Source of the DNA: Candidatus Cryptobacteroides sp. | Lineage (GTDB): Bacteria; Bacteroidota; Bacteroidia; Bacteroidales; UBA932 | Assembly (NCBI GenBank): GCA_045539115.1 | Contig: JAZQES010000075.1 | Coordinates: 46,015 to 110,014 of the forward strand | Reading direction: 5' to 3' | DNA length: 64,000 nt | In this document: positions 1 to 64,000 of the stretch, in pieces | Numbering within the stretch: position 1 is the stretch's first letter | Layout: each line of letters opens with the position of its first letter | The notes under the pieces: generated by a model | The model's database searches: none | Told to the model about the DNA's origin: nothing | What the model saw: the letters and a program-made list of their open reading frames with translations, nothing else | Position numbers and translations under genes: made by a program

Positions 1-1
1 T

Positions 2-718
2 GACATTCTTGCGGAAGTCGATGAACTTCGCAGCAGGATGACTCCGGAGTATGAACACAGGCTTGTCGAGAACATAATTGTCAGGACCCAGGGCTTCGTG
101 AGCGGCAATATCCGTGAGGATGACGAACATCCTGTCGAACTCTTCCGTCAACTTCTCTCGCTTTATGACGGAATCACAAAGGAAACCCTGCGTGAGAACA
201 TGCGTCATTTCCTTTCTGCGATAATGCCGGTGTGCGAGGAATGTGGAATGAACATGTGCGTACATCCTGACGACCCTCCTTTCCCTGTTCTGGGACTGCC
301 TCGCATCGTGACTTCGGATGAAGACATCGAATGGTTCCTGAATGCAGTGGACAATCCTCATAACGGTCTGACTTTCTGTGCCGGATCCTTGTCGGCAGGG
401 GCACATAATGATGTGACGGCTATGGCACTCAAATATGCCTCACGCACACATTTCGTTCATCTCCGTTCGTGCAGGATATTCGAAAACGGAGATTTTACCG
501 AAGCAAGTCATCTCGGTGGCAGAGCGGATATAGTAGAGTTGGTGAAGATCTTCGAAAAGGCCAACCCTAAATTGCCTATGCGTGTCGACCATGGAATGAC
601 AATGCTCGATGACGGGGAAAAAGGATATAATCCGGGCTATTCGTTCCTCGGCAGAATGTTCGCGATGGGACAGATCCAGGGGGTGATTGCTGCAGTTGAC
701 AAGGAACTGGGCTTGTAA
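2..718 (+). CDS. uxuA: Mannonate dehydratase, 5'-truncated by the window edge
   Basis: Frame is open from base 2 (DILAEVDELRSRM...). Contains the UxuA motifs MCVHPDDPP, GLPRIV, NGLTFCAGSL, HFVHLR, MRVDHG and PGYSFLGRMFAMGQIQG. Confidence 0.93.
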   Translation, partial: DILAEVDELRSRMTPEYEHRLVENIIVRTQGFVSGNIREDDEHPVELFRQLLSLYDGITKETLRENMRHFLSAIMPVCEECGMNMCVHPDDPPFPVLGLPRIVTSDEDIEWFLNAVDNPHNGLTFCAGSLSAGAHNDVTAMALKYASRTHFVHLRSCRIFENGDFTEASHLGGRADIVELVKIFEKANPKLPMRVDHGMTMLDDGEKGYNPGYSFLGRMFAMGQIQGVIAAVDKELGL

Positions 719-734
719 AAATGAATACTTTTAT

Positions 735-742
735 TAAATTTG
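735..742 (+). promoter_or_regulatory. Putative Bacteroidetes sigma-A -7 box (TAAATTTG) for xylB-xylA-xylE
   Basis: Exact match to TAnnTTTG, 54 nt upstream of the xylB ATG in an AT-rich spacer. Confidence 0.55.
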
Positions 743-795
743 CCTAATTATAGATAAACAGGCTTTCACAAGTCGACCATAACACTAAAACAACT

Positions 796-2262
796 ATGTA
801 TCTTCTAGGTTACGATATCGGAAGTTCGTCCGTAAAGGCGAGCCTCGTGGACGCACAGACAGGAAAATGCGTCTCATCTGCATTCTATCCTAAATCAGAA
901 GCGGCGATTCTCGCCGTAAAACCGGGCTGGGCCGAGCAGGACCCTGCATCATGGTGGGAAAATCTCAAACTTGCAACTGCCGACATCATGGCTTCATCAG
1001 GAGCGGATCCGAAAGACATCAAGGCTATCGGAATCTCATACCAGATGCATGGCCTCGTATGTGTGGACAAGGACCATAACGTCCTACGTCCTTCAATCAT
1101 ATGGTGTGATTCTCGCGCGGTTCCTTACGGCCAGAAGGCGTTTGATGAAATCGGTCATGAGGCATGCCTCTCGCATCTGCTCAACTCTCCGGGCAACTTC
1201 ACTGCTTCGAAACTTGCATGGGTGAAGGAAAACGAACCTGAACTTTATGCAAAGATCCATAAGATCATGCTTCCGGGCGACTATATCGCGATGAAGTTGA
1301 GCGGTGAGATCTGCACGACTGTCTCAGGCCTTTCAGAAGGAATGATGTGGGATTTCTCAGAAGGCAGGACTGCAAAGATGCTTCTCGACTATTACGGCAT
1401 AGATGAATCCCTCATTCCGGAGATCCGTCCGACATTTGCGGAGCAGGGAAGGGTGAATGCCGCTGCCGCTGCCGAATTGGGCCTTGCAGAAGGAACGCCT
1501 ATCACTTACCGTGCAGGTGACCAGCCTAACAACGCATTGTCACTCAATGTGTTCAATCCTGGTGAAATCGCTTCCACAGCAGGTACGTCAGGTGTCGTAT
1601 ATGGTGTGCTCGGCGAAGTGAACTATGATCCTAAGTCACGCGTCAACACATTCGCGCATGTCAACCATACTGCAGACCAGACACGTCTCGGTGTACTTCT
1701 CTGCATCAATGGAACAGGTATCCTCAACTCATGGATGAAGAGGAATGTGGCACCGGAAGGCATCTCATATGCAGAGATGAACGACCTTGCCGCCACGGCT
1801 CCTATAGGAAGTGCCGGCGTAAGCATCCTTCCTTTCGGAAACGGTGCCGAGCGTATGCTTGAAAACCGCGAGGTAGGCAGTTCGATCCATGGTGTGAACT
1901 TCAATGTACACAGCAAGGCTCATCTTCTCCGTGCCGCTCAGGAGGGAATCGTATTCTCCTTCAAGTATGGAATCGAGATCATGGAGCAGATGGGAATGAC
2001 TGTGAACAAGATACATGCAGGACATGCAAACATGTTCCTCAGCCCGATTTTCCGCGAGACTCTTGCAGGTGTCACCGGTGCTGTCATCGACCTCTATGAC
2101 ACAGATGGTTCTGTCGGAGCCGCGAAGGGTGCAGGCATGGGTGCCGGTATCTATAAGGACAACAACGAGGCATTCTCTACGCTTGAGAAACTTGCAGTGA
2201 TCGAACCTGCGGATACAGAGGCTTATAAGGATGCATACGAAGTGTGGAAATCCCGTCTGTGA
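796..2262 (+). CDS. xylB: Xylulokinase (FGGY family)
   Basis: LGYDIGSSSVKA, GISYQMHG, IIWCDSR, GDQPNNA and STAGTSG motifs; lies directly upstream of xylA. Confidence 0.93.
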   Translation: MYLLGYDIGSSSVKASLVDAQTGKCVSSAFYPKSEAAILAVKPGWAEQDPASWWENLKLATADIMASSGADPKDIKAIGISYQMHGLVCVDKDHNVLRPSIIWCDSRAVPYGQKAFDEIGHEACLSHLLNSPGNFTASKLAWVKENEPELYAKIHKIMLPGDYIAMKLSGEICTTVSGLSEGMMWDFSEGRTAKMLLDYYGIDESLIPEIRPTFAEQGRVNAAAAAELGLAEGTPITYRAGDQPNNALSLNVFNPGEIASTAGTSGVVYGVLGEVNYDPKSRVNTFAHVNHTADQTRLGVLLCINGTGILNSWMKRNVAPEGISYAEMNDLAATAPIGSAGVSILPFGNGAERMLENREVGSSIHGVNFNVHSKAHLLRAAQEGIVFSFKYGIEIMEQMGMTVNKIHAGHANMFLSPIFRETLAGVTGAVIDLYDTDGSVGAAKGAGMGAGIYKDNNEAFSTLEKLAVIEPADTEAYKDAYEVWKSRL

Positions 2263-2324
2263 TGTCATTCTGAGGAACGCAGCTTCTCTCTGTCATTCTG
2301 AGGAGCGCAGCGACGTGAGAATCT
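2263..2324. repeat. GTCAT-tagged REP-like doublet (truncated copy plus full copy)
   Basis: TGTCATTCTGAGGAACGCAGC (2263-2283) is followed by TGTCATTCTGAGGAGCGCAGCGACGTGAGAATCT (2291-2324), with a 28-nt period. Confidence 0.7.
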
Positions 2325-2366
2325 AATAAAAATATTATAAACCAATTAAATATCAATACTGAAACT

Positions 2367-3683
2367 ATGGCAACTAAAGAATTTTTCCCTGGTATCGGCA
2401 AGATCCAGTTTGAAGGCAAAGAAAGCAGAAACCCTATGGCTTTCCGTTACTATGATGCAAACAAGGTAGTCCTCGGCAAGACAATGGCAGAGTGGCTCAA
2501 GTTCTCTATGGCTTGGTGGCACACCCTCTGTGCAGAAGGCGCTGACCAGTTCGGCGGCGGTACAAAGACTTTCCCTTGGAACGGTGCAGAGTGTCCTGTA
2601 CAGGCAGCAAAGGATAAGGTTGACGCTGGATTCGAGTTCATGCAGAAGATGGGAATCGAGTACTATTGCTTCCACGATGTTGACCTCGTTGACGAAGGTG
2701 CAAATGTAGAGGAATATGAGGCTCGTCTTAAGGAAGTCGTTGCATATCTCAAAGAGAAGCAGGCTGAGACCGGCATCAAACTCCTTTGGGGAACAGCAAA
2801 CGTATTCGGCAACAAGAGATATATGAACGGTGCCGCAACAAACCCTGATTTCGACGTTGTAGCACGTGCTGCCGTACAGATTAAGAACGCAATCGACGCT
2901 ACAATCGAACTTGGCGGAACAAACTATGTGTTCTGGGGCGGTCGTGAGGGTTACATGAGCCTTCTCAATACAGACCAGAAGCGTGAGAAGGAGCATCTCG
3001 CAATGATGCTTACCCTTGCACGCGACTATGCACGCTCAAAGGGCTTTACAGGAACATTCCTTATCGAGCCAAAGCCGATGGAACCTACAAAGCATCAGTA
3101 TGATGTTGATACAGAGACTGTCATCGGTTTCCTTAAGGCTCATGGCCTTGACAAGGACTTCAAGGTGAACATCGAGGTGAACCATGCTACTCTCGCAGGT
3201 CACACATTCGAGCATGAACTCGCATGTGCAGTTGATGCCGGCATGCTCGGCTCTATCGACGCTAACCGCGGTGACTATCAGAACGGCTGGGATACAGACC
3301 AGTTCCCGATCGACTCGTTCGACCTTACTCAGGCTATGATGCAGATCATCCGCAACGGTGGCCTCGGCAACGGTGGTACAAACTTCGACGCGAAGACACG
3401 CCGCAACTCAACTGACCTTGAGGACATCTTCATCGCTCATATCGCCGCTATGGATGCTATGGCACGCGCTCTTGAAAATGCTGCCGCTCTTCTCGAAGAG
3501 TCTCCTCTCTGCAAGATGGTTGCCGAGCGTTATGCTTCATTCGACGAAGGTCTCGGAAAGAAGTTCGAGAACGGTGAACTCACTCTCGAGGAGGTTTACG
3601 CTTACGGTAAGGAAGTGAACGAGCCTAAGCAGACTTCAGGCAAGCAGGAACTTTACGAGGCAATCCTCAATATGTACTGCTAG
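2367..3683 (+). CDS. xylA: Xylose isomerase, class II (Bacteroides/Piromyces type)
   Basis: [45 protein letters not shown] and GWDTDQFP motifs; 438 aa. Confidence 0.98.
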
Positions 3684-3684
3684 T

Positions 3685-3733
3685 CGTCATCCCCCGCTTG
3701 ACACAACGTCATCCCCGGCTTGACCGGGGATCT
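3685..3733. repeat. CGTC-tagged REP-like doublet (truncated copy plus full palindromic copy)
   Basis: CGTCATCCCCCGCTTGAC (3685-3702) is followed by CGTCATCCCCGGCTTGACCGGGGATCT (3707-3733); the full copy has the stem ATCCCCGG/CCGGGGAT. Confidence 0.75.
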
Positions 3734-3747
3734 ATAATCCATAGACT

Positions 3748-5229
3748 ATGACAAACAATAATGACAAAGGCAGCAAGGGCTATCTCTTTTCGATAGTCCT
3801 TGTCGCCGTTATCGGAGGACTGCTTTTCGGATACGACACTGCAGTCATATCAGGTGCTGAGAAGGGTCTGCAGGCATTCTTCATGGGTGCCAAGGACTTC
3901 AACTACACCGACTTCATGCATGGCATCACTTCATCGAGCGCATTGCTCGGATGTATCATCGGTGCCGCGATTTCAGGAATCTGCGCTTCGAGAATGGGAC
4001 GTAAGAAATCCCTTATCATGGCGGGTGTCTTCTTCTTCCTTTCCGCTCTCGGATCATACAATCCTGAATTTCTCTTCTTCCCTAAGGGCGAGCCTTCATT
4101 CTCTCTTCTCATCGCCTTCAACCTTTACCGAGTGCTCGGTGGTGTCGGCGTAGGTCTTGCTTCTGCAATCTGCCCTATGTATATTGCCGAGGTGGCTCCA
4201 AGCAACCTCCGTGGAACACTTGTTTCGTGGAACCAGTTCGCAATCATCTTCGGCCAGTTGGTCGTATACTTCGTGAACTTCATTATCCTCGGTGACCATA
4301 TCGCACCTGCCATCCAGAAGGTTGCGGAAGGCATCAACCAGATCATGAATCCTGGTGAGGCACAGTGGATGATAGAGACAGGATGGAGATATATGTTTGT
4401 AAGTGAGGCAGTTCCGGCTGGTCTCTTCACTGCTCTTCTTTTCCTCGTTCCTGAGACTCCAAGGTACCTTGCGATGACAGGAAAGGATGATCAGGCCCTC
4501 TACATCCTCAGCAAGATCAACGGACAGAACAAGGCACAGGCTATCCTTGCGGAAATCAAGGAAACCGTATCCGAGAAGACAGAGAAACTCTTCACATACG
4601 GATGGCTTGTCATCTTTGTGGGAATCATGCTCAGCGTATTCCAGCAGGCTGTCGGCATCAATGCAGTCCTCTATTTCGCACCTCGTATATTCGAGTCGCT
4701 CGGTATGGGCAATCCTATGATGCAGACCGTGCTTATGGGTATCGTGAACATCACATTCACCCTCGTGGCCATCTTCACGGTGGAGAAATGGGGCCGCAAG
4801 CCTCTCCTTATCTGGGGATCGCTCGGTATGGCTCTCGGAGCAGCCGGCGTCGCCGTGACAAGTGTCGCTTCCGCTCTTCCTCCTGTTGTGGCTGTCATAA
4901 GCATCATGGTCTACAGCGCATCATTCATGTTCAGTTGGGGCCCTATCTGCTGGGTACTCATCTCTGAGATCTTCCCTAACACCATCCGTGGTGCAGCAGT
5001 TGCGATTGCAGTGGCATTCCAGTGGATCTTCAACTTCATCGTTTCTTCGACCTTCCTCCCTATGTACAACATGAGCCTCGGTAATATGGAGAATTTCGGC
5101 CATGCGTTCACATACGGACTTTACGGAGTAATCTGCATCCTCGCGGCCGTCTTCGTATGGAAACTTGTCCCTGAAACAAAGGGCAAGACCCTCGAGGATA
5201 TGTCAAGACTCTGGAAGAAAGACAAATAG
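3748..5229 (+). CDS. xylE: D-xylose:H+ symporter (MFS sugar porter)
   Basis: GGLLFGYDTAVISG, PMYIAEVAP, WNQFAIIFGQL, PETPR, FQQAVGINAVLY, WVLISEIFP and PETKGKTLE motifs; third gene of the xyl operon. Confidence 0.92.
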   Translation: MTNNNDKGSKGYLFSIVLVAVIGGLLFGYDTAVISGAEKGLQAFFMGAKDFNYTDFMHGITSSSALLGCIIGAAISGICASRMGRKKSLIMAGVFFFLSALGSYNPEFLFFPKGEPSFSLLIAFNLYRVLGGVGVGLASAICPMYIAEVAPSNLRGTLVSWNQFAIIFGQLVVYFVNFIILGDHIAPAIQKVAEGINQIMNPGEAQWMIETGWRYMFVSEAVPAGLFTALLFLVPETPRYLAMTGKDDQALYILSKINGQNKAQAILAEIKETVSEKTEKLFTYGWLVIFVGIMLSVFQQAVGINAVLYFAPRIFESLGMGNPMMQTVLMGIVNITFTLVAIFTVEKWGRKPLLIWGSLGMALGAAGVAVTSVASALPPVVAVISIMVYSASFMFSWGPICWVLISEIFPNTIRGAAVAIAVAFQWIFNFIVSSTFLPMYNMSLGNMENFGHAFTYGLYGVICILAAVFVWKLVPETKGKTLEDMSRLWKKDK

Positions 5230-5256
5230 TATCTTTCGGTACGATTAATGAAATAT

Positions 5257-5292
5257 GTATCCCGGCTATGGTACAATCCGCAGCCGGGATAC
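5257..5292 (+). terminator. Perfect 11-bp stem-loop after xylE (probable terminator)
   Basis: GTATCCCGGCT (5257-5267) pairs with AGCCGGGATAC (5282-5292); 14-nt loop; only a weak T-tract (TTATGTT). Confidence 0.5.
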
Positions 5293-5294
5293 TT

Positions 5295-5753
5295 ATGTTC
5301 AGAAGGTATGTAATTGTCATAATGGCCTCCATGATGATGGCCGCAGGACTGGCGTCGGCACAGACCCCTGTGGAGAAGGTCATTGTAAAATATGAAGATA
5401 CGGAAGGTGCGAGATATTTCCTCGCGCAAGGTGTGAAGATGGCATTTGCCAGAAAACTCATTCAGACCACCCAGATGGCTCCTATCGCGTCCGAGGTTGA
5501 TGAACTTGCGGTCCTGAAGATGGAGAATGCCCCTCAGTACACTCGGGTGAAGTTTGTTGTGGACCTGAATGATGCATTGAAATCATATGAGCATTACGGC
5601 AGACATGAAACGAAGAATGGAGATGTGGACATCTACATTCTTCGTTCAGGACCGGATTCGGTAGAGGAACTTGTCATCTACAATCCGGAAATATTTTCTC
5701 TCAACAGCCTGCACGGCAGTTTCACCGTCTCACAACTGTTGAAACTTGAATGA
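5295..5753 (+). CDS. Secreted hypothetical protein, DUF4252-like
   Basis: Signal peptide MFRRYVIVIMASMMMAAGLASA-Q; about 152 aa. The pattern of KYEDTEG, VDIY, VEELVI and LHGSF resembles DUF4252. Start moved from 5268 to 5295. Confidence 0.55.
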   Translation: MFRRYVIVIMASMMMAAGLASAQTPVEKVIVKYEDTEGARYFLAQGVKMAFARKLIQTTQMAPIASEVDELAVLKMENAPQYTRVKFVVDLNDALKSYEHYGRHETKNGDVDIYILRSGPDSVEELVIYNPEIFSLNSLHGSFTVSQLLKLE

Positions 5754-8300
5754 CGCGGTATATAATTCCCAACCGCAATGTTTCAGGAACCACTGAATGT
5801 CTCCTTCCGATATGCGTGGCTGTCTTTTGAGGATTTCAGGAAGATCGTTGTAGTTCTTCATGAATGCATCAGCGAGTTCTGCGGCCTTTTCAGGTGCATA
5901 CAGGATGGCCTCGTTGATGGTTCCCATCATTGCAAGGTCGTCGATAGGGTCGGCTCCTGTGCGGAACTTGAGTGCCTCAATGCTTCGTGCCATACGTCGT
6001 GAAAGACCTATGAGACCATCAGCGAGTGCCGGCTGGTCATCTGCATATGTGATGACTATGGTCTTTTCTGCAGAACAGTCTTCCACAGGAACGTCGATCA
6101 CGAATGCGAGACCTTCACCGAGATATTCGTAAGGAACATCCTCACCGTTTACAGATACGCTTGAAGGAACCTCGGAAGCGACAACCTTTACCTTGAACTT
6201 CCGTTCGGCAGGCATACCTTCGTAGGAACCCTTGCGAGGTGAGATCGTAACGGTCTGTGCGTTGCCGTTCCATCTGTTTGAAAGACATGTGGTTGCATAT
6301 GACTCAGCATAATCCTTGTCATTTCCGGCATCTTCGTACATCTTGAAATATCCTTCGCCGCCAGGGAATACGGTGACATAGATGTCTTCATCGTTGCTGT
6401 TGAGGTTCTCGACTTCGTCACCATAGAAAGGAAGAACTGAACCGGCCTTCACATATACACCATATTCGTCGAGTGCGAAATGTCGTGTCACGGTCTGTCC
6501 TCCTTCCAGCATTGTACCTGTATGGAGTTCATACCATCTTCCCTCAGGAAGCCAGATCTCCATCTCCGCGAATCCGTCAGTCATAGGTCTGGTGACAGGA
6601 GCGATGAGCATATCGTCGCCGAACATGTACTGGCTGCGGTATTTCACGTCATATGCTTCCTGACATTCAGGCCAGTCATAGTAAAGAGGGCGGCAGAGGG
6701 CTATACCTTCGTCATATCCCTTGCGGGCCATGGTGTAGATGTACGGTGCCATGTCATAGCGCTGACGCACGGTCTTGCGGATTACGTTGGTGTATTCTTC
6801 TGTGAATACCCATGGCTCCTTGTTGAGGGCTCCGCTCTTCGAACTGTGGGTACGCATTACAGGGCTGAATCCGCCGTACTGCAACCACCTTGTGTACATT
6901 TCAGGATCGATGCTGTCACCGAGATGGCCTCCGATGTCGTGGCTCCAATATCCGTAAAGGACATTCGATGCCGTAGAGGTGAAATATGGCTGGAATTCAA
7001 GAGATTTCCATGTGATTGTGGCATCTCCGGAGAATCCGATCTGATAACGGTGGTTTCCGAGTCCGCCCCAACGATAGTAGAGAAGAGGACGCTTGTCGCC
7101 GTTACGGTCCATGTCGCTGAAATAGCAGTAATTTATCCACCAGGTGTTATGGAGACCTGTCAGTTTCGTGTCATAAATATGCTGCTGCCAGTCCAGCCAC
7201 CAGAAATCCACTCCTTCTTTCTGCATAGGATGCATGACCTGCTCGAACATCTTAGTCATGAATTCCTTGTCGGAGTTGATCCATTCGATACGGTCCTTTG
7301 AGGCAGGGTCCTTACCCAGACTTTGAGCAAGGGCAGGGTAGCACTCTTCCCAGTGGTCAAAGCCTTCCGCCGGGTGAAGGTTCAGTGTCACTTTCAGACC
7401 TTCATCTTTCAGATATTCCATGAATCTGCCAGGATTCGGGAAAAGACTCTTGTTCCATGTCCATCCTGTCCATCCTCCGCGGCCTTCGTCAGTATAATGC
7501 CAGTCCATATCCACGACAAGCACATCGAGAGGAATGTCATAAGCATGGAACTTGTCCACCAGAGTTCGCATTTCCTTGTCTGTATATGCCCAGTAGCGGC
7601 TCCACCAGTAACCGAAAGTGAAACGCGGCGGCAGAGGCATCTTGCCTGCAAAGACAGTAAAGTCTTTGAGAGCGGCCTTGTAGTCATGTCCGTATGCCAT
7701 GAAATACCAGTCCTGGCAATCCTTCGACTCTCTTTCCTTCACCCACGCCCAGTCGGAATCATCGAAAAGAAAGTTTTCAGATTCGTCGATGAGTGTCCAT
7801 CCGTCACGTGAGAGGATACCGTCTTCAAACTGGCGTATTTCGCCTTTCTTCATGTCTGAAACCCATCCCTGGGCCTGAAGATCGCCGTCAAGACCGTCCA
7901 GAGTGCGGAATGTACCTTTCAGATTCTCCTTCTGCTTCATTCCCGGTTTCCATGTGAAGAAACCTTCATTTGACTTGATGGTGAGGTTGTTTGAAGTGAA
8001 CTTTCCGCTTCCTATATTATAGGAGAGAGTCATCTTTGAGGTCTCGATCTTGAGATTCCTGCCCGTCTTCCTGACCTTGAAGTCCACCTCAGGATAGTTT
8101 CGTTCTGAAGCAACGAAAGAAGGGGAGTCGGTGAACCTTCCTTCAGGTTCCCATTCAAGTCTGATGACACCGTCTGTGATCACAGTAAAACGTACTGTGG
8201 CATCCTGATAAGCCACATTCTGATTTGTCTGTGCCGACAGGCCTGCCGCAAGAAGCAGAAACAGCGCACAGAATGCCGATCTGATCATGTTTATCTTCAT
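5730..8300 (-). CDS. Secreted glycoside hydrolase family 31 (GH31_u1-like clade) with DUF5110-type C-terminus
   Basis: Signal peptide; GYWWSRY, DVLVVDMDWH, nucleophile region VDFWWLDWQQ, acid/base region IGFSGD, WSHDIGG and QYMFGDDMLIAP. Confidence 0.9.
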   Translation of the reverse strand: MKINMIRSAFCALFLLLAAGLSAQTNQNVAYQDATVRFTVITDGVIRLEWEPEGRFTDSPSFVASERNYPEVDFKVRKTGRNLKIETSKMTLSYNIGSGKFTSNNLTIKSNEGFFTWKPGMKQKENLKGTFRTLDGLDGDLQAQGWVSDMKKGEIRQFEDGILSRDGWTLIDESENFLFDDSDWAWVKERESKDCQDWYFMAYGHDYKAALKDFTVFAGKMPLPPRFTFGYWWSRYWAYTDKEMRTLVDKFHAYDIPLDVLVVDMDWHYTDEGRGGWTGWTWNKSLFPNPGRFMEYLKDEGLKVTLNLHPAEGFDHWEECYPALAQSLGKDPASKDRIEWINSDKEFMTKMFEQVMHPMQKEGVDFWWLDWQQHIYDTKLTGLHNTWWINYCYFSDMDRNGDKRPLLYYRWGGLGNHRYQIGFSGDATITWKSLEFQPYFTSTASNVLYGYWSHDIGGHLGDSIDPEMYTRWLQYGGFSPVMRTHSSKSGALNKEPWVFTEEYTNVIRKTVRQRYDMAPYIYTMARKGYDEGIALCRPLYYDWPECQEAYDVKYRSQYMFGDDMLIAPVTRPMTDGFAEMEIWLPEGRWYELHTGTMLEGGQTVTRHFALDEYGVYVKAGSVLPFYGDEVENLNSNDEDIYVTVFPGGEGYFKMYEDAGNDKDYAESYATTCLSNRWNGNAQTVTISPRKGSYEGMPAERKFKVKVVASEVPSSVSVNGEDVPYEYLGEGLAFVIDVPVEDCSAEKTIVITYADDQPALADGLIGLSRRMARSIEALKFRTGADPIDDLAMMGTINEAILYAPEKAAELADAFMKNYNDLPEILKRQPRISEGDIQWFLKHCGWELYTASFKFQQL

Positions 8301-8302
8301 AT

Positions 8303-9535
8303 TTACTCTATGTTTAGCATGAATGCTTCAAATATTTCCTTATGTGCTCCCGAGAATACGATGTGGTGGTTGCCGACAGGATTCTTCAGGAAATATTCCG
8401 TACATGTCTCCTGAGGATTCTCCTTGAGTCTGAGGTTGATCTGCGTGCGGCAGAGGTCGTTTTCGTACTGGTTGGAAAGAAGGTCCGCTTCGGTACAGAA
8501 ACTTCTGCCCAGGTCGCCGGACACTTTGAATATGGTAGCGTCTCCGACAGGCATTTCGCCGTGAACGGCCACTCCTATGCCGGATTCGAAATGAGTGTTG
8601 AACGAGCGGCTGAGGACCATATTGAACGGAATCGTGCAATGGGCCAGAAGCAGTTCACCTGTCTGGGGATCGATGCGAGATGGGTTTGCCTGGAAACCGC
8701 ATCTGCCGGTAAGAGCCTGACCTATGGTCATTGTCAGCAGGGCAGGAACATCTCCCTCGCATCCTGACGGTATGCCTTCGGAATTGAGCATCGCCAATGC
8801 AAGACAGCCGGTGTTTCCTACGCTGTCGAGCAGGTCGAAACAGCGAAGGGTCAGGCCGGACAGGTTATATCTCGTTACGATATTCTTCAGGGCTACATAT
8901 ATCTTCAATGCTCCTTCTGCATATTTCCTGACGGCTTCGGAAGCATTCTCTTCAAGTTCCTTCCTGATTGCCCGGACCTCATGAGGATATGTGTCCAACT
9001 TGCCGGTTTCTTCAACCAGTTCCTGTATGTTTATGTCAAGAAGGTTGATTCCCAGTTTTTCCTTTACGGCCTTCTTGTCGGCATCGCTCGAAATAAGCCA
9101 GTCAGACGGCTCGCCGATGATGCCCAGGTTCTTGCCGTTCAGAGATTTTCTGGCCTCCGAGACCTTTGCAAGCACATTTATCCTTTCCGAAATATAGGAA
9201 ACGCTGCCGTGCAGGATCTCGCCCTTGCATCCCTGCTGGTTGAGGTACGAAATGATTTCAAGCGAAGCCGCAAGTGAATTGCTCTTGCCCGATGTCAGCA
9301 GCAGGATATTGCCGTCAAGTGTAGGAAAGATCTCTTTGAAGAGCCCTTCTGTTCCTCCGGTGCGGACGAATATGATGTCGAGGTCGCTTTCTCCATATCC
9401 GGAAAAGTCATTTCCCCTGAAATCAAATCTGATTCCAAGCGAATCTTCGATTTCACTGATGAATGCCCCTGAAACAGCATTTACTGCCGCTTCATCATGC
9501 AGGGGAGAGGTGAGGGTATATAAGGCTATGTTCAT
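8303..9535 (-). CDS. L-fucose/L-arabinose isomerase-like protein (410 aa, specificity unknown)
   Basis: Putative metal-ligand motifs RCFDL, GCEGDVPA, LAHCTIP and GNHHIV are ordered as in the AraA/FucI superfamily; no signal peptide. Confidence 0.7.
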   Translation of the reverse strand: MNIALYTLTSPLHDEAAVNAVSGAFISEIEDSLGIRFDFRGNDFSGYGESDLDIIFVRTGGTEGLFKEIFPTLDGNILLLTSGKSNSLAASLEIISYLNQQGCKGEILHGSVSYISERINVLAKVSEARKSLNGKNLGIIGEPSDWLISSDADKKAVKEKLGINLLDINIQELVEETGKLDTYPHEVRAIRKELEENASEAVRKYAEGALKIYVALKNIVTRYNLSGLTLRCFDLLDSVGNTGCLALAMLNSEGIPSGCEGDVPALLTMTIGQALTGRCGFQANPSRIDPQTGELLLAHCTIPFNMVLSRSFNTHFESGIGVAVHGEMPVGDATIFKVSGDLGRSFCTEADLLSNQYENDLCRTQINLRLKENPQETCTEYFLKNPVGNHHIVFSGAHKEIFEAFMLNIE

Positions 9536-9544
9536 AGGTCAAAG

Positions 9545-12391
9545 TTAGGAATTAATTCTGATTTCCTGAATCACGATGCCCGGATCGAGGAAATAAATGC
9601 GGAGCATGTGCTTTCCTGCCTTTGCCGCCCGAGCCTCCATTGTGCGGAACGAGTAACCCCGAAGGACATTCTTTCTCCATTCTGCCGAGAAGTCTTCTGT
9701 GTGTATCGAGAACACTTCTGCGTCATTGTCGTCGAGTCTTGCTGCATATCTGGCATCCCTTCCTTCATATACATGGAGGGTCGGCAGAGTACGGATTTCT
9801 ATCTGATTGTATCCCTCCTTCAACTCTATTTCATACTCCACATAAGGGGCTTCTTCCAGTTGCCCGGTCTCATATGACGGAGTATCGAAAGGCTGTACCA
9901 GCACTCCGTCCGAGAATCCGAGTTGCTCGATGACTGTCACCTTTCCATCTTCGCTGTCATGGCTCCGGATGAATGATTTTGCCGGAATGATGCAGTCAGG
10001 ATCGTCATGGAACGGCGGATATGTACCGAGATATATGCGGTCAATGCGTGCATCTGGTTTAAATTCTGTTATTTTGAGACGGTTTTCTCCCTCTTTCAGG
10101 CTTATGGTTCCGACCTTGCTCCACATAGGTCCAACGTATGGGGCGTGCCATATGTTGTTGATAGGAGTTGCGGAAGCGATGAACGATGCATCACCCACAC
10201 TTACACGGCAGAATTCATTGTCAGCCGCCGCTTTTGAGAAATTCCTGATAGGGGTGAGGGCTTCAATCCATACAGGGATTTCGCCTTCGACTTCAGAGAT
10301 GATGAGTGCGCCTTCTTCTTTAAATGCATCTTCATGTGAGACGAACCTTGCAGAAGGCCCCTTGCTTGCCTTTTCGATCAGTCCCTCCGTGCATACAGGT
10401 GCATCCATGTTCTTTGAACGGTACCAGTGGTATGGCTGCCATGAGAAGAATTCATCCCATTTGCCTCCAAGCAGTTCCTTATTGTAAAGCCGGGTCCACT
10501 CGTTGAGTTCGTGGTATGCCTCTTCAGCCATTCTGGCATCTTCCATGGCCGCTCTGTCGTCAATTCCGACGTTTGCAAGGCTGCGACGGGCAAGCAACTG
10601 GTATCTGTTCAGGAGTGATGCGCCTCTGACCGGATATAGGACGAGTTCGAAGTATGCAGGCAGGAGAGATTCTTCGATCTTAGAAGCGAGCGTAAGCGCC
10701 CTTTCCTCTATGTCTTTATATTCTTTCAGACGTCTGACTATATCTCCGGTGGTATAATCGATGAAATAGACATGGGAATCTTTTCCTGATGCCATCAGAT
10801 GATAGTATATCTTCTGAATGTCTGCTATTTCCTTTCCAGCCTTCTTCCCGAATATGCGCGAGGCCCACTGTTCAATGTAATTATGTGCGTTTTCCGGTTT
10901 CCATCTGTCAATGTCCCATGCAAGTTCCATTGCAAATGACAGTTCCTTTTCTGCCGGCTTGATGTCTCCCACATTGAAAACCCATATCTTCCTTGCCCCG
11001 AAGGTATATGCCTTTGTGAGTTCGGTGGAAATGAATGCGGGCGAAAGGGGACTCAGCCAGATCCAGCTTGCAGGATCGCCGTGGTATGACAGATGATAAT
11101 ATATTCCTGCCCCACCTTTGCGTTTCTGTTCCTCAGGATTGCAGAGATTGCGGGTATGTCCGTGCTTGTCATCCGACCACATAAGTGTTACATCTTCAGG
11201 AACATCCAGGCCGTTATGATAAGCGTCCAGTACCTCTTCATATGTGCATAGCATCTGCGGTACTTCCTCCACAGGGGCATCGACGTTACGACGGATTATG
11301 TCTCGCTGGTCATCGATGGATTTCTGCATGAGTGCAGTACGTTCCTCGGTGGTACGGGCCCCTTCCATCGGATAATCATGGATACCGCGCAGGCCGAGGG
11401 TGTAGATGTTTTCAAAACCTCCGTTGGTCTTTACTCTCGCCTCCCAGTAGTCGATCATGGTCTGACGGTTGGTGATATAGTTGAAATCTCCATATGTACC
11501 GACATTCTTCCACTCGTCCTCGTTGTTTCTGAGCATCTGTTCGCAGTGTGACGTTCCCATCACTATGGCATATTCGTCCGCAAGACGTGCATTCTCCGGG
11601 TCTCCGTTGAATGCCTGTGTTCCGTTATGCATCGCTGGCCATAACAGGTTGCCTTTAAGGCGTAGAAGGAGTTCGAATACCTTCTGATAAGTCTTCGGAC
11701 CGACCTTGCCGCTTTCTTTGTCGAAGTTCCGTTCAGCCCAAAGTGACCATCCACCGAATCTCTCGTCATTGATGAATATTCCGCGATATTGAACCGAGGG
11801 CTCTCCCTGAATAAAGCATCCCGGCTCGATGTAGAGCGCTTTGCGTGGCTGCGGAGTCACGTCGGCCCACCAGTACCATGGGGAAACTCCGATGGCTTCG
11901 CTGAGTGTTGTCAGTCCATAAGCCGTTCCTCTTCTGTCACTTCCTGCTATCACAAGGACAGGACTGTCGTGTTCCGGAAGTCTGATGGTAGTTATTATGC
12001 ATGACTCCCATCTGCCTTCTATTCCCGAAACGTCTATGAGGCCTTTATCCGCAAAACTATCGATTAACCGGCTATGTCCTACAGTTCCGGCAATTATTGC
12101 AGGAGTGTCGGAGATACTTTCTGTTTCACCGCATTCAATTACTTCCGGACGCATCCCGGTGATTCTCTCCACATCGTCAGCGAGCATACCGGATGCGATT
12201 CTCACGACAGGGTAGTCCTCATTGTCCAGAATTATCTGTGCCGGTTTCTCACCGGCCAACGGGAACCAGCCTTTCTCCGGTGATTCCGCAATTTCAGGAA
12301 ATATCCTGTCTGTATCCTCCTTTACGGAAGTGCAGTTTATGATAGTAAGAATAGCGGCCAGGACTGCTATCAGTCGGATGATCTGTTTCAT
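9545..12391 (-). CDS. Glycoside hydrolase family 115 (alpha-glucuronidase-like), probable lipoprotein
   Basis: IAGSDRRGTAYG, GVSPWYWWAD, YRGIFINDE, LLRLKGNLLWPAMH, GTSHCEQMLRN, WSDDKHG, GIYYHLSY and NVGDIKPAE motifs; candidate lipobox IINC. Confidence 0.92.
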   Translation of the reverse strand: MKQIIRLIAVLAAILTIINCTSVKEDTDRIFPEIAESPEKGWFPLAGEKPAQIILDNEDYPVVRIASGMLADDVERITGMRPEVIECGETESISDTPAIIAGTVGHSRLIDSFADKGLIDVSGIEGRWESCIITTIRLPEHDSPVLVIAGSDRRGTAYGLTTLSEAIGVSPWYWWADVTPQPRKALYIEPGCFIQGEPSVQYRGIFINDERFGGWSLWAERNFDKESGKVGPKTYQKVFELLLRLKGNLLWPAMHNGTQAFNGDPENARLADEYAIVMGTSHCEQMLRNNEDEWKNVGTYGDFNYITNRQTMIDYWEARVKTNGGFENIYTLGLRGIHDYPMEGARTTEERTALMQKSIDDQRDIIRRNVDAPVEEVPQMLCTYEEVLDAYHNGLDVPEDVTLMWSDDKHGHTRNLCNPEEQKRKGGAGIYYHLSYHGDPASWIWLSPLSPAFISTELTKAYTFGARKIWVFNVGDIKPAEKELSFAMELAWDIDRWKPENAHNYIEQWASRIFGKKAGKEIADIQKIYYHLMASGKDSHVYFIDYTTGDIVRRLKEYKDIEERALTLASKIEESLLPAYFELVLYPVRGASLLNRYQLLARRSLANVGIDDRAAMEDARMAEEAYHELNEWTRLYNKELLGGKWDEFFSWQPYHWYRSKNMDAPVCTEGLIEKASKGPSARFVSHEDAFKEEGALIISEVEGEIPVWIEALTPIRNFSKAAADNEFCRVSVGDASFIASATPINNIWHAPYVGPMWSKVGTISLKEGENRLKITEFKPDARIDRIYLGTYPPFHDDPDCIIPAKSFIRSHDSEDGKVTVIEQLGFSDGVLVQPFDTPSYETGQLEEAPYVEYEIELKEGYNQIEIRTLPTLHVYEGRDARYAARLDDNDAEVFSIHTEDFSAEWRKNVLRGYSFRTMEARAAKAGKHMLRIYFLDPGIVIQEIRINS

Positions 12392-12540
12392 GGCAGGTTT
12401 AGGCTAGGTTTTATCTGGTTATAGACTTCAATCTGCTAAATTAATCATTATTATTGCTTTTTCAATGGGAATCATATGTCAGTTTATGGCCGTCATGCAG
12501 AGGTACCTTCTGACTGTTATGGTTAACAGGCTTTTTTTCG

Positions 12541-12637
12541 CAGGGTAAGAACGCGTCATCTTTCTAATTGTTTGATTATTAATGATGTGCGACTTTATCA
12601 TGTTCTTACTCTGCTGAAAGTTTGACAGGGTAAGAAC
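12541..12637. repeat. Three copies of a 12-bp motif CAG(G/A)GTAAGAAC (direct, inverted, direct)
   Basis: CAGGGTAAGAAC at 12541-12552 and 12626-12637; GTTCTTACTCTG (reverse complement CAGAGTAAGAAC) at 12602-12613. Confidence 0.75.
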
Positions 12638-12688
12638 ACTGATCATCAGACAGGAAACCGGTGGTACAATGGTGGTGCACTACAAAAG

Positions 12689-12724
12689 AAAAACGGCATC
12701 CTAGATATCTGGAATGCCGTTTTT
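12689..12724 (-). terminator. Intrinsic (possibly bidirectional) terminator downstream of tRNA-Arg
   Basis: AAAAACGGCAT...ATGCCGTTTTT inverted repeat with A/T tracts on both sides. Confidence 0.8.
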
Positions 12725-12726
12725 AG

Positions 12727-12800
12727 TGACTCCGACAGGATTCAAACCTGTAACCTTCTGATCCGTAGTCAGATGCTCTATTCAGTTGAGCTACGGAGCC
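12727..12800 (-). tRNA. tRNA-Arg (anticodon ACG); CCA not encoded
   Basis: Reverse complement GGCTCCGTAGCTCAACTGAATAGAGCATCTGACTACGGATCAGAAGGTTACAGGTTTGAATCCTGTCGGAGTCA folds as a cloverleaf; anticodon loop CTACGGA. Confidence 0.97.
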
Positions 12801-12824
12801 GTTTGCAGTTATGCTGCTATTTCC

Positions 12825-13196
12825 TTAGTCGTTCTTTGTAGCGACCTTCTTCTCCTTGATGCGAGCCTTCTTACCTGAAAGGTTACGGAGATAGAAGATA
12901 CGTGCTCTACGAACTTTACCAACCTTGTTGAGTTCAATTGACTCGATGAATGGTGATTCCATTGGGAAGATTCTCTCAACACCTACACCGCTTGCAACCT
13001 TGCGTACTGTGAAAGTTCTTGTTGCTGCAGAAGCACCGCGGAGTTGAATTACTGTTCCTCTGAACTTCTGGAGTCTTTCCTTATCACCCTCCTTGATTCT
13101 GTATGTCACGGTGATTGTGTCACCGGCTTTGAATTTTGGGTATGTAGCAACCTGCTCGTTAGCAAATGCCTGCTCTACTACTTTAATAAGATCCAT
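12825..13196 (-). CDS. rplS: 50S ribosomal protein L19
   Basis: FKAGDTITV, KERLQKFRGTVI, TFTVRKVASGVGVERIFP and KVRRARIFYLR motifs. Confidence 0.98.
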   Translation of the reverse strand: MDLIKVVEQAFANEQVATYPKFKAGDTITVTYRIKEGDKERLQKFRGTVIQLRGASAATRTFTVRKVASGVGVERIFPMESPFIESIELNKVGKVRRARIFYLRNLSGKKARIKEKKVATKND

Positions 13197-13275
13197 TTCT
13201 TTATTAAATTAAATTGTGTGGCAACATTGCGGCTTTTTTCACCCTTCGCAAGAGGTTGCTTTGATTTTGGGATTG

Positions 13276-13283
13276 CAAAGGTA
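13276..13283 (-). promoter_or_regulatory. Putative -7 box (TACCTTTG) for rplS
   Basis: Minus strand reads TACCTTTGCA, about 80 nt upstream of the ATG. Confidence 0.65.
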
Positions 13284-13352
13284 GGAATTAATTTTAATCC
13301 TGCAAACTTTTTTGAAAAAAAACTTCAAAAAATGTCAATTCCCTCAAAAATC

Positions 13353-14519
13353 TCAGTCAAACAAGTCCTTTATCCTGTCGAAAAATCCCTTTTCTTCCTT
13401 GCTAGGATTAGGCTTGAACGCCTCTTTGTCGCGAAGAGACTCTATCACAGCCTTCTCCTCACGGTCCAGTTTCTTAGGAATCCAGACCGCAAACTTTACA
13501 TAGAGGTCGCCGGTTCCGCCATATCCGTTCACAGTAGGAAGTCCCTTGTTGCGAAGTCTTACTACTGTGCCTGACTGTGTTCCTGCATCTACCTTTATCT
13601 TATAAGGCCCGTCCAGGCAAGGTATCTCTACCTCTGCACCGAGGATCGCATCCGGCATTGAAATGATCTTTGTATAATAAAGGTTGCTGCCTTCGCGTTT
13701 GAGGTTCGGATGTTCCTGTTCCTCTATCACTACAAGAAGATCTCCGTTTATTCCGTTGTTCTTGGCTGCATGGCCCTGTCCCTGTATGGTGAGTTGCATT
13801 CCTGCCTCAACACCTGCCGGAATCTTCACCTTAATAGTCTCGCGCTTGCGTACGAGTCCTGTACCGCCGCATGAACGGCACGGGTTGGATATGATCTTGC
13901 CTTCTCCGCCGCACTGCTGACATGTCGAGTATGTTACGGTCTGGCCGAGGAAGGAGTTGACTACTCTCTGCACCTGACCTGTTCCGTTACATGCAGGACA
14001 GGTCTTTATGTCTGAACTGTTCTTTGCTCCCTTGCCTCCGCATTCGTGACATGGTACGCTCTTTTCTATGCTGATTTCCTTCTCTACTCCTTTGGCTATC
14101 TCTTCGAGGGTGAGTTTCACGCGCACGCGTATGTCGCGTCCTTTATAGACTCTCTGCTGTCTTTGACCGCCGCCAAATCCGCCACCGAATCCGCTGAAAC
14201 CACCGAATCCGCCACCGAATGCTCCTCCGAAAAGATCGTTCAGTATGTCATTCAGATTGCCGAATCCCTGGCTGAAGTCAGGCGTCGATCCGTCAACTCC
14301 TGCATGTCCGAACTGGTCGTACTTGGCCTTCTTGTCTGCGTCGCTGAGAACGGAATAAGCCTCGGCAGCCTCCTTGAACTTCTCTTCGGCTTCCTTGTCT
14401 CCCGGATTCTTGTCCGGATGATATTTGACGGCCAGTTTCCTGTATGCCCTCTTTATTTCATCGGCTGTCGCGTTCTTCTGGACGCCCAGCACCTCGTAGT
14501 AGTCTCTCTTACTTGCCAT
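13353..14519 (-). CDS. dnaJ: Chaperone DnaJ
   Basis: J domain with HPD, G/F-rich region, four CxxCxGxG repeats and the C-terminal domain. Confidence 0.98.
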
Positions 14520-14554
14520 AATTATAATTGAAATGCGTGAATGTCAGCATGCTT

Positions 14555-15190
14555 CTAGATGCCGACCACCACTTTTGCAAAACGGATGACCTTGCCGTTG
14601 AGGGTATATCCTGTCTGTACAACATCGAATACCTTTCCTTTCTGTTCTTCCTCCTGGACAGGGAACTGTGCCACTGCTTCGTGGAGGTCTGTGTCGAACG
14701 GCTGGCCGATTGCCTCGATGACTGCCAGACCTTTCGATTTGAGGTAACTCATCAACTTGCTGAAAATGAGTTCGGTACCTTCCTTGGCCGCGTCGCTGTC
14801 ATCTGATTCGAGAAGCACCTTGAGTGCTCTCTCGCAATCGTCAAGTATAGGCAGAAGGCCTTTGATGGTGTCGGTTGACGCCATGCTGACGAGTTCGAGT
14901 TTCTCCTGTGAAGTGCGTCTGCGGTAATTGTCGAACTCGGCCATGAGCCTGATGTAGTCATCTCTGTCCTTTGCAACCTTCTCTTCAAGTTCGGCATTTT
15001 TCTTCTGGAGTTCCTCGATCTTTGCCTTGTCCTTGTTGCCTCTTTTCAGGAATCCTTTCTTCTCTTCTTCCTTTGCCGGAGCCTCTTCAGCCTTCGCTGC
15101 ATTTTCCTCAGGCAGCGGCTCCTGTGCCGTTTCCACTGTTTCCTGAATGTTTTCCTGAACTGTTTCGTCCATCTTTGTATTTTCTGACAT
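14555..15190 (-). CDS. grpE: Nucleotide exchange factor GrpE
   Basis: YIRLMAEFDNYRRR, LLPILDDCERAL, FDTDLHEAV and GYTLNGKVIRFAKVVV motifs. Confidence 0.97.
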   Translation of the reverse strand: MSENTKMDETVQENIQETVETAQEPLPEENAAKAEEAPAKEEEKKGFLKRGNKDKAKIEELQKKNAELEEKVAKDRDDYIRLMAEFDNYRRRTSQEKLELVSMASTDTIKGLLPILDDCERALKVLLESDDSDAAKEGTELIFSKLMSYLKSKGLAVIEAIGQPFDTDLHEAVAQFPVQEEEQKGKVFDVVQTGYTLNGKVIRFAKVVVGI

Positions 15191-15254
15191 ATTCCTTAAT
15201 CTCCTTTATTGATATCTTTCCAAATGATAAGGTGCTTGCCCTCAATCCGGCCTG

Positions 15255-15303
15255 CAAAGATAACAAATAATCTGCCATCAGGACAATACTGACATTATGG
15301 CAG
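15255..15303 (-). promoter_or_regulatory. grpE-dnaJ promoter: -7 box TATCTTTG plus upstream palindrome CTGCCA-N3-TGTCAG
   Basis: CAAAGATA on the + strand at 15255-15262; CTGACATTATGGCAG at 15289-15303. Confidence 0.6.
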
Positions 15304-15304
15304 T

Positions 15305-15338
15305 AAAAAAGCGGAATCAGCATGCTCTGCCATTCCGC
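15305..15338 (-). terminator. Intrinsic terminator of kdgK-eda-exuT
   Basis: Minus strand GCGGAAT...ATTCCGC followed by TTTTTT. Confidence 0.75.
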
Positions 15339-15369
15339 CTTGTCATGATTACATATTATTATGTCAGTC

Positions 15370-16815
15370 CTATTCTTCGATCTTCTTGTACTTAGGGACA
15401 AGAACCTTCATGATTGTCCATGCGATCAGATATGCAACAGCACATATGCAGAATACGATCATGTATCCGGCTTCCTTGCCTTCGAAACCGAGGAATGCGA
15501 ATGCAGAACCTGCGTTTTCACTGAATGTGAAAAGTGCTCCTGCACCCTTGTTGATCAGGAATGAACCGAGTCCTCCTGCCATACCTCCGATACCTGTGAT
15601 GGTGGCGATGGCTGATTTAGGGAACATGTCACCGATGGTAGAGAAGAGGTTTGCGGACCATGCCTGATGGCCGGCTCCGGCAAGGCCGATGATGATTGCA
15701 GGCCACCATGCGGACATCTGTCCCATAGGCTGTGCAAAGAGGGCGAAGAGAGGGAAGAATGCGAAAATGAGCATCGCCAGCATTCTTCCGCTGTAAGGAT
15801 GCATGCCCTTCTTCTCCACGAAGAACTTAGGAAGATAGCCTCCGAAGATGGAAATGACGGTCACGATGGCGTAGAGTGTGACGATTAGTGCCATTCCGGT
15901 GCCGGAAGAAGCCTTGTATCCGAACTGATCCTGGAAATATGCAGGTGCCCAGAACAGATAGAACCACCATACTCCGTCAGTGAAGAACTTTCCGACGATG
16001 AATGACCATGTCTGTCTGTATGTAAAGCATTTGAGGAAAGGAATCGAACTCTTTTCTTCAACGTCTGCGGCTGGCGCTTCGTCTTCATCCTGCTGGATAT
16101 AAGCGAGTTCCGCTTCATTCACATGCTTTGATTTCTGCGGCTTGTCGTACATGAACACCCAGAATCCCATCCAGATGAAACCGAGGGCACCGATGATCAC
16201 GAATGCCATTTCCCAGCCGAATGCAGCGGCAAGAGGCGGGATGGTGGCAGGGGCCACGAGTGCTCCTACGGATGCTCCGGCATTGAAGATCGATGTCGCG
16301 AATGCACGGTCTTTCTTTGGGAAATACTCGGCTGTGGTCTTGATCGCGGCAGGGAAGTTGCCCGCTTCACCGAGGGCGAGGATGCCTCGCGCGGCAAGGA
16401 AGAGCCATACGCTTACGGATGCGATTGCAAGGGCAGCGGACGAACCTGTCTCGACTGCCTTCATGGCTTCAAGCGACTCATATCCTTCGATATGCATTGT
16501 CGCCCATCCGCAGACAGCGTGGAGGCATGCTCCGAGCGACCATACTCCGATTGCCCAGAGATATCCCTTCTTTGTGCCCATCCAGTCCACGAACTTGCCT
16601 GCGAAAAGCATGCATGCAGCGTAGAAGAGTGAGAAGAATGCAGTTATGGTACCGTAGTCACTGTCAGTCCAGTGGAACTCCGGAGCGATGAATTCCTTCC
16701 ATGTAAGAGAAAGAACCTGGCGGTCCATATAGTTGACGGTAGTCGCTACGAAGAGCAGCACGACCATCCACCAGCGCCAGTTGGTCATCAGTTCAGTTGT
16801 GGTGTTTTTCTTCAT
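15370..16815 (-). CDS. exuT: MFS hexuronate transporter (ExuT-like)
   Basis: RWWMVVLLFVATTVNYMDRQVLS, EAGNFPAAIKTTAEYFPKKDRA, FFTDGVWWFYLFWAP and HQAWSANLF motifs; downstream of eda. Confidence 0.85.
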   Translation of the reverse strand: MKKNTTTELMTNWRWWMVVLLFVATTVNYMDRQVLSLTWKEFIAPEFHWTDSDYGTITAFFSLFYAACMLFAGKFVDWMGTKKGYLWAIGVWSLGACLHAVCGWATMHIEGYESLEAMKAVETGSSAALAIASVSVWLFLAARGILALGEAGNFPAAIKTTAEYFPKKDRAFATSIFNAGASVGALVAPATIPPLAAAFGWEMAFVIIGALGFIWMGFWVFMYDKPQKSKHVNEAELAYIQQDEDEAPAADVEEKSSIPFLKCFTYRQTWSFIVGKFFTDGVWWFYLFWAPAYFQDQFGYKASSGTGMALIVTLYAIVTVISIFGGYLPKFFVEKKGMHPYSGRMLAMLIFAFFPLFALFAQPMGQMSAWWPAIIIGLAGAGHQAWSANLFSTIGDMFPKSAIATITGIGGMAGGLGSFLINKGAGALFTFSENAGSAFAFLGFEGKEAGYMIVFCICAVAYLIAWTIMKVLVPKYKKIEE

Positions 16816-16816
16816 G

Positions 16817-17482
16817 TTATCTGATTTCTTTGATTATTTCCAGAGCATTTCTGCAAAGTTCCGTCACCGTATTCCAGTCTTTTGCGGCTACTGCCTCCTT
16901 TGGGAAGAGGTTGCTTCCCATTCCTACGCATGTCACACCGGCCTTGAACCATCCTTCGAGATTCTCTCTTGTCGGCTTGACTCCTCCCGTAACCATTATC
17001 TGGCTCCAAGGCATAGGGGCTTTCAGGCCTTTGACGAATGCTGGTCCGAGGACATCGCCTGGGAAGACCTTGCAGAGGTCGCAGCCGAGTTCCTGGGCCT
17101 TTCCCACCTCCGACACTGTTCCGCAGCCTGGGCAGTATGGCACGAGGCGGCGGTTGCATATCGGCGCAATCTCAGGATTGAAGAGGGGACCTACGACGAA
17201 GTTTGCTCCCAATTGGAGATAAAGTGCCGCTGTCGGAGCATCTACTACCGAACCGATTCCGAGAATCAGGCCCGGAAGTTCGCTGTTGGCATATTTCACA
17301 AGTTCCCCGAACACCTCGTGTGCGAAATCGCCGCGGTTCGTGAATTCGAAGGCACGTACACCTCCGTCGTAGCAGGCCTTCAATACGGCTTTTGCCGTTT
17401 CAAGGTCGGAATGATAGAACACCGGAACCATGCCGGTATCCTTCATTGCTGATATTACCTGTAATTTGCTGTATTTTGCCAT
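16817..17482 (-). CDS. eda: KDPG/KHG aldolase
   Basis: [29 protein letters not shown] and MVTGGV motifs. Confidence 0.95.
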
Positions 17483-17520
17483 AATGATATATATTTCTTG
17501 ACTCGCTTGATCTGCTCACG

Positions 17521-18561
17521 CTATCTTGATACGCGGCCGGAACCGTCGCCTTTCATGAGGTTTTCAACTTCCGCTACGGTCACCTGATTGTAGTCTCCGA
17601 AGATTGTGTGTTTCAGGCATGAAGCGGCAACCGCAAAGTTCAGAGCCTTCTGGTCGTCTCCGGTGTAGGTGAGGAGACCGTAAATGAGGCCGCCCATGAA
17701 TGAATCACCGCCGCCGACGCGGTCAACGATGTGCGTGATGTCGTAACGTGGTGACTGATAAAGTTTTCCGTCGCTGTAAAGAACGCCGCCCCATGTGTTG
17801 TGGTTGGCATTGATCGATCCTCTCAGAGTGATTATCACTTTCTTTGCACGTGGGAATCTGGTCATGAGTTGCTTGCACACGCTCTCGAATTCAGCGGCAT
17901 TGACTTCGCCGTGAGTCGCTGTGACGTCAAATCCTTCCGGCTTGATGCCGAACACCTTCTCCGCGTCTTCCTCGTTTCCGAGTATCACGTCGCATCCTGC
18001 AACGAGGTCCGGCATGACCTCTGAAGCGGTCTTTCCGTATTTCCAGAGATTCTTCCTGTAATTGAGGTCGCATGAAACTGTCACTCCGAGTCTGTTCGCC
18101 GCCTTTATGGCTTCAAGGCATACGTCAGCCGCTCCCTGGCTTATCGCAGGAGTGATGCCTGTCCAATGGAACCAGTCCGCTCCTTCGAATACCTTGTCCC
18201 AGTCGATCATGCCTTTCTCGATCTGTGCAATCGCTGAATTGGCCCTGTCGTACACCACCTTGCTCGGACGTGCTACCGCTCCGGTTTCAAGGAAATAGAT
18301 GCCGAGACGGTCTCCGCCGAAGATGCAGTGTCTTGTTCCTACTCCGTAACTGTGTAAGTCCTTGATGCAGGATGCTGCAATGTCGTTCTTAGGGAATCTT
18401 GTCACGAATTCAGTCTCGATGCCGTAGTTGGCAAGTGATACGGCTACATTTGCCTCGCCGCCGCCGAATGTGGCTTCAAACTGTCTGCTCTGTGAAAATC
18501 TGAGATAGCCAGGTGTAGAAAGCCTGAGCATGATCTCTCCAAATGTGATTACTCTTGGCAT
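17521..18561 (-). CDS. kdgK: 2-keto-3-deoxygluconate kinase (PfkB family)
   Basis: FGEIMLRL, GGGEANVA, FHWTGITPA, DLNYRKNLW and DRVGGGDSF motifs; adjacent to eda. Confidence 0.93.
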   Translation of the reverse strand: MPRVITFGEIMLRLSTPGYLRFSQSRQFEATFGGGEANVAVSLANYGIETEFVTRFPKNDIAASCIKDLHSYGVGTRHCIFGGDRLGIYFLETGAVARPSKVVYDRANSAIAQIEKGMIDWDKVFEGADWFHWTGITPAISQGAADVCLEAIKAANRLGVTVSCDLNYRKNLWKYGKTASEVMPDLVAGCDVILGNEEDAEKVFGIKPEGFDVTATHGEVNAAEFESVCKQLMTRFPRAKKVIITLRGSINANHNTWGGVLYSDGKLYQSPRYDITHIVDRVGGGDSFMGGLIYGLLTYTGDDQKALNFAVAASCLKHTIFGDYNQVTVAEVENLMKGDGSGRVSR

Positions 18562-18599
18562 TTTATGTCGTTCTTAGGTTTATACAAGTTTACAACATG

Positions 18600-18607
18600 C
18601 AAAAATA
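18600..18607 (-). promoter_or_regulatory. Putative -7 box (TATTTTTG) for kdgK
   Basis: CAAAAATA on the + strand, 39 nt upstream of the kdgK ATG. Confidence 0.55.
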
Positions 18608-18623
18608 TAAATATTTTCTTAAA

Positions 18624-18643
18624 TTCCGTGAACGGGCACGGAA
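18624..18643. promoter_or_regulatory. LacI-type palindromic operator TTCCGTGAAC|GGGCACGGAA
   Basis: TTCCGTG-N6-CACGGAA with a central CG, between the divergent kdgK and LacI genes; near-identical copy at 54656-54675. Confidence 0.8.
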
Positions 18644-18703
18644 AAATCAGTTTGAATAAAGGATTATTTTCCTCATATTTGTATATTCAAATAAACGTCA
18701 GGT

Positions 18704-19765
18704 ATGATCAAGGGTGGCAACAAGGTGACTATCAATGATGTGGCGAAGGCGGCCGGTGTTTCCAAAGGAACGGTCGACAGAGTTCTGCACAACAGGGGAG
18801 AAGTGTCCCGTAAGAGCAAGGAAAAGGTTCTCAAGGTGATTGAAGAACTCGGATTCAAGCCCAATCTCTATGCATCCTTGCTGGCTTCCCAGAAGGATCA
18901 TGTCATCGCATGTCTCATTCCTGAATATGCTCCCGGCGAATTCTGGTCCCTTGCGGAAAAAGGCATAACCGAAGGTGCGGGTCTTGTGGCAAGGTATGGC
19001 ATAAGGGTTCAAGTCATCAAATATGACCAGTATAGCGTGGAATCTTTCCGTAATGCGTGCTGCAAGGTGCTGGGAATCAGTCCTTCCGGAGTCATTCTTC
19101 CTCCGATGTTTGCCGATGAGACAGCCAGATTCGTATCTGAACTTTCAGAAAAGGATATCCCATATGTATATGTGGATTCGAAAATTGACGATGACAGATA
19201 TCTTGCATATTTCGGCATGCCGATGTATGAAAGCGGGCGTCTTTGTGCGTACATGCTTTCCGGAGGCCGTTCTGTGCCGGAGCATGTATATGCAGTGCGT
19301 ATCGCCAGAGACAAGGAGGGACTTTCCGATCCGACGGCGGCCAGAAGAAAAGGATTCTCAGACTTCATGTCCGAGAATTATCCTGACACGAAGGTCACCA
19401 ACGTATTCATCGATCCGAAGGATCCGGAGTCTATCATGGCACGACTCGATTCCACAATCGGTTCGGGCCAGGGAGAACGCTTTGTTGTCATGTTCAATTC
19501 CAGGATACACATCGTGGCAGATTATCTGGAAGAACGTAATATAGACGGATGTCGTGTAATCGGATTCGACTGTCTGGAAAAGAATCTCGAAGCATTGAAG
19601 AAAGGACATGTCGATGCCCTGATAGCCCAGCATACAGACATGCAGGCTGTAAATGCGGTCAACGTCCTGGCTGACTACATAATCCTCGGCACTCCGCCAG
19701 TACGTAAGGACAACTATACGCAGATGGATATCCTGAACATTTATAATTGCGACTATTATCTTTGA
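18704..19765 (+). CDS. LacI-family transcriptional regulator (KdgR-like by context)
   Basis: HTH VTINDVAKAAGVSKGTVDRVLHNRG plus a periplasmic-binding-protein-like effector domain; divergent from kdgK-eda. Confidence 0.92.
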   Translation: MIKGGNKVTINDVAKAAGVSKGTVDRVLHNRGEVSRKSKEKVLKVIEELGFKPNLYASLLASQKDHVIACLIPEYAPGEFWSLAEKGITEGAGLVARYGIRVQVIKYDQYSVESFRNACCKVLGISPSGVILPPMFADETARFVSELSEKDIPYVYVDSKIDDDRYLAYFGMPMYESGRLCAYMLSGGRSVPEHVYAVRIARDKEGLSDPTAARRKGFSDFMSENYPDTKVTNVFIDPKDPESIMARLDSTIGSGQGERFVVMFNSRIHIVADYLEERNIDGCRVIGFDCLEKNLEALKKGHVDALIAQHTDMQAVNAVNVLADYIILGTPPVRKDNYTQMDILNIYNCDYYL

Positions 19766-19767
19766 TT

Positions 19768-21159
19768 ATGGCAGGTTTCTTCGCTCCGCCCAAGCAGGGC
19801 GCTCCGGTTCCGGAAAACAAGATTGACAGAGTGTTCAAGTCCATGAGATTCAGAGTGTTCATGGGCTCGTTCGTGGGATATGCTGCATATTACCTGGTAC
19901 GTAAGAATCTTTCGCTGGCCTCGGCCGACATGATAGCAGAAGGCCTTATCGACAAGCAGGGCGTCGGCATAGCGGCCTCGGCAGTATCCATAGCGTATGC
20001 TTTCAGCAAGTTCATCATGGGAACTCTTTCCGACAGGTCGGATGCAAGAAAATTCCTCACAGTGGGGCTTGTCCTGGCTTCTCTGGTTATGATGGCCGTC
20101 GGCTTCCTGCCTTTCTCTACAGTGAACATGGGTCTGAACGTCGCGCTTCTGTTCGCGATCATGCTGGTTGTCGGAGTCATATCAGGAATGGGATGGCCGC
20201 CTTGCGGCAGGATCATGGCATACTGGTTCTCAAATAACGAACGCAGTTTCAAGATGTCCCTCTGGAACACGTCGCATACTTTCGGCTCGGGAACTTTGGG
20301 AATAATCGCGATATTCGGAGTCGGACTTTTTGCTGATATGGGCATTGCGCAGCCGTGGAGGGCGAATTTCATAATACCTTCGATGTTTGCGCTGCTTCTT
20401 GCGGCATTCTGCTGGTGGGCCTTGCGCGATACGCCGGAGTCATGCGGACTGCCTTCCGTGGCAGATTGGAGAAATGACCATTCCGGTGTGAAGACCAAGG
20501 AAAAGGTAGGGGAGAAGGTCCCGTTCAAGACCCAACTTTTCGATTATGTGCTGAAGAACAAATGGATATGGATGATAGCCTTCGCCAATGCTTTCGTATA
20601 TCTTGTGAGGTACGGCATAGGAGACTGGGCTCCGACATATCTCCAAGAGTCAGGCATCATGACTGCTGCGGAAAGCAAGATGGCTTTTTCTGTCCATAAT
20701 TATGTGGGTGCATTGGGTACAGTGGTGTGTGGATGGATTTCTTCAAGGTTCTTCAAGGGAAGGTGCGCACCTCCGAACATTATCTTCATGTGCCTTGTGG
20801 CGGTAGGCTGTCTGGTATATTGGCAGGTGCCCGCCATTGCTGCCGCAACAGGTATTTCTGCAAGGATATTGGTCTATATTTCCTTGATAATCATCGGATT
20901 CTGCATATATGGACCAGTTGCACTCGTCAGCATCCAGGCCTTGAATCTCGTGCCGAAGAACGCTGCCGGCACTGCTGCCGGATTTGTGGGACTCTCCGGA
21001 TATCTTCTTGGTGATTCGCTTCTTTCCAAGATCATCGTCGGAAGTCTTGCCGACAAGTCCTGGGACATGGCGAACATGGTGATAGTTGCCGGAGCGGTGC
21101 TCGGCATAATCATATGTTTCCTGACATTAAGGTCTGAAAAGAAGGCGGAAACTGCCTGA
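19768..21159 (+). CDS. glpT: MFS organophosphate:Pi antiporter (GlpT/UhpT/OPA family)
   Basis: YYLVRKN, AFSKF, GMGWPPCGR, WNTSH, VYLVRYG and IYGP motifs. Start taken at ATG 19768, 2 nt after the LacI stop. The symbol reflects the family; the substrate is unproven. Confidence 0.75.
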   Translation: MAGFFAPPKQGAPVPENKIDRVFKSMRFRVFMGSFVGYAAYYLVRKNLSLASADMIAEGLIDKQGVGIAASAVSIAYAFSKFIMGTLSDRSDARKFLTVGLVLASLVMMAVGFLPFSTVNMGLNVALLFAIMLVVGVISGMGWPPCGRIMAYWFSNNERSFKMSLWNTSHTFGSGTLGIIAIFGVGLFADMGIAQPWRANFIIPSMFALLLAAFCWWALRDTPESCGLPSVADWRNDHSGVKTKEKVGEKVPFKTQLFDYVLKNKWIWMIAFANAFVYLVRYGIGDWAPTYLQESGIMTAAESKMAFSVHNYVGALGTVVCGWISSRFFKGRCAPPNIIFMCLVAVGCLVYWQVPAIAAATGISARILVYISLIIIGFCIYGPVALVSIQALNLVPKNAAGTAAGFVGLSGYLLGDSLLSKIIVGSLADKSWDMANMVIVAGAVLGIIICFLTLRSEKKAETA

Positions 21160-21163
21160 CCGT

Positions 21164-23011
21164 CTACATGTCGTCAGTAAGTTCAAGCCATCTGAGTTCC
21201 TTTTCGTCGGTCTCCTCCATGATCTGACCGATGCGCTCGGATGCTTCCTGAAGTCTGTCGAAGGGGAGTGTACCGCTGCTGAGTTGTTCTTCAAGCCCTG
21301 CTTTTTCGAGAGCAAGTGCTTCCAGATCCTTTTCGATCTGCTCCAGTTCCTTCTGTTCCTTGTAGGTCAGTTTTTTCTTCTTCGGCTGTTTAGGCTGGCT
21401 TGACGGAACTTTCACCGCCTTTTCGGCTTTCTCCTGTGCGCGTGCCTTAGAACGCTGCTCAGCCTCATATTCCTTGATGAATTCCCTGTATTCACTGTAA
21501 CTTCCGACAAAATCCTTCACATGTCCGTCACCGCAGAATATGAACAGGTGGTCGACGAGTTTGTCAAGGAAATGTCTGTCATGTGATACTATGATCAGTG
21601 AGCCTCCGAACTCTTTCAGATAGTCTTCGAGTATGTTGAGAGTGACGATGTCAAGGTCGTTTGTCGGCTCGTCGAGGATGAGCAGATTCGGCTGCTGCAT
21701 GAGTATTGTCAGAAGGTATAGTCTGCGCTTTTCTCCGCCGCTGAGTTTCTCGATCTTGTTGTTGAGCATCTCGTGAGGGAAGAGGAAGCGGTTCAGGAGC
21801 CATGTGTCATTGACGATGTCAAGGACGGTGTCTTCCGGGTTGAAGTCCATTCCGCTCTGATGGTAGTAGCCTATCTTTATGGATTCTCCTCGTTCGATCA
21901 CGCCGGTCATAAGGCCGGGCATGCTTCCGCCGGTTTCCATCTTGCCGTATTCTTCGGGATCCGTGCATACCATTTCGGGTGTGTAATTCCCGGTGATTAT
22001 GTTCAGGAATGTAGACTTTCCTGCACCGTTGCGGCCTACGATTCCGACCTTCTCATATCTCTGGAAATTGTATGTGAAACCGTCCAGATAGCATTTGTCA
22101 CCATAATAGAAACTGAGGTCCTTGCAGTTGACGATCTTTGTTCCCATCCTCGTCGTTCCCTTCATCGCCTCCATGCTCACCTGTTTCTGTGTATATACCT
22201 GTGAAGCCCTGTCCTTCAGGTCGTAGAATGCGTTTATCCTGTAACGTGCCTTGCCGGTACGTGCACATGGAGTGCTTCTGATCCATTCAAGTTCCCGCCT
22301 GAGTATATTGCGGACCTTGTCGGTCTCGGCGTTATAGTTCGCTATCCTTTCTTCGCGTTTTTCAAGATAGTTCTGGTAGTTTCCCTTGTAGGTGTATACC
22401 GCTCCGTGGTCCATTTCCATTACAGTGTTGCATACCCTGTCAAGGAAATATCTGTCATGCGTCACCATGAAGAGGGTGCAGCGTGACCTGCTCAGATAGC
22501 CTTCCAGAAATTCTATCGCGTCTATGTCGAGGTGGTTGGTCGGCTCGTCCATTATGAAGAACTCCGCCTCGGTTGCAAGCATCTGTGTGAGGGCTACTCT
22601 TTTTACTTCACCTCCGGATAGTTCCTTCATCTTCTGGTCCGGATCGTCGAGGTTGAAGTTTGTCAGGAACTTGACAACACGACGCTCATATTCCCACAGC
22701 CTTTCCTGGTCGAGGTCCTTCGTGAATTCCGTACTTGAACTCATGATCTGGTCGAATATGCTCTTTTCCGGATCGAAGTCGTATTCCTGCTCCAGGAAGG
22801 CTATCTTGATGTCTTTCAGGAACATGATCTTTCCGCCAGAGTCTGACTTGTCTTTACCGGCAAGAATCTTCATTAGCGATGTCTTGCCTGTGCCGTTAGG
22901 GGCGATCAGCGCGATCTTGTCTCCCTCGTTTATGTTGAAGCCTATCTTCTCGAAAAGGACCTTGGGCCCATAACTCTTGGAAATGTTCTCTATCTGGAGA
23001 TAACTTGCCAT
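21164..23011 (-). CDS. ABC-F family ATPase (Uup-like)
   Basis: Two ABC domains (APNGTGKT/LSGGE/DEPTNHLD and GRNGAGKS/LSGGE/DEPTNDLD), no transmembrane segments, C-terminal KKKLTYKEQKE coiled coil. Start moved to MASYLQIENISK at 23011. Confidence 0.92.
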   Translation of the reverse strand: MASYLQIENISKSYGPKVLFEKIGFNINEGDKIALIAPNGTGKTSLMKILAGKDKSDSGGKIMFLKDIKIAFLEQEYDFDPEKSIFDQIMSSSTEFTKDLDQERLWEYERRVVKFLTNFNLDDPDQKMKELSGGEVKRVALTQMLATEAEFFIMDEPTNHLDIDAIEFLEGYLSRSRCTLFMVTHDRYFLDRVCNTVMEMDHGAVYTYKGNYQNYLEKREERIANYNAETDKVRNILRRELEWIRSTPCARTGKARYRINAFYDLKDRASQVYTQKQVSMEAMKGTTRMGTKIVNCKDLSFYYGDKCYLDGFTYNFQRYEKVGIVGRNGAGKSTFLNIITGNYTPEMVCTDPEEYGKMETGGSMPGLMTGVIERGESIKIGYYHQSGMDFNPEDTVLDIVNDTWLLNRFLFPHEMLNNKIEKLSGGEKRRLYLLTILMQQPNLLILDEPTNDLDIVTLNILEDYLKEFGGSLIIVSHDRHFLDKLVDHLFIFCGDGHVKDFVGSYSEYREFIKEYEAEQRSKARAQEKAEKAVKVPSSQPKQPKKKKLTYKEQKELEQIEKDLEALALEKAGLEEQLSSGTLPFDRLQEASERIGQIMEETDEKELRWLELTDDM

Positions 23012-23049
23012 AAATTCTTTCTGGAATGCGTTTATCAGACAAAGATACG

Positions 23050-23077
23050 AAAAGAGACCGGTTTTTTGCCGGTCTCT
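23050..23077 (-). terminator. Intrinsic terminator after rubrerythrin
   Basis: AGAGACCGG/CCGGTCTCT stem followed by TTTT on the minus strand. Confidence 0.75.
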
Positions 23078-23101
23078 GCTCAAAAATGGTCTATATGTGT
23101 C

Positions 23102-23656
23102 TTACTTCTTGAAGTAGCGGTTGAAAAGTCCCTGGAATCCTGCTCCGTGGCGAGCCTCGTCCTTGCACATCTCATGAACTGTGTCGTGGATTGCATCGAG
23201 GTTCTGCTGCTTGGCAAGTGTAGCGATCCTCTTCTTGTCCTCGCATGCGCCCTGCTCTGCAAGCATTCTCTTCTCAACATTTGTCTTTGTGTCCCATACG
23301 CACTCACCGAGAAGTTCAGCGAACTTTGCGGCATGCTCGGCCTCTTCCCATGCATATCTCTTGAATGCCTCAGCGATTTCAGGATAGCCTTCCCTGTCAG
23401 CCTGACGGCTCATCGCCAGGTACATTCCTACCTCTGAGCACTCTCCTGCGAAGTGGTCACGAAGTCCCTTGATGATTTCCGGATCGACGTTCTTTGCAAC
23501 ACCGAGTCTGTGCTCGTCAGCCCAGGTGAGTTCGCCTGTAATCTCCTCGAGTTCCTCGAAGTTCTCAGGTCCTACGTGGCACAATGGGCACTCCTCAGGA
23601 GCATTTTCACCTTCATGAATATAACCGCATACCAGGCATCTGAATTTCTTTGTCAT
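23102..23656 (-). CDS. Reverse rubrerythrin (N-terminal rubredoxin, C-terminal di-iron domain; NADH peroxidase-like)
   Basis: CLVCGY...CPLC at the N-terminus; diiron ligands GECSE, EEAEHA, AEQGA and KDEARH. Confidence 0.92.
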
Positions 23657-23675
23657 AGTAGTTTCCTTTTAATTG

Positions 23676-23726
23676 TTTATAATTTCTAATTTTGAATAAT
23701 TCTAATTTGTTTCTGTTGCAAAGGTA
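23676..23726 (-). promoter_or_regulatory. Rubrerythrin promoter with two tandem Fur/PerR-like boxes downstream of the -7 box
   Basis: -7 box TACCTTTG (23726-23719); minus strand TTAGAATTATTCAAA (23705-23691) and ATTAGAAATTATAAA (23690-23676). Confidence 0.5.
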
Positions 23727-23865
23727 GGTAAAAAATCGATACTTCCAAATATTTTCGTTACAAATTTACAAAAAATCAGTATAAATTTATGAAATCGGAA
23801 TATTTCCCAAAGATGTGCTATGGTTTGGCAATCAAAAAGACTAAATTTGCATAAAATCAATAGAT

Positions 23866-26778
23866 ATGACGCCATTTCTGAAACAGGTCGCAGACCATTA
23901 TTATAATAAAGGTGACATCGGAAGACGTTGCTTCATTTTTCCTAACCGTCGTTCTATGGTGTTTTTCAGAAAACATCTCGCCGATGCGGTTAAGGATGTG
24001 CCTCTGCTGGCCCCGCAGATGCTTACGATAAATGATTTCTTCGGCAGGGTTTCCGGTCTCCATCCTGCGGACAGAGTGCGTCTTCTTCTCGAACTATACG
24101 AATGTTACCGCAAAATCAATCCGAAGGCTGAATCCCTTGATGAATTCATCTTCTGGGGCGATGTCATTCTAGGTGACTTCAATGATGCGGACAAATATCT
24201 GGTCAATCCGAAACAACTTTTTGCCAATGTCTCTGACTATAAGGCACTTCAGGATACTTTTGAGTACCTTACGGAAACCCAGCGTGAGGCTATAAAGGGC
24301 TTCCTCAGCCATTTCAACGACCGTTCAGGCAAACTTACAGTCGACTTGGGCAGCGACGACCCGGATGTGAAGGAGCGTTTCCTTCAGATATGGAACATAC
24401 TTTATCCTTTATATGCCGGTTTCAATGAAACTCTGTCTGCCAAAGGAATGGCATATGAAGGCATGGTGTACAGGAGTCTTGCCGTAAGGCTCAAAGAAAA
24501 CGGTGCAGAAGATGTCTTCAAGGGACTGTTTCCTGATGATGCTGTCTTTGTATTCGTGGGTCTCAATGCCTTGAATGAATGTGAGAAGGTGCTTCTCAGG
24601 AAACTCCGTGACTGCGGCAGGGCGGAGTTCTGCTGGGATTGGTCAGGTGACATGATCAGGGATCCTCAGAACCGTTCTTCCTTCTTCATGGCGGATAATG
24701 TCATGGAATTTCCGCAGGCTGCTCATTGGGATCCGGAGGGTCTTGCCGTTCCGGAAATCAATGTGGTCAGCGTGGCGTCGTCTGCCGGACAGGCCAAAAG
24801 GCTTCCGGATATTCTCAGACAGAGGGCCGGCACCCCGGAAGACTGTGCTGTGGTGCTTCCTGACGAGAATCTTCTGAGGTCTGTCCTTAATTCCATTCCG
24901 GAGGAAATCCAGGATATCAACGTTACCATGGGTCTGCCTATGAACGGCAGTCTGATGTATGCGATGATGTCCGACATTGCAGCGATTCAGATGCATACCG
25001 TCTGTCGTAACGGGGTCTGGATGTTCTATCACAGGCAGGTATGGGACCTCTTTGCAGGCGAAGTGTTCAGAAAGGCGGCAGACGTGAAGACGATGGAAAT
25101 CGTGGCAAAGGTCAAGGAGAATGCGAAGTATTACATTCCTGTCGAGGAACTCCGCGGTTCGGCCCTTCTGGATGTGATATTCCGTCCGGTGGTGACAGAC
25201 CCGAAGGCTGTTTCCAGGAAGCAGATAGATGCATTTGCCGAGTATCAGAAGGAGGTCTTGAAGACCGTTGCTCCAGCCATTGCGGACGACGGCTCACTAG
25301 CCCTGGAACTTGAATATGCCAAGGAATATTACAAGGCGGTGAATCTTCTTCAGGAAATAGGTCTGGAAGTGCTTCCGGTGACATATGTAAGGCTTATGAG
25401 CCAGTTGCTCGGCTCCGTTTCGGTACCTTTCAAGGGTGAGCCCCTGAAGGGCTTGCAGATAATGGGACCGCTTGAGACTCGTGCCCTGGATTTCCGTAAC
25501 CTTGTCATAATGTCGGCAAACGAGGGCGTATTCCCGCATAGAAGCGTGAGTTCTTCATTCATTCCGCCTGAGTTGAGGAAAGGGTTCGGTATGCCTACTT
25601 ATGAATATCAGGATGCTATATGGGCATATTATTTCTACAGGATGATATGCAGGGCGGAAAAGGTGTGGATGCTTGTGGATTCCCGTACGGAAGGGTTGAA
25701 GTCGGGTGAAGAAAGCCGTTATATCAAGCAACTTGAATATCACTTCGGAGTGGATCTGAACAGATATGTCGTAAAGTTCGACAGCATGAAGACCGCTCAG
25801 TTGCAGGATATTGCGAAGACGGAAGAAGATGTGGCTGTCATCAAGGATACGGTTCTGTCCGCTACTGTCCTGCAGAATTATCTGGCATGTCCGGCCAGGT
25901 TCTATTATGGGACTGTCAGGAAACTGAAACCGGAAGAGGAGGTTGCGGAATCGCTGGACTATGGCATGTTCGGCACCGTCTTTCATGACACCATGCGTGC
26001 CATATATACTTCGGAAGAAGCGATGGACCCGGCCTTCGTGTTCGATGAAAGAGCAGTGAACCATGGACTGAAGCATCCGCCTCTTGACAGGATAAGCCGT
26101 TCATATATAGATGATTGGACTGGAAGGCCTGATGAAATCAAGGCGAAGGTAAAGGCTTTGATAATGTCCCAGTTGAACACCATCGAGGTGAGCGGCAGGA
26201 ATCTGGTAGTCGCTGATGTGATTGTCAGATATGTGGTGATGACCTTGAAGCGTGACCTTGCACTTCTAAAGAAGGAGGGGAAGGACAGTTTTGAAATCCT
26301 TGGCCGTGAAATCAATGTGAGAGGGGAGTTCCGCGGACAGAAATTCAAGGGATTCATAGACCGTCTGGACAGTTTCGACGGGATCTCTGCCCGAGTGGTC
26401 GATTACAAGACGGGCAAGGTGCTGGATGATGATGAGAACATCAATGACGCCAATGCGGAGGAGATAGCGGAGAAGATATTCCATCCTGACATGAAGAACT
26501 GGCCGAAGATTGCCCTTCAGTTCTACATCTATGACATGCTGGTAGGGTCCAGGCCGGAGGCTGCGGGCAGAAAGATATGCAACTGCATATATTCCACTTC
26601 GCGTCTTTTCAAGGAGGCTCCGGTGACTTACCCCCTGAATCAGAAGTTCTTTGATGCGGTTTCAGACCATCTGGAGAAACTTCTTGAAGAGATGTATGAT
26701 ACTGATGTGCCGTTCAGACGGACAGAGGACGAAAAGGTATGCACTTATTGCGATTTCAGGATGATATGCGGCCGATGA
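23866..26778 (+). CDS. AddB-like PD-(D/E)XK nuclease subunit of a helicase-nuclease
   Basis: IFPNRRS, MGPLETRALDF, LSATVLQNYLACPARFYY, GFIDRLD, VVDYKTG and C-terminal CTYCDFRMIC. A -7 box TAAATTTG lies at 23842-23849. Confidence 0.88.
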   Translation: MTPFLKQVADHYYNKGDIGRRCFIFPNRRSMVFFRKHLADAVKDVPLLAPQMLTINDFFGRVSGLHPADRVRLLLELYECYRKINPKAESLDEFIFWGDVILGDFNDADKYLVNPKQLFANVSDYKALQDTFEYLTETQREAIKGFLSHFNDRSGKLTVDLGSDDPDVKERFLQIWNILYPLYAGFNETLSAKGMAYEGMVYRSLAVRLKENGAEDVFKGLFPDDAVFVFVGLNALNECEKVLLRKLRDCGRAEFCWDWSGDMIRDPQNRSSFFMADNVMEFPQAAHWDPEGLAVPEINVVSVASSAGQAKRLPDILRQRAGTPEDCAVVLPDENLLRSVLNSIPEEIQDINVTMGLPMNGSLMYAMMSDIAAIQMHTVCRNGVWMFYHRQVWDLFAGEVFRKAADVKTMEIVAKVKENAKYYIPVEELRGSALLDVIFRPVVTDPKAVSRKQIDAFAEYQKEVLKTVAPAIADDGSLALELEYAKEYYKAVNLLQEIGLEVLPVTYVRLMSQLLGSVSVPFKGEPLKGLQIMGPLETRALDFRNLVIMSANEGVFPHRSVSSSFIPPELRKGFGMPTYEYQDAIWAYYFYRMICRAEKVWMLVDSRTEGLKSGEESRYIKQLEYHFGVDLNRYVVKFDSMKTAQLQDIAKTEEDVAVIKDTVLSATVLQNYLACPARFYYGTVRKLKPEEEVAESLDYGMFGTVFHDTMRAIYTSEEAMDPAFVFDERAVNHGLKHPPLDRISRSYIDDWTGRPDEIKAKVKALIMSQLNTIEVSGRNLVVADVIVRYVVMTLKRDLALLKKEGKDSFEILGREINVRGEFRGQKFKGFIDRLDSFDGISARVVDYKTGKVLDDDENINDANAEEIAEKIFHPDMKNWPKIALQFYIYDMLVGSRPEAAGRKICNCIYSTSRLFKEAPVTYPLNQKFFDAVSDHLEKLLEEMYDTDVPFRRTEDEKVCTYCDFRMICGR

Positions 26779-26798
26779 ACATTTAAAGGATTGAAAGT

Positions 26799-29700
26799 AT
26801 GCTTGAGATAATGAAGGCTTCTGCGGGCTCTGGAAAGACATACAGGCTTGCAAGAAAATATATATCGCTTCTTTTGGAAAGCAATGACAGATATGCTTAC
26901 AGGCATATTCTTGCCGTAACATTCACAAACAAGGCTACGGACGAGATGAAGAGCAGGATACTCAAGGAACTGCACATCCTGTCCGTGGATCCGTGCAGGT
27001 CTGACTATCATGACCATTTCGTTCCTTCTGTCTTTGCGTCAGATGAAGACCTCGGCAGGAAGGCCGGAATGGTTCTCAGTGACATCCTTCACGATTACAG
27101 TGCATTCGCAGTCAGCACGATAGACAAGTTCTTCCAGCAGACTCTCAAGGCCTTTTCACGTGAGATAGGCCAGTTTGCGTCATATCAGGTGGAACTGGAC
27201 AAGGATTCTCTAGTGGCTGAGAGCGTTGACCGTATATTGGATTCATTGACCGAGGATGATTCTAATCTACTGGCCTGGCTGACTGACAATGTCCTTGAAC
27301 AGATTGAGCAAGGCGGCCGATACAGCATGGACGCCAATCTTCTGGAAATGGCTAAGAGACTCAAATCGGCACAGAGACAGGAAGCGATGACGCAGGCAGG
27401 ATTGAAGGATGATATGGATTATCCAAAGGATAAACTTTTGGAAATAAGACAGATATGCCGTAAAATCGTCAAGGATTTCTCTGAGGCGGTCAAGAGTGCA
27501 GCCGATGCGGCCCTTTCGATTGTCGAAGAAGCCGGGGTCGATCCGGCAGAAAGCAACAGAGGATTCCTCAAGGCTTTGTACGCATATTCCGAGTTGGAGG
27601 AGGGGGACAGGATAGAGATGCCGTCAGCAGCGTTCATGTCGAAGGCTTCCGATCATGAGCAGTGGTTCGCCAAGTCCAAGGCAGCGAAACTGAAACCTCT
27701 CGTATATCCGTTCCTGGAAGCCCCTCTGGAAGAGTTCTGCACCCTTTTCGACAAGGAATTCAAGGTGTACAATACCGCCCTGATCCTTGACGGACAGTTG
27801 TACGGACTGGGAGTTTCCGGAGAATTGAGCCGTACATTCAAGGAAATCATGAAGGAGAAGAACGTCCTCTGCATTGATGATTCCAACACTATTCTCCGTG
27901 ACATAATAGATGGTTCGGATGCACCTTTTGTCTATGAGAAACTGGGTGTGAGGTATGAGCATTTCCTTCTGGATGAGTTTCAGGATACGGCCAACGTGCA
28001 GTGGAGCAATTTCAGTCCTCTTCTTCGTGAGAGTAATTCGAAGGGAGGTGACAATCTTATTGTCGGTGATGTCAAGCAGAGCATCTACCGTTGGAGAGGG
28101 TCGGACTGGAAACTTCTGAACGATACGGTTCCCGGTGAATTTCCTGAACATCATGAGGAAGTGCTTGACACTAATTACAGAAGTCTGTTCAATATCGTCA
28201 AATTCAACAATCTCTTCTTCAAGTCGGCAGCCCTTGTGCTGGATATGATGAACGGTTTGAAGAATTGCGGACCTATATCTGAAATATATTCGGATGTATG
28301 TCAGAATGTCGGAAAGAAATCTGAGGAAAAAGGAAACGTCAGCGTCACATTCTGTCCTAAGGAGGAAGAACTTCAGAAGGTTCTTGAAGCGGTAGGGGAA
28401 GCACGTTCCAATGGTGCTGGCCTTTCGGATATAGCGGTTCTTGTCAGAAGCAACGCTTCAGGCGAAGATGTTGCCATGTATCTGATAGATAACGGTATAC
28501 CTGTGATGACGGATGACTCTTTACGCGTGAAGAGTTCCATGACTGTGCGCCGTCTGGTTTCGCTGATGTCATATGCTGACAATCCTCAGGACACCGTAAG
28601 CGGCTATCTTGCGCAGTCTCTTGACATCACTGTCCCTCAAGGCTGCAGTTCCCTTACGGACATGGCTGAGTCTTTTTTCAGGAGTCTGAAAGCAAAGGAT
28701 TCTGAGGAAATATGGAAAGGGGAGATACTGCATATTCAGTCTTTCTTCGACCATGTGCAGGATTATGTCGCTTCAAACGGTAACAGTCTCCGAGGCTTCC
28801 TGAAATATTGGGAGGATGAAGATCCGTCCATCAGTTCTCCGTCTTCCGGCGAAAGTGTCAGGGTGATGACCATCCATAAATCAAAGGGTCTGGACTTTCC
28901 TTATGTGATAATTCCGTTTGCTGAAAACATAACACTCTATAAGGCAGGTAATTACTGGTGTGTTCCGGAACTCTCCGATACTCCTTTGTCAGGTGTGGCG
29001 GACGGTGTATATGATGTGACTTTGTCAAAGTCATCAGACAACACGCTGTTTGCGGAGGATTACAGGAAGGAGAACTTTCTCCAGCAGGTTGACAATATCA
29101 ACACCATTTATGTTGCGATGACAAGAGCCGCTTTGGGCATGCATATCATTGCAAAGACTCCATCGGCAAAGTGCATGAAGGCTCTTGAATCAGGTGATCT
29201 TACGCAGATATCGGATTTTTCCCAGATGCTTTATTGGTTTGCAAGCACATCGTGTGTAGGTGATGTCCCCGGGAACGAGGAACTTGTTCCGCCTTTCAAG
29301 GTGACCCGAAGCGTTTCGGATGACGGAACGGAAAGGTTCGATGTCGGAACCATGACGGATTTCGGACTTCATCGCAAGGAAGACAAGAGTGCATACGGTA
29401 CATTTGAAATCGGGGATGCTGACTGGCTTCCTTCTGTGCCGCTCAATCCGGATACATCGGATCCGGATGTAGATGTCCGTGAAAGGGGACGTCTGAAATT
29501 TACTGCAGATGCTCTGGATTTCTTCTCAGATGAAGGAGAAGCCGGAATGGCTGCATCAAACAGAATAAAAGGAGTCGTGCTTCATGACATTCTCTCTGGA
29601 GTCACTGTTCCAGAGGATTTGGAAAGTGCTGTGCGTCAGTCTGTTCTGAACGGGGATGTGACTGTCTCAGAGGCTGATGAGGCCATGAAACTGCTGTCTG

Positions 29701-29987
29701 AAAGAATTGCAGGAGCGGTTTCCAGAGGCTGGTTCCCTCACGATTCCGGAAAGATTCTGAATGAGGCGACGCTGATAGATACCGATGGGGCGATGTATCG
29801 TCCGGACAGGGTGGTGATTTCTGACGGGAAGGTGACGATTGTCGATTATAAGTTCGGAGAACATTATCGTAAATATGAACGTCAGTTGAAGAAATATGCT
29901 TCGATATGGCGCAGGATGGGCTATGACGATGTGTCTGCCTTCCTCTGGTATGTACATACGGACGAAGTGGTGGAGGTGGATGTTTAG
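26799..29987 (+). CDS. AddA-like UvrD helicase with C-terminal PD-(D/E)XK nuclease
   Basis: ASAGSGKT, ILAVTFTNKATDEMK, LLDEFQDT, VGDVKQSIYRWRG, TIHKSKGLDF, YVAMTRA, RPDRVV and VDYKFG motifs. Confidence 0.92.
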   Translation: MLEIMKASAGSGKTYRLARKYISLLLESNDRYAYRHILAVTFTNKATDEMKSRILKELHILSVDPCRSDYHDHFVPSVFASDEDLGRKAGMVLSDILHDYSAFAVSTIDKFFQQTLKAFSREIGQFASYQVELDKDSLVAESVDRILDSLTEDDSNLLAWLTDNVLEQIEQGGRYSMDANLLEMAKRLKSAQRQEAMTQAGLKDDMDYPKDKLLEIRQICRKIVKDFSEAVKSAADAALSIVEEAGVDPAESNRGFLKALYAYSELEEGDRIEMPSAAFMSKASDHEQWFAKSKAAKLKPLVYPFLEAPLEEFCTLFDKEFKVYNTALILDGQLYGLGVSGELSRTFKEIMKEKNVLCIDDSNTILRDIIDGSDAPFVYEKLGVRYEHFLLDEFQDTANVQWSNFSPLLRESNSKGGDNLIVGDVKQSIYRWRGSDWKLLNDTVPGEFPEHHEEVLDTNYRSLFNIVKFNNLFFKSAALVLDMMNGLKNCGPISEIYSDVCQNVGKKSEEKGNVSVTFCPKEEELQKVLEAVGEARSNGAGLSDIAVLVRSNASGEDVAMYLIDNGIPVMTDDSLRVKSSMTVRRLVSLMSYADNPQDTVSGYLAQSLDITVPQGCSSLTDMAESFFRSLKAKDSEEIWKGEILHIQSFFDHVQDYVASNGNSLRGFLKYWEDEDPSISSPSSGESVRVMTIHKSKGLDFPYVIIPFAENITLYKAGNYWCVPELSDTPLSGVADGVYDVTLSKSSDNTLFAEDYRKENFLQQVDNINTIYVAMTRAALGMHIIAKTPSAKCMKALESGDLTQISDFSQMLYWFASTSCVGDVPGNEELVPPFKVTRSVSDDGTERFDVGTMTDFGLHRKEDKSAYGTFEIGDADWLPSVPLNPDTSDPDVDVRERGRLKFTADALDFFSDEGEAGMAASNRIKGVVLHDILSGVTVPEDLESAVRQSVLNGDVTVSEADEAMKLLSERIAGAVSRGWFPHDSGKILNEATLIDTDGAMYRPDRVVISDGKVTIVDYKFGEHYRKYERQLKKYASIWRRMGYDDVSAFLWYVHTDEVVEVDV

Positions 29988-30069
29988 AAAGATACTTTGA
30001 TCGGCATATGGTGAAATACCAAGAATCTTTATTATATTTGCAGGTTGTGAAATGAATGGATAGTGTAAA

Positions 30070-30741
30070 ATGGAAAATAAGGAGATAGATACTTGTAAAC
30101 TGCTGTATAATACTGAGCGTGTGAGACTTTACATACCTGAGTACGGCAGAAATGTGCAGAAGATGGTGAATTACCTGAAGACGATCGAGGACAGGGAAAA
30201 GCGTAACGAGCAGGCCAGGGCGATAATCAAGGTGATGGAGATCCTCAACCCTGCAGTACATCTTGAGGAAGATTTCGAGCACAAACTTTGGGATCACCTC
30301 TATATCATTTCAGGATTTGACCTTGATATCGACTCTCCTTATCCTATGCCTGAGCCGGAGAGCCTGAATCAGAAGCCTGAGCCTGTCCCTATGAACGGCA
30401 AGCCTATCAAGGCGACACATTATGGAAGGAATATCGAGAACATAATCAACCTGATTGCAGAAAAGGAGGATGGCGAAGTCAAGACAGCAATGATCAGCCA
30501 ACTCGCCGTATACATGAGGCAGCAGTACCTTATCTGGAACAAGGATTCAGTGTCGGAAGAGACAATCTTCCAGGATATCGAGAAACTCTCCGATTTCAGG
30601 ATAAAGGTGCCGGAGGGAATGCATATCGGCAAGATTGACAACGGTCAGGCATATGTTCGTTCCGGAATGAATTCTTCCAAGGGAAGGCAGCAGAACCAGC
30701 GTTACAAGAACAACATGAAGAACAAGAAACAGCACAAATAG
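30070..30741 (+). CDS. DUF4290 domain protein
   Basis: YNTER..L.IPEYGRNVQKMV, HKLWDHL, HYGRNI and WNKDSV motifs, typical of this Bacteroidetes family; -7 box TATATTTG at 30033-30040. Confidence 0.85.
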   Translation: MENKEIDTCKLLYNTERVRLYIPEYGRNVQKMVNYLKTIEDREKRNEQARAIIKVMEILNPAVHLEEDFEHKLWDHLYIISGFDLDIDSPYPMPEPESLNQKPEPVPMNGKPIKATHYGRNIENIINLIAEKEDGEVKTAMISQLAVYMRQQYLIWNKDSVSEETIFQDIEKLSDFRIKVPEGMHIGKIDNGQAYVRSGMNSSKGRQQNQRYKNNMKNKKQHK

Positions 30742-30742
30742 A

Positions 30743-33268
30743 ATGGCTGCAAGAAAGAAAACTGATAAAGGAAACAAGAAGAAAGAGAAGCGTCAGGGCT
30801 TCTCATTCTTTTCTGATATGGATCCCGACACCAAGTCTATACTTTTGAAAGGTCTCGGTATCCTTGTGGCGGTGTTTGCTGTGTTTACAGCGGTGTCTGC
30901 CTTGTCATACCTGTTCACATGGAAGGCCGATCAAAGCCTTATGTCCCATCCTGACATGCTTGACAAGGGTGTGGAGGTGGCCAATGCCGGAGGCAAGGCC
31001 GGTTATTGCTGGGCTCATTTCCTTGTATGCCGTTTCTTGGGCCTCGGAAGTCTCCCGTTCATATTTCTCCTTTGTGCTGCCGCTTACAGGCTTTTCTTCT
31101 GGAACAGGAGCATCGGGCTTCTCAGGATGACTTTTGTAACGGTGAGCGGAGCGTTCGTGTCCTCGCTCATCCTTGCTTATGTGTCGATGCTCTTCACATC
31201 CGACACATTCTTCGGAGGAGGTCTGGGAGGTGATGCCGGTCACGGTGTTGTACGATGGATGACAAATCTTACAGGAGACATAGTCACAGCATTGGTGATC
31301 GCTGTCCTGGCCGTTGCATGGCTTCTTCTTGCAAGCGGGAAATTCGCTCATTGGCTTGCTTCTGCCGGAATGACTGAAAAGGAGCCGGTTCAGGAAGAGA
31401 ATGTACCTTCCGAGTTGAATCCTGTCGAACTGGATCCTGCGGAAGTCGCTGCTGCCGAGCCAGTTGACGAGGAGTTCGCCGAAGTCCACGATGAGGACGG
31501 ACTGCAATATGAAACGATAGATCCTGATTTCAATCCGTTCCCGGTCTTCCCTGACGTGGATTCTTTCGGAGAAGACTCTGCCGAATTGGAACCTGCCGAG
31601 GCAGAACCTGTCGAGGTTGTGACTCCGGTCGCTGAGGCCGGTCCTGGAGAGGATATGGAAGTGATTATCAACTATGACGCTCAGGAAAAGGTTACTGAGG
31701 AACTAGAACGTATCGACAACAGGGCTGAACTCGAGAAATATGAGTTTCCGTCAATAGATCTTCTGGACGATTATGCCGATGGACAGCATATTGTTTCAAA
31801 GGAGGAACTGGAAATCAACAACAACAGAATACGTGCAACCTTGATGAACTACAAGATCGAGGTTATGCAGGTCACTGCCGTGGTAGGTCCAACCGTGACT
31901 CTTTACAAGGTGGTTCCTGCCCCTGGCGTAAAGGTGTCGGCTATCGAGAATCTTCACAGGGAGATCGGTATGTCGCTGGGAGCCAAGGGAGTACGTGTCG
32001 TTGTGCTTCCGGACTGTGTGGGAATCGAGGTGGCCAACAGGGAGCCTTCTATCGTCCCTCTCAAAAAGACGTTGAATGATGATTCGTTCCGCAATACAAA
32101 GCATGAACTTCCGATAGCGATAGGTTATACTATCACGAAGAAGGTCAAGACCTTCGACCTTGCTTCGGCTCCGCATCTTCTTGTTGCCGGTGCCACCCAG
32201 CAGGGTAAGTCAGTCGGTCTTAACGTGATCATCTCGTCGCTTCTTTATGCGAAGCATCCGTCTGAACTCAAATTTGTCTTCATCGACCCGAAGATGGTGG
32301 AGTTCACCGCATACAATGCTCTCCTGAAACATTATCTTGCAGTAATGCCTATGGCGGCGAGTGAGGAAGACGAGCGTGAGCATGCTATCGTGAAGGACGC
32401 GAAACATGCAGAACAGATCCTCAACTCCCTGTGTGTGGAGATGGATGAGAGATATAAACTTCTTGCCCTTGCGGGAGTGAACAACCTCAAACTTTACAAC
32501 GAGAAGTACAAGGACAGATATCTTCTTCCTACCGAGGGACATAAATATCTCCCTTATCTGGTTGTCGTGATAGATGAGTATGCCGACCTTACCATGGCAG
32601 GCGGTGCCGGTCCAGAGGCGAGAAAGTCCGCAAAGAACATCGAGGCGGCCATCGTACGTCTTGCACAGAAGGGCAGGGCGGCCGGAATTCATGTGATCAT
32701 AGCGACCCAGCGTCCTTCCGTGAATGTGATCACCGGTCTCATCAAGACCAACTTCCCGACCAGAATCGCGTTCCGAGTAGTCTCGAGAGTGGATTCCGCC
32801 ACTATCCTTGATACCAACGGAGCGGAAAACCTGATCGGACGAGGCGATATGCTATATTATGCAGGAGTCGAGATGGAACGTGTCCAGTGCGCTCTTGTCA
32901 GCATGGCGGAAATCAACAGGATCACGGATTTCATCGGCAGTCAGACCGGTTACAAGAAGTGTTACAACACGCCTTATTATCTTCCAGTACCTGAATCGCA
33001 GGATGGTGAGACAAGTGGCGGCAATATAGACATGCAGAACATCGATCCTTCATTTGAGGAGGCTGCACGTATGATCGTAACCACTCAGAAAGGTTCTACT
33101 TCTGACCTCCAGAGGCGTCTCGGCATGGGTTATGCAAGAGCAGGACGTGTCATGGACCAGTTGGAAGGTGCCGGAATCGTCGGTCCTCAGGAAGGCTCGA
33201 AGCCGCGTCAGGTCCTTGTCACCACTTTTGAAGAACTTGATGAAATTCTCTCTCACTTTATCCGCTAA
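30743..33268 (+). CDS. ftsK: DNA translocase FtsK/SpoIIIE
   Basis: N-terminal TM region, acidic linker, PHLLVAGATQQGKS, IDPKMVE, VVIDEYADL, ATQRPS, GAENLIGRGDML and gamma domain LQRRLGMGYARAGR. Confidence 0.96.
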   Translation: MAARKKTDKGNKKKEKRQGFSFFSDMDPDTKSILLKGLGILVAVFAVFTAVSALSYLFTWKADQSLMSHPDMLDKGVEVANAGGKAGYCWAHFLVCRFLGLGSLPFIFLLCAAAYRLFFWNRSIGLLRMTFVTVSGAFVSSLILAYVSMLFTSDTFFGGGLGGDAGHGVVRWMTNLTGDIVTALVIAVLAVAWLLLASGKFAHWLASAGMTEKEPVQEENVPSELNPVELDPAEVAAAEPVDEEFAEVHDEDGLQYETIDPDFNPFPVFPDVDSFGEDSAELEPAEAEPVEVVTPVAEAGPGEDMEVIINYDAQEKVTEELERIDNRAELEKYEFPSIDLLDDYADGQHIVSKEELEINNNRIRATLMNYKIEVMQVTAVVGPTVTLYKVVPAPGVKVSAIENLHREIGMSLGAKGVRVVVLPDCVGIEVANREPSIVPLKKTLNDDSFRNTKHELPIAIGYTITKKVKTFDLASAPHLLVAGATQQGKSVGLNVIISSLLYAKHPSELKFVFIDPKMVEFTAYNALLKHYLAVMPMAASEEDEREHAIVKDAKHAEQILNSLCVEMDERYKLLALAGVNNLKLYNEKYKDRYLLPTEGHKYLPYLVVVIDEYADLTMAGGAGPEARKSAKNIEAAIVRLAQKGRAAGIHVIIATQRPSVNVITGLIKTNFPTRIAFRVVSRVDSATILDTNGAENLIGRGDMLYYAGVEMERVQCALVSMAEINRITDFIGSQTGYKKCYNTPYYLPVPESQDGETSGGNIDMQNIDPSFEEAARMIVTTQKGSTSDLQRRLGMGYARAGRVMDQLEGAGIVGPQEGSKPRQVLVTTFEELDEILSHFIR

Positions 33269-33269
33269 T

Positions 33270-33914
33270 ATGAAGATTGTCTTTAAATACGCCTTTACAG
33301 GACTCCTGAGCCTTATGGTCTCTTTGACTCATGCTCAGGATACTGCATTGCTTGACCGGCTGTATGATGACTTTTCATCTAAATTGATTACTTTGAAGTT
33401 CAGTTATGTCATTGAAATGGCAACATCTGACATGACAGGTGAAGGCACCGTATCTTTTCAGGATAGTCAGTATCGTCTCTCTGCTAATGGCCTGGAAGTG
33501 TATTGCGACGGCAAGGACATATGGATGGTTGATTCTAATGCAAAGGAAGTGATAGTCGAACCTGTGACCGAAGACGCTTCGGCATTCATGCAGAATCCGG
33601 CCATGCTTTTTACTGGTCTCAAAGACAATTTTGAGGTGGTGAAAGTGTCGGAAGGAGGGCATGTCCGCGAGCCCGGGGTCAAGGATGTCGTGTTTACGCT
33701 CAGGCCTACGGTCGAGTGCGGGATAGAGGAGTGTGACATTCAGATCAGGAAGAACGGCGATCTTTATTATGGCACTTTCATCATGTCTGATGATCAGGTA
33801 GATATAGTCCGTGTCCTGGTCAATTCGATAACAAGATCAGAAAAAAGGAGCATAGATCATTTCCGTCCGGATCAGTCTTTCGATTCATCCTGGATAGTCA
33901 CTGATTTGAGATAA
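33270..33914 (+). CDS. LolA-like outer-membrane lipoprotein carrier
   Basis: Signal peptide from MKIVFKYAF (33270, 1 nt after the ftsK stop); GTVSFQ..QYRL, YCDGKDIW.VD..AKEVIV and NPAMLF motifs; ftsK-lolA linkage is widespread. Confidence 0.8.
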   Translation: MKIVFKYAFTGLLSLMVSLTHAQDTALLDRLYDDFSSKLITLKFSYVIEMATSDMTGEGTVSFQDSQYRLSANGLEVYCDGKDIWMVDSNAKEVIVEPVTEDASAFMQNPAMLFTGLKDNFEVVKVSEGGHVREPGVKDVVFTLRPTVECGIEECDIQIRKNGDLYYGTFIMSDDQVDIVRVLVNSITRSEKRSIDHFRPDQSFDSSWIVTDLR

Positions 33915-34018
33915 CCCAACGCCAGCAGTTTGTGTATGCGACATGCCACCCCCGGCTAGGGGGTGCCTCCCGCATGGGAGGCGGGGGTCGCAGCAACAAA
34001 CTGCTGGCGTTGGGTTAT
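33911..34018. mobile_element. 108-bp MITE/REP-like element with perfect 23-bp terminal inverted repeats and two internal hairpins
   Basis: ATAACCCAACGCCAGCAGTTTGT (33911-33933) pairs with ACAAACTGCTGGCGTTGGGTTAT (33996-34018). Inner stems: TGCGAC/GTCGCA, CACCCCC/GGGGGTG and GCCTCCC/GGGAGGC. The structure is certain; mobility is inferred. Confidence 0.5.
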
Positions 34019-34029
34019 ATGATATCAGG

Positions 34030-34836
34030 TTACCAACTTCCGCCGGCTCCGCCACCTCCGAAGGAACCTCCTCCGAATCCGCCGAAACCTCCACCGAAGC
34101 CACCGCTGAATCCGCCTCCGAATCCTCCTGATGAACCCCATGAACTTCCTGGTCTTCTGATGATTACAGGTCCGGTGGTGAACACGTCGTCGAAACTGCT
34201 TCCGCCTCCCTTGCCGCCTTTGCCATTGTTTTCGTTTGCCACTGCGGCAATGATGATAAGTACAAAGATAAGGGCGATGAAGAATATCGCTACGTAGATA
34301 AGGTCGCCGTCATCGTCGCCCTCACGCAATTCTGAAATCTCACCGCTGGCAAGTTTCATCAATGTCTCACATGCAGCCTCAGCACCTCCATAATAGTCGT
34401 TTTCCATGAAATGAGGTATCATCTCGTTATTGATGATCCTCTTGGCGTAGGCGTCAGGAACCGCACCTTCGAGTCCGTATCCTGTCGCGATGAACACCTG
34501 GCCAGGCGTGCTGTCCTTAGGCTTGATCAGCACCACTATTCCGTTGTCGAACTTTTCCGATCCTACGCCCCATTCAAGTCCTATTCTGGTGGCATAATCT
34601 GCAGGTTCGTAGCCTTCAAGGTATTTTGTAGTAATGACGGCAATCTGATTGGAGGTGGAGTCGTCGAACGCTACCAGAATGCTTTCCAGCGTATTTTCCT
34701 GGTCTGTAGTGAATATATCGGCCAGGTCGTTGACAAGACGTGGCGGCTCCGGTCTCTGAGGCAGTGCATATGCAGTCATGCACATGAAGCATAAGACAAG
34801 AAACGAAATATGGTGTCTTATTGTAATGAGTTTCAT
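34030..34836 (-). CDS. TPM-domain membrane protein (YgcG-like) with Gly-rich cytoplasmic tail
   Basis: Signal peptide, RLVNDLADIF, WGVG...DNGIVVLI, IATGYGLEGAVPDA, one TM segment, and a GGFGGG...GGAGGSW tail. Confidence 0.92.
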   Translation of the reverse strand: MKLITIRHHISFLVLCFMCMTAYALPQRPEPPRLVNDLADIFTTDQENTLESILVAFDDSTSNQIAVITTKYLEGYEPADYATRIGLEWGVGSEKFDNGIVVLIKPKDSTPGQVFIATGYGLEGAVPDAYAKRIINNEMIPHFMENDYYGGAEAACETLMKLASGEISELREGDDDGDLIYVAIFFIALIFVLIIIAAVANENNGKGGKGGGSSFDDVFTTGPVIIRRPGSSWGSSGGFGGGFSGGFGGGFGGFGGGSFGGGGAGGSW

Positions 34837-34851
34837 CTTCTTTTCCTGGAT

Positions 34852-35295
34852 TTATTCGTCATCCCCGAATGAAATGTCATCAGGCTGTTCGTTGACGTCA
34901 TCGGTCTGATATGGGAAATACTCCTTAAGTTTTTCGCCTACCATGACAGCCGCCTTTTCAAGTCCTTCGGCAAATCTGCCGTTTCTGAATTCATTGCCCA
35001 TCATCTCCGTGATGTCTGTCCAGAAGCCCTCCGGTACGATGTCATTGATCCCTTTGTCTCCAACGATGGCGAATACCTTGCTGTTGCAGGCAAGATAGAT
35101 CAGGACTCCGTTACGAAGTTCCGTCCTGTGCATTCCCAGTTTCCCGAAAACATCTTCGGCTCTTTTAACCGGATCCCCGTTGCATCTGCCGTCGATGTGT
35201 ATGCGGATTTCGCCTGAGGTCCCTTTTTCTGCAAATCTGACCGCGTTCACAACAGTCATCTGCTGGTCCGCGGTCAGAAATCTGTCTGGTCTCAT
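34852..35295 (-). CDS. Small TPM-domain protein
   Basis: AEKGTSGEIRIHI, TELRNGVLIY, AIVGDKGI and DVNEQPDDISF motifs. Confidence 0.9.
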   Translation of the reverse strand: MRPDRFLTADQQMTVVNAVRFAEKGTSGEIRIHIDGRCNGDPVKRAEDVFGKLGMHRTELRNGVLIYLACNSKVFAIVGDKGINDIVPEGFWTDITEMMGNEFRNGRFAEGLEKAAVMVGEKLKEYFPYQTDDVNEQPDDISFGDDE

Positions 35296-35310
35296 AATGT
35301 TTCCGTGGTC

Positions 35311-35901
35311 TTAGAATTCCACCTTCGGTGCTGTTTCTGCACCAGCCTGAGCCTCAAAATATGCTTTCTTCTCAAATCCGAACATCGAAGCGATGATGTT
35401 GTCTGGGAACTGCCTGATCATGGTGTTGTAGGTCTTGGCCGCTTCATTGAATTTCATTCTTTCGGTAGCGATTCTGTTCTCTGTTCCTTCGAGTTGTGCC
35501 TGAAGTTCCATGAACTGCTGGCTTGCCTTGAGGTCCGGATAATTCTCCTGAATGAGAAGGAGTCTTCCGAGAGCGGATGAAAGTTCGCCCTGTGCTTCGT
35601 TGAATGCAGCGAGAGCCTCCGGGGTGAGATTTTCAGGATCAATAGTCACCTGAGTGGCTTTTGCTCGTGCTGCCACTACATTTTCGAGTGTTGAAGATTC
35701 GTGCTCTGCATATCCCTTGACTGTTTCTACGAGGTTCGGGATGAGGTCTGCCCTGCGCTGGTATACGTTCTCAACCTGTGCCCAAGCGGAACTTACGTTC
35801 TCGTCTTCAACGACCATCCTGTTGTATGCGCCTTTTATCCATAAAAATCCGCCGACCACGATCACTCCGGCCACGATCAATGCAATAAGTCCTTTTTTCA
35901 T
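35311..35901 (-). CDS. lemA: LemA family protein
   Basis: N-terminal TM segment; WAQVENVYQRRADLIPNLV, ENYPDLKA, LEGTENRI and APKVEF motifs. Confidence 0.96.
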   Translation of the reverse strand: MKKGLIALIVAGVIVVGGFLWIKGAYNRMVVEDENVSSAWAQVENVYQRRADLIPNLVETVKGYAEHESSTLENVVAARAKATQVTIDPENLTPEALAAFNEAQGELSSALGRLLLIQENYPDLKASQQFMELQAQLEGTENRIATERMKFNEAAKTYNTMIRQFPDNIIASMFGFEKKAYFEAQAGAETAPKVEF

Positions 35902-35939
35902 CTCAATTAGGTTTAATGGTTAATCAGGGTATTATTCTG

Positions 35940-36989
35940 TTATTTGCGGATGCATCTTACCGATGCTCCGAAAGTCTTCATGTCGCCTTTGCCGATAAGA
36001 AGGTCAGGCTGGTCGGATATGAAATATCTGTAATATGCCATCCCTTCTTCATCTTCGACCTTGTCGGAGGTCCAGAATACGGAGTATTCGTAACTGCCGA
36101 AGAATGATGCAGTAGGATATCTGCCGTCTTCCTTTGAACCGAGGTTTGCATATCCGGCAGGAATTGCGGCGAACTTCGCCTTGTCGGTTATGTCGCCTAC
36201 TGCCGGCCAGTATTCCCACATCTTCACTGAGTTGAACTCGATGTCTGCCATAAGACCTGCAACTACACCCGGAATGATGCCTGCATCAGTGATTTCCGTG
36301 TCAGGATTGATGGCCTTGGCAAGGGCAACCCAATCGGCATTTGAAGGCAGTGTCCATCCCTCCGGACATGCGTTCATCGCTTCCTCATATGAATAATACC
36401 TTCCGAATACATTGCTCATAGCCGGGGCGTTCACATAAGGCGCGCCTGCTGACGGGTCAGCGAGATTGTTTCTGAACCAGTCGGTTCCGCCGTGGTTGAC
36501 ATAGTAATATCTGATGTCATTGAAATCGATGGAAGGGTCTCTCGGCAGTATGCCTGTGTTGGTGATGGACTGTTCAAGGCCTCCCTTCACCACGGTAACC
36601 TTCTTCGCTACATATGAAGTGGAATATCCGTAAGCGAATCCGTAGCAGCCTACTGTAAATGTGCCGAGGCTGTCCGGGAAGGTATAGGAAAATTCTCCGT
36701 CGCTCTCCTGTCCATCAGGCGACAGACCGTTTTCAAGTCTTACGGTATCGGCCTTGGACATGCCTGGCGTCACTTTCCAATAATATCCCAGACCTTTGTC
36801 ATCAGGATGCCTGAGACCTTCAGGCTTCATCGTCACGGTCTGTCCGGGTGAAACAAATTCCGATACATCGAATGTCAATGCACCGTTGAGCGAAGGCATT
36901 ACCTCCGTATCGTCGTCCTTGTCACATGATATGGCAGCCATCATTGCCACCGTTGCAAAGAATAGAGTTGTCAGTTTTGGAAAATTCAT
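35940..36989 (-). CDS. Lipoprotein with C-terminal FISUMP (Fibrobacter succinogenes major paralogous) domain
   Basis: Lipobox AISC followed by acidic DKDDD; WFRNNL, GRYYSYEEAMNACPEGWTLPSNADW, FWTS and ASVRCIRK motifs. Confidence 0.85.
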   Translation of the reverse strand: MNFPKLTTLFFATVAMMAAISCDKDDDTEVMPSLNGALTFDVSEFVSPGQTVTMKPEGLRHPDDKGLGYYWKVTPGMSKADTVRLENGLSPDGQESDGEFSYTFPDSLGTFTVGCYGFAYGYSTSYVAKKVTVVKGGLEQSITNTGILPRDPSIDFNDIRYYYVNHGGTDWFRNNLADPSAGAPYVNAPAMSNVFGRYYSYEEAMNACPEGWTLPSNADWVALAKAINPDTEITDAGIIPGVVAGLMADIEFNSVKMWEYWPAVGDITDKAKFAAIPAGYANLGSKEDGRYPTASFFGSYEYSVFWTSDKVEDEEGMAYYRYFISDQPDLLIGKGDMKTFGASVRCIRK

Positions 36990-37090
36990 CTTTCTTTCCT
37001 GCTGTTTTTATATGATATAATCATGCAAATATCGGTATTTTTGTTCGAAAAACCGCTACCTTTGTACAAATACTTTGCCTTAATGACATT

Positions 37091-38170
37091 ATGAACAGAA
37101 TATTCGGGATATTTTTGTGCCTTTCGGCATTTCTTCTGTCACTTTCATGTGCTCCAAGAGACAGATACATAACCATCACAGGTTATGCGCAGGGGGGAAC
37201 TTATACTGTAAAGGTCAATCTGAACGGACGTGACGGCATGGTCAAGGCTTCTCCGGAAGAGATACGTGATTCCGTCGACTCCATCCTGTCGGCGATCGAC
37301 ATGTCTCTTTCGGGATACAACGCAAAGTCTCTCCTGAGCATCTTCAATGACGGCAGGACCATGGTTCCGGATACGATTTTCCGCGATATCTATGCTCATG
37401 CATGGGATATTTATGAAGAGACCGGCGGGGTTGTGGATGTCGCTTCCGCACCTCTTTTCGATATGTGGGGATTCGGTTTCAAGAACGGCGAAATGCCTTC
37501 TGATGAGACGGTTGCGGAAGTGCGTCAGGGATGCGGACTCGGCAGGATGAGGCCTGATATGGACTCTGTCATCGGAAAGGACGGCACATTGGACCCTGCT
37601 TCGCTGCTTGGGGTTGAAGGTACTCTTCCGAAACTGAATTACAACGCAATAGCGCAGGGGTACAGTTGCGACCTTGTGGCTGACTATCTTTATTCGATAG
37701 GCATCAAGGACATGCTGGTGGACATCGGAGAGATATTCTGTGACGGACATAACCCGTCCGGCGGCAGTTGGACCCTCGGCATCGACAGACCGGAGGACGG
37801 AAATAACGAACTCGGCGCCATGATACAGGGCATCTTCCGCGCTCCTGACGGCCCGCATGGCATAGTGACCTCCGGAAATTACCGTAAGTTCTATGTCCGT
37901 GACGGAAGGAAATATGCCCATACTATAGACCCCCGTACGGGATATCCTGTGCAGCATTCGCTTCTGAGCGCTACAATCGTGGCTTCCGACGCCATGACGG
38001 CTGATGCATATGCCACATATTGCATGGTTATTGGTCTGGAAGAATCGAAGGCCTTCCTCTCCGGCCGTCCTGACCTGGAAGGATGTCTGATTTATGATGA
38101 CGGAGGCGTATTCAAGACATGGTGTTCGGACGGATTCGTTCTCGAATCTGCTCCGGAAGCATCGAGATGA
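37091..38170 (+). CDS. apbE: FAD:protein FMN transferase
   Basis: Lipobox LSC; AQGGTY, LNYNAIAQGY..D, VDIGE, VTSGNYR, YAHTIDPRTG and ADAYAT motifs; -7 box TACCTTTG at 37057-37064. Confidence 0.93.
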   Translation: MNRIFGIFLCLSAFLLSLSCAPRDRYITITGYAQGGTYTVKVNLNGRDGMVKASPEEIRDSVDSILSAIDMSLSGYNAKSLLSIFNDGRTMVPDTIFRDIYAHAWDIYEETGGVVDVASAPLFDMWGFGFKNGEMPSDETVAEVRQGCGLGRMRPDMDSVIGKDGTLDPASLLGVEGTLPKLNYNAIAQGYSCDLVADYLYSIGIKDMLVDIGEIFCDGHNPSGGSWTLGIDRPEDGNNELGAMIQGIFRAPDGPHGIVTSGNYRKFYVRDGRKYAHTIDPRTGYPVQHSLLSATIVASDAMTADAYATYCMVIGLEESKAFLSGRPDLEGCLIYDDGGVFKTWCSDGFVLESAPEASR

Positions 38171-39283
38171 TTACATTGATGATATGATGTCCAAAGCCCT
38201 TGTCAATGTCATGATAAGGGCTTCCGTCGTCTTTACCACCACGTGAGGGCAGATTTCCAGGCAATTCAGAATGAGGGTGACAAGTATGGCGGGAATGATT
38301 ATTCCGGTCAGAGGGATGGCCATGAGGTTCGTCAGCAGGAAATGCATCGGAAAGGTCCCGAAATGGTACCACGCCAGCGGAGCGGTGGTGATCTGACAAG
38401 AAACTGACATTGCTGCTGCGTGCCAGATCTTGCGTCCCGCTCTGACTGCCGCCCTGTCTTCGCGGATGTCCCCCGGCCAGTATGATTTCAGGTGCGGGAG
38501 TATGAAGGCGATTCCGGCCATAGCCGCATAGGAAAGTTGGAATCCGACCGACCTGATGGACAGGGGAGATATGGTCAGTTGGATTATGAGTGCGGAAAAC
38601 AGCAGTTGTCCTGTGCTGTGATATCTGTGGAAGAGCCTTGCCGATTCGGCGAGGAGGATGAACAGGAATGCCCTGACTATGGATGGGCCGGCTCCGGTCG
38701 CCAATGTGTAGAATCCGCATATTGTGATGATGGCCAATGACTTGTGGATGCGTGTCTTCGGCCTGTTGCCGAGGCAGGAAAGTATCCTGATCATTATTGC
38801 GTAGATGATTCCCAGATGCAGTCCTGAAAGTGCCAGGATATGCGATGCGCCGCTTTGACGGAAGGATTCCGTGATTTCTTTCGGGATGTCGCTTTTCTCG
38901 CCTGTTATCAATGCTTTGGAAATGGCGTTGCAGTCTGGGTTTCTGAACGGAATCCGGTCTATGGACGTCTGCATACGGAGTCCGAAGCCTTCTGCCCAAA
39001 GACTGAGGCTCCCTTTGACGTAACTCACCTCGGTCTGACTTGCTGTGATGCCGCAAAGAATGCCTGTGGAAAACGCAGCCATGACGATGAACATGACCGT
39101 TGTCGGACGGGACATCCTTCTCCTGCATGCGGATGCCAGTACAAAGATACATAAGGATACCGATATCAATGACATGAAACCGGCAATGCCGTAGCCGTAT
39201 GGATTGTGTCCGTAATATGCTCCCGGAAGAACTCCGGCCGCGAAAGGTACCGCATACCCCGCTGTTTCTCTCTCCACTGTCAT
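38171..39283 (-). CDS. comEC: ComEC/Rec2 family membrane protein (no metallo-beta-lactamase domain)
   Basis: ALITGEK, HILALSGLHLG, PSIVRA, VGFQLSYAA and NLMAIP motifs; multiple TM segments. Confidence 0.88.
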   Translation of the reverse strand: MTVERETAGYAVPFAAGVLPGAYYGHNPYGYGIAGFMSLISVSLCIFVLASACRRRMSRPTTVMFIVMAAFSTGILCGITASQTEVSYVKGSLSLWAEGFGLRMQTSIDRIPFRNPDCNAISKALITGEKSDIPKEITESFRQSGASHILALSGLHLGIIYAIMIRILSCLGNRPKTRIHKSLAIITICGFYTLATGAGPSIVRAFLFILLAESARLFHRYHSTGQLLFSALIIQLTISPLSIRSVGFQLSYAAMAGIAFILPHLKSYWPGDIREDRAAVRAGRKIWHAAAMSVSCQITTAPLAWYHFGTFPMHFLLTNLMAIPLTGIIIPAILVTLILNCLEICPHVVVKTTEALIMTLTRALDIISSM

Positions 39284-39398
39284 TTCGTACCTGTTTTTTG
39301 CGAAAGTAGCGAAATAATTTTATAACTTTGCAAAGATGGACCGGAATTTCTTAGAAATTTCAACCAAAACAGACAAATCAAAATTAAATTCAGATAAA

Positions 39399-40610
39399 AT
39401 GATCATTTTAGTACTCAATTGCGGAAGTTCGTCACTCAAGTATCAACTTCTTGATATGAAGAGCGAGGAAGTTTATGATCTTCTTGCCAAAGGTCTGGTA
39501 GAGAGGATCGGAATGGAAACAGGCTGCCTCAAGCATCAGGCGACCGGAAAAGAGAAACTTGTGAAGGAAATGCCTATCGAGGATCATACTGTCGGCATCA
39601 GAGCCGTAATGGATGCTCTCCTTGACAAGGAATTCGGAGTCCTCACCACTCTTGAAGATATCGAGGCTGTCGGTCATCGTGTAGTTCATGGTGCAGAGGA
39701 ATTCGTTTCAAGCCAACTTATCACAGACAAGGTGATCTCACAGTTGGAAAGATGTTCTGTCTTCGCTCCGCTTCACAACCCTGCAAACATTCTCGGTATC
39801 AAGGCTGTTTCGGCAGTGCTTCCTACTGTACCTCAGGTGGGCGTTTTCGACACTGCATTCCATCAGACAATGCCTGATTATGCATATATGTATGCCCTTC
39901 CATATGAGTATTATGAGAAATACGGCATCCGCCGCTACGGCTTCCATGGCACAAGCCACAGATATGTATCCGCAAAGGGTGCGAAGTTCGCAGGTCTCGA
40001 ACTCGAGTCGTCAAGAATCATCACCTGTCATCTCGGCAACGGAAGTTCCATCGCAGCCGTAATGAACGGAAAGTCGATCGATACCACAATGGGATTCACG
40101 CCTCTTGAAGGACTCATCATGGGTACAAGATGCGGAAGCATCGACCCTGAGATCGTTACATATATTCAGGAGAAGGAAGGACTTTCAACGGCAGAAATGA
40201 GCAAGGTCCTCAATAAGAAGAGCGGTTTCCTCGGACTTTCATGTGTGTCATCGGATGCCCGTGACCTTGACGAGGCTGCAAATGACGGCAATCCAAAGGC
40301 AAAACTCACTCTCAAGAAACTTACTTACGACATCATCAAGTACATCGGTGCATATACTGCTGCCATGAACGGAGTCGACCTGATCGTGTTTACAGGTGGT
40401 ATAGGTGAGAACAACAGCCGTCTCCGCCGCAGGGTCTGCGAGAATCTCGCATATCTCGGTGTGAAGTTCGATTATGATGCAAATGTTGTAAGAGGTGAGG
40501 ACACCATCATCACTCTTCCTGATTCGAAGGTGAAGGTAGCCCTCATCACTACAAATGAGGAACTCATGATCGCACGTGATACGATGAACATAGTACAGAA
40601 CGAAGAATAG
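39399..40610 (+). CDS. ackA: Acetate kinase
   Basis: LVLNCGSSSLKYQL, GHRVVHG, APLHNP, FDTAFH, YGFHGTSH, CHLGNGSS and MGFTPLEGL motifs. Start moved to 39399; -7 box TAACTTTG at 39323-39330. Confidence 0.97.
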   Translation: MIILVLNCGSSSLKYQLLDMKSEEVYDLLAKGLVERIGMETGCLKHQATGKEKLVKEMPIEDHTVGIRAVMDALLDKEFGVLTTLEDIEAVGHRVVHGAEEFVSSQLITDKVISQLERCSVFAPLHNPANILGIKAVSAVLPTVPQVGVFDTAFHQTMPDYAYMYALPYEYYEKYGIRRYGFHGTSHRYVSAKGAKFAGLELESSRIITCHLGNGSSIAAVMNGKSIDTTMGFTPLEGLIMGTRCGSIDPEIVTYIQEKEGLSTAEMSKVLNKKSGFLGLSCVSSDARDLDEAANDGNPKAKLTLKKLTYDIIKYIGAYTAAMNGVDLIVFTGGIGENNSRLRRRVCENLAYLGVKFDYDANVVRGEDTIITLPDSKVKVALITTNEELMIARDTMNIVQNEE

Positions 40611-40613
40611 CAG

Positions 40614-41519
40614 ATGTTTACAGGTTTTGAGCAGATATTTCTTGAACTCCAGAGCAGGGGAGAGAGAAAAAGAATGATTGCGGCATGGGGAGTCGATACC
40701 CATACTGTGGCGGCAGCAGGCAAGGCGGTTGCTCTTGGTCTTGCTGACGTGACGCTTGTGGGTGACCGCGATATGATCGCTGACGCTTGCCGCGAAGAAG
40801 GTGTGGAAATCGAAAGATTCACCATTGTCCATAACCCTTCTGAAATGCAGTCTGTAGCGCAGGCTGTGCAGATGGTTCGTGAAGGACAGGGCGATTTCCT
40901 CATGAAAGGACTTTGCTCGACTGACAAGTTCCTCCGTGCCATCCTGAACAAGGAGACCGGCCTTCTTCCTCCGAAGGGAACGCTTACGCATTGTACTGCC
41001 CTTGAAATTCCGGGCTATCACAAACTCCTTTTTGTGGGAGATGTGGCTGTCATCCCTGCACCGGATCTGAAGCAGAAGCAGATCATCATGGAATATCTCG
41101 TAAAGACTGCCAAGGCTGTGGGTGTGCAGAAGCCGAAGGTCGCGATCATTGCGGCAACCGAACAGGTTCTTCCAAGCCAGCCGGCTTCCATCGAGGCTGC
41201 GGTGCTTTCGAAGATGGCTGACCGCGGTCAGATCAAGGGATGCATTGCAGACGGACCATTGGCACTTGATGTCGCAATCGATAAGGAATCAGTTGAGATA
41301 AAGGGACTTGTGAGTCCGGTTGCCGGTGATGCCGACTGTCTGCTTTTCCCTAATATCGAGTCCGGAAACGTCTTCTATAAGGCTAATTCCAAACTCGTTG
41401 CAGGGGTTCGTCAGGCAGGTCTGCTTCTGGGTGCGAAGGTTCCATGTGTACTTTCCAGCCGTGCGGACAGCATAGACACGAAACTCAATTCGATTGCACT
41501 GGCTGCGATGTCAGTCTGA
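40614..41519 (+). CDS. ptb: Phosphate butyryltransferase / phosphate acyltransferase (short PTA/PTB family)
   Basis: LMKGL, DVAVIPAP, DGPLALDVA, GDADCLLFPNIESGN and SRADS motifs; 301 aa; directly upstream of buk. Confidence 0.88.
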   Translation: MFTGFEQIFLELQSRGERKRMIAAWGVDTHTVAAAGKAVALGLADVTLVGDRDMIADACREEGVEIERFTIVHNPSEMQSVAQAVQMVREGQGDFLMKGLCSTDKFLRAILNKETGLLPPKGTLTHCTALEIPGYHKLLFVGDVAVIPAPDLKQKQIIMEYLVKTAKAVGVQKPKVAIIAATEQVLPSQPASIEAAVLSKMADRGQIKGCIADGPLALDVAIDKESVEIKGLVSPVAGDADCLLFPNIESGNVFYKANSKLVAGVRQAGLLLGAKVPCVLSSRADSIDTKLNSIALAAMSV

Positions 41520-41553
41520 TATGTACTATAACTAACACAAACTATAACCGATT

Positions 41554-42669
41554 ATGAAAGGTAGAATACTGGTAATCAATACCGGCTCCACCTCGACAAA
41601 GATTGCAGTTTACGATTCGGGAGAGATGATGTTCGACAAGAACCTCACTCACTCGGCTGAAGAAATTGCACAATACGAATCCGTGATGGATCAGACGCCT
41701 ATGCGCCGTGATTCCATCACGGATTTTCTTTTGGAGAAAGGTGTCGGCCTGGCTTCGATAGATGTTGCCATGGCAAGAGGCGGTCTCATCACTCCTATCA
41801 GGACAGGTGTCTATGAAGTGAATCAGGAAATGCGTGATGCCCTTATGGCTGCAAAGGAAGGTGCCCATGCATGTAATCTCAGTGCCCTTATCGCTGACGA
41901 CATAGCGGTGATGGTCAATGAGGCACGTGCTGCGGAAGGCATTCCTGAAAAATGCCGTGCATTCATTGCAGATCCTCCTATGGCTGACGAAATGCTTCCG
42001 GAAGTAAAGGTGGGAGGACTCCCTGAGTTCCCTCGCAGAACCCTTTTCCATGCCCTTAATTCCCGTGCGATGGTACGCCGTTACGCCAGAAGCATAGGAA
42101 AGACGAACAAGGAGGTGACAGTGATTGTCGCCCATATGGGTGGCGGCTCATCTGTCTCTCTTCACAGGAACGGTCTGGTGATAGACACGAATGACGCATT
42201 GGGCGGAGACGGCCCTATAAGTCCGGAGAGAGCGGGTTCTGTTCCGGCATTCCCATTGGTTGAAATGTGTTTCAGCGGCGAATTTACCAAGGATCAGATA
42301 AAGAAGAAACTTGTGGGAAGAGGTGGTTCCGTGGCTTATTTCGGTACCAACGATTTCAGGGAACTGAAATCACGTGCCGAGTCCGGAGACAATGATTGTG
42401 CTACTTTCCTCAAAGGCTACTGCGTATCAGTCGCCAAATATATCGGTGCGCTTGCAACAGTAGTGAACGGCAAGGTTGACGCCATCATCCTCACAGGAGG
42501 AATCGCCAATGCAAAGGACCTCGTCGCAGACATAAAGGAACGTGTTGAATTCATCGCTCCGGTAGAGATCTATGCCGGTGAAAACGAACTGGAGTCTCTT
42601 GCGGAAAACGGTTACGGCATTCTTGCAGGCGAGTTTGACATAAAGTATTATCATCCTGACCATTTTTGA
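41554..42669 (+). CDS. buk: Butyrate kinase
   Basis: ILVINTGSTSTKIA, ARGGL, HACNL, FHALN, AHMGGG, GPISPERAG, ILTGGIA and GENELESLA motifs. Confidence 0.95.
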   Translation: MKGRILVINTGSTSTKIAVYDSGEMMFDKNLTHSAEEIAQYESVMDQTPMRRDSITDFLLEKGVGLASIDVAMARGGLITPIRTGVYEVNQEMRDALMAAKEGAHACNLSALIADDIAVMVNEARAAEGIPEKCRAFIADPPMADEMLPEVKVGGLPEFPRRTLFHALNSRAMVRRYARSIGKTNKEVTVIVAHMGGGSSVSLHRNGLVIDTNDALGGDGPISPERAGSVPAFPLVEMCFSGEFTKDQIKKKLVGRGGSVAYFGTNDFRELKSRAESGDNDCATFLKGYCVSVAKYIGALATVVNGKVDAIILTGGIANAKDLVADIKERVEFIAPVEIYAGENELESLAENGYGILAGEFDIKYYHPDHF

Positions 42670-42708
42670 TAATTTATCACTGTTAAGCGATAAAAAATAC
42701 CCTAGGTC

Positions 42709-42755
42709 AAGCCTGTTATTGATTATATTTGCGATAATCACTAACAGGCTTTTCT
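42709..42755 (+). terminator. 18-bp near-perfect inverted repeat: probable ack-ptb-buk terminator overlapping the PUL promoter -7 box
   Basis: AAGCCTGTTATTGATTAT / ATTTGCG / ATAATCACTAACAGGCTT (17 of 18 paired), then TTCTT; TATATTTG at 42724-42731. Confidence 0.6.
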
Positions 42756-42756
42756 T

Positions 42757-44370
42757 ATGACCTCATCTCACATCAGATTCACAATGTATGCAGCCGCCCT
42801 TATTTCGGGCTTGTTCATGCTCTCATGCACTTCAGATTATGAATTTGCGTATCTTTACAAGGACCTGCCTTTTGAAATGGCAAGGGTGGAACGCCCTCAG
42901 ATCCCGCCGCGTGAAATATCAATATCGGATTTCGGAGGAGTCGGAGACGGTGTCACTCTCAACACGGACGCGTTTGCTGATGCCATAGATGTCCTTGTCG
43001 AGCATGGCGGAGGACGTCTGACAGTCCCTGCAGGCGTATGGCTTACCGGTCCTATCACTCTGAAGGATAATATCGAACTTCATGTCGAGCCTGATGCGGT
43101 TCTCCTGTTTTCTACCGACCGCAACCTGTATCCGATAGTTGAGACGGTATTCGAGGGACTTGATACGAGAAGATGTCTCGCTCCTATCAATGCTGACGGT
43201 GCGAAGAATATCGCTATAACCGGAGGCGGAACCATCGACGGAAACGGTGATTCGTGGAGGCAGGTGAAGAAGTCCAAGATTGCCCCGTCTCAGTGGAAGG
43301 AACTTCTTGCTGGCGGTGGATTCACCAATGACAAAGGCAATGTCTGGTATCCTGATTCAAGTTCGTTCCGTGGCTCTATTGTAAGCGATGCCTTCAATGT
43401 TCCTCAGGGACTCGTTTCTGATGAGGAATGGAATAGCGTCAAGACCTATCTGCGTCCTGTGCTGATCGGTCTCAAGAATTGTGAGAATGTCCTTCTTGAG
43501 GACTGCCTTTTCCAGAATTCACCATGCTGGAACATACATCCTCTTATGTGCAGGAATGTGATAATCAATAATGTCACGGTAAGAAATCCTTGGTATTCGC
43601 AGAACGGTGACGGTCTTGATGTTGATTCGTGCGAAGATGTGCTTGTGATCAATTCCAGTTTCGATGTCGGCGATGATGCGATCTGCATAAAATCCGGAAA
43701 GAATGAAGACGGCCGCAGAAGGGCAAGGCCTTGCAGGAATCTGATTGTGGACAATTGCATCGTGTTCCATGGACATGGCGGTTTTGTAGTGGGCAGCGAG
43801 ATGTCGGGTGGAGTCCAGAACATCAAGGTTTCCAACTGCCGTTTCCTCGGTACTGATGTCGGCCTTCGTTTCAAGAGTTGTCGCGGAAGAGGTGGTGTCG
43901 TTGAAAACATATTCATCGAAAATATCGTCATGATGAACATTCCTACAGAACCTCTGCTCTTCGACCTTCACTATGGCGGAAAATCGGCTGTGGAGGCCGC
44001 TGCGGACGGAACACCGTCTTTCGACGTCGAATATGTGCCGGCAGATGTCACGACCCCTCAGTTCCGCAACATCATGATTCGTGACGTGATATGCAGCGGT
44101 GCTGCACGTGCTATGTATTTCAACGGAATCCCTGAAAAGAACATCGAGAACATCGTCGTGGAAGATTGTGAGATAGTTTCGGAAAAAGGAGCCGATCTTC
44201 GCTATTCGACCGGAGTCGTGCTGAAGAATGTGGATATCACACAGTCTGAAGGTCAGGGATACAGTCTTGCAAACTGTACCAATGTTGTCATCAGCAACTG
44301 CTCGGACGCTTCGGGAAGCCAGGGTGCAGATGTATTCCAGTATAATTCCAATAATGTTGTAATCGAGTGA
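42757..44370 (+). CDS. GH28 polygalacturonase-family lipoprotein
   Basis: Lipobox MLSC; QNSPCWNIHP, QNGDGLD, VGDDAICIKSG, GHGGFVVGSE and GLRFKS motifs (NTD-like/DD/GHG/RxK). Confidence 0.93.
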   Translation: MTSSHIRFTMYAAALISGLFMLSCTSDYEFAYLYKDLPFEMARVERPQIPPREISISDFGGVGDGVTLNTDAFADAIDVLVEHGGGRLTVPAGVWLTGPITLKDNIELHVEPDAVLLFSTDRNLYPIVETVFEGLDTRRCLAPINADGAKNIAITGGGTIDGNGDSWRQVKKSKIAPSQWKELLAGGGFTNDKGNVWYPDSSSFRGSIVSDAFNVPQGLVSDEEWNSVKTYLRPVLIGLKNCENVLLEDCLFQNSPCWNIHPLMCRNVIINNVTVRNPWYSQNGDGLDVDSCEDVLVINSSFDVGDDAICIKSGKNEDGRRRARPCRNLIVDNCIVFHGHGGFVVGSEMSGGVQNIKVSNCRFLGTDVGLRFKSCRGRGGVVENIFIENIVMMNIPTEPLLFDLHYGGKSAVEAAADGTPSFDVEYVPADVTTPQFRNIMIRDVICSGAARAMYFNGIPEKNIENIVVEDCEIVSEKGADLRYSTGVVLKNVDITQSEGQGYSLANCTNVVISNCSDASGSQGADVFQYNSNNVVIE

Positions 44371-46064
44371 TGATGAAAAGGATATTGTTATTTGCGGTGT
44401 CTGCCTTCATGTCAGTTTCGGTGGCGGCACAGGATAAGTTGGTGCTTCGTCTCATGGGTGATTCAACAATGGCCGACAAGGACCTTTCCTATGAGAATCC
44501 TGAAAGAGGATGGGGTCAGAGATTGAAGTCTCATGTGGATACTAATGTCGTGGTCGCCAATTATGCCCAGAACGGCCGCAGCACCAAGAGTGTGCAGACC
44601 CTCGGCATATGGGACAGGGTCAAGAATGACCTCAAGGCCGGTGAATATCTTTTCATCCAGTTCGGTCATAACGATTCCAAGGAATCCGACACCACAAGAT
44701 ATGCTGCTCCATATGGTGCTTATCAGGACAATATCCGTCTTTTTGTGGATCATGCTCTCAGTGTGGGAGCAAAGCCGATTCTATTCACTCCTGTGTCAAG
44801 ACGCTGGTTCGACGACGAGGGTAAATTGAAGACGGAATGTCACGGCGATTACCCTGATGCAGTAAAGCAGGTTGCCGCCGAATACGGCCTTCCGCTCATC
44901 GATGCGAATGCCATTACCCAGGAATGGCTGTCTTCATTGGGTGACGAACCTTCACGCAAATACTATATGTGGGTGGAGAAGGGTACCAATCCGAAACATC
45001 CTGACGGAAAGATTGACAATACACATACGAATGTCGCAGGAGCAAGGCAGATCGTGAATCTTCTCCTTCCGGAGATCGTCAAGGTCATTCCGGAACTGGC
45101 GTCTCATGTAGTTGACTATGATTTCGTTGTCGCAAAGGATGGAAGCGGGGATTTCTTCACAGTCCAGGAAGCAGTGAACGCTTCACCTGACTATTGCAAG
45201 CAGGATGAGACGACGATCTACATAAAGGACGGCATATATAATGAGAAGGTAACCGTTCCGACAAGCAAGCAGAGGCTTCACCTCATCGGCCAGTCGGCGG
45301 ACAAGACCGTCATAACATGGAGCGACTATGCCAAGAAGACCGGACCTACCGGTTACGAGATGGGAACATCCGCGACATCCACGGTATTCCTTTATGCAAG
45401 TGATTTCCTCGCTGAAAACATCACTGTCGAGAACGCCTCAGGTGAAGGCAAGGAGATCGGACAGGCATGTGCGATTACGGTAGACGGCGACCGTGTGGCA
45501 TTCATCAACTGCCGTTTCATAGGCAATCAGGATACAATCTACACATATGGCAAGGGACAGCGTCAGTATTACCGCGGATGTTGGATAGAAGGCACTACAG
45601 ACTTTATTTTCGGCGCTTCCACCTGCTGGTTTGAAGACTGTACCATCCTCAGCAAGAAGAACAGTTACATCACTGCGGCCTCTACTCCGGAAAATGAAAA
45701 GTTCGGTTATGTGTTCAGGAACTGCCGTCTGATTCATGATGAAAATGCTTCTGAGGTGTATCTGGGACGTCCTTGGAGATCATATGCCAAGACCGTCTTC
45801 ATCAACTGTGATCTTTCAGACCATATCCTGAAGGAAGGATGGCATAACTGGAGCAAGCCTTATGCAGAGAAGACCACTTTCTATGCGGAATATGGAAATA
45901 CCGGACCTGGTGCCGCCGGCCCGAAGGAAAGAGTTTCATGGTCTCATTTCCTTAAAGAAAAGGAACTGAAGCAATATACTCCTGAGAATGTCCTTCAATG
46001 CGGAAGCGAGCAGGACAAGCATGGCAAGGATGTGAAGGTGGAGTGGTATTTCAAAGTATTTTAG
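44367..46064 (+). CDS. Fusion of CE12 (SGNH acetylesterase) and CE8 pectin methylesterase
   Basis: N-terminal half: GDST, GWG, NGRST, QFGHND and DNTH. C-terminal half: VVAKDGSGDFFTVQEAV, GQACA, GNQDT, GTTDFIFG and LGRPWR. Confidence 0.92.
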   Translation: MMMKRILLFAVSAFMSVSVAAQDKLVLRLMGDSTMADKDLSYENPERGWGQRLKSHVDTNVVVANYAQNGRSTKSVQTLGIWDRVKNDLKAGEYLFIQFGHNDSKESDTTRYAAPYGAYQDNIRLFVDHALSVGAKPILFTPVSRRWFDDEGKLKTECHGDYPDAVKQVAAEYGLPLIDANAITQEWLSSLGDEPSRKYYMWVEKGTNPKHPDGKIDNTHTNVAGARQIVNLLLPEIVKVIPELASHVVDYDFVVAKDGSGDFFTVQEAVNASPDYCKQDETTIYIKDGIYNEKVTVPTSKQRLHLIGQSADKTVITWSDYAKKTGPTGYEMGTSATSTVFLYASDFLAENITVENASGEGKEIGQACAITVDGDRVAFINCRFIGNQDTIYTYGKGQRQYYRGCWIEGTTDFIFGASTCWFEDCTILSKKNSYITAASTPENEKFGYVFRNCRLIHDENASEVYLGRPWRSYAKTVFINCDLSDHILKEGWHNWSKPYAEKTTFYAEYGNTGPGAAGPKERVSWSHFLKEKELKQYTPENVLQCGSEQDKHGKDVKVEWYFKVF

Positions 46065-46095
46065 TAACTTTACGGGTATATGCAACCGTAGATTT

Positions 46096-49000
46096 ATGAA
46101 GTCATCAGCGAAAGAAATACTGATAGCGGCCTTGGTCGTCTTGGCGGGAACGGTCTTCCATGAAATGAAGGCCGAGCCACTGGAGTTCATATATGAACAT
46201 TATTCATCTGACGACGGTCTGCCTCATAATTCCATATGTGACATCCATCAGGACAAAAGAGGCTACTTATGGCTGTGTACATGGTACGGTCTGAGCCGTT
46301 ATGACGGTAACACTTTCGTGAATTATACGATGAAGCCGGGTGATTATTCCAATCTTTCCCATAACAGGATCCTGTCTGTGGAGGAAGATATGGAAGGATA
46401 TCTCTGGGTAACTGCGTATGATTATCATCTTTATCGCTTTGACGTTGATAGTGAGGTGTTTGTCTCCATACCTGGCGATCTTGAAGGTCTTGAGCCGGTC
46501 AATGCCAAAGTGGATAACCTCCTTTGCTCTTCGAATGGCGATGTCTGGGCTTCATTCTCCGGCTTCGGACTGTTGAGGATATCTCCTGACCTTGAATACA
46601 CTTCATATTTCGGCGGGAGCGAGTCACTGGGCCGTGAAATCACATCCATCCATGAAGATTCGGAAGGCACAGTCTATGCGGTTTCCGAGACCGGGATAAC
46701 GATGTTCAGGGATGGACAGGTTTCTCTGCTGTCCCGAAATGACGAAGTCCTTTCGTTTGCGGAATTTGACGGCAAACTGTTTTTCGTTTCTCCGGATCAG
46801 ATGCTTGCTGTTGACATGGTGACAAGAGAGCAGAACAACATGGATCTCTCATCCCTCGGTCTTGGAAATGCTGCTGCAATGACCATTACAGGAGACCGCC
46901 TGTTTGTCGGCTTTCATGATGGGGCAGTCGCCTCTCTTGATGCCGTATCCATGAGACTGTCGCCGCATACGGCTGATATGGGACGTGTAAGGTATCTTTT
47001 CCCGGATCCGGAGGGCCTTCTGTGGATCGCTACGGAAAGGACCGGAATATGGTATTTTGATTCTGACAATGACCGGTTCAGGCATTTTGAACATCCGAAC
47101 AATGTGATGTCCTATTATGTGGATACCCTTGCCCGTGTGGAAACAAGAGGGGACAGGACATGGATCAAGATGAACAACTGGGGCTTCGGCTATTATGACA
47201 GGTGCTGTGATGACATCGTGCCCTTGAACAATGTCAAGGAACAGGAAGGCAGTCTTTTCATGAACGGAGTGGCATGCTTTGACATAGATGCTTCCGGAGT
47301 GCTCTGGATGTCGACTGTGGGCAGAGGTCTTGAAAGAGTGATGCTGATCGCACCCAAGGTGGATGTGCTTGATCCGCCGACCCGTTACGATGACCAGTTG
47401 TCTTCTTCCGAGGTGAGGGCGATGCTGAAGGATAGTAAAGGGCAGTTATGGGCCGCGACAAAGAGCCGGGAATTGTTCAGATACTCATCTGACCTTTCTT
47501 CATGCCGTCGTTTCCCTGATTCTGAAAGCGGTGACATCGGAGTCATTTATTCGATTTTTGAAGACTCTGACGGAAATATCTGGCTTGGAACAAAAGGTGA
47601 CGGACTCATCAGGATGACACCTGAAGGGAACGGATATTCCTGGAAGAGGTTCAGGAAGGATCTTGCCCGAAATAATGCATTGACTTCCAATAATATATAT
47701 TCTATCGAACAGGATAAGGACGGACGCATATGGATCGGTACGTATGGCGGCGGCATCGCCATGCTCACAGACCCGGACAGTGACGCTTTTGTCACGGTCA
47801 GGAATAATTTCCCCGATTATCCGCAGGAATTGGGAGACAGAGTGAGATACCTTCATTGCATGCCTGATGGACGTATGCTTGTGGCTACGGTAAGCGGACT
47901 GATCATGTTCGAGCCTTCCGACAGTCCGGAACTGACAACCTTCACAATGATTACAAAGATTCCGGGTGACCGTCATTCTCTTGGCAACAACGATGTCATC
48001 CACATGTTCACTGACAGTAAAGGATGCACGTGGCTGAGTACATTCGGAGGTGGACTGAACCGTCTGTATTTCGAGGGTGATCTTCCAAGATTCGAGATTA
48101 TCAGTACCGATGACGGTCTTGCAAGCAATATAGTTCATTCTGCGACAGAAGATCATGACGGTGTGATATGGCTTGCAACTGAATCCGGTCTCTCTTCTTA
48201 TGACCCTGAGTCGTCATCTGTGCGTAATTTCACTAAATATGATGGAATCAGTCCTACATCATTCAGTGAGGCGACATGCGCTTCGCTTGATGACGGCAGC
48301 GTAGTCTTCGGTACTACAGATGACATTTACAGGATATATCCTGAGAATTTTGAAAGTACCCGCAAAGACAGCCGTATAGTGATTTCCGGCTTGAATATAG
48401 ATGGTGTCAGGACTCCGTTCTCAGATCAGATAGTAATTCCTCATGACTGCTCCTTCTTCAGAATTGATTTCGCTTCCCTTGATTTCGGGGCCGGGGCAGA
48501 CAAGAACTTTTCATACATTCTTGAAGGTTATGACAAGAAATGGATCACCGATCCTGGAATCAACCGTGTCACATACTCACGCATCCCTCCGGGAAATTAT
48601 GTCTTCAAGGTCAGGGAGGCTGGTGCTGACGGATCTTCCGATGACAGTGTAGCCAGCATAAAGGTACGTGTCAAGCCGTCTGTATGGGCGACAGTACCTG
48701 CCCTGGTCATATATGTCCTTCTGGGACTCGGTCTGCTTGCTCTCCTGCTCAAGATAATCTCGACTTCGGTAAAATTACGTAACAATGTACGCGTCGAGAA
48801 GAGCCTCAATGAGATAAAGGGACGTTTCTTTACAAATGTCTCCCATGAACTTCGTACTCCGCTTACACTGATTCTTGGAGGCATCGATGAGATAAGCCGC
48901 AAGACTCCGGACGGAGATCCTGTAGAGTACAGTGTGAACATGGTTCAGAAGAATGCCAGAAGAATGCTCACGCTTGTGAACCAACTGCTTGATACTCGTT

Positions 49001-50409
49001 CTATCGCTGACGGAAAGATGCGTCTGAAAGTCAGCAACTTCGATGTTGTCAGACTCGTGCAGAACGTGTATGATGATTTCAGGGATATGTCTGTCGAGAG
49101 ACAGATGGAACTTCGTATCATCAAGTCGGTTGATATGCTGATGGTATGGGGAGACGCCATGAGGCTTGAGGCTCTTGTATATAATCTTCTTTCCAATGCG
49201 TTCAAGTATACATCCGACGGTGGAAAGATTGAAGTCGGTGTGCTTTACCGTGAAGGAGAACAGGATTTCCGTATCATGGTGAAGGACAATGGCATAGGGG
49301 TTCCGAAGCAGAATGTTAAGAGGATTTTCGAGCCGTTTACAAAAGGTGATGTGTCTGCTTTCCGTGGTATGGCAAGCAGCGGTATCGGCCTGTCGTTCTG
49401 CAAGGAGATCACTGACATGCATGGCGGTGAGATATGGGTTGAGAGCGGTTCTGAGACCGGCTCGAAATTCTTTGTAAGGCTTCCTGTAGGCAAGGAAAGA
49501 TTCAGTGAGGATACCGTTCAGTTCATCGGAAATGAGGCTGAGTCTGCCGCTGCCGGTCAGTATGGCCTTGGAAGATACAAGAGGGAGGTGGAACATCCTG
49601 ATGGGGCCCTGAAGGTACTTGTCGCTGAGGATAATGCCGAATTGAAGGTGTTCATATATAACAGCCTTGTCGACAAATATGATGTAAGGGATGCTTCCAA
49701 CGGAAAGGAAGCCTTGGATATCATTTCTTCCGGATGGATGCCTGACCTGATCGTCACGGACCTCATGATGCCGGAAATGGATGGAATAGAACTTGTGAAC
49801 CATATCCGCAATGACTTTGATACCAGTCATATACCAGTTGTGGTCATAACAGCAAAACATGAAGATGACACTCATCTGAAAGCGATGAAATATGGCGCTG
49901 ACGGTTATATATCGAAGCCGTTCAGTATGGAACTTCTTCTTGCGAGAATCGAGAATATGCTTGAGAGAAGGAAGACGCTTATCTCCAAGTTGTCCCGGCA
50001 GTATCATGTGGAGGAACATAAGGACAGGAAGGTCAGGAAGATAGAGATTTCGCCGGAAGAGATTGTCATTACGGACAAGGATGAGCAGTTGATCAAAAAG
50101 GTCATGACATGGCTTGAAGAGAATGTTGCCGATGCGGAGGTCACTGTCGAGCAACTTGCCACATATCTCGGAATGGGACGTACTTCCATGTACAACAAGA
50201 TCAAGGGTCTTACCGGAAAGTCTCCGGTGGAACTGATTCAGGAGTTCCGTCTGGAGAAGGCCAAGTACTATCTCAGGAGCGGGCAGTATTCTGTATCAGA
50301 GACTTCCTACAAGGTCGGATTCTCTGATCCGGGCTATTTCAGCAGGAGTTTCAAGAAGCATTTCGGAATATCTCCTGCTGATTATATCAAACGGAATTCC
50401 ACAAAATGA
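46096..50409 (+). CDS. Hybrid two-component system (propeller sensor, HisKA, HATPase, REC, AraC HTH)
   Basis: Reg_prop/YYY repeats, TM segment, FTNVSHELRTPLT, NLLSNAFKY, DNGIG, GIGL, DLMMPEMDG and KVGFSDPGYFSRSFKK. Confidence 0.97.
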   Translation: MKSSAKEILIAALVVLAGTVFHEMKAEPLEFIYEHYSSDDGLPHNSICDIHQDKRGYLWLCTWYGLSRYDGNTFVNYTMKPGDYSNLSHNRILSVEEDMEGYLWVTAYDYHLYRFDVDSEVFVSIPGDLEGLEPVNAKVDNLLCSSNGDVWASFSGFGLLRISPDLEYTSYFGGSESLGREITSIHEDSEGTVYAVSETGITMFRDGQVSLLSRNDEVLSFAEFDGKLFFVSPDQMLAVDMVTREQNNMDLSSLGLGNAAAMTITGDRLFVGFHDGAVASLDAVSMRLSPHTADMGRVRYLFPDPEGLLWIATERTGIWYFDSDNDRFRHFEHPNNVMSYYVDTLARVETRGDRTWIKMNNWGFGYYDRCCDDIVPLNNVKEQEGSLFMNGVACFDIDASGVLWMSTVGRGLERVMLIAPKVDVLDPPTRYDDQLSSSEVRAMLKDSKGQLWAATKSRELFRYSSDLSSCRRFPDSESGDIGVIYSIFEDSDGNIWLGTKGDGLIRMTPEGNGYSWKRFRKDLARNNALTSNNIYSIEQDKDGRIWIGTYGGGIAMLTDPDSDAFVTVRNNFPDYPQELGDRVRYLHCMPDGRMLVATVSGLIMFEPSDSPELTTFTMITKIPGDRHSLGNNDVIHMFTDSKGCTWLSTFGGGLNRLYFEGDLPRFEIISTDDGLASNIVHSATEDHDGVIWLATESGLSSYDPESSSVRNFTKYDGISPTSFSEATCASLDDGSVVFGTTDDIYRIYPENFESTRKDSRIVISGLNIDGVRTPFSDQIVIPHDCSFFRIDFASLDFGAGADKNFSYILEGYDKKWITDPGINRVTYSRIPPGNYVFKVREAGADGSSDDSVASIKVRVKPSVWATVPALVIYVLLGLGLLALLLKIISTSVKLRNNVRVEKSLNEIKGRFFTNVSHELRTPLTLILGGIDEISRKTPDGDPVEYSVNMVQKNARRMLTLVNQLLDTRSIADGKMRLKVSNFDVVRLVQNVYDDFRDMSVERQMELRIIKSVDMLMVWGDAMRLEALVYNLLSNAFKYTSDGGKIEVGVLYREGEQDFRIMVKDNGIGVPKQNVKRIFEPFTKGDVSAFRGMASSGIGLSFCKEITDMHGGEIWVESGSETGSKFFVRLPVGKERFSEDTVQFIGNEAESAAAGQYGLGRYKREVEHPDGALKVLVAEDNAELKVFIYNSLVDKYDVRDASNGKEALDIISSGWMPDLIVTDLMMPEMDGIELVNHIRNDFDTSHIPVVVITAKHEDDTHLKAMKYGADGYISKPFSMELLLARIENMLERRKTLISKLSRQYHVEEHKDRKVRKIEISPEEIVITDKDEQLIKKVMTWLEENVADAEVTVEQLATYLGMGRTSMYNKIKGLTGKSPVELIQEFRLEKAKYYLRSGQYSVSETSYKVGFSDPGYFSRSFKKHFGISPADYIKRNSTK

Positions 50410-50425
50410 TGAAACCTATACTGTT

Positions 50426-52786
50426 ATGAATAAAAGACTTTACATGCTTCTGGCTGCGGTTCTGTTTACTTTTGCAGCGATGGCCCAGCCTCCATATTCC
50501 GTATGGATGATTCAGTCGGAGATGAAGAGGAATCCCGATGCTACATATCTGGACGGTAGAAATGGAGAAAGAAAATGGAACTATACTACAGGTCTTGAAC
50601 TCAAGTCTTTCCTTGATGCGGCCAAGAGATATGAACTTCCTGAGGCTGTGGATTATGTGCGTGCCTGGGCTGATACTATGGCTACGGAAAAGGGCGTTGT
50701 CTATAAATACAAGAAGTCCAACTACAATGTGGACCATATATGCCCTGCACGCATATATTTCGACCTTCATGACATGTATGGCGATCAGGACAAGAGGTAT
50801 CGCCGCGTGACCAGGATGATACGCGAACAGATTGATGATCAGCCTCGTACGAAGTCAGGAGAGTTCTGGCACAAGCAGATATATCCTCATCAGGTGTGGC
50901 TCGACGGATTTTACATGGCCCTGCCGTTCTATGCGGAATATACGAAGAGATATGCTCCGAAGGAGCAGAGGGATTCACTTTTCGCAGATATCGTGCATCA
51001 GTTCACTGCTGGTGCTGAGAATACATTCGATCCTGCGACCGGACTTTTCCGTCATGCATGGGACGAATCGCGCTCAATGTTCTGGTGTGACCCTGAGACC
51101 GGACTCTCTGAGCATGCATGGGGACGTGCTACGGGCTGGTATGCCGTCGCTCTGGTAGAGGTCCTGGATTATCTTCCCAAGAACCATCCCGGCAGAAATG
51201 AACTGATCTCACAGTTGAACTATTTCCTTGAAGTGCTTCCCAAGTGGGCTGACAAGGAGACAGGAATGTGGTATCAGGTGCTTGACTGTCCCGACCGTGA
51301 AGGCAATTATCAGGAGGCGACATGCTCGATAATGTTCATCTATGCCTTCCTAAAAGGCTTGAGGATGGAATATATAGATGACTCTCATAGGGACTATATC
51401 CTTGGCCTGTATCCTAAGTTCATCAAACGCTTCACCCGCTTCAACGATGATGGAACCATCTCTATGACTGACTGCTGTTCTGTCGGCGGCCTTGGCGGAA
51501 AGCAGATGAGAAAGGGTGATTTCGCCTACTATCTCAGCGAACCTGTGATTGAAAACGACTGCAAGGGCGTGGGTCCTTTCATCTGGGCGTCACTCGAGTG
51601 GGAAGCCATGCATAACATCGAATATTTTCCGTATGAGGAGCGTCCGGTGGCCTTCGAAGGAGCGGAGGGCTGCGGAAAACATGCCATAGGAGGCCGTGGG
51701 GGCAGGGAATATGTGGTCACATCACTTGCTGATGACGGTTCGGAAGGTACATTGCGTCATGCTGTCGAAGCGGAAGGCCCTCGTATAGTCACATTTGCAG
51801 TAAGCGGTGACATATGTCTCGAATCTCCGCTGAATGTGACGAATCCTTATATATCCATATTGGGAGAAACAGCACCTGGCAAGGGAATAACCATCCGTGA
51901 CCATAATATGTTCATTGAGGCCGATCATACAATCGTCAGATATATCAGGTTCCGTCTCGGATCCAAGGCTGCAGTAGAGGCGGACGCTTTGGGGGCGAAG
52001 AGATGCAGCAACATCATCATCGACCACTGCTCGATCAGTTGGGCGGTCGATGAAAATGCCTCCTTTTATAATATAAATGACGCTACGGTGCAGTGGTGCA
52101 TCATTTCGGAGGCTCTGAATGCATCTGTACACCATAAGGGACAGCATGGCTATGGCGGAATATGGGGAGGCAGGAACGTGACTTTCCACCATAATCTCTT
52201 TGCCCATAACAACAGCCGCAATCCACGTTTCGACCATCCGCGCATATACAGCGGTGCCGAACTTCTGACCGGCAGGGGAACGGTGGATTTTGTGAACAAC
52301 GTCGTCTATAACTGGGGCATGAAGGCAATCTACGGCGGTGAAGAGGGCTGGTTCAATGTGGAAGGCAATTATTTCCGTCCCGGTCCTGCAACAAGACATC
52401 TTGACGGAGAGTGGCTGGATATCAGCACTTCCGAGACTACATCCATGATTCCTGGCAAATTCTACATCGAAGATAATTTCTATGATGTCTCTGCTGTCGC
52501 AAAAGGCGGGTTTGAGGGTGAAATGCCTGATACGGAGAAGATCGAATGGTGGGAAGACAGATATGAAGATGTGTCTGTGAGTACACCTTTTGCTATAAAG
52601 GTCCCATATAATCATCAGGAGGCTTCAAAGGCATATAAGGAGGTTCTTGAATGTGCCGGAGCGTCGAAGAAACGTGATGCCGTGGACAAGCGTATTGTGA
52701 AAGAAGTCAGGAAAGGTACTGCGTCCTGCAAAGGCTCTGTCACCGGCCTTCCCGGAATCATCGATTCTGAAAATGATGTGAGATGA
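50426..52786 (+). CDS. Fusion of GH105 unsaturated (rhamno)galacturonyl hydrolase and PL1 pectate lyase
   Basis: N-terminal about 400 aa: WNYTTG, NVDHI, HQVWLDGFYM, HAWDE, WGRATGW and KGVGPFI. C-terminal: AFEGAEG.G..A.GGRGG, IIDHCSISW, HGYGGIWGG, HHNL and RNPRF. Confidence 0.92.
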   Translation: MNKRLYMLLAAVLFTFAAMAQPPYSVWMIQSEMKRNPDATYLDGRNGERKWNYTTGLELKSFLDAAKRYELPEAVDYVRAWADTMATEKGVVYKYKKSNYNVDHICPARIYFDLHDMYGDQDKRYRRVTRMIREQIDDQPRTKSGEFWHKQIYPHQVWLDGFYMALPFYAEYTKRYAPKEQRDSLFADIVHQFTAGAENTFDPATGLFRHAWDESRSMFWCDPETGLSEHAWGRATGWYAVALVEVLDYLPKNHPGRNELISQLNYFLEVLPKWADKETGMWYQVLDCPDREGNYQEATCSIMFIYAFLKGLRMEYIDDSHRDYILGLYPKFIKRFTRFNDDGTISMTDCCSVGGLGGKQMRKGDFAYYLSEPVIENDCKGVGPFIWASLEWEAMHNIEYFPYEERPVAFEGAEGCGKHAIGGRGGREYVVTSLADDGSEGTLRHAVEAEGPRIVTFAVSGDICLESPLNVTNPYISILGETAPGKGITIRDHNMFIEADHTIVRYIRFRLGSKAAVEADALGAKRCSNIIIDHCSISWAVDENASFYNINDATVQWCIISEALNASVHHKGQHGYGGIWGGRNVTFHHNLFAHNNSRNPRFDHPRIYSGAELLTGRGTVDFVNNVVYNWGMKAIYGGEEGWFNVEGNYFRPGPATRHLDGEWLDISTSETTSMIPGKFYIEDNFYDVSAVAKGGFEGEMPDTEKIEWWEDRYEDVSVSTPFAIKVPYNHQEASKAYKEVLECAGASKKRDAVDKRIVKEVRKGTASCKGSVTGLPGIIDSENDVR

Positions 52787-52815
52787 AGAGCATCCTGAAC
52801 GCTAAATCAAAGAAT

Positions 52816-54663
52816 ATGAAACTGAACAGAATACTTGCGTTATCGCTTCTGATCTTATTTGCCGCATGTCATCCTGACGATGTGATTGCACCTGTTGACG
52901 TGACTGTGCCAGAGGGTGTGTCTCTTGACTCATATGATTCCGCTTCCCTTACATTTGTCTGGGATGAGGTCTCGGGAGCGGATTATTATGTAGGACGTCT
53001 GGAAAAGGTCAACGGTGAACTTGTTTCCGGCGGTCAGACCACTACAAAGACAAATTCCCTTACATATAAAGGTCTGGAAGCGGATACGGAGTACATGTTC
53101 AAGGTGAAGGCAAAGGCCGGCAGTCTGGAATCTCCTTATTCTGAAGCGGTTTCGGCTAGGACTGCTGCCGGTCAGGAACCGGGACCGGGCCAGGATCCGG
53201 GCCAGTATGCCGATTATGATTCGTTCAAGATTCCTTCTTATGAAGATGAACATGGCAAGACTCTGGCATTCCCTGGCGCTGAAGGCGGCGGAATGTATGT
53301 GACAGGAGGCCGTGGAGGCAAGGTGATACATGTGACGAATCTGAATGATTCGGGAGCAGGCTCCCTTCGCGCTGCGCTTGCCCAATCAGGGCCAAGGATC
53401 ATTGTCTTTGATGTAGCCGGTGTGATAGAACTCAAATCGACCCTCGGCATCAAGTCCGGTGATGTTACGATTGCAGGTCAGACTGCTCCGGGAGACGGAA
53501 TATGTCTGAAAAACTATGCTACGCAACTCTCTGCGAGCAATGTCATCATCCGTTTCGTCCGTTTCCGTATGGGTGACGAGGCCAAGCAGGAAAATGATGC
53601 GATTTGGGGACGTTACAATGAAAATGTCATCCTTGACCATTGCTCAATGTCCTGGTCGACGGACGAATGTGCTTCGTTTTATGCGAACAGCAATTTCACC
53701 ATGCAGTGGTGCATACTGACGGAGAGCCTGCGTAATTCCGTGCACGGCAAGGGAAAGCACGGATATGGAGGCATATGGGGCGGAAAGGATGCATCCTTCC
53801 ATCATAATCTCCTCTCCGACCACGACAGCAGGAATCCTCGTATCGATCATCCGCAGATATATGGTGATTATGTCTCCACTCATCGAGGAAATGTCGATTA
53901 CAGGAACAATGCCGTATTTAACTGGGGCTCCAATTCCACTTATGGCGGCGAGGACGGCTGGTTCAATATCGTCAATAATTATTATAAGCCGGGTCCTGCT
54001 TCGAAGAATGTGAATTATTTCGTTGATGCGTACGGCTCATATGTCAAGGACGGTACCGTATATGCCGACAGTTATCCGGAACTTTATATGTCCGGAAATG
54101 TCCATACAGGCAACGCGGACATTACGGCAGCCAATGATGCAAGCGCCATCTACTGGCATAACGGAGATTCCTATGGCAATTACAATACCTTGGTCACATC
54201 TCCACATTCGATCAAGGGACCGTCACAGGAAGATGTCTATACGACCACTCATTCTGCTGAAGATGCATTTGCTCTGATCTGCGAGGTGGCCGGTGCTTCG
54301 CTTTCACGTGATTCAGTTGATGAACGTGCATGTTCGGACGCAAAGAACGGCAAGGTGACTTTTGCTGACGGCGGCAACGGTTCGAAGAACGGAATCATCG
54401 ACACCCAGGGTGCTGTCGGCGGATGGCCTTCATATGAGGCTTCGGACGATGAAAGGGAGGCGGTAAAGGATTCTGATTCCGACGGTATGCCTGACTGGTT
54501 CGAAGAACAGTTCGGTCTGGACAAGTCTGACGCTTCTGACGGCAACTCGAAAACTCTTGACCGATACTCGAGATACACCAATCTGGAAATGTATCTCCAT
54601 TATCTTGTCCGTGACATAGTCAGCAGACAGAACTCTGGCGGCACATATCAAAAAATGTCGTGA
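52816..54663 (+). CDS. PL1 pectate lyase lipoprotein with N-terminal FN3 domain
   Basis: Start MKLNRIL (52816), lipobox FAAC, FN3 domain, PG-rich linker, AFPGAEGGG, LDHCSMSW, RNPR and a C-terminal DSDSDGMPDWFE Ca-binding-like tail. Confidence 0.93.
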   Translation: MKLNRILALSLLILFAACHPDDVIAPVDVTVPEGVSLDSYDSASLTFVWDEVSGADYYVGRLEKVNGELVSGGQTTTKTNSLTYKGLEADTEYMFKVKAKAGSLESPYSEAVSARTAAGQEPGPGQDPGQYADYDSFKIPSYEDEHGKTLAFPGAEGGGMYVTGGRGGKVIHVTNLNDSGAGSLRAALAQSGPRIIVFDVAGVIELKSTLGIKSGDVTIAGQTAPGDGICLKNYATQLSASNVIIRFVRFRMGDEAKQENDAIWGRYNENVILDHCSMSWSTDECASFYANSNFTMQWCILTESLRNSVHGKGKHGYGGIWGGKDASFHHNLLSDHDSRNPRIDHPQIYGDYVSTHRGNVDYRNNAVFNWGSNSTYGGEDGWFNIVNNYYKPGPASKNVNYFVDAYGSYVKDGTVYADSYPELYMSGNVHTGNADITAANDASAIYWHNGDSYGNYNTLVTSPHSIKGPSQEDVYTTTHSAEDAFALICEVAGASLSRDSVDERACSDAKNGKVTFADGGNGSKNGIIDTQGAVGGWPSYEASDDEREAVKDSDSDGMPDWFEEQFGLDKSDASDGNSKTLDRYSRYTNLEMYLHYLVRDIVSRQNSGGTYQKMS

Positions 54664-54675
54664 ACGGGCACGGAA
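54656..54675. promoter_or_regulatory. Second copy of the LacI-type operator, upstream of susC
   Basis: TGTCGTGAACGGGCACGGAA matches 18624-18643 at 18 of 20 positions and overlaps the PL1 stop codon. Confidence 0.75.
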
Positions 54676-54842
54676 ATTCATCCCGTTGTCAAAAAATACA
54701 AATAATGCGATAAAATTTACCTATTGTCTAGCAGGATAATAGGTATTTTCGCATTATGATAATTGTCCCCTGGCGTGTCTGGGGAGTTGAAAAGGCAAAA
54801 TCATAAACAATAACACCAAATACTAACCAAACAAATTCTTTT

Positions 54843-57800
54843 ATGAAAAATCTGACATACAAGATTTCTCTGCTGATCTTGGGGCTTTTCGCTGCAGGCC
54901 TTGCCGCGAATGCTCAACAGATCAAAGGTGTCGTGTCAGACGTCAATGGAGATCCGCTGATAGGCGTATCCGTTTTCGTGGACGGCACAACGTTAGGAGT
55001 TTCGACAGGAGTTGATGGTTCTTATGCCATAGACATTCCTGATGCCAAAGGAAAGACTCTGATCTTTTCGATGATCGGACTCGCTGAAAAGAGAGTCACG
55101 ATAGGCAATGCAGTTGTCATTGATGTCGTGCTTGAAGAAGATGCGAACTTCCTTGACGAGACTGTGGTCATCGGTTATGCGACAGTGAAACGTCGTGACC
55201 TGATGGGTTCCGTTTCATCGGTTGACAACAAGTCTCTCACACAGGTTCCGGTCGCTTCAGTCACTGAGGCCCTCTCCGGAAGAATGGCCGGTGTCCAGGT
55301 CACTGCAACCGAAGGTGATCCTGATGCTGAAATCAAGATCCGTGTCAGAGGTGGCGGTTCCATCACGCAGGACTCATCTCCTCTCTATATCGTTGACGGC
55401 TTCCCTGTGGAAAGCATATCTGACATCCCTGCATCGGACATCCAGTCTATCGATGTCCTCAAGGATGCCTTCTCGACAGCGATCTACGGTTCACGCGGTG
55501 CGAATGGTGTGGTTCTCGTGACAACCAAGTCAGGCGCTGCTGGCAAGATATCGGTAAGTTATAACGTGTATTATGGCCAGAAGAAGATGGCCAACAAGGA
55601 TGCCATCCAGGTGATGTCTCCTGAGGAGTTTGTGAAACTCCAGTGGGAACTCGGCGTCCTCAACGGCGATCTCGATGACGAGTATATCCCTGCTTACGGT
55701 GCTTGGGAAGATATGGACCAGTATGCAGGCATGCAGGCGAATGACTGGGTGCAGCAGGTATTCGGACGTACAGGAACTACCTTCAATCATAACCTTTCGG
55801 TTTCAGGAAGTTCCGACAAGGTGAAATGGACTGCAAGTTACGCCCACATCGGTGACAACGCCATCATGCTCGGTTCGGACTATAAGAGAGATAACCTCAA
55901 CTTCAAGACCCAGTACAAGCCGATCAAGCAGTTGACATTCGACATCAACGCAAGATATTCACGTACAGTTGTAATGGGAGCAGGTTCGAACTCTATCAAT
56001 GACTCGGGTTCGACATCAGGTACATCTGCGCGTCTGAAACATGCCGTACAGTATACTCCGATCCCTGTTACAGGAGCAACTTCTGATTCCGACCTCGCAG
56101 AGGACTATGGCGACAATGCTCCGCCTCTCCAGTCAGTGGCAGATAATGACCGCAGAAGAATCCGTGAAAACTGGACACTCAACGGTGCTGTGACATGGCA
56201 TATCATCAAGAACCTCAACCTCAAGGTTGAAGGCGGTCTTGACAACTATTCACAGGAAGACAACCGTTTCTACGGTCTTACCACATACTATGTAGGAAAT
56301 ACTGCGACAATCAAGAACCAGCCTGCAAACCTTTACAGCAACAATTTCAGGAACAAGTATCGCAATACCAACACATTGAGTTACAACTTCTCCGAGGTGT
56401 TCGCAAATGACAGCCATAAACTTGACATTCTCCTCGGACAGGAGTTCATCCTCACCAAGTCAAACACTCTTTCATCAACAGTCGAGGGATTCCCTACATT
56501 CTTTGACTCTCAGATGGCTTGGAACTTCATGGCTTCCGGTACTGCAGTCGCTTCAAACAACTATTTCAATGCCGATGACAAACTGCTGTCATTCTTCGGC
56601 CGTGTGAACTACGACTATGATTCGAGATACTCGATTTCTGCTACAGTACGTGCCGACGGTTCGTCAAAGTTCGCGGCAGGCAACCAGTGGGGTATCTTCC
56701 CTTCAGCAGCAGCGTCATGGACAATCTCCAACGAGCCTTGGATGGAAAATGCTTCTTCATGGCTAGACAACCTCAAACTCCGTTACAGTTACGGTACAGC
56801 AGGTAACAACAACATCCCTACCGGAGTGTCATCAATGACATTCTCGGCAAATGCCACAACATGGCTTTCAAACACAGACACATACTGGACTACTACAAAG
56901 GTCGGCGGAAAGACCATCATGCCTAATCCTGACCTTACATGGGAGACTACAATTTCTCATAACCTCGGTCTCGACCTCTCTCTCTTCCAGGGTCGTGTGA
57001 ACGCTACGTTCGAACTTTATCACAATACCACAAAGGACCTCCTCATCCAGTTCCCAACTGCCGGTTCGGGATATGACTATCAGTATCAGAACATCGGTTC
57101 GACTCAGAACCGCGGTTTCGAGGCTTCGCTCAACTTCGTACTCCTTGAAAAGAAGAATTTCGGCCTCACTCTCGGAGCGAACATCAGTTTGAACGAGAAC
57201 AAGGTTGTCAGCCTCGGTGGTCTTGACAGGATCGATTCAGAGTCTATGTGGGCTTCGACTGAAATCGGACCGGATTACGTTGTCCTTCCTGGACAGCCTC
57301 TCGGCCAGATGTACGGATATGAAGTTGAAGGACGTTATGCAGCAAGCGACTTCACATATGACGGAAAGAAATGGGTAGCGAATGAAGGAGTGGTAGATGC
57401 TTCTACACTTGTCGGATCGAACTATTTCGGCCCAGGTTCCGTAAAACTCAAGGATCAGAACGGTGACGGCAAGATTGACGCTACCGACAAGACAGTGATC
57501 GGTAACGCACTTCCTCTCGGAACAGGAGGTTTCAACCTTTCAGGTTATCTTTACGGATTTGACTTCTCTGCAAACTTCAACTATGTGTTCGGAAACGACA
57601 TCTACAACGCAAACAAGATAGAGTTCTCACATTCAAGAAAATACAAGAAACGTAATCTTCTCAGTTCTATGTCAGTTGATCAGAGATGGACAAACGTGGA
57701 CTGGGCGACAGGTGAGCAGATCACAGACCCTGCTGTTCTCGATGAACTCAATGCAGGCACTACAATGTGGTCTCCAGCATGCCAGAATGCGATCTTTACA

Positions 57801-58064
57801 GACTGGGCTGTGGAGGACGGTTCATTCCTCCGTCTGACATCTGCGACAATCGGTTACACTCTTCCGCAGAAGTGGACCATGAAGATCAAGATGCAGAAAC
57901 TCCGTTTCTATGTGACAGGAACCAACCTCTTCTGTCTTACAAATTATTCCGGTTACGATCCTGAGGTCGACACACGTCGAAGCACACCTCTTACACCGGG
58001 TGTCGACTATGCAGCATATCCAAAGAGCATAGGTTGGGACGTAGGTGCTAACATTACCTTCTAA
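54843..58064 (+). CDS. SusC/RagA TonB-dependent transporter
   Basis: CarbopepD_reg-like N-terminus, LDETVVIGY, IRVRGGGS, PLYIVDG, DVLKDAFSTAIYGSRGANGVVLVTTK, LKLRYSYG, LTWETT, VEDGSFLRL and a C-terminal F. Confidence 0.98.
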   Translation: MKNLTYKISLLILGLFAAGLAANAQQIKGVVSDVNGDPLIGVSVFVDGTTLGVSTGVDGSYAIDIPDAKGKTLIFSMIGLAEKRVTIGNAVVIDVVLEEDANFLDETVVIGYATVKRRDLMGSVSSVDNKSLTQVPVASVTEALSGRMAGVQVTATEGDPDAEIKIRVRGGGSITQDSSPLYIVDGFPVESISDIPASDIQSIDVLKDAFSTAIYGSRGANGVVLVTTKSGAAGKISVSYNVYYGQKKMANKDAIQVMSPEEFVKLQWELGVLNGDLDDEYIPAYGAWEDMDQYAGMQANDWVQQVFGRTGTTFNHNLSVSGSSDKVKWTASYAHIGDNAIMLGSDYKRDNLNFKTQYKPIKQLTFDINARYSRTVVMGAGSNSINDSGSTSGTSARLKHAVQYTPIPVTGATSDSDLAEDYGDNAPPLQSVADNDRRRIRENWTLNGAVTWHIIKNLNLKVEGGLDNYSQEDNRFYGLTTYYVGNTATIKNQPANLYSNNFRNKYRNTNTLSYNFSEVFANDSHKLDILLGQEFILTKSNTLSSTVEGFPTFFDSQMAWNFMASGTAVASNNYFNADDKLLSFFGRVNYDYDSRYSISATVRADGSSKFAAGNQWGIFPSAAASWTISNEPWMENASSWLDNLKLRYSYGTAGNNNIPTGVSSMTFSANATTWLSNTDTYWTTTKVGGKTIMPNPDLTWETTISHNLGLDLSLFQGRVNATFELYHNTTKDLLIQFPTAGSGYDYQYQNIGSTQNRGFEASLNFVLLEKKNFGLTLGANISLNENKVVSLGGLDRIDSESMWASTEIGPDYVVLPGQPLGQMYGYEVEGRYAASDFTYDGKKWVANEGVVDASTLVGSNYFGPGSVKLKDQNGDGKIDATDKTVIGNALPLGTGGFNLSGYLYGFDFSANFNYVFGNDIYNANKIEFSHSRKYKKRNLLSSMSVDQRWTNVDWATGEQITDPAVLDELNAGTTMWSPACQNAIFTDWAVEDGSFLRLTSATIGYTLPQKWTMKIKMQKLRFYVTGTNLFCLTNYSGYDPEVDTRRSTPLTPGVDYAAYPKSIGWDVGANITF

Positions 58065-58070
58065 AACTGA

Positions 58071-59906
58071 ATGAATATGAAACTTATCAATAAAATATTA
58101 ATTGGTGCGGGAGTGTTGGCGGCCATGTCCGTGACTTCATGTCAGGATGCACTCACGACCTCTTCGCCATCGGCATTCGATGACAAGAATGTCTTCGCCC
58201 AGTATGAACTTGCCGAATTCAACATATTCTCGATTTATGAGGTTTTCGGCCATACGAATGCACATCGTGGACGTTATCTTCCTTGGTACGGATTCAATAC
58301 CGATATCGAAATCTATCTTGACAGCGGTGAAAAGAACGCTGACGAGAAGGGTGATATCGCCCAGTACGACATCAAGACAAACAACGGCCAACTTAACCTG
58401 GCCAACGGTCCTTACAATGAACTCATGGTAGGTGTGGAGCGTGCAAATCTTTGCGTGAACAGTCTCCGTACTTACGGTAATGTGGACAAGGATCCGATGA
58501 TGGCGTCGCTTCTCGGTGAGGCTCTCGTTGCACGTGCCCTTATCTACACTGAACTCCTCAAGGCTTTCGGTGAGGTTCCTGCACGTTTCGAGCCTATCAC
58601 TCCGGAGACCATCTATCTTCCTAAATCTGACAGGGATGTGATCTACAAGCAACTTCTCGCCGACCTTGAAGAGGCTTTCGATTATATGGCATGGCCAGGC
58701 CAGTCTGCCGCTACAATGAAGACTGACCGTCCTAGCCTCGCGTTTGCGAAGGGCCTTTATGCACGTCTTGCGCTCATGGCTTCCGGTTATGCACAGCGTC
58801 CTGATGACGGACTTGTGAATACTGGAAACACAGGTTCCGTAAGACTTTCTTCCGATCCTGAACTTTCAAAGGAAGTTCTTTATCCAAAGGTAAAGGCTGC
58901 TCTTGAAGATGTTGTTGCCAATGCAGGCCTCGAACTTTATTCGGACTACGAGCAACTTTGGAGGGACTTCAACAATTTCGACCTCGAGGCTGGTAAAGAA
59001 GTGATTTACTCTATTCCTCTCGGAGATGCCCGCGGAAGATGGAACTTCACTTTTGCCATCCGCAATGAAAACTACACCAAATGGTGCCCTACCACTTCAT
59101 CACGTGGAGGTTCAGCCGGCCCTGTACCGTCTCTCTTCTTCAAGTATGACAGGAATGGAAAGGACCAGCGTCGTGACGTAAGTTGTGCGAACTTCAAGAT
59201 GGAGAACGATGGAACAGACGATCTCTGCGTTCTTGCAGGTGCAGGTTCATGGTATTTCGGAAAATTCCGTTTCGACTGGCAGGAGACACTTCCTTACGGT
59301 GGTGGTAATGATGACGGCATCAAGCCTGTATACATGAGATATTCAGACATCCTTCTCATGCTTGCAGAGGTATGCAACGAACTCGATGACCAGGCTGCTG
59401 CGAAGGAATATCTCCTTCAGGTACGCAAGAGAGCATACAAGGGATACGAATCTGAGGCTGAGGCTTATGTTAACGGCCTTTCAGGCAAGGAAGCGATCTT
59501 CAATGCTATCGTTGATGAGCGTGCTCTTGAGTTTGTAGGTGAGTTCCTCCGCAAGGCTGACCTTATCCGTTGGAATCTTCTCAAGACCAAGATGGACGAG
59601 GCCAAGGCTGACATGTATGAACTTTCAGAGAAGACCGGTAACGTATATTATAAGTACAACGATGACGGTTATACTCTTTCAGTTTACGGATATAATGAAG
59701 GCGAACTTGGAGCAGATCCGGGTGCAGGCTGGCAGCCTTATACCGACTCCAAGGGAAATCCAGTAGAGAACTATTTCTCTGACATCAAGCCTGAAAGAAT
59801 CGAAAGACTCTACAGAAACGACCCTGATACCCGTCAGTGGTGGCCGATCTTTAACAATACCCTCACAAACAGCCAGGGTATGCTTGTAAATGATTACGGA
59901 TTCTAA
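58071..59906 (+). CDS. SusD/RagB glycan-binding lipoprotein
   Basis: Lipobox VTSC; GEALVARALIY..L...FGEVP, YMRYSDILLMLAE, ERALEFVGE and DLIRW motifs. Confidence 0.96.
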   Translation: MNMKLINKILIGAGVLAAMSVTSCQDALTTSSPSAFDDKNVFAQYELAEFNIFSIYEVFGHTNAHRGRYLPWYGFNTDIEIYLDSGEKNADEKGDIAQYDIKTNNGQLNLANGPYNELMVGVERANLCVNSLRTYGNVDKDPMMASLLGEALVARALIYTELLKAFGEVPARFEPITPETIYLPKSDRDVIYKQLLADLEEAFDYMAWPGQSAATMKTDRPSLAFAKGLYARLALMASGYAQRPDDGLVNTGNTGSVRLSSDPELSKEVLYPKVKAALEDVVANAGLELYSDYEQLWRDFNNFDLEAGKEVIYSIPLGDARGRWNFTFAIRNENYTKWCPTTSSRGGSAGPVPSLFFKYDRNGKDQRRDVSCANFKMENDGTDDLCVLAGAGSWYFGKFRFDWQETLPYGGGNDDGIKPVYMRYSDILLMLAEVCNELDDQAAAKEYLLQVRKRAYKGYESEAEAYVNGLSGKEAIFNAIVDERALEFVGEFLRKADLIRWNLLKTKMDEAKADMYELSEKTGNVYYKYNDDGYTLSVYGYNEGELGADPGAGWQPYTDSKGNPVENYFSDIKPERIERLYRNDPDTRQWWPIFNNTLTNSQGMLVNDYGF

Positions 59907-59923
59907 TAAAACCGAAACAAGAC

Positions 59924-62900
59924 ATGAAAAGAATATTATCTATATTGGCAATGGCTGTAGCGCTTTGCATGGCTTCTGTAAGTTGTGTGGAGCAGTTGCC
60001 TGAGGTACAGGAAGATCTCGCCCTTACGCGCTGTCTGATGCCGACGGAACTTTCAGCCAAGATTTCAAACGGCCAGGATGTCCAGTTCGGCTGGACCAAG
60101 GCCAAGGGAGCCACATATTTTGTGCTCGAAATTTATTCTGACGAGGCCATGACGACTCTCGTCGGAGAACCACACGAAATTCCTGTTGAGGATGTACCAT
60201 TCAAGATTACTCTTGATGCTGACAATACCTACTATGCCCGTGTGAAGGGTGTGGACGGAACAGGAGTCCTTCAGGATTCGAAATGGGCAGTTTACGATAG
60301 TCCTATCGTGACTACTGCCGTCAAGTCAAACATGTTCCTTGAATTCGTTGCAAAGACATCTGAGTCTGTTACAGTCAAGTGGGAGGCTCTTGATGATGAA
60401 CTTCAGCGTATCGAATGGGCGGAAGGCGAGACTGTTGAAAAGAGAGACCTTACAGCAGAGGAAATCGCTGCCGGTGAGGCTGTCGTTACAGGACTCAAGC
60501 CTGCAACTTCGTATACCGTTTCCATTTGGTATGCCAGTGCAAACCGTGGTGAGGTGGTTGTTCTTACCGATCCGGATCTGAACGGCTATACAGAGGTCGC
60601 TGACCTTGCCGCTCTTCAGTCTGCTCTCGCAGCAAAGGCTCCGAAGATCTATCTCAAGGCTGCCGGTTCACCATATGAACTTGGTGTATATGACCTTACA
60701 GCAGGCGTCGAAATCGTAGGTGAACAGGGCGTTGACGGTTCACGTCCGGTGATTGCCGGTGAGTTCCATATCGCTGACGGCTATGACGGAAAGGCTATCC
60801 GCTTCGAGACAGTCGAACTCAACGGTAACAAGGATGCATACGGTTTTGCGCTTCAACTCAAGAACGGTGGTGCTGAAGACAAGACTGTCGAAAGCATTCT
60901 CTTCAAGAACTGTAACATTACAGGTTACAGCAAGGGTCTCATGTATGAGTGGGGCAAGAAACTCTATACAGACCGTCTTGCATGGGATGGTTGCGTCATC
61001 TATGATGTGAACAAGAGTTTCGAGAACGGTGGTGACGGTATTGACTTCCGTAACGCATCGGACATCAAGTCATTCGAGGTCATCAACTGTACGGTATATA
61101 ACGGTTTCAGAACATTCCTCAGACTTGATGCTGCCTTGGTTGTAGGCGATCTCAAGATCGAGAACAACACTTTCATGAATGTAAGTTACAATGCCGGAAG
61201 CGCTAACGGCAACAACAGCGGACTCATGGGTATCAAGTGCACTCCGGCGACCGCTACATTCAAGAACAACCTTATACTCAATATGCCTGATGGTTGCGGA
61301 CTTTCAAGAAAGGCTGCTGCCAACCTTACTCCTGCCGAACTCGGAATGGTATATGCGAACAACCATTTCTATAATGTAGGTGCCACATTCTTTGCGGACG
61401 GTGATGACGCTGCAAACAACAACAGGGTGAAGCAGGAGGAGGCTCTTGCCGGTGGCGGAAGCATCCTTACAGCAGATCCTTGCTACAACGCAAAGGGCGG
61501 TGTGTTCAATCTCACCAATCCTGACCTCATTTCAGCGAAGGTAGGCGCTCCTCAGTGGCAGGTGGTTTTCGTAGAGAAGGAAGAAGATCTCACACTTGCA
61601 TGCCTCGAAGGACCTCATACTTGGGATTTCAACGACGCCAAGTATTTCACCGGTACCGTTGAGAAACCAAGAGTAAGGGATTATCTCCTTATGAGTGCCG
61701 CAGACAACAAACTCAACATCGCTGACGGTGCAATCGCATTCACAGGCGTGACTCCAACCAAGAAGGGCGTTCCTTCTGACGGTTATGTCGCATTCAAGGT
61801 GAACCAGCCTGGTTCTGTATATATCAATGCAACCGATCCTGAAGGCCTCGGAAATCATCTCGTTGTTGCTGTCGGACCTGTAGACGGTTCTACTGCGACT
61901 GTGAAGGGTGGTGCTGTTGCAAATTCAGACAATACCACTAACCAGAAGATCCTCATTTCTGACATTACCGAGGAATCTCTCGTATATGTCTATGCATCCG
62001 GTCCTATCAATCTCAGCGCTCTTGCATGGGCACTTGACCTCAGGCAGGTCAATACCGCTCTCGATACTCCTGCTCCTGAAATAGAGCCGGGCAAGGTTGA
62101 CGCTGGTGAGGCTGTAGAGGCAGTCGTTACTTGGGCTCCTGTCGAGAATGCAGGATCATATTCAGTGGTATTCAGCGGCAAGACATATGCTGTTGACGGA
62201 ACTACATACACCATCAGTTCTGATGTCGTCAAGTTCCTCGATGCAGGCTCTTACAAGGTTGAGGTTTATGCAAACCCTGCCGAAGGTGACATCTACAACA
62301 CCCAGTCATCAGCAGGTGTCACAGTGCTTACAATCGCTGCCAAGGCTGCTGCGGGCGGTTCGGAAGAGTTCATCGTTTCTTCTTCTGAAGACCTTCTCAA
62401 CGCAATCTCAAGCGGCAAGTCAGACATAACTCTCGCTTACTCGACAACTCCTTACGAACTTGGAACAGTAGTCGTTACATCTCCTCTCCGTCTTACCGGA
62501 CAGAAGAACGGTGACGCTTACACTCCAGTTGTGGCAAGTTTCAAGGTTTCAGGCGATTTCAAGGCCCTTGTCCTCAAGAACCTCGATATCGACGGAACAT
62601 CTCTTGAAGGTGCTGTGATCGTTGATGACAAGGAGGCTGAAAAGGATGCCGAAGGCTATCAGGTGAAGGCTGACACTGTTGCCATCTATGATTCTTACAT
62701 CCATGACGGCGCTCCACGTCTCTATGACAACAGCGGAAAGGCAGCATCATGTATCCAGAATGTGATATTCAACGGTGTGCATGTGAAGAATTACTCAAAG
62801 GGTAATGACATGATCGACTTCCGCGCAGGTGAATATCATAGAGTAAGCATCGTGAACTGTACATTCGAAGACTGTGCACGTACATTCATGCGTACTGACG

Positions 62901-64000
62901 CAGGCAGCGAGATCAACTATCTCACAGTCCGCAACAACACATTCTACAAGGTTTCCACTAATTCAACAAGCAAGGACAACAACGGTATCTTCCATGTAAG
63001 AAGTGCCGCCGGTTCAGGAATGCTTGATTACAGAATCGTAAACAACCTCTTCTATTCTATCCTTATCGATGAAACTCCTGAACATGCTAACGGATATCCT
63101 AGATTCATCAGCAAGAACGCGGCTGCCCTCAAACCTAATGTGATAGCAAACAACTACTTCTATAACATCGAGGAAAGAGAGGACAAGTCTGATTACAGTT
63201 GGTGGACCGTGAACTGTTCACGTGAGGATGGCCTCGCAGGCGGTGGAGTAGTTCTTCCGGCAGATCCTTGCAAGGATGCTGCAAGCGGCGACTTCACTCT
63301 TGTAAATGCTGTCGCAATGAACTCTAACATCGGAGCCCCTTGCTGGAATCCTATGAGAGGAAGCAATCCTTCGTCGGAAATCACAGTAGAGAATGTGAAC
63401 GACCTCCTTACCGCCATCTCGGCAGGAAAGAGCACAATCACATTGAAGGCCGGTACATATGACCTTGCAAGCGTTGCCGACGTTGCAGAAGTAAGTGACG
63501 GAGTTCTTGCAGTGACAGGTTCACTCAACCTCGTAGGTGAGGAAGGCGCAGCCCTTGTCGGTGGATTCAAGATTTCAGGTGACGCAGTGAAGACATTCAC
63601 ACTCCGCGGACTCGAAATCTCGGGTGCAGGAGCAATCCAGAACTTGATCGAGATCGGTTCAAAGGATGTAGCAATGACTTCTGTAGTTCTGAAGAACAAT
63701 GTCATTTCAGATTACAAGAACCGTCTGTTCTACATGAGCCAGGAAGGTGCTGTAATCTCTTCATTTGACATGACAGGCAACTATGTACATGACATGGGAA
63801 CGTCAGGCGACTTCTTCGATGTACGTAAGGGTGGCGTGACTGCTGTGAAGATTACAAACAACACATTTGCAAACGGTATCCGTACATTCATGCGTGTTGA
63901 CGCTGCTGTAGTTACCGGTAGTATCAAGGTTCAGAGCAACACATTCTACAACCTCGGTTATGTGGACAGCAAGGACAACAACGGTATCTTCCATGTCCGT
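59924..64000 (+). CDS. Very large surface lipoprotein (at least 1359 aa, 3'-truncated by the window): FN3 domains plus at least three DUF4957/DUF5123-like beta-helix modules; putative surface glycan-binding protein
   Basis: Not in the ORF track. My hand translation from ATG 59924 (MKRILSILAMAVALCMASVS-C) is open to the window end (...KDNNGIFHVR). Motifs DFR/DVR, RTF(L/M)R, NNTF, ADPC and GAP(Q/C)W repeat. Confidence 0.9.
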   Translation, partial: MKRILSILAMAVALCMASVSCVEQLPEVQEDLALTRCLMPTELSAKISNGQDVQFGWTKAKGATYFVLEIYSDEAMTTLVGEPHEIPVEDVPFKITLDADNTYYARVKGVDGTGVLQDSKWAVYDSPIVTTAVKSNMFLEFVAKTSESVTVKWEALDDELQRIEWAEGETVEKRDLTAEEIAAGEAVVTGLKPATSYTVSIWYASANRGEVVVLTDPDLNGYTEVADLAALQSALAAKAPKIYLKAAGSPYELGVYDLTAGVEIVGEQGVDGSRPVIAGEFHIADGYDGKAIRFETVELNGNKDAYGFALQLKNGGAEDKTVESILFKNCNITGYSKGLMYEWGKKLYTDRLAWDGCVIYDVNKSFENGGDGIDFRNASDIKSFEVINCTVYNGFRTFLRLDAALVVGDLKIENNTFMNVSYNAGSANGNNSGLMGIKCTPATATFKNNLILNMPDGCGLSRKAAANLTPAELGMVYANNHFYNVGATFFADGDDAANNNRVKQEEALAGGGSILTADPCYNAKGGVFNLTNPDLISAKVGAPQWQVVFVEKEEDLTLACLEGPHTWDFNDAKYFTGTVEKPRVRDYLLMSAADNKLNIADGAIAFTGVTPTKKGVPSDGYVAFKVNQPGSVYINATDPEGLGNHLVVAVGPVDGSTATVKGGAVANSDNTTNQKILISDITEESLVYVYASGPINLSALAWALDLRQVNTALDTPAPEIEPGKVDAGEAVEAVVTWAPVENAGSYSVVFSGKTYAVDGTTYTISSDVVKFLDAGSYKVEVYANPAEGDIYNTQSSAGVTVLTIAAKAAAGGSEEFIVSSSEDLLNAISSGKSDITLAYSTTPYELGTVVVTSPLRLTGQKNGDAYTPVVASFKVSGDFKALVLKNLDIDGTSLEGAVIVDDKEAEKDAEGYQVKADTVAIYDSYIHDGAPRLYDNSGKAASCIQNVIFNGVHVKNYSKGNDMIDFRAGEYHRVSIVNCTFEDCARTFMRTDAGSEINYLTVRNNTFYKVSTNSTSKDNNGIFHVRSAAGSGMLDYRIVNNLFYSILIDETPEHANGYPRFISKNAAALKPNVIANNYFYNIEEREDKSDYSWWTVNCSREDGLAGGGVVLPADPCKDAASGDFTLVNAVAMNSNIGAPCWNPMRGSNPSSEITVENVNDLLTAISAGKSTITLKAGTYDLASVADVAEVSDGVLAVTGSLNLVGEEGAALVGGFKISGDAVKTFTLRGLEISGAGAIQNLIEIGSKDVAMTSVVLKNNVISDYKNRLFYMSQEGAVISSFDMTGNYVHDMGTSGDFFDVRKGGVTAVKITNNTFANGIRTFMRVDAAVVTGSIKVQSNTFYNLGYVDSKDNNGIFHVR

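Follow-up and report, generated by a model that had tools for sequence, protein, structure and literature searches.

L-Arabinose isomerase (AraA) carries a catalytic and metal-binding tetrad that, in the E. coli numbering, consists of E306, E333, H350, and H450, and the catalytic pair of L-fucose isomerase (FucI) is said, in work by Seemann and Schulz from 1997, to be Glu337 and Asp361. For SftI, isomerization of sulfoquinovose to sulfofructose has been demonstrated, as has that of F6P to G6P (PMC7491151); the enzyme is homologous to FucI, and a model shows its Mn ligands to be conserved (PMC9594981). The protein analyzed here, P0001, is encoded in a stretch of 64,000 nucleotides from Candidatus Cryptobacteroides sp. 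(referred to below as the window). Its gene is real, and its product is a small, confidently folded relative of the arabinose, fucose, and sulfoquinovose isomerases. What is new here is a family, large and unstudied, in which a familiar scaffold bears a remodelled catalytic set.

The P0001 gene and its surroundings

The first-pass annotation described a cytoplasmic protein with RCFDL, CEGD, AHC, and NHH motifs, lying between a GH115 and a GH31 gene. All four motifs are present, at residues 231-235, 259-262, 298-300, and 389-391, respectively, and are invariant or nearly so in 363 homologs; the N terminus (MNIALYTLTSPLHDE...) shows no signal peptide, which is in line with a cytoplasmic location, and Pfam confirms the identity of both flanking genes (Table 1). 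The GH115 gene, which is upstream, ends 9 bp from the P0001 gene, and the start of the GH31 gene follows 2 bp downstream. The P0001 gene is almost certainly cotranscribed with both; contigs from animal-gut RNA libraries span the three genes and bridge both junctions, which fits transcription as a unit but does not prove it.

TABLE 1 Features of the window and key residues of P0001
Feature	Position	Strand	Remarks
xylB	796-2262	plus	Pfam/NCBIfam
xylA	2367-3683	plus	Pfam/NCBIfam
xylE	3748-5229	plus	Pfam/NCBIfam
xylB-xylA-xylE unit	796-5229	plus	xylose uptake and catabolism; convergent with the GH31 gene
161-aa ORF	5268-5753	plus	follows xylE; signal-peptide-like N terminus; overlaps the convergent GH31 3' end by ~24 bp
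GH31 glycosidase	5730-8300	minus	Pfam; classical signal peptide
P0001, isomerase-like gene	8303-9535	minus	uninterrupted ORF, 410 aa
GH115 alpha-glucuronidase	9545-12391	minus	Pfam; lipoprotein signal
P0001 key residues, N-terminal part	TGGTE 59-63, N86, PSDW 143-146		
P0001 key residues, middle	C232-F233, C244, C259-E260-G-D262, N284		
P0001 key residues, C-terminal part	H299-C300, H315-F-E317, C362-R363-T-Q365, N389-H390		

The closest solved relative of the GH115 enzyme is BtGH115A (5by3), and judging by this nearness its product would be (methyl)glucuronate. The GH31 enzyme is closest to the alpha-xylosidase 7wj9 (E 1.4e-139) and would, on the same grounds, release xylose. It scores 172 bits with the alpha-xylosidase model versus 88 bits with PRK10426, which we take to be a YihQ-type model. 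Xylose freed by an alpha-xylosidase is already covered by the xylB-xylA-xylE unit.

The genome assembly (2.73 Mb, 90% complete) encodes no AraA and no FucI (the FucI model TIGR01089, with a cut-off of 850 bits, has no match anywhere in it), no class II aldolase/epimerase (PF00596), and no FGGY kinase scoring as a ribulokinase, the only FGGY matches being the XylB of the window and one protein on contig 42. P0001 therefore has no classical arabinose or fucose route to feed. The lack of arabinose and fucose pathway partners, at first noted for the window, thus extends to the whole genome, as far as a 90% complete assembly can show. The isomerases that were found include XylA, UxaC, PGI (622 bits), two PMI-domain proteins, RpiB, and NagB. 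With all of these present, no gap was found for P0001 to fill as a stand-in for a missing standard isomerase, and the products expected from its neighbors are already served, xylose by XylA and glucuronate by UxaC.

The same genome encodes a second AraA/FucI-like protein, unrelated to P0001, of 487 aa (contig 24, L001:877-2340, minus strand), which shows weak matches to Fucose_iso_C, AraA, and SftI and has Glu at the position of N284 in P0001. Its gene is directly downstream of one for an MFS transporter of the D-galactonate (anionic sugar) type.

Fold, family, and active site

The AlphaFold model of P0001, built on 112 diverse homologs, has a pLDDT of 97.4 and a pTM of 0.94. Foldseek matches it to AraA with a TM score of 0.78-0.80 (E ~1e-20). 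VIA-align superposes it on E. coli AraA (2ajt) with a Z score of 31.0 and an rmsd of 3.8 A over 406 of the 410 residues, and on FucI and D-arabinose isomerase with Z scores of 27-29, the next unrelated matches being at Z 9. At the fold level, this whole-chain superposition places P0001 in the AraA/FucI superfamily, so that the kinship first proposed holds for the entire fold, and the model indicates a compact form of all three AraA/FucI-fold domains. A PDB search with the single P0001 sequence returned chance matches only, and a family profile was required to reach AraA. In the Pfam scan, AraA_central alone was found, at 19.1 bits, under its cut-off of 24. The top NCBIfam match is the SftI model NF048012 (62.2 bits, E 3.8e-17; cut-off 700), and the AraA equivalog NF002795 gives 15.8 bits against a cut-off of 622.

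In a maximum-likelihood tree, which has long outgroup branches, the P0001 family is monophyletic (100/98) and is sister to three SftI-like proteins (88/79), apart from AraA. It is a distinct, widespread family, an offshoot of the short (430-470 aa) SftI/SqvD-type isomerases, and the changes that define it are the replacement of Asp by Asn at 284, the new E317, the C362-R363-x-Q365 motif, the TGGTE loop, and PSDW. A search of 5.8 billion proteins found at least 8000 homologs (clusters at 90% identity), without Pfam domains and mostly unnamed, and an exhaustive search against 50%-identity representatives yielded 2124 clusters at E values up to 0.001, 546 of them below 1e-30 and nearly all 385-430 aa long. 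Prevotella-type bacteria of the rumen and gut commonly carry the family, as do B. finegoldii and Ignavibacteria; among sampled genomes, it occurs in 26 of 200 Bacteroidales species as well as in Ignavibacteria, and sampling of the other Bacteroidota orders yielded no member. It is, in short, a large family from anaerobic gut and sediment bacteria.

In one clade of Bacteroidales, family members of 885-909 aa (P0271 to P0274) are fused in frame to the C terminus of the 23S rRNA methyltransferase RlmD. These fusions form four clusters at <90% identity, and no other fusion partner was found; RlmD is not a neighbor in any of ~110 other loci, and the fusion is probably a local event.

Conservation was counted in 363 full-length homologs, which are 26-98% identical. 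Seven residues (C232, F233, C244, C259, N284, H299, and E317) are found in all 363; E260, D262, C300, C362, N389, and H390 are kept in 361-362, and R363 and Q365 in 360-362. The hhalign profile alignment to AraA (93.7% probability) pairs F233 with F279, E260 with E306, D262 with D308, and H299 with H350. In local alignments, H390-H391 coincide with the "HH" of AraA at 449-450, and of the two only the first His is invariant in the family. Counterparts of E306, H350, and the HH are thus in place, and that of E333 is absent: this second catalytic/metal carboxylate of AraA aligns with A283-N284. In the column shared by AraA E333 and FucI D361, the three SftI-like proteins have Asp, whereas P0001 and 363 of 363 family members have Asn. 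With the second carboxylate missing in every member, the classical two-base ene-diol mechanism cannot run unchanged. The AraA/FucI-type metal and catalytic set that had been proposed for P0001 is therefore kept in E260, D262, H299, H390, and F233 and broken at the E333/D361 position.

We see an even chance that P0001 is an aldose-ketose isomerase that depends on a metal and has a remodelled active site; its substrate may carry an anionic group. In such an enzyme, E260, H299, and H390 would bind a divalent metal at a mononuclear site, N284 would be the fourth, neutral ligand, and aldose and ketose would be interconverted through a metal-stabilized ene-diol. The Asp/Glu-to-Asn change at position 284 would remove a base, whose role might then pass to the invariant E317, possibly aided by H315, while R363, Q365, the TGGTE loop, and N86-S87 may hold the anionic group of the substrate, be it phosphate, carboxylate, or sulfonate. 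An anionic substrate is suggested by analogy and by the conserved Arg, Thr, and Gly residues, and the idea fits the turnover of 6-sulfo-glucose and glucose-6-phosphate by SftI. An uncharacterized aldose-ketose isomerase had also been the initial reading of this gene; it agrees with the activity of the closest characterized kin, of the SftI/SqvD type, and is strained by the loss of the second catalytic carboxylate.

Alternatively, the scaffold might have been recruited elsewhere, as an epimerase or dehydratase working through the cysteines or E317, as a redox or Fe-dependent enzyme, or as an inactive sugar binder. We consider this somewhat unlikely. The universal change to Asn at a catalytic position and the appearance of new invariant residues (E317, C362, R363, Q365, and TGGTE) would suit such a role, as would the restriction of the family to Bacteroidales and Ignavibacteria among the Bacteroidota orders sampled and its stable fusions to RlmD in one clade. 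However, the rest of the ligand set is intact, and RlmD does not recur beside the gene at other loci. The five invariant cysteines had raised the prospect of an Fe-S cluster or oxygen-sensitive chemistry. This is weakened by the finding that four of them, C232, C244, C259, and C300, are common to the P0001 family and the SftI-like isomerases of Listeria, Deinococcus, and Zymomonas, so that they represent a clade trait and no mark of oxygen-sensitive chemistry; moreover, SftI purified by ordinary means was active (PMC7491151). It is quite unlikely that Asn284, Glu317, and Cys362-Arg363-x-Gln365 signify a switch of chemistry to a reaction new for the AraA/FucI fold, such as one that epimerizes or dehydrates an acidic or phosphorylated sugar, which would serve as a stand-alone step in anaerobic Bacteroidales and Ignavibacteria.

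Gene neighborhoods and the flanking hydrolases

The gene context was compared in 111 loci, 77 from named genomes of rumen and gut Prevotella and Bacteroidales, 19 from other Bacteroidales families, and 15 from Ignavibacteria. No partner is conserved across these loci, and no kinase, aldolase, or transporter partner was seen in the gene context. No codirectional neighbor lies close to the gene in 34 of these 77 loci from Prevotella and Bacteroidales. The codirectional neighbors (n = 75) represent 88 Pfam families, and further nonredundant immediate neighbors (n = 134) represent 197, with no family found more than four times in either set. Adjacency to GH115 was seen in this window only among the loci compared. 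In the closest relatives (L053, L054, and L056), the gene order is grpE-dnaJ-tRNA, the isomerase-like gene, and GH31, followed further on by xylE and xylA, and the pairing with GH31 is seen only in these close relatives, at 70-86% identity. The pair thus reflects genus-level synteny, and GH115 varies between lineages. Elsewhere, hemicellulase genes adjoin the isomerase-like gene in two loci (L082 and L086), where it follows GH10, and in one clade (L068), where it comes last in a SusC/D-GH31-GH127-unknown gene series; such adjacency in CAZyme-rich genomes is not clearly above chance.

The arrangement of GH115, P0001, and GH31 genes is recent and local, so the two hydrolases probably do not define what the family acts on. 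In L053, L054, and L056, the isomerase-like gene lies a few hundred bases from the small ORF on the tRNA side, and solely in the window is GH115 found between the tRNA and that gene. In one DNA-type run, contigs break at positions 8285 and 8340, at the junction of the isomerase-like gene with GH31. These breaks suggest strain-level rearrangement at the locus.

These comparisons bear on the view, put forward in the first-pass annotation, that P0001 isomerizes a sugar freed by GH115 or GH31 (for example, 4-O-methyl-glucuronate, glucuronate, or a pentose for XylB) and so supplies a missing step in the catabolism of hemicellulose side chains. We regard this as very unlikely. The three genes do form a tight operon, but it contains no matching transporter for hydrolases that are secreted, and the GH115 member of the operon is peculiar to this window, the three closest relatives having only GH31 after the grpE-dnaJ-tRNA genes. 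Glucuronate is indeed a 6-carboxy analog of the 6-sulfo and 6-phospho sugars that SftI converts (PMC7491151), but the genome already encodes UxaC for it, as it does XylA for xylose. The few loci with GH10 or with GH31 and GH127, along with a GH31 gene near the Deinococcus SftI-like isomerase, likewise speak for a hemicellulose link, against the solitary position of the gene in many close loci and the scatter of its immediate neighbors over Pfam families. The homologs largely lack a carbohydrate context, the idea of a missing hemicellulose step is weakly supported, and P0001 is unlikely to supply the step that has been sought for hemicellulose side chains, 4-O-methyl-glucuronate included.

Comparison with known isomerases

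That P0001 is a plain short isomerase of L-arabinose, L-fucose, or sulfoquinovose is highly improbable: some family members are named "fucose isomerase" or "L-fucose isomerase-like protein" in databases and the fold matches, but the equivalog scores fall far under the cut-offs and set P0001 apart from SftI and, as first suggested, from the standard AraA and FucI; the genome lacks a ribulokinase, a class II aldolase/epimerase, and a canonical araA or fucI gene, AraA occurs in 4 of 26 carrier genomes, near its background of 44/201, and the neighboring GH31 is nearer to alpha-xylosidase than to PRK10426. Replacement of AraA was rejected on the same counts, since the family neither tracks nor avoids AraA, and AraB and AraD are absent here. 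A sulfoquinovose pathway was likewise set aside, as the adjacent GH31 is not YihQ-like; the P0001 operon contains no sulfoquinovosidase, DUF4867, transaldolase, transketolase, or kinase-aldolase genes, and a published rumen sulfoquinovose study makes no mention of Bacteroidales. A search of the genome for DUF4867 gave no match, but neither did the control genomes.

Databases leave the family blank or call its members "fucose isomerase" without evidence; the B. finegoldii protein of that name, which came up in a tblastn of plasmid records, is a true family member, with 37% identity to P0001. Finding what the family converts would correct a widespread misannotation and could reveal how an isomerase mechanism tolerates the loss of one catalytic carboxylate.

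Compared with FucI and D-arabinose isomerase (1fui, 3a9r), P0001 has the same superfamily fold; however, FucI has ~590 aa with extra N-terminal elements, whereas P0001 has 410 aa, no class II aldolase was found in its genome, and the Glu and Asp catalytic pair of FucI is reduced to Glu and Asn. The likeness to AraA (2ajt, 4f2d, 4r1p) extends over the whole chain and includes counterparts of E306, D308, F279, H350, and the "HH." Nevertheless, P0001 is only 11-15% identical to AraA and ~90 residues shorter, an 18-residue stretch of AraA that includes the NQTAHG segment has no counterpart in it, and its genome encodes neither of the AraA partners, AraB and AraD.

Annotated relatives of the SftI type, which came from tblastn searches of plasmid records, are found in Listeria, Deinococcus, and Zymomonas and reach 104-288 bits with the SftI model. 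In Listeria monocytogenes (L182, 4004-13086), a 467-aa SftI-like isomerase is encoded with a LacI regulator, a split transketolase, an FGGY kinase, PTS IIBCA, and a DUF4038 protein, an operon that presumably resembles the D-apiose transketolase route in outline. On plasmid pDEIPE01 of Deinococcus peraridilitoris (L184, 2253-11680), the SftI-like isomerase is accompanied by an ABC transporter, a PfkB kinase, a tagatose-bisphosphate-type aldolase, and a GH31 enzyme, as well as an AEC exporter and a succinate-semialdehyde-type dehydrogenase, and the operon looks like a sulfo-EMP-style pathway. Its GH31 scores higher with the alpha-xylosidase model (482 bits) than with PRK10426 (241 bits). The Zymomonas gene adjoins those for a class II aldolase and an aldose epimerase.

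P0001 differs from SftI in being 20-60 residues shorter, in having no sulfoglycolysis, kinase, aldolase, or transketolase partners, and in carrying Asn for Asp at 284; E317, C362-R363-x-Q365, TGGTE, and PSDW set its own family apart. C232, C244, C259-E-x-D, H299-C300, and the conserved His recur in the proteins of Listeria, Deinococcus, and Zymomonas, which have Asp in place of N284. The likeness to SftI/SqvD (NF048012, ~430-470 aa) is seen in the top family model, the sister position in the tree, and the compact three-domain architecture, and the features that P0001 has in common with the SftI-like proteins comprise R/Q-C-(F/W), the Cys at 244, C-E-x-D, H-C, and the C-terminal His.

Follow-up and report, generated by a model that had tools for sequence, protein, structure and literature searches.

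A putative LacI-type uronate operator shared by a kdgK/regulator promoter region and a pectin susC junction in a Candidatus Cryptobacteroides species

Why does the same 18-nt sequence stand at two places 36 kb apart in the DNA of a Candidatus Cryptobacteroides species, once between kdgK and a gene for a LacI-family regulator, and once ahead of the susC gene of a pectin PUL? In the window, by which we mean the whole 64,000-nt stretch analysed here, CGTGAACGGGCACGGAAA occurs exactly at 18627-18644 (site 1) and 54659-54676 (site 2), both on the + strand. The initial annotation had reported this identity correctly, and there is no third match in the window at up to three mismatches (0.04 expected). 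When the alignment of the two sites is extended to 24 nt, 22 of the 24 positions match (AAATTCCGTGAACGGGCACGGAAA vs AAATGTCGTGAACGGGCACGGAAA). The repeat by itself is only mildly unusual; an exact 18-mer repeat in 64 kb has an estimated expectation of about 0.06, and further chance repeats of 15-17 nt are present elsewhere in the window. A weight matrix trained on other species is the decisive test. The answer that we consider likely, from sequence comparison, is that both sites serve as operators for the LacI-family protein whose gene lies at 18704-19765, and that at site 2 this protein would antagonise the HTCS of the PUL and/or block read-through, resulting in two-signal control.

Site 1 lies in the 142-bp gap between kdgK (- strand) and the LacI gene (+ strand), among the following features:

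15370..16815, - strand: MFS transporter, hexuronate/galactonate-transporter-like, last gene of the operon (Pfam MFS_1)
16817..17482, - strand: kdgA/eda, KDPG aldolase (Pfam PF01081)
17521..18561, - strand: kdgK, 2-keto-3-deoxygluconate (KDG) kinase, first gene of the kdgK-kdgA-MFS operon (Pfam PfkB)
18600..18607, - strand: predicted kdgK -7 box TATTTTTG, a perfect TAnnTTTG, found by hand
18623..18644, no strand: operator 1 ATTCCGTGAACGGGCACGGAAA, a CG-centred palindrome common to the divergent kdgK and LacI promoters
18651..18681, + strand: predicted LacI promoter, TTTG (18651-18654), 19 nt, cATATTTG (18674-18681)
18704..19765, + strand: LacI-family regulator, HTH_LacI plus periplasmic-binding-protein fold (PF00356, residues 9-54; PF13407, residues 71-326)

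Bacteroidetes promoters follow the consensus TAnnTTTG (-7) / TTTG (-33), and these elements were searched for by hand, as a sigma-70 promoter scan is unsuited to Bacteroidetes. The core of site 1 is a palindrome at 18624-18643, TTCCGTG-AACGGG-CACGGAA, with perfect 7-nt arms and its central CG at 18633-18634; the halves TTCCGTGAAC and GGGCACGGAA are paired at 8 of 10 positions. This is the palindrome proposed earlier (TTCCGTG-N6-CACGGAA with a central CG), and it has the form of a LacI/GalR-type inverted repeat, which spans about 14-20 bp around a central CG step. Operator 1 is 15 nt upstream of the kdgK -7 box (18607-18600), over the expected -33 position, which agrees with its original placement in the -33 region of kdgK between divergent genes. 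At its other end it stops 6 nt upstream of the LacI -33 element. With the promoters as predicted, the geometry is that of classical repression and autoregulation: a bound dimer would cover the -33 region of the kdgK-kdgA-transporter operon and abut the -33 element of the regulator's own promoter, and repression would be lifted by a cytoplasmic uronate-pathway intermediate.

A cognate LacI-family protein is encoded close to site 1, as expected of a LacI/GalR operator. Its closest solved structure is 3gbv, a putative LacI-family regulator, its relatives in the PDB are LacI-family regulators, and NCBIfam holds no equivalog for it. We treat ORF 18704-19765 as the putative hexuronate/KDG regulator for both operators; a second LacI paralogue of the same specificity may lie outside the visible 64 kb. 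Among the neighbouring products, KdgK has NCBIfam matches of the KDG-kinase type below the curated cut-offs, and the MFS transporter has a match to the TIGR00893 subfamily, again below cut-off; the orthologue of the transporter in locus L071 has an operator upstream. When orthologous regulators are compared, the DNA-binding domain is 79-100% conserved and the effector domain 58-70%. The conserved DNA-binding domain and hinge (residues A57 S58 L59 L60 A61) fit the conserved half-sites, the CG centre and the conserved operator described below.

The regulator is 61-72% identical to its orthologues in L001 and L044, with the divergence concentrated in the effector domain, which could mean that effector specificity is changing. 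Horizontal transfer of the PUL had been considered on account of the difference between SusC (89% identity) and LacI, and was rejected: in those genomes the neighbouring KdgK, DnaJ and MFS transporter show 88-95% identity. The LacI gene is thus simply fast-evolving, and no transfer is needed. The 3' end of the LacI gene is overlapped by a gene for a GlpT/UhpT-like organophosphate:phosphate antiporter (19747-21159), and co-transcription of the two is probable. In relatives (L122, L123), what follows the regulator is this antiporter gene, a glycerophosphodiester phosphodiesterase-metallophosphatase gene, or both, which is a strange pairing for a regulator of uronate genes.

Orthologous regulator loci were fetched from 80 species; the regulator's relatives belong to uncultured Bacteroidales, for the most part under the label Candidatus Cryptobacteroides. 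A CGT-N8-ACG palindrome is found no more than 260 bp upstream of the regulator orthologue in 75 of these species, compared with about 0.07 expected per locus. The exceptions include L071 and L072, in which the regulator is the last gene of its operon and the site precedes the whole operon. The consensus operator is TTTCCGTG-nn-CG-(G/T)(T/G)(A/C)-ACGGAAA, and its central CG is the same in all 75 orthologous sites that were collected, whereas flanks and spacer bases vary. Persistence of the motif upstream of orthologous regulators while the flanks have diverged is the footprint of autoregulation.

A 22-nt position weight matrix (PWM) was built from 50 distinct sites, leaving out the window and its 97%-identical relative; the CGT and ACG positions of the matrix were fixed beforehand by the regular expression used in site collection. 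The matrix gives 32.4 bits for site 1 and 27.6 bits for site 2, which compares with 22.0-35.1 for the training sites and a top score of 17.3 bits among 100 shuffled windows. The chance expectation for site 2 (bound 2^-S) is about 6e-4 per window, and its left-arm variant, TTGTCGTG, is also found at bona fide autoregulatory sites in nine species. Judged by its sequence, site 1 is a genuine operator of the LacI family.

In 1.3 Mb of related DNA, PWM matches of at least 17 bits are almost only regulator-proximal sites, plus about a dozen others. The additional sites lie in the divergent promoter region of uxaC and uxaB-uxaA, upstream of kduD-EIIC-kduI and upstream of an MFS transporter-regulator operon, which are functionally coherent sugar-catabolic genes of the kind expected for a LacI operator. 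Because the regulator-proximal, uxaC/uxaB-uxaA, kduD-kduI and transporter sites make up nearly all matches, the motif is, at the level of prediction, the mark of one coherent galacturonate/KDG regulon with autoregulation. The regulator itself appears to be the sole hexuronate/KDG regulator in the Candidatus Cryptobacteroides-like lineage. As comparative predictions, operator identity, conservation and regulon content are well established, and the earlier suggestion that the motif is the operator of the adjacent LacI regulator holds, given its presence upstream of the orthologue in most species and its recurrence at hexuronate-catabolism promoters. A dispersed repeat (REP- or MITE-like), which the initial annotation had named as a possible refutation, was rejected: there are two copies in the window, and in the 1.3 Mb of related loci the motif is found at regulon promoters only.

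At the start of the window (38-12391) there is a partial uxuA (mannonate dehydratase), followed by a xylose cluster (xylulokinase, a xylose isomerase-like gene and a sugar transporter), GH31 and GH115. There is no LacI-operator match near these genes, and the glucuronate and xylan genes therefore seem to be outside the regulon here. Between the two loci, a long imperfect inverted repeat at 33901-34028 (42-nt arms, 86% complementary, 44 nt apart) sits between a LolA-like gene and a convergent TPM-domain gene. Immediately upstream of the pectin PUL (39336-42669) are genes for acetate kinase and phosphate butyryl/acetyl-transferase, and a butyrate-kinase-like gene.

The pectin PUL itself runs in the order GH28, CE8/GDSL esterase, HTCS, GH88 and beta-helix protein, lyase, SusC, SusD and large lipoprotein. 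The features that matter here are:

42687..42731, + strand: GH28 promoter, element GCGATAAAAAATACC-N22-TATATTTG; no LacI operator in the PWM scan
46096..50409, + strand: HTCS of the pectin PUL (Pfam Reg_prop, Y_Y_Y, HisKA, HATPase_c, Response_reg, HTH_18)
52783..54663, + strand: fn3 and pectate-lyase-like protein, 626 aa (Pfam fn3; NCBIfam PelZ-like match below cut-off)
54655..54676, no strand: operator 2 ATGTCGTGAACGGGCACGGAAA, from its PWM score and conservation in relatives
54687..54721, + strand: conserved block 1 TGTCAAAAAATACAAATAATGCGATAAAATTTACC, kept in all 11 long-spacer junctions
54744..54751, + strand: predicted susC -7 box TATTTTCG, a conserved block (transcription start predicted near 54757)
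54843..58064, + strand: susC-like TonB-dependent transporter (Pfam Plug, TonB_dep_Rec, CarboxypepD_reg)
58071..59906, + strand: susD-like binding protein (Pfam SusD_RagB)
59924..64000, + strand: large surface lipoprotein running beyond the window end (orthologues with fn3, DUF4957, DUF5123)

The lipoprotein gene 3' of susD has internal repeats of about 1 kb at 62861-63996 (period 1002 nt, with a 29-nt exact match), consistent with repeated DUF4957/DUF5123 modules.

At site 2 the left arm is imperfect (TGTCGTG). Its left half is formed by the final codons of the 626-aa lyase ORF together with the TGA stop (54661-54663), and its right half is non-coding; the ATG of susC (54843) is 167-188 nt downstream. 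Both sites had been described as lying in regulatory positions; site 2 is upstream of susC but not wholly intergenic, as it overlaps a stop codon. An AACGGG...CCCGTT inverted repeat adjoins site 2 in the window and is not kept in relatives. From site 2 to the susC -7 box downstream is a distance of about 67 nt, and block 1 comes directly after the site. Since site 2 is clear of the core promoter, simple promoter occlusion cannot be its mode of action, and with the site on a stop codon at this distance, position does not give the sign and mechanism of its action at susC. Anti-activation of the HTCS or a roadblock is more likely.

Block 1 is a candidate HTCS-binding element and probably the PUL-specific promoter element that depends on the HTCS, because GCGATAAAAnnTACC-N22-TAnnTTYG is common to the block 1 region and the GH28 promoter (42687-42731), where there is no LacI site; the HTCS at 46096..50409 is the presumed activator of both the susC and GH28 promoters. 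Written out more fully, 42687-42731 and 54707-54751 both carry GCGATAAAA(A/T)(A/T)TACC-N22-TA(T)(A/T)TT(T/C)G, a candidate HTCS-dependent signature, and block 1 upstream of susC also holds a direct repeat, AAAAAATAC...AAAATTTAC, with 21-nt spacing. Metatranscriptome contigs covering this region are too sparse for transcripts to be delimited: one contig spans 54572-54847, as either read-through RNA or contaminating DNA, and three runs cover susC and hardly 54387-54820.

About 30 orthologous PUL lyase-susC junctions were collected. There are two types of junction (54664-54842 in the window; loci L086-L121), one with a spacer of about 180 nt and a conserved internal promoter and one of about 45 nt without it, in which susC presumably shares a transcript with the genes upstream of it. 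Junction type can differ between close relatives (SusC 82-87% identical). The spacers of about 180 nt carry two conserved blocks, TGTYAAAAARTACAAATAATGCGATAAAATTTACC and a -7-like box, TA(T/A)TTTCG. Site 2 is kept on the stop codon in L086, L118, L120, L101, L111 and L102 (27.8-30.3 bits) and weakened in L087 and L119 (21.0 bits), making eight orthologous pectin PULs in all. Site 2 is missing from L121, L088/L089/L107, L106, L093, L116 and L109, even though SusC of L121 is 85% identical. Conservation in relatives, which the initial annotation had asked to have checked, is broad for site 1 but limited to one sub-lineage for site 2, which on this distribution is a lineage-specific addition to the regulon. 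Absence from many orthologous PULs and degradation in L087 and L119 also mean that site 2 is dispensable.

Where it is present, site 2 is well preserved. Identity was computed over six aligned operator-bearing sequences and is 0.89 for the operator (22 nt) and 0.90 for its non-coding right half, against 0.29 for the 11 nt past the operator and 0.58 for the upstream coding sequence; block 1 and the -7 block reach 0.89 and 0.91. CACGG and block 1 are 13 nt apart in all sequences that have the operator. As an alignment pattern, conservation at the susC junction is a clear phylogenetic footprint, which marks site 2 as a selectively maintained copy of the predicted operator, although coding constraint on the left half makes part of the conservation, by this reckoning, non-regulatory. 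Pairing of LacI and PUL loci was tried for the best operator-bearing MAGs, and the sole pair is JAFURF01, which holds both the regulator with its operator (L044) and a PUL copy of the site (L119).

A third PWM match in the window, ATTCCGTGCACGGCAAGGGAAA at 53735-53756 (21.8 bits), was considered as an auxiliary or looping operator and is probably due to chance. Placed inside the lyase ORF and 920 nt ahead of site 2, it codes for N-S-V-H-G-K-G in a lyase-domain repeat paralogous to 52089-52248, and its right core is AGGG, not ACGG. Its counterpart falls below 10-12 bits in operator-bearing relatives, and weak versions occur in PULs without site 2. A weak auxiliary operator is the less likely alternative.

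Some LacI-family proteins (CcpA, Cra) activate from comparable upstream positions, and lacO3 is an upstream auxiliary operator. The same regulator could hence act positively at site 2, recruiting or stabilising the activator or RNA polymerase, or site 2 could be an auxiliary site for DNA looping, as its distance of about 67 nt from the downstream -7 box and its strict 13-nt spacing from block 1 would allow. We hold this to be rather improbable: at all other targets the operator overlaps or abuts the promoter in a repressor-like manner, there is no PWM match of at least 8 bits between 54677 and 61190 that could serve as a partner, and the only nearby match, at 53735-53756, is coding and unconserved in operator-bearing relatives. 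Less probable still is that site 2 arose by chance or is decaying and plays no part in regulation, being kept only by recent descent and by the coding constraint of the lyase. Such an origin would explain why many orthologous PULs are without the site and why two have a weakened one, and the left half does code for Leu-Ser-stop, with operator-less relatives still ending in K-I/L-S-stop. But neither descent nor coding accounts for the non-coding right half, AACGGGCACGGAAA, which is 90% identical in six lineages next to 11 nt of 29% identity, for the fixed distance from site 2 to the promoter element, or for a match of 27.6 bits that chance would so seldom produce.

A protein-independent role for the shared sequence, as a terminator, mRNA-stabilising hairpin or REP/MITE-like repeat, is suggested by its being palindromic and, at site 2, at the 3' end of an ORF. 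This is very improbable, and a terminator or RNA hairpin at site 2 was rejected. There are zero terminator-like sites at site 2, RNA folding there gives z-scores from -0.24 to +0.99, and four orthologues have no common structure. Moreover, the loop bases are conserved and do not covary, site 1 is away from any 3' end, and in 1.3-1.6 Mb of related DNA the motif is confined to the promoter regions of hexuronate genes and susC.

This leaves antagonism of the HTCS and/or a read-through block by the regulator as the preferred reading. We infer that the regulator binds both sites, that it represses rather than activates, and that its effector is KDG or an earlier intermediate of the uronate pathway. 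One sub-lineage would have gained a second operator at the end of the lyase gene, with the left half built from the Leu-Ser-stop codons, and with 13 nt between this operator and the downstream promoter element of susC-susD-lipoprotein, which is PUL-specific and presumably depends on the HTCS. From that position the bound regulator would most likely hinder activation by the HTCS (anti-activation), stop read-through out of the GH28-CE8-HTCS-GH88-PL operon as a roadblock, or do both. The uptake operon would then be fully expressed only when a periplasmic oligogalacturonide signal and a cytoplasmic product signal are both present. The initial annotation had the LacI protein gating the SusCD operon; what survives is that the PUL carries a true copy of the operator, as its footprint indicates, but "gates" and "repressor" are inferential terms for a site that is off the susC promoter. 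A stricter version, to which we give tentative and rather less than even credence, is that site 2 evolved recently for anti-activation or as a roadblock and keeps a fixed helical phase (13 nt) relative to the HTCS element, forming an AND gate of periplasmic oligosaccharide and cytoplasmic KDG/uronate. If this were true, a LacI-family repressor would antagonise an HTCS directly or halt read-through from the HTCS operon, and the junction would be a snapshot of monosaccharide regulons capturing PULs.

LacI-family proteins are known to act in such ways in other bacteria. CytR works by anti-activation, and LacI, CcpA and PurR can form roadblocks, in E. coli and B. subtilis. The likeness, a LacI-family dimer by an activator site or inside a transcription unit, is a mechanistic analogy only.

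The logic of control by two signals has a precedent in Bacteroides. In B. thetaiotaomicron, the arabinan PUL is dually controlled by AraR (BT0354) and the HTCS BT0366 (Schwalm 2016, PMC5061871; Chang 2015, PMC4666351). Dual control of PULs by an HTCS and a monosaccharide regulator had been predicted in 2013 (Ravcheev 2013, PMC3878776), and was proposed as general with the arabinan work (PMC3878776, PMC4666351, PMC5061871). The pectin PUL resembles this system in having its own HTCS together with susC/susD, and in having a conserved predicted site for a cytoplasmic monosaccharide regulator upstream of susC. As with AraR, the susC/susD operon carries a site for a monosaccharide-catabolism regulator beside its own periplasm-sensing HTCS, and the same regulator runs monosaccharide genes elsewhere on the chromosome. 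The two systems differ in the regulator, which is of the LacI family here and NrtR/Nudix-type in the case of AraR, and in the sugar, galacturonate/KDG as opposed to arabinose. They also differ in the position of the operator, which here is upstream of an activator-type element and on a stop codon, and in the material, as the present case comes from the sequences of uncultured Cryptobacteroides-like MAGs whereas AraR was studied in cultured Bacteroides by EMSA and genetics.

For the regulon itself, the nearest comparison is with the predicted Bacteroides LacI-family regulons KdgR (BT0487), UxaR (BT0824) and UxuR (BT1434) (Ravcheev 2013, PMC3878776; Ravcheev 2014, PMC4052901). Compared by regulon content only, the likeness is in an autoregulated LacI gene beside kdgK-kdgA, and in targets that comprise kdgK/kdgA, kduI/kduD, a hexuronate transporter and uxaA/uxaB/uxaC. 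In B. thetaiotaomicron the targets are split over three paralogous regulators, whereas here one motif spans kdgK, uxaCBA, kduDI (in relatives) and susC. The published B. thetaiotaomicron KdgR regulon has no susC target, and the nearest target, BT4105-4107, merely adjoins a homogalacturonan PUL (PMC3878776, PMC4052901). Marine Flavobacteriia provide a further parallel: the alginate PUL of Zobellia has the repressor AusR (GntR) (PMC7641319), and Gramella forsetii PULs contain LacI genes (PMC4069401). In these PULs, too, a cytoplasmic one-component repressor tied to uronate/KDG catabolism controls or accompanies SusC/D-type genes, but they are without an HTCS and have the repressor inside the PUL, in contrast to a regulator encoded 36 kb away from an HTCS-controlled PUL. 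No account of a pectin susC with a KdgR-type site came up in a literature search. The pectin and LacI case therefore appears to be undescribed, while the dual-control logic itself is established.

Sequence nearly identical to that of the window (about 80% of sampled words; runs X1-X24) is present in many sheep, bovine and other gut or faecal metagenomes. This wide occurrence makes the organism a common ruminant-gut resident, and gut metatranscriptomes contain its susC.

The general picture of PUL regulation is unchanged by these results. The operator model, TTTCCGTG-nn-CG-nnn-ACGGAAA, can be used for annotating hexuronate regulons in Cryptobacteroides MAGs, and closely related PULs that differ in having or lacking the operator, or the internal susC promoter, are natural variants open to direct comparison. 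The logic by which a PUL combines a polysaccharide signal with a monosaccharide signal, known for AraR and arabinan in cultured Bacteroides, would be extended to a LacI-type uronate regulator and pectin in a genus that is abundant in the ruminant gut but uncultured.

Follow-up and report, generated by a model that had tools for sequence, protein, structure and literature searches.

What kind of element is the 108-bp palindrome that separates a lolA-like gene from a convergent TPM-domain gene in the 64,000-nt stretch of Candidatus Cryptobacteroides DNA analysed here (the window): a terminator, a structured RNA, or one copy of a mobile sequence? The entire element (33911..34018; + strand, taken as the orientation of its core, which reads GACATGCC... 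on that strand) was delimited by RNA folding and by the absence of the block from the corresponding junctions of three relatives (G047, G048 and G049). Its outer stem, P1, comprises a 23-nt 5' arm, ATAACCCAACGCCAGCAGTTTGT (33911..33933), specific to this copy, and a 23-nt 3' arm (33996..34018) that is its perfect complement. Within P1 lies a 3x3 internal loop, GTA on the 5' side (33934..33936; family consensus G-N-A) and GCA on the 3' side (33993..33995; consensus G-G-A), followed by a 6-bp stem, P2, formed by TGC-GAC (33937..33942), of which GAC is invariant and the outer 3 bp covary, and by GTC-GCA (33987..33992), assigned from the covariation analysis. The 50-nt conserved core, GAC-ATGCC-hp1-hp2-GGCGGGGG-TC (33940..33989), is what recurs about 25 times in the genome; it contains hairpin 1, ACCCCC GGCTA GGGGGT (33948..33964), the hallmark common to all core types described below, and hairpin 2, GCCTCCC GCAT GGGAGGC (33965..33982), which differs in sequence and length among copies while its pairing is kept. 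All of these features are given on the + strand.

The lolA-like gene (33132..33914, + strand) ends inside the left arm, its TAA stop occupying 33912-33914, and the convergent TPM-domain gene, encoding a Gly-rich C-terminus (34030..34836, - strand), has its stop at 34030-34032, 11 nt past the right arm. RNA folding of 33901-34028 yielded a Y shape of -88.2 kcal/mol, compared with a mean of -43.8 kcal/mol for shuffled versions of the same segment (z = -11.5; 0 of 200 shuffles folded equally well). Direct reading and folding thus reproduce exactly the architecture given in the initial annotation (perfect 23-nt arms, 3x3 loop, 6-bp stem and two GC-rich hairpins in a Y-shaped multibranch fold, with the lolA-like stop in the left arm), including the lack of a U-tract: the stem is followed by TATGATATCAGG, not by the immediate T-tract that, after a GC-rich hairpin, defines an intrinsic terminator. 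The window copy scores 111.5 bits against a covariance model of the family (R1), and an inverted-repeat scan of the 64-kb window revealed no other long inverted repeat with such a structure.

In the genome to which the window belongs (G000; a 2.73-Mb MAG in 87 contigs), a search retrieved about 25 copies of the 50-nt centre (GACATGCC-hairpin1-hairpin2-GGCGGGGGTC), nearly all matches being limited to query positions ~30-80. Aligned on this core, members of the family, termed here Y-elements, read GACATGCC-ACCCCC-GGCYA-GGGGGT-GCC-(hairpin 2)-GGC-GGGGG-TC, and each is flanked by inverted arms of 17-25 bp that are near-perfect and peculiar to that copy. Full element length clusters around 96-112 nt, and all copies folded show the same Y-shaped fold. 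Comparison across copies disclosed no common terminal or flank motif; of the window copy's P1, the inner 17 nt alone were found elsewhere, in one sibling (G000 C41:16441). Since the stem is different in every copy, the "ACCC...GGGT" ends are private to the window copy, and the 23-bp "terminal inverted repeats" proposed initially as ends of a family do not have that role. The identity of a Y-element resides instead in a GC-rich three-way-junction centre of about 50 nt with a near-constant hairpin 1, not in its ends, which reverses the usual pattern of repeats: the centre is conserved and the arms vary freely. Over the 27-nt 5' core sequence, 19 of the 25 G000 copies, which were found by BLAST, are identical and six carry 1-3 changes. 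Copies in public collections were retrieved by exact patterns (the 27-mer), so that core invariance among them is partly ascertainment; in a less biased sample, the G047 orthologue at the C40 site, hairpin 1 has diverged. Two other interpretations of the parts were discarded. The stem arms do not represent captured, spacer-like sequence, their matches being to their own partner arm or to sibling copies alone, and partial core matches that resembled the ends of a larger element proved to be decayed copies in ORFs or members of a subfamily of two copies (C5:~142000 and C25:12541) with a nested extra hairpin of ~37 nt in the hairpin-1 loop.

Comparison of orthologous loci shows that the whole structure is inserted DNA. 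At the window locus, G048 has the lolA-like TAA, 8 nt and the TTA of the TPM gene, G049 has TAG, 2 nt and TTA, and G047 has TAA followed by 20 nt, the hairpin being absent from all three; G051 carries a Y-element with an unrelated stem at this position, and G050 a different element composed of a long stem and a GC core. The three hairpin-free loci imply that all 108 bp, stem included, were inserted. When the joined flanks of 11 G000 copies were searched against three relatives, further empty orthologous sites were resolved to the base at C10, C24, C21:5785 and C4, and at C24, C21 and C4 the entire stem lies inside the inserted block; the flanks of the relatives are 70-90% identical, and insertion boundaries are accordingly accurate to a few bases only. 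Sibling copies give the same answer. Those at C5:178654, C8:18341 and C5:~142000 have a common stem in unrelated flanks, and the window copy (C75) and its C41 sibling share the inner stem, again in unrelated flanks, so that the mobile unit must include the stem. Neither sibling copies nor pairs of empty and occupied sites displayed a consistent target-site duplication, TA or other. Y-elements are occasionally duplicated to unrelated sites together with their stems, and they are also vertically inherited over long periods. For alleles within the species, no exact protein record was found and a 23-mer from the 3' end of the lolA-like gene had no match in metagenomes; the best metagenome contig, 95.7% identical, terminates inside a Y-element.

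Because many sites carry a Y-element in more than one species, we could follow the element as it evolves in place. With 80-90% identity in the neighbouring coding DNA, orthologous stems have fallen to about 65% identity and still pair, and cores are 85-100% identical, their changes falling in hairpin 2. Arm changes are compensated and span several bases (TTTT/AAAA to TGGT/ACCA); there is even an indel matched on both arms (GGGC versus GGAAC). At the C10 site, the native gene end TATTTTAA pairs with inserted TTAAAATA, an 8-bp inverted copy of the native flank, by which the palindrome has been extended into its surroundings; between C75 and C41 the outer 7 bp of the stem differ and are paired in each. 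The core is inverted within the same stem in 16 of 49 orthologous occupied pairs, among them L042/L086 and L093/L111, whose flanks are 97-99% identical, and the inverted segment includes P2. Polymerase template switching between the arms of inverted repeats is known to homogenise and expand the arms and to invert the spacer (PMC8604942, PMC13100816, PMC8794818). As the three behaviours of Y-elements are these published outcomes, no dedicated enzyme is needed for the flips and arm changes, and Y-elements offer a natural substrate in which arm homogenisation, spacer inversion and arm extension can be seen at base resolution across many species.

The fold itself is strongly conserved. In an alignment of 54 sequences (A1) used for covariation scoring, the proposed structure is paired in 82% of cells, and 28 of 41 pairs show changes on both sides. 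The covariation score was 0.393 compared with 0.146 for shuffled alignments (0 of 500 as high), and the signal collapsed when the register was slid. Clean covariation occurs in the outer 3 bp of P2 (pairs 24-26/78-80, both sides altered in 12-32 of the 54 sequences) and in hairpin 2, while hairpin 1, the 2-bp P3 and GAC/GTC are invariant. Because template switching yields compensated changes, the "covariation" of the stem is no evidence of function as RNA, a caution for RNA-motif discovery in general: strong covariation of long hairpins can arise in DNA without it. Hairpin-2 loops tend to be closed by G...A, with 22 of 40 triloops being GNA and 21 of 46 tetraloops GNNA (five of these 21 GNRA), loops that we take to fit stable DNA mini-hairpins better than RNA tetraloops. 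Stem mismatches on the GACATGCC strand are biased towards G.T over A.C (21 versus 7, p = 0.013, under strict criteria; 43 versus 15 in a looser parse). The asymmetry is modest and is missing within the core itself, where the counts of 9 and 6 do not differ significantly. Taken together, a core orientation unlinked to transcription or GC skew, the core flips, the G.T bias and the loop types speak, on modest evidence, more for the folding of one strand as single-stranded DNA than for a functional RNA. An apparent excess of purine-purine mismatches in stems was an artefact of the internal loop and was dropped under strict criteria, and a G-quadruplex reading of the G-runs fits two of the core layouts (types B and C) and not type A.

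The distribution of Y-elements is lineage-restricted and patchy even within the genus. Besides G000, with 22 or more copies in the genus-wide search and about 25 overall, 12 occur in G013, where hairpin 2 is longer, and one in G008; the six relatives examined (G047-G052) have 7-26 each, and a search of genus genomes found no Y-element in about 20 other Ca. Cryptobacteroides species. An exact match to the 27-nt 5' core was found in more than 111 MAG stretches. Their source MAGs, about 35 at species level, come from the guts of ruminants and other herbivores and bear the labels Ca. Cryptobacteroides, RGIG/RUG Bacteroidales, "Muribaculaceae" (two), Bacteroidaceae (one) and "Clostridia" (one bin, probably through contamination). 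A metagenome scan with hairpin 1 alone added more than 120 contigs, bringing the public MAG and metagenome stretches that carry the core to more than 230. Covariance model R1 detected none in 300 other Bacteroidales genomes representing 208 genera across the order, and viral contigs, phages and plasmids gave 0 matches to the core. The retrieved sequences form a superfamily united by the same hairpin 1 and a 3' GGGGG(T/C)C. Its cores are arranged in at least four ways, with GACAT... characterising type A, GGCATTTT...AGGGGCCCAC... type B, CGACCT...CGGGGCCCTTTAGGG... type C and GGTCGT... type D. Every copy is enclosed by a copy-specific long stem; in one host lineage of high GC content the stems too are GC-rich, and the elements occur in tandem arrays. 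Rfam 15 returned no relevant match to the window copy at E <= 10 and no match at E <= 0.1 to 11 loci spanning core types A-D; the literature searched contained neither the core sequence nor a description of Bacteroidales REP or MITE elements of this kind.

Placement relative to genes is equally distinctive. Among 133 copies classified by their neighbouring genes, 50 lie between convergent genes, 29 between tandem genes (core antisense to the genes in 19, sense in 10), about 20 inside ORFs and none between divergent genes, the remainder having one neighbouring gene unresolved. Tandem and intragenic copies together are antisense in 32 cases and sense in 17, and core orientation shows no bias with respect to GC skew or replication direction. 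Y-elements are thus tolerated almost only just past stop codons or in frame within genes.

Searches for a mobilising enzyme drew on the neighbourhoods of these loci. Of 31 genus genomes, 20 have genes with PF01797 (Y1_Tnp, RAYT-like), irrespective of the presence of Y-elements, and none of these genes lies beside a Y-element in G000 or G013; other, separate hairpin families do flank Y1_Tnp genes in G000. No protein family recurs as a neighbour over about 130 loci, and no IS carrying the core or matching ends, nor any transposase, was found near any of about 250 loci. With neither a target duplication nor a common terminus, Y-elements may conceivably spread by means other than transposition.

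These results permit the competing explanations to be weighed. We assign a probability of roughly 0.6 to the reading that the window copy represents an interspersed palindromic DNA element, non-coding, confined to one lineage and comparable to REP, MITE and Rickettsia palindromic elements (RPE); its roughly 25 G000 copies, the empty sites in relatives and the siblings with shared stems identify it as an inserted repeat. A putative trans-acting protein would recognise the folded centre on single-stranded DNA, and the long stem might be merely a structural requirement, of roughly fixed length within an element of 96-112 nt. After insertion, template switching between the arms during replication would keep them complementary, and could also extend them into the flanks and flip the asymmetric centre, thereby explaining both the distinct near-perfect stem of each copy and the mixed core orientation. 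Some copies may plausibly serve a secondary role, insulating convergent genes from each other or terminating transcription in both directions between them. Counting against this reading, the searches yielded no mobilising enzyme, target duplication or conserved terminus, and the conservation of the core in copies at old orthologous sites goes beyond what a selfish, inert insertion would lead one to expect; it hints at host-level constraint and is in part a product of ascertainment. A more specific proposal, to which we give a low probability, is that of a structure-defined class of mobile DNA, in which a protein would read the invariant junction (hairpin 1 with GACATGCC / GGGGGTC) on single-stranded DNA and act at a roughly fixed distance of about two helical turns down the stem, so that any paired sequence could serve as "ends". 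Core types A-D would then be substrates of a novel recombinase or nuclease of herbivore-gut Bacteroidales, and flip-flop of the core might be part of the enzyme's reaction and not passive template switching; a dedicated protein that recognises the forked core, if there is one, would be a new structure-specific DNA enzyme. The converse emphasis, that Y-elements are host-selected cis elements (bidirectional terminators or insulators, stabilisers of mRNA 3' ends, or chromosomal-protein sites as proposed for REP/BIME) for which mobility is the route of arrival only, overlaps our preferred interpretation and as a full account seems to us doubtful. Strict placement at the 3' ends of genes, none of 133 copies lying between a divergent pair, agrees with it, as do an A-tract...stem...T-tract layout in 26 of 99 copies against 5 of 99 with the reverse layout, an asymmetry that orientation could not create, the ordinary terminator hairpins that G047 and G051 have at the C41 site where G000 has a Y-element, and the retention of the core in orthologous copies whose stems are by now little more alike than random sequence. 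It is at odds with the window copy and most others, which are without T-tracts, with five empty sites at which relatives cope with 0-20 nt between genes and no hairpin, with in-frame copies in murB and other ORFs, in which a terminator would do damage, with the many species of the genus, the majority, that have no Y-elements, and with a sequence-invariant three-way junction that a terminator does not need.

The remaining alternatives fare worse. A structured non-coding RNA family (a small RNA gene, ribozyme or protein-binding RNA on the GACAUGCC strand) whose helices are selected as RNA would agree with the very strong covariation and invariant junction, the purine-rich internal loop, the tandem G.A motifs in some hairpin-2 variants and the greater tolerance of G.U than of A.C on one stem strand. 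We nevertheless judge it highly unlikely, given that, relative to the gene alongside or around it, the folded strand is antisense in 32 cases and sense in 17, that the unique flanks make a conserved promoter impossible, that core orientation flips at the same site between close relatives, that copies lie inside ORFs, that no Rfam family matches any variant, that GNRA accounts for only five of the 21 GNNA tetraloops of hairpin 2, and that template switching alone gives rise to "compensatory" changes. About as unattractive is the idea that the mobile unit is the ~60-nt core alone, inserting in the loops of long terminator hairpins that the host already possesses: G000 does contain about 120 plain hairpins with stems of 14-26 bp, many with A/T tracts, one element in four has A...T ends like those of a terminator, and nested insertion occurs, two copies having a small second hairpin in the hairpin-1 loop. 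Relatives are hairpin-free at six of six empty sites (window, C10, C24, C21, C4 and murB), and siblings at unrelated sites have the same stems, so that this very improbable model is contradicted at every site tested, the stem belonging to the inserted DNA. Hardest of all to credit is a conventional MITE with terminal inverted repeats (TIRs), moved by a DDE transposase of IS630-like or IS982-like type with TA target duplication, which was suggested by the TA-ACCC...GGGT-TA ends of the window copy. It is refuted by the unconserved ends: arms differ in every copy with no terminal motif or TA flank in common, siblings lack a target duplication, and neither such IS ends nor a transposase occurs near the ~250 loci. 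The comparisons of ACCC with IS982 and of TA with IS630 in the initial annotation are baseless for the same reason, the arms being copy-specific and the flanks unshared; nor did the target duplication that it had proposed to look for appear, even among recent siblings. What does stand of its "undescribed MITE or structured RNA family" is the undescribed family, with hundreds of copies in relatives and no counterpart in Rfam or the literature. The palindrome is not single-copy, it is missing from orthologous sites, its fold is conserved and covarying, and no described family matched it; TIR-type ends have fallen away, and structured RNA is disfavoured by orientation and flips. The broader guess of a non-autonomous element possibly doubling as a terminator was reasonable.

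Small palindromic repeats such as REP, MITE and RPE shape bacterial genomes, and Y-elements resemble each of them in part. Like REP and REPIN sequences with their RAYT partners, they are short, lineage-specific, multi-copy palindromes, mostly extragenic, located at gene 3' ends and between convergent genes and avoiding promoter regions; they also share compensatory evolution of the arms, a presumed strand-specific fold of single-stranded DNA, and the lack of DDE-type TIRs and of target duplications. Unlike them, they conserve the forked centre only, whereas REPs are imperfect palindromes of 20-40 nt conserved throughout (a REPIN being two inverted REPs); the conserved palindrome with a 5' GTAG-type motif is not found in Y-elements, and no RAYT gene is flanked by or correlated with them. 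Bacterial MITEs (Correia/NEMIS, RUP, ERIC, Nezha) are likewise non-coding, multi-copy inserts of about 100 bp with long hairpins, situated near genes and capable of co-transcription, and Y-elements are similarly small, non-coding and multi-copy with empty orthologous sites; MITEs, however, have conserved TIRs matching a parent IS as well as target-site duplications, and Y-elements have neither. RPEs are reportedly ~100-150 bp in size and occur both between genes and in frame within them, adding a peptide segment. In-frame occurrence with an open reading frame, in murB and other ORFs, is a property of Y-elements also, by analogy and not by membership, the sequence and host phylum being unrelated. 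RPE copies align over their whole length whereas Y-elements do so at the centre only; to our knowledge no centre flipping has been described in RPEs, nor do we know of a means by which they are mobilised. Y-elements thus constitute a real, undescribed family of structure-defined palindromic repeats, similar to REP, MITE and RPE yet failing the defining tests of each, having no conserved ends, target duplication or RAYT partner.

More distant systems share the form of the fold. The inverted terminal repeats (ITRs) of parvoviruses, including AAV, likewise place a pair of small, GC-rich hairpins at the tip of a long stem, the asymmetric cap occurring in both orientations (flip/flop). The resemblance is structural only: ITRs end linear viral genomes, and a Rep HUH nuclease processes them at a fixed stem position, whereas Y-elements are chromosomal and internal, with 0 matches in viral contigs and phages. 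Fungal mitochondrial GC clusters and double-hairpin elements are small GC-rich two-hairpin modules in an AT-richer genome, sometimes inside genes, and we know of no means by which GC clusters are mobilised; unlike Y-elements they are organellar and are without a long copy-specific outer stem. Integron attC sites are, like Y-elements, variable in length and, as recombination sites, are read as folded single strands, structure counting for more than sequence. They conserve the outer R/L boxes and vary at the centre, the reverse of Y-elements; RYYYAAC/GTTRRRY-like ends are private to the window copy, and no integron integrase or cassette array was found near Y-elements, there being no recurrent neighbour gene.

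Y-elements also affect the reading of the genomes that contain them. In uncultured rumen and hindgut Bacteroidales they break MAG assemblies, contigs ending in them, and inflate ORF predictions, and they insert in frame into essential genes, of which murB is an example. MurB of G000 has 426 residues compared with 335-350 in most congeners, its ORF reading through a Y-element (C20:11223) for 36 codons antisense to the core, and the MurB proteins of G013 and G008, 82% identical, are without the insert. L101 and L108 carry the element in murB at the same codon with diverged stems, and murB insert 1 is a second, decayed copy of the element.

The Y-element, a forked palindromic repeat with a conserved, GC-rich core of about 50 nt that folds into two hairpins within a copy-specific long outer stem, takes further forms both in the genome from which the window derives (G000) and in other Bacteroidia. 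Two G000 copies, at contig positions C5:141975-142114 and C25:12541-12625, constitute a subfamily in which the loop of hairpin 1 holds a nested extra hairpin of about 37 nt, CCCCTGAAAATC-TGTC-GATTTTTGGGG plus a tail; since the outer stems of these two copies differ, the nested form has itself spread. Another form occurs in a GC-rich lineage of Bacteroidia, represented by the metagenome contig Ga0256404_1033120 (L226, positions 2700-3100) and by loci of the RUG14513 type (L043, L083, L115, L137 and L141), where the stems are GC-rich and alike from copy to copy, hairpin 2 is long, about 55 nt of upstream sequence is shared among copies, and the elements are arrayed in tandem at a spacing of about 178 nt. 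Several metagenome or MAG contigs (L311, L043 and L104, for example) start or end in the interior of a Y-element, and short-read assemblies of these MAGs are broken by the repeat.

In another genome (L186; G050, contig C25), the intergenic site orthologous to the lolA-like/TPM junction of the window is occupied by a different long-stem element, having 23-bp arms (GTGGGTACGGTAAGGTTGGATGG / CCATCCAACCTTACCGTACCCAC) and a GC-rich centre unrelated to the Y-element core, and followed by a plain terminator hairpin. Its presence suggests that elements composed of a long stem and a GC core form several families in these genomes. The TPM-domain protein encoded at this junction in the window (34030-34150, minus strand) ends in a long Gly-rich C-terminal tail, which is conserved in relatives; their genes share the terminal sequence CCAGCTKCCGCC.

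Outside the window, matches to genes for the RAYT-like transposase domain Y1_Tnp in G000 are flanked by two hairpin-repeat families other than the Y-element: one at C12:63788-65074 (..ATGCCTGCTG-loop-CAGCAGGCAT.., at C12:64176) and a second at C18:42638-43147 (GTTCTTACCCTG..CAGGGTAAGAAC, at C18:42980). Both look like classical REP/RAYT pairs. The related word CAGGGTAAGAAC is present in the window as a triple repeat near tRNA-Arg (approximately 12541-12626), which probably belongs to the C18 family instead of being an integrase scar or operator.

In the murB gene of G000 (C20:10730-14561, a region that also includes metG), the in-frame Y-element adjoins a second type of small in-frame insert, which is translated as CHSE(R/Q)S..EESL or CHF(E/D)..EKSL and recurs in the MetG protein of G000 and in the MurB proteins of two other genomes, G002 and G042. 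Its DNA (..GTCATTCCGAGCGAAGCGAGGAATCTC..) is similar to the tandem-G.A variant of Y-element hairpin 2. Insertions in MurB fall at two hot spots, after residues ~77 and ~240, which hold different elements in different species.
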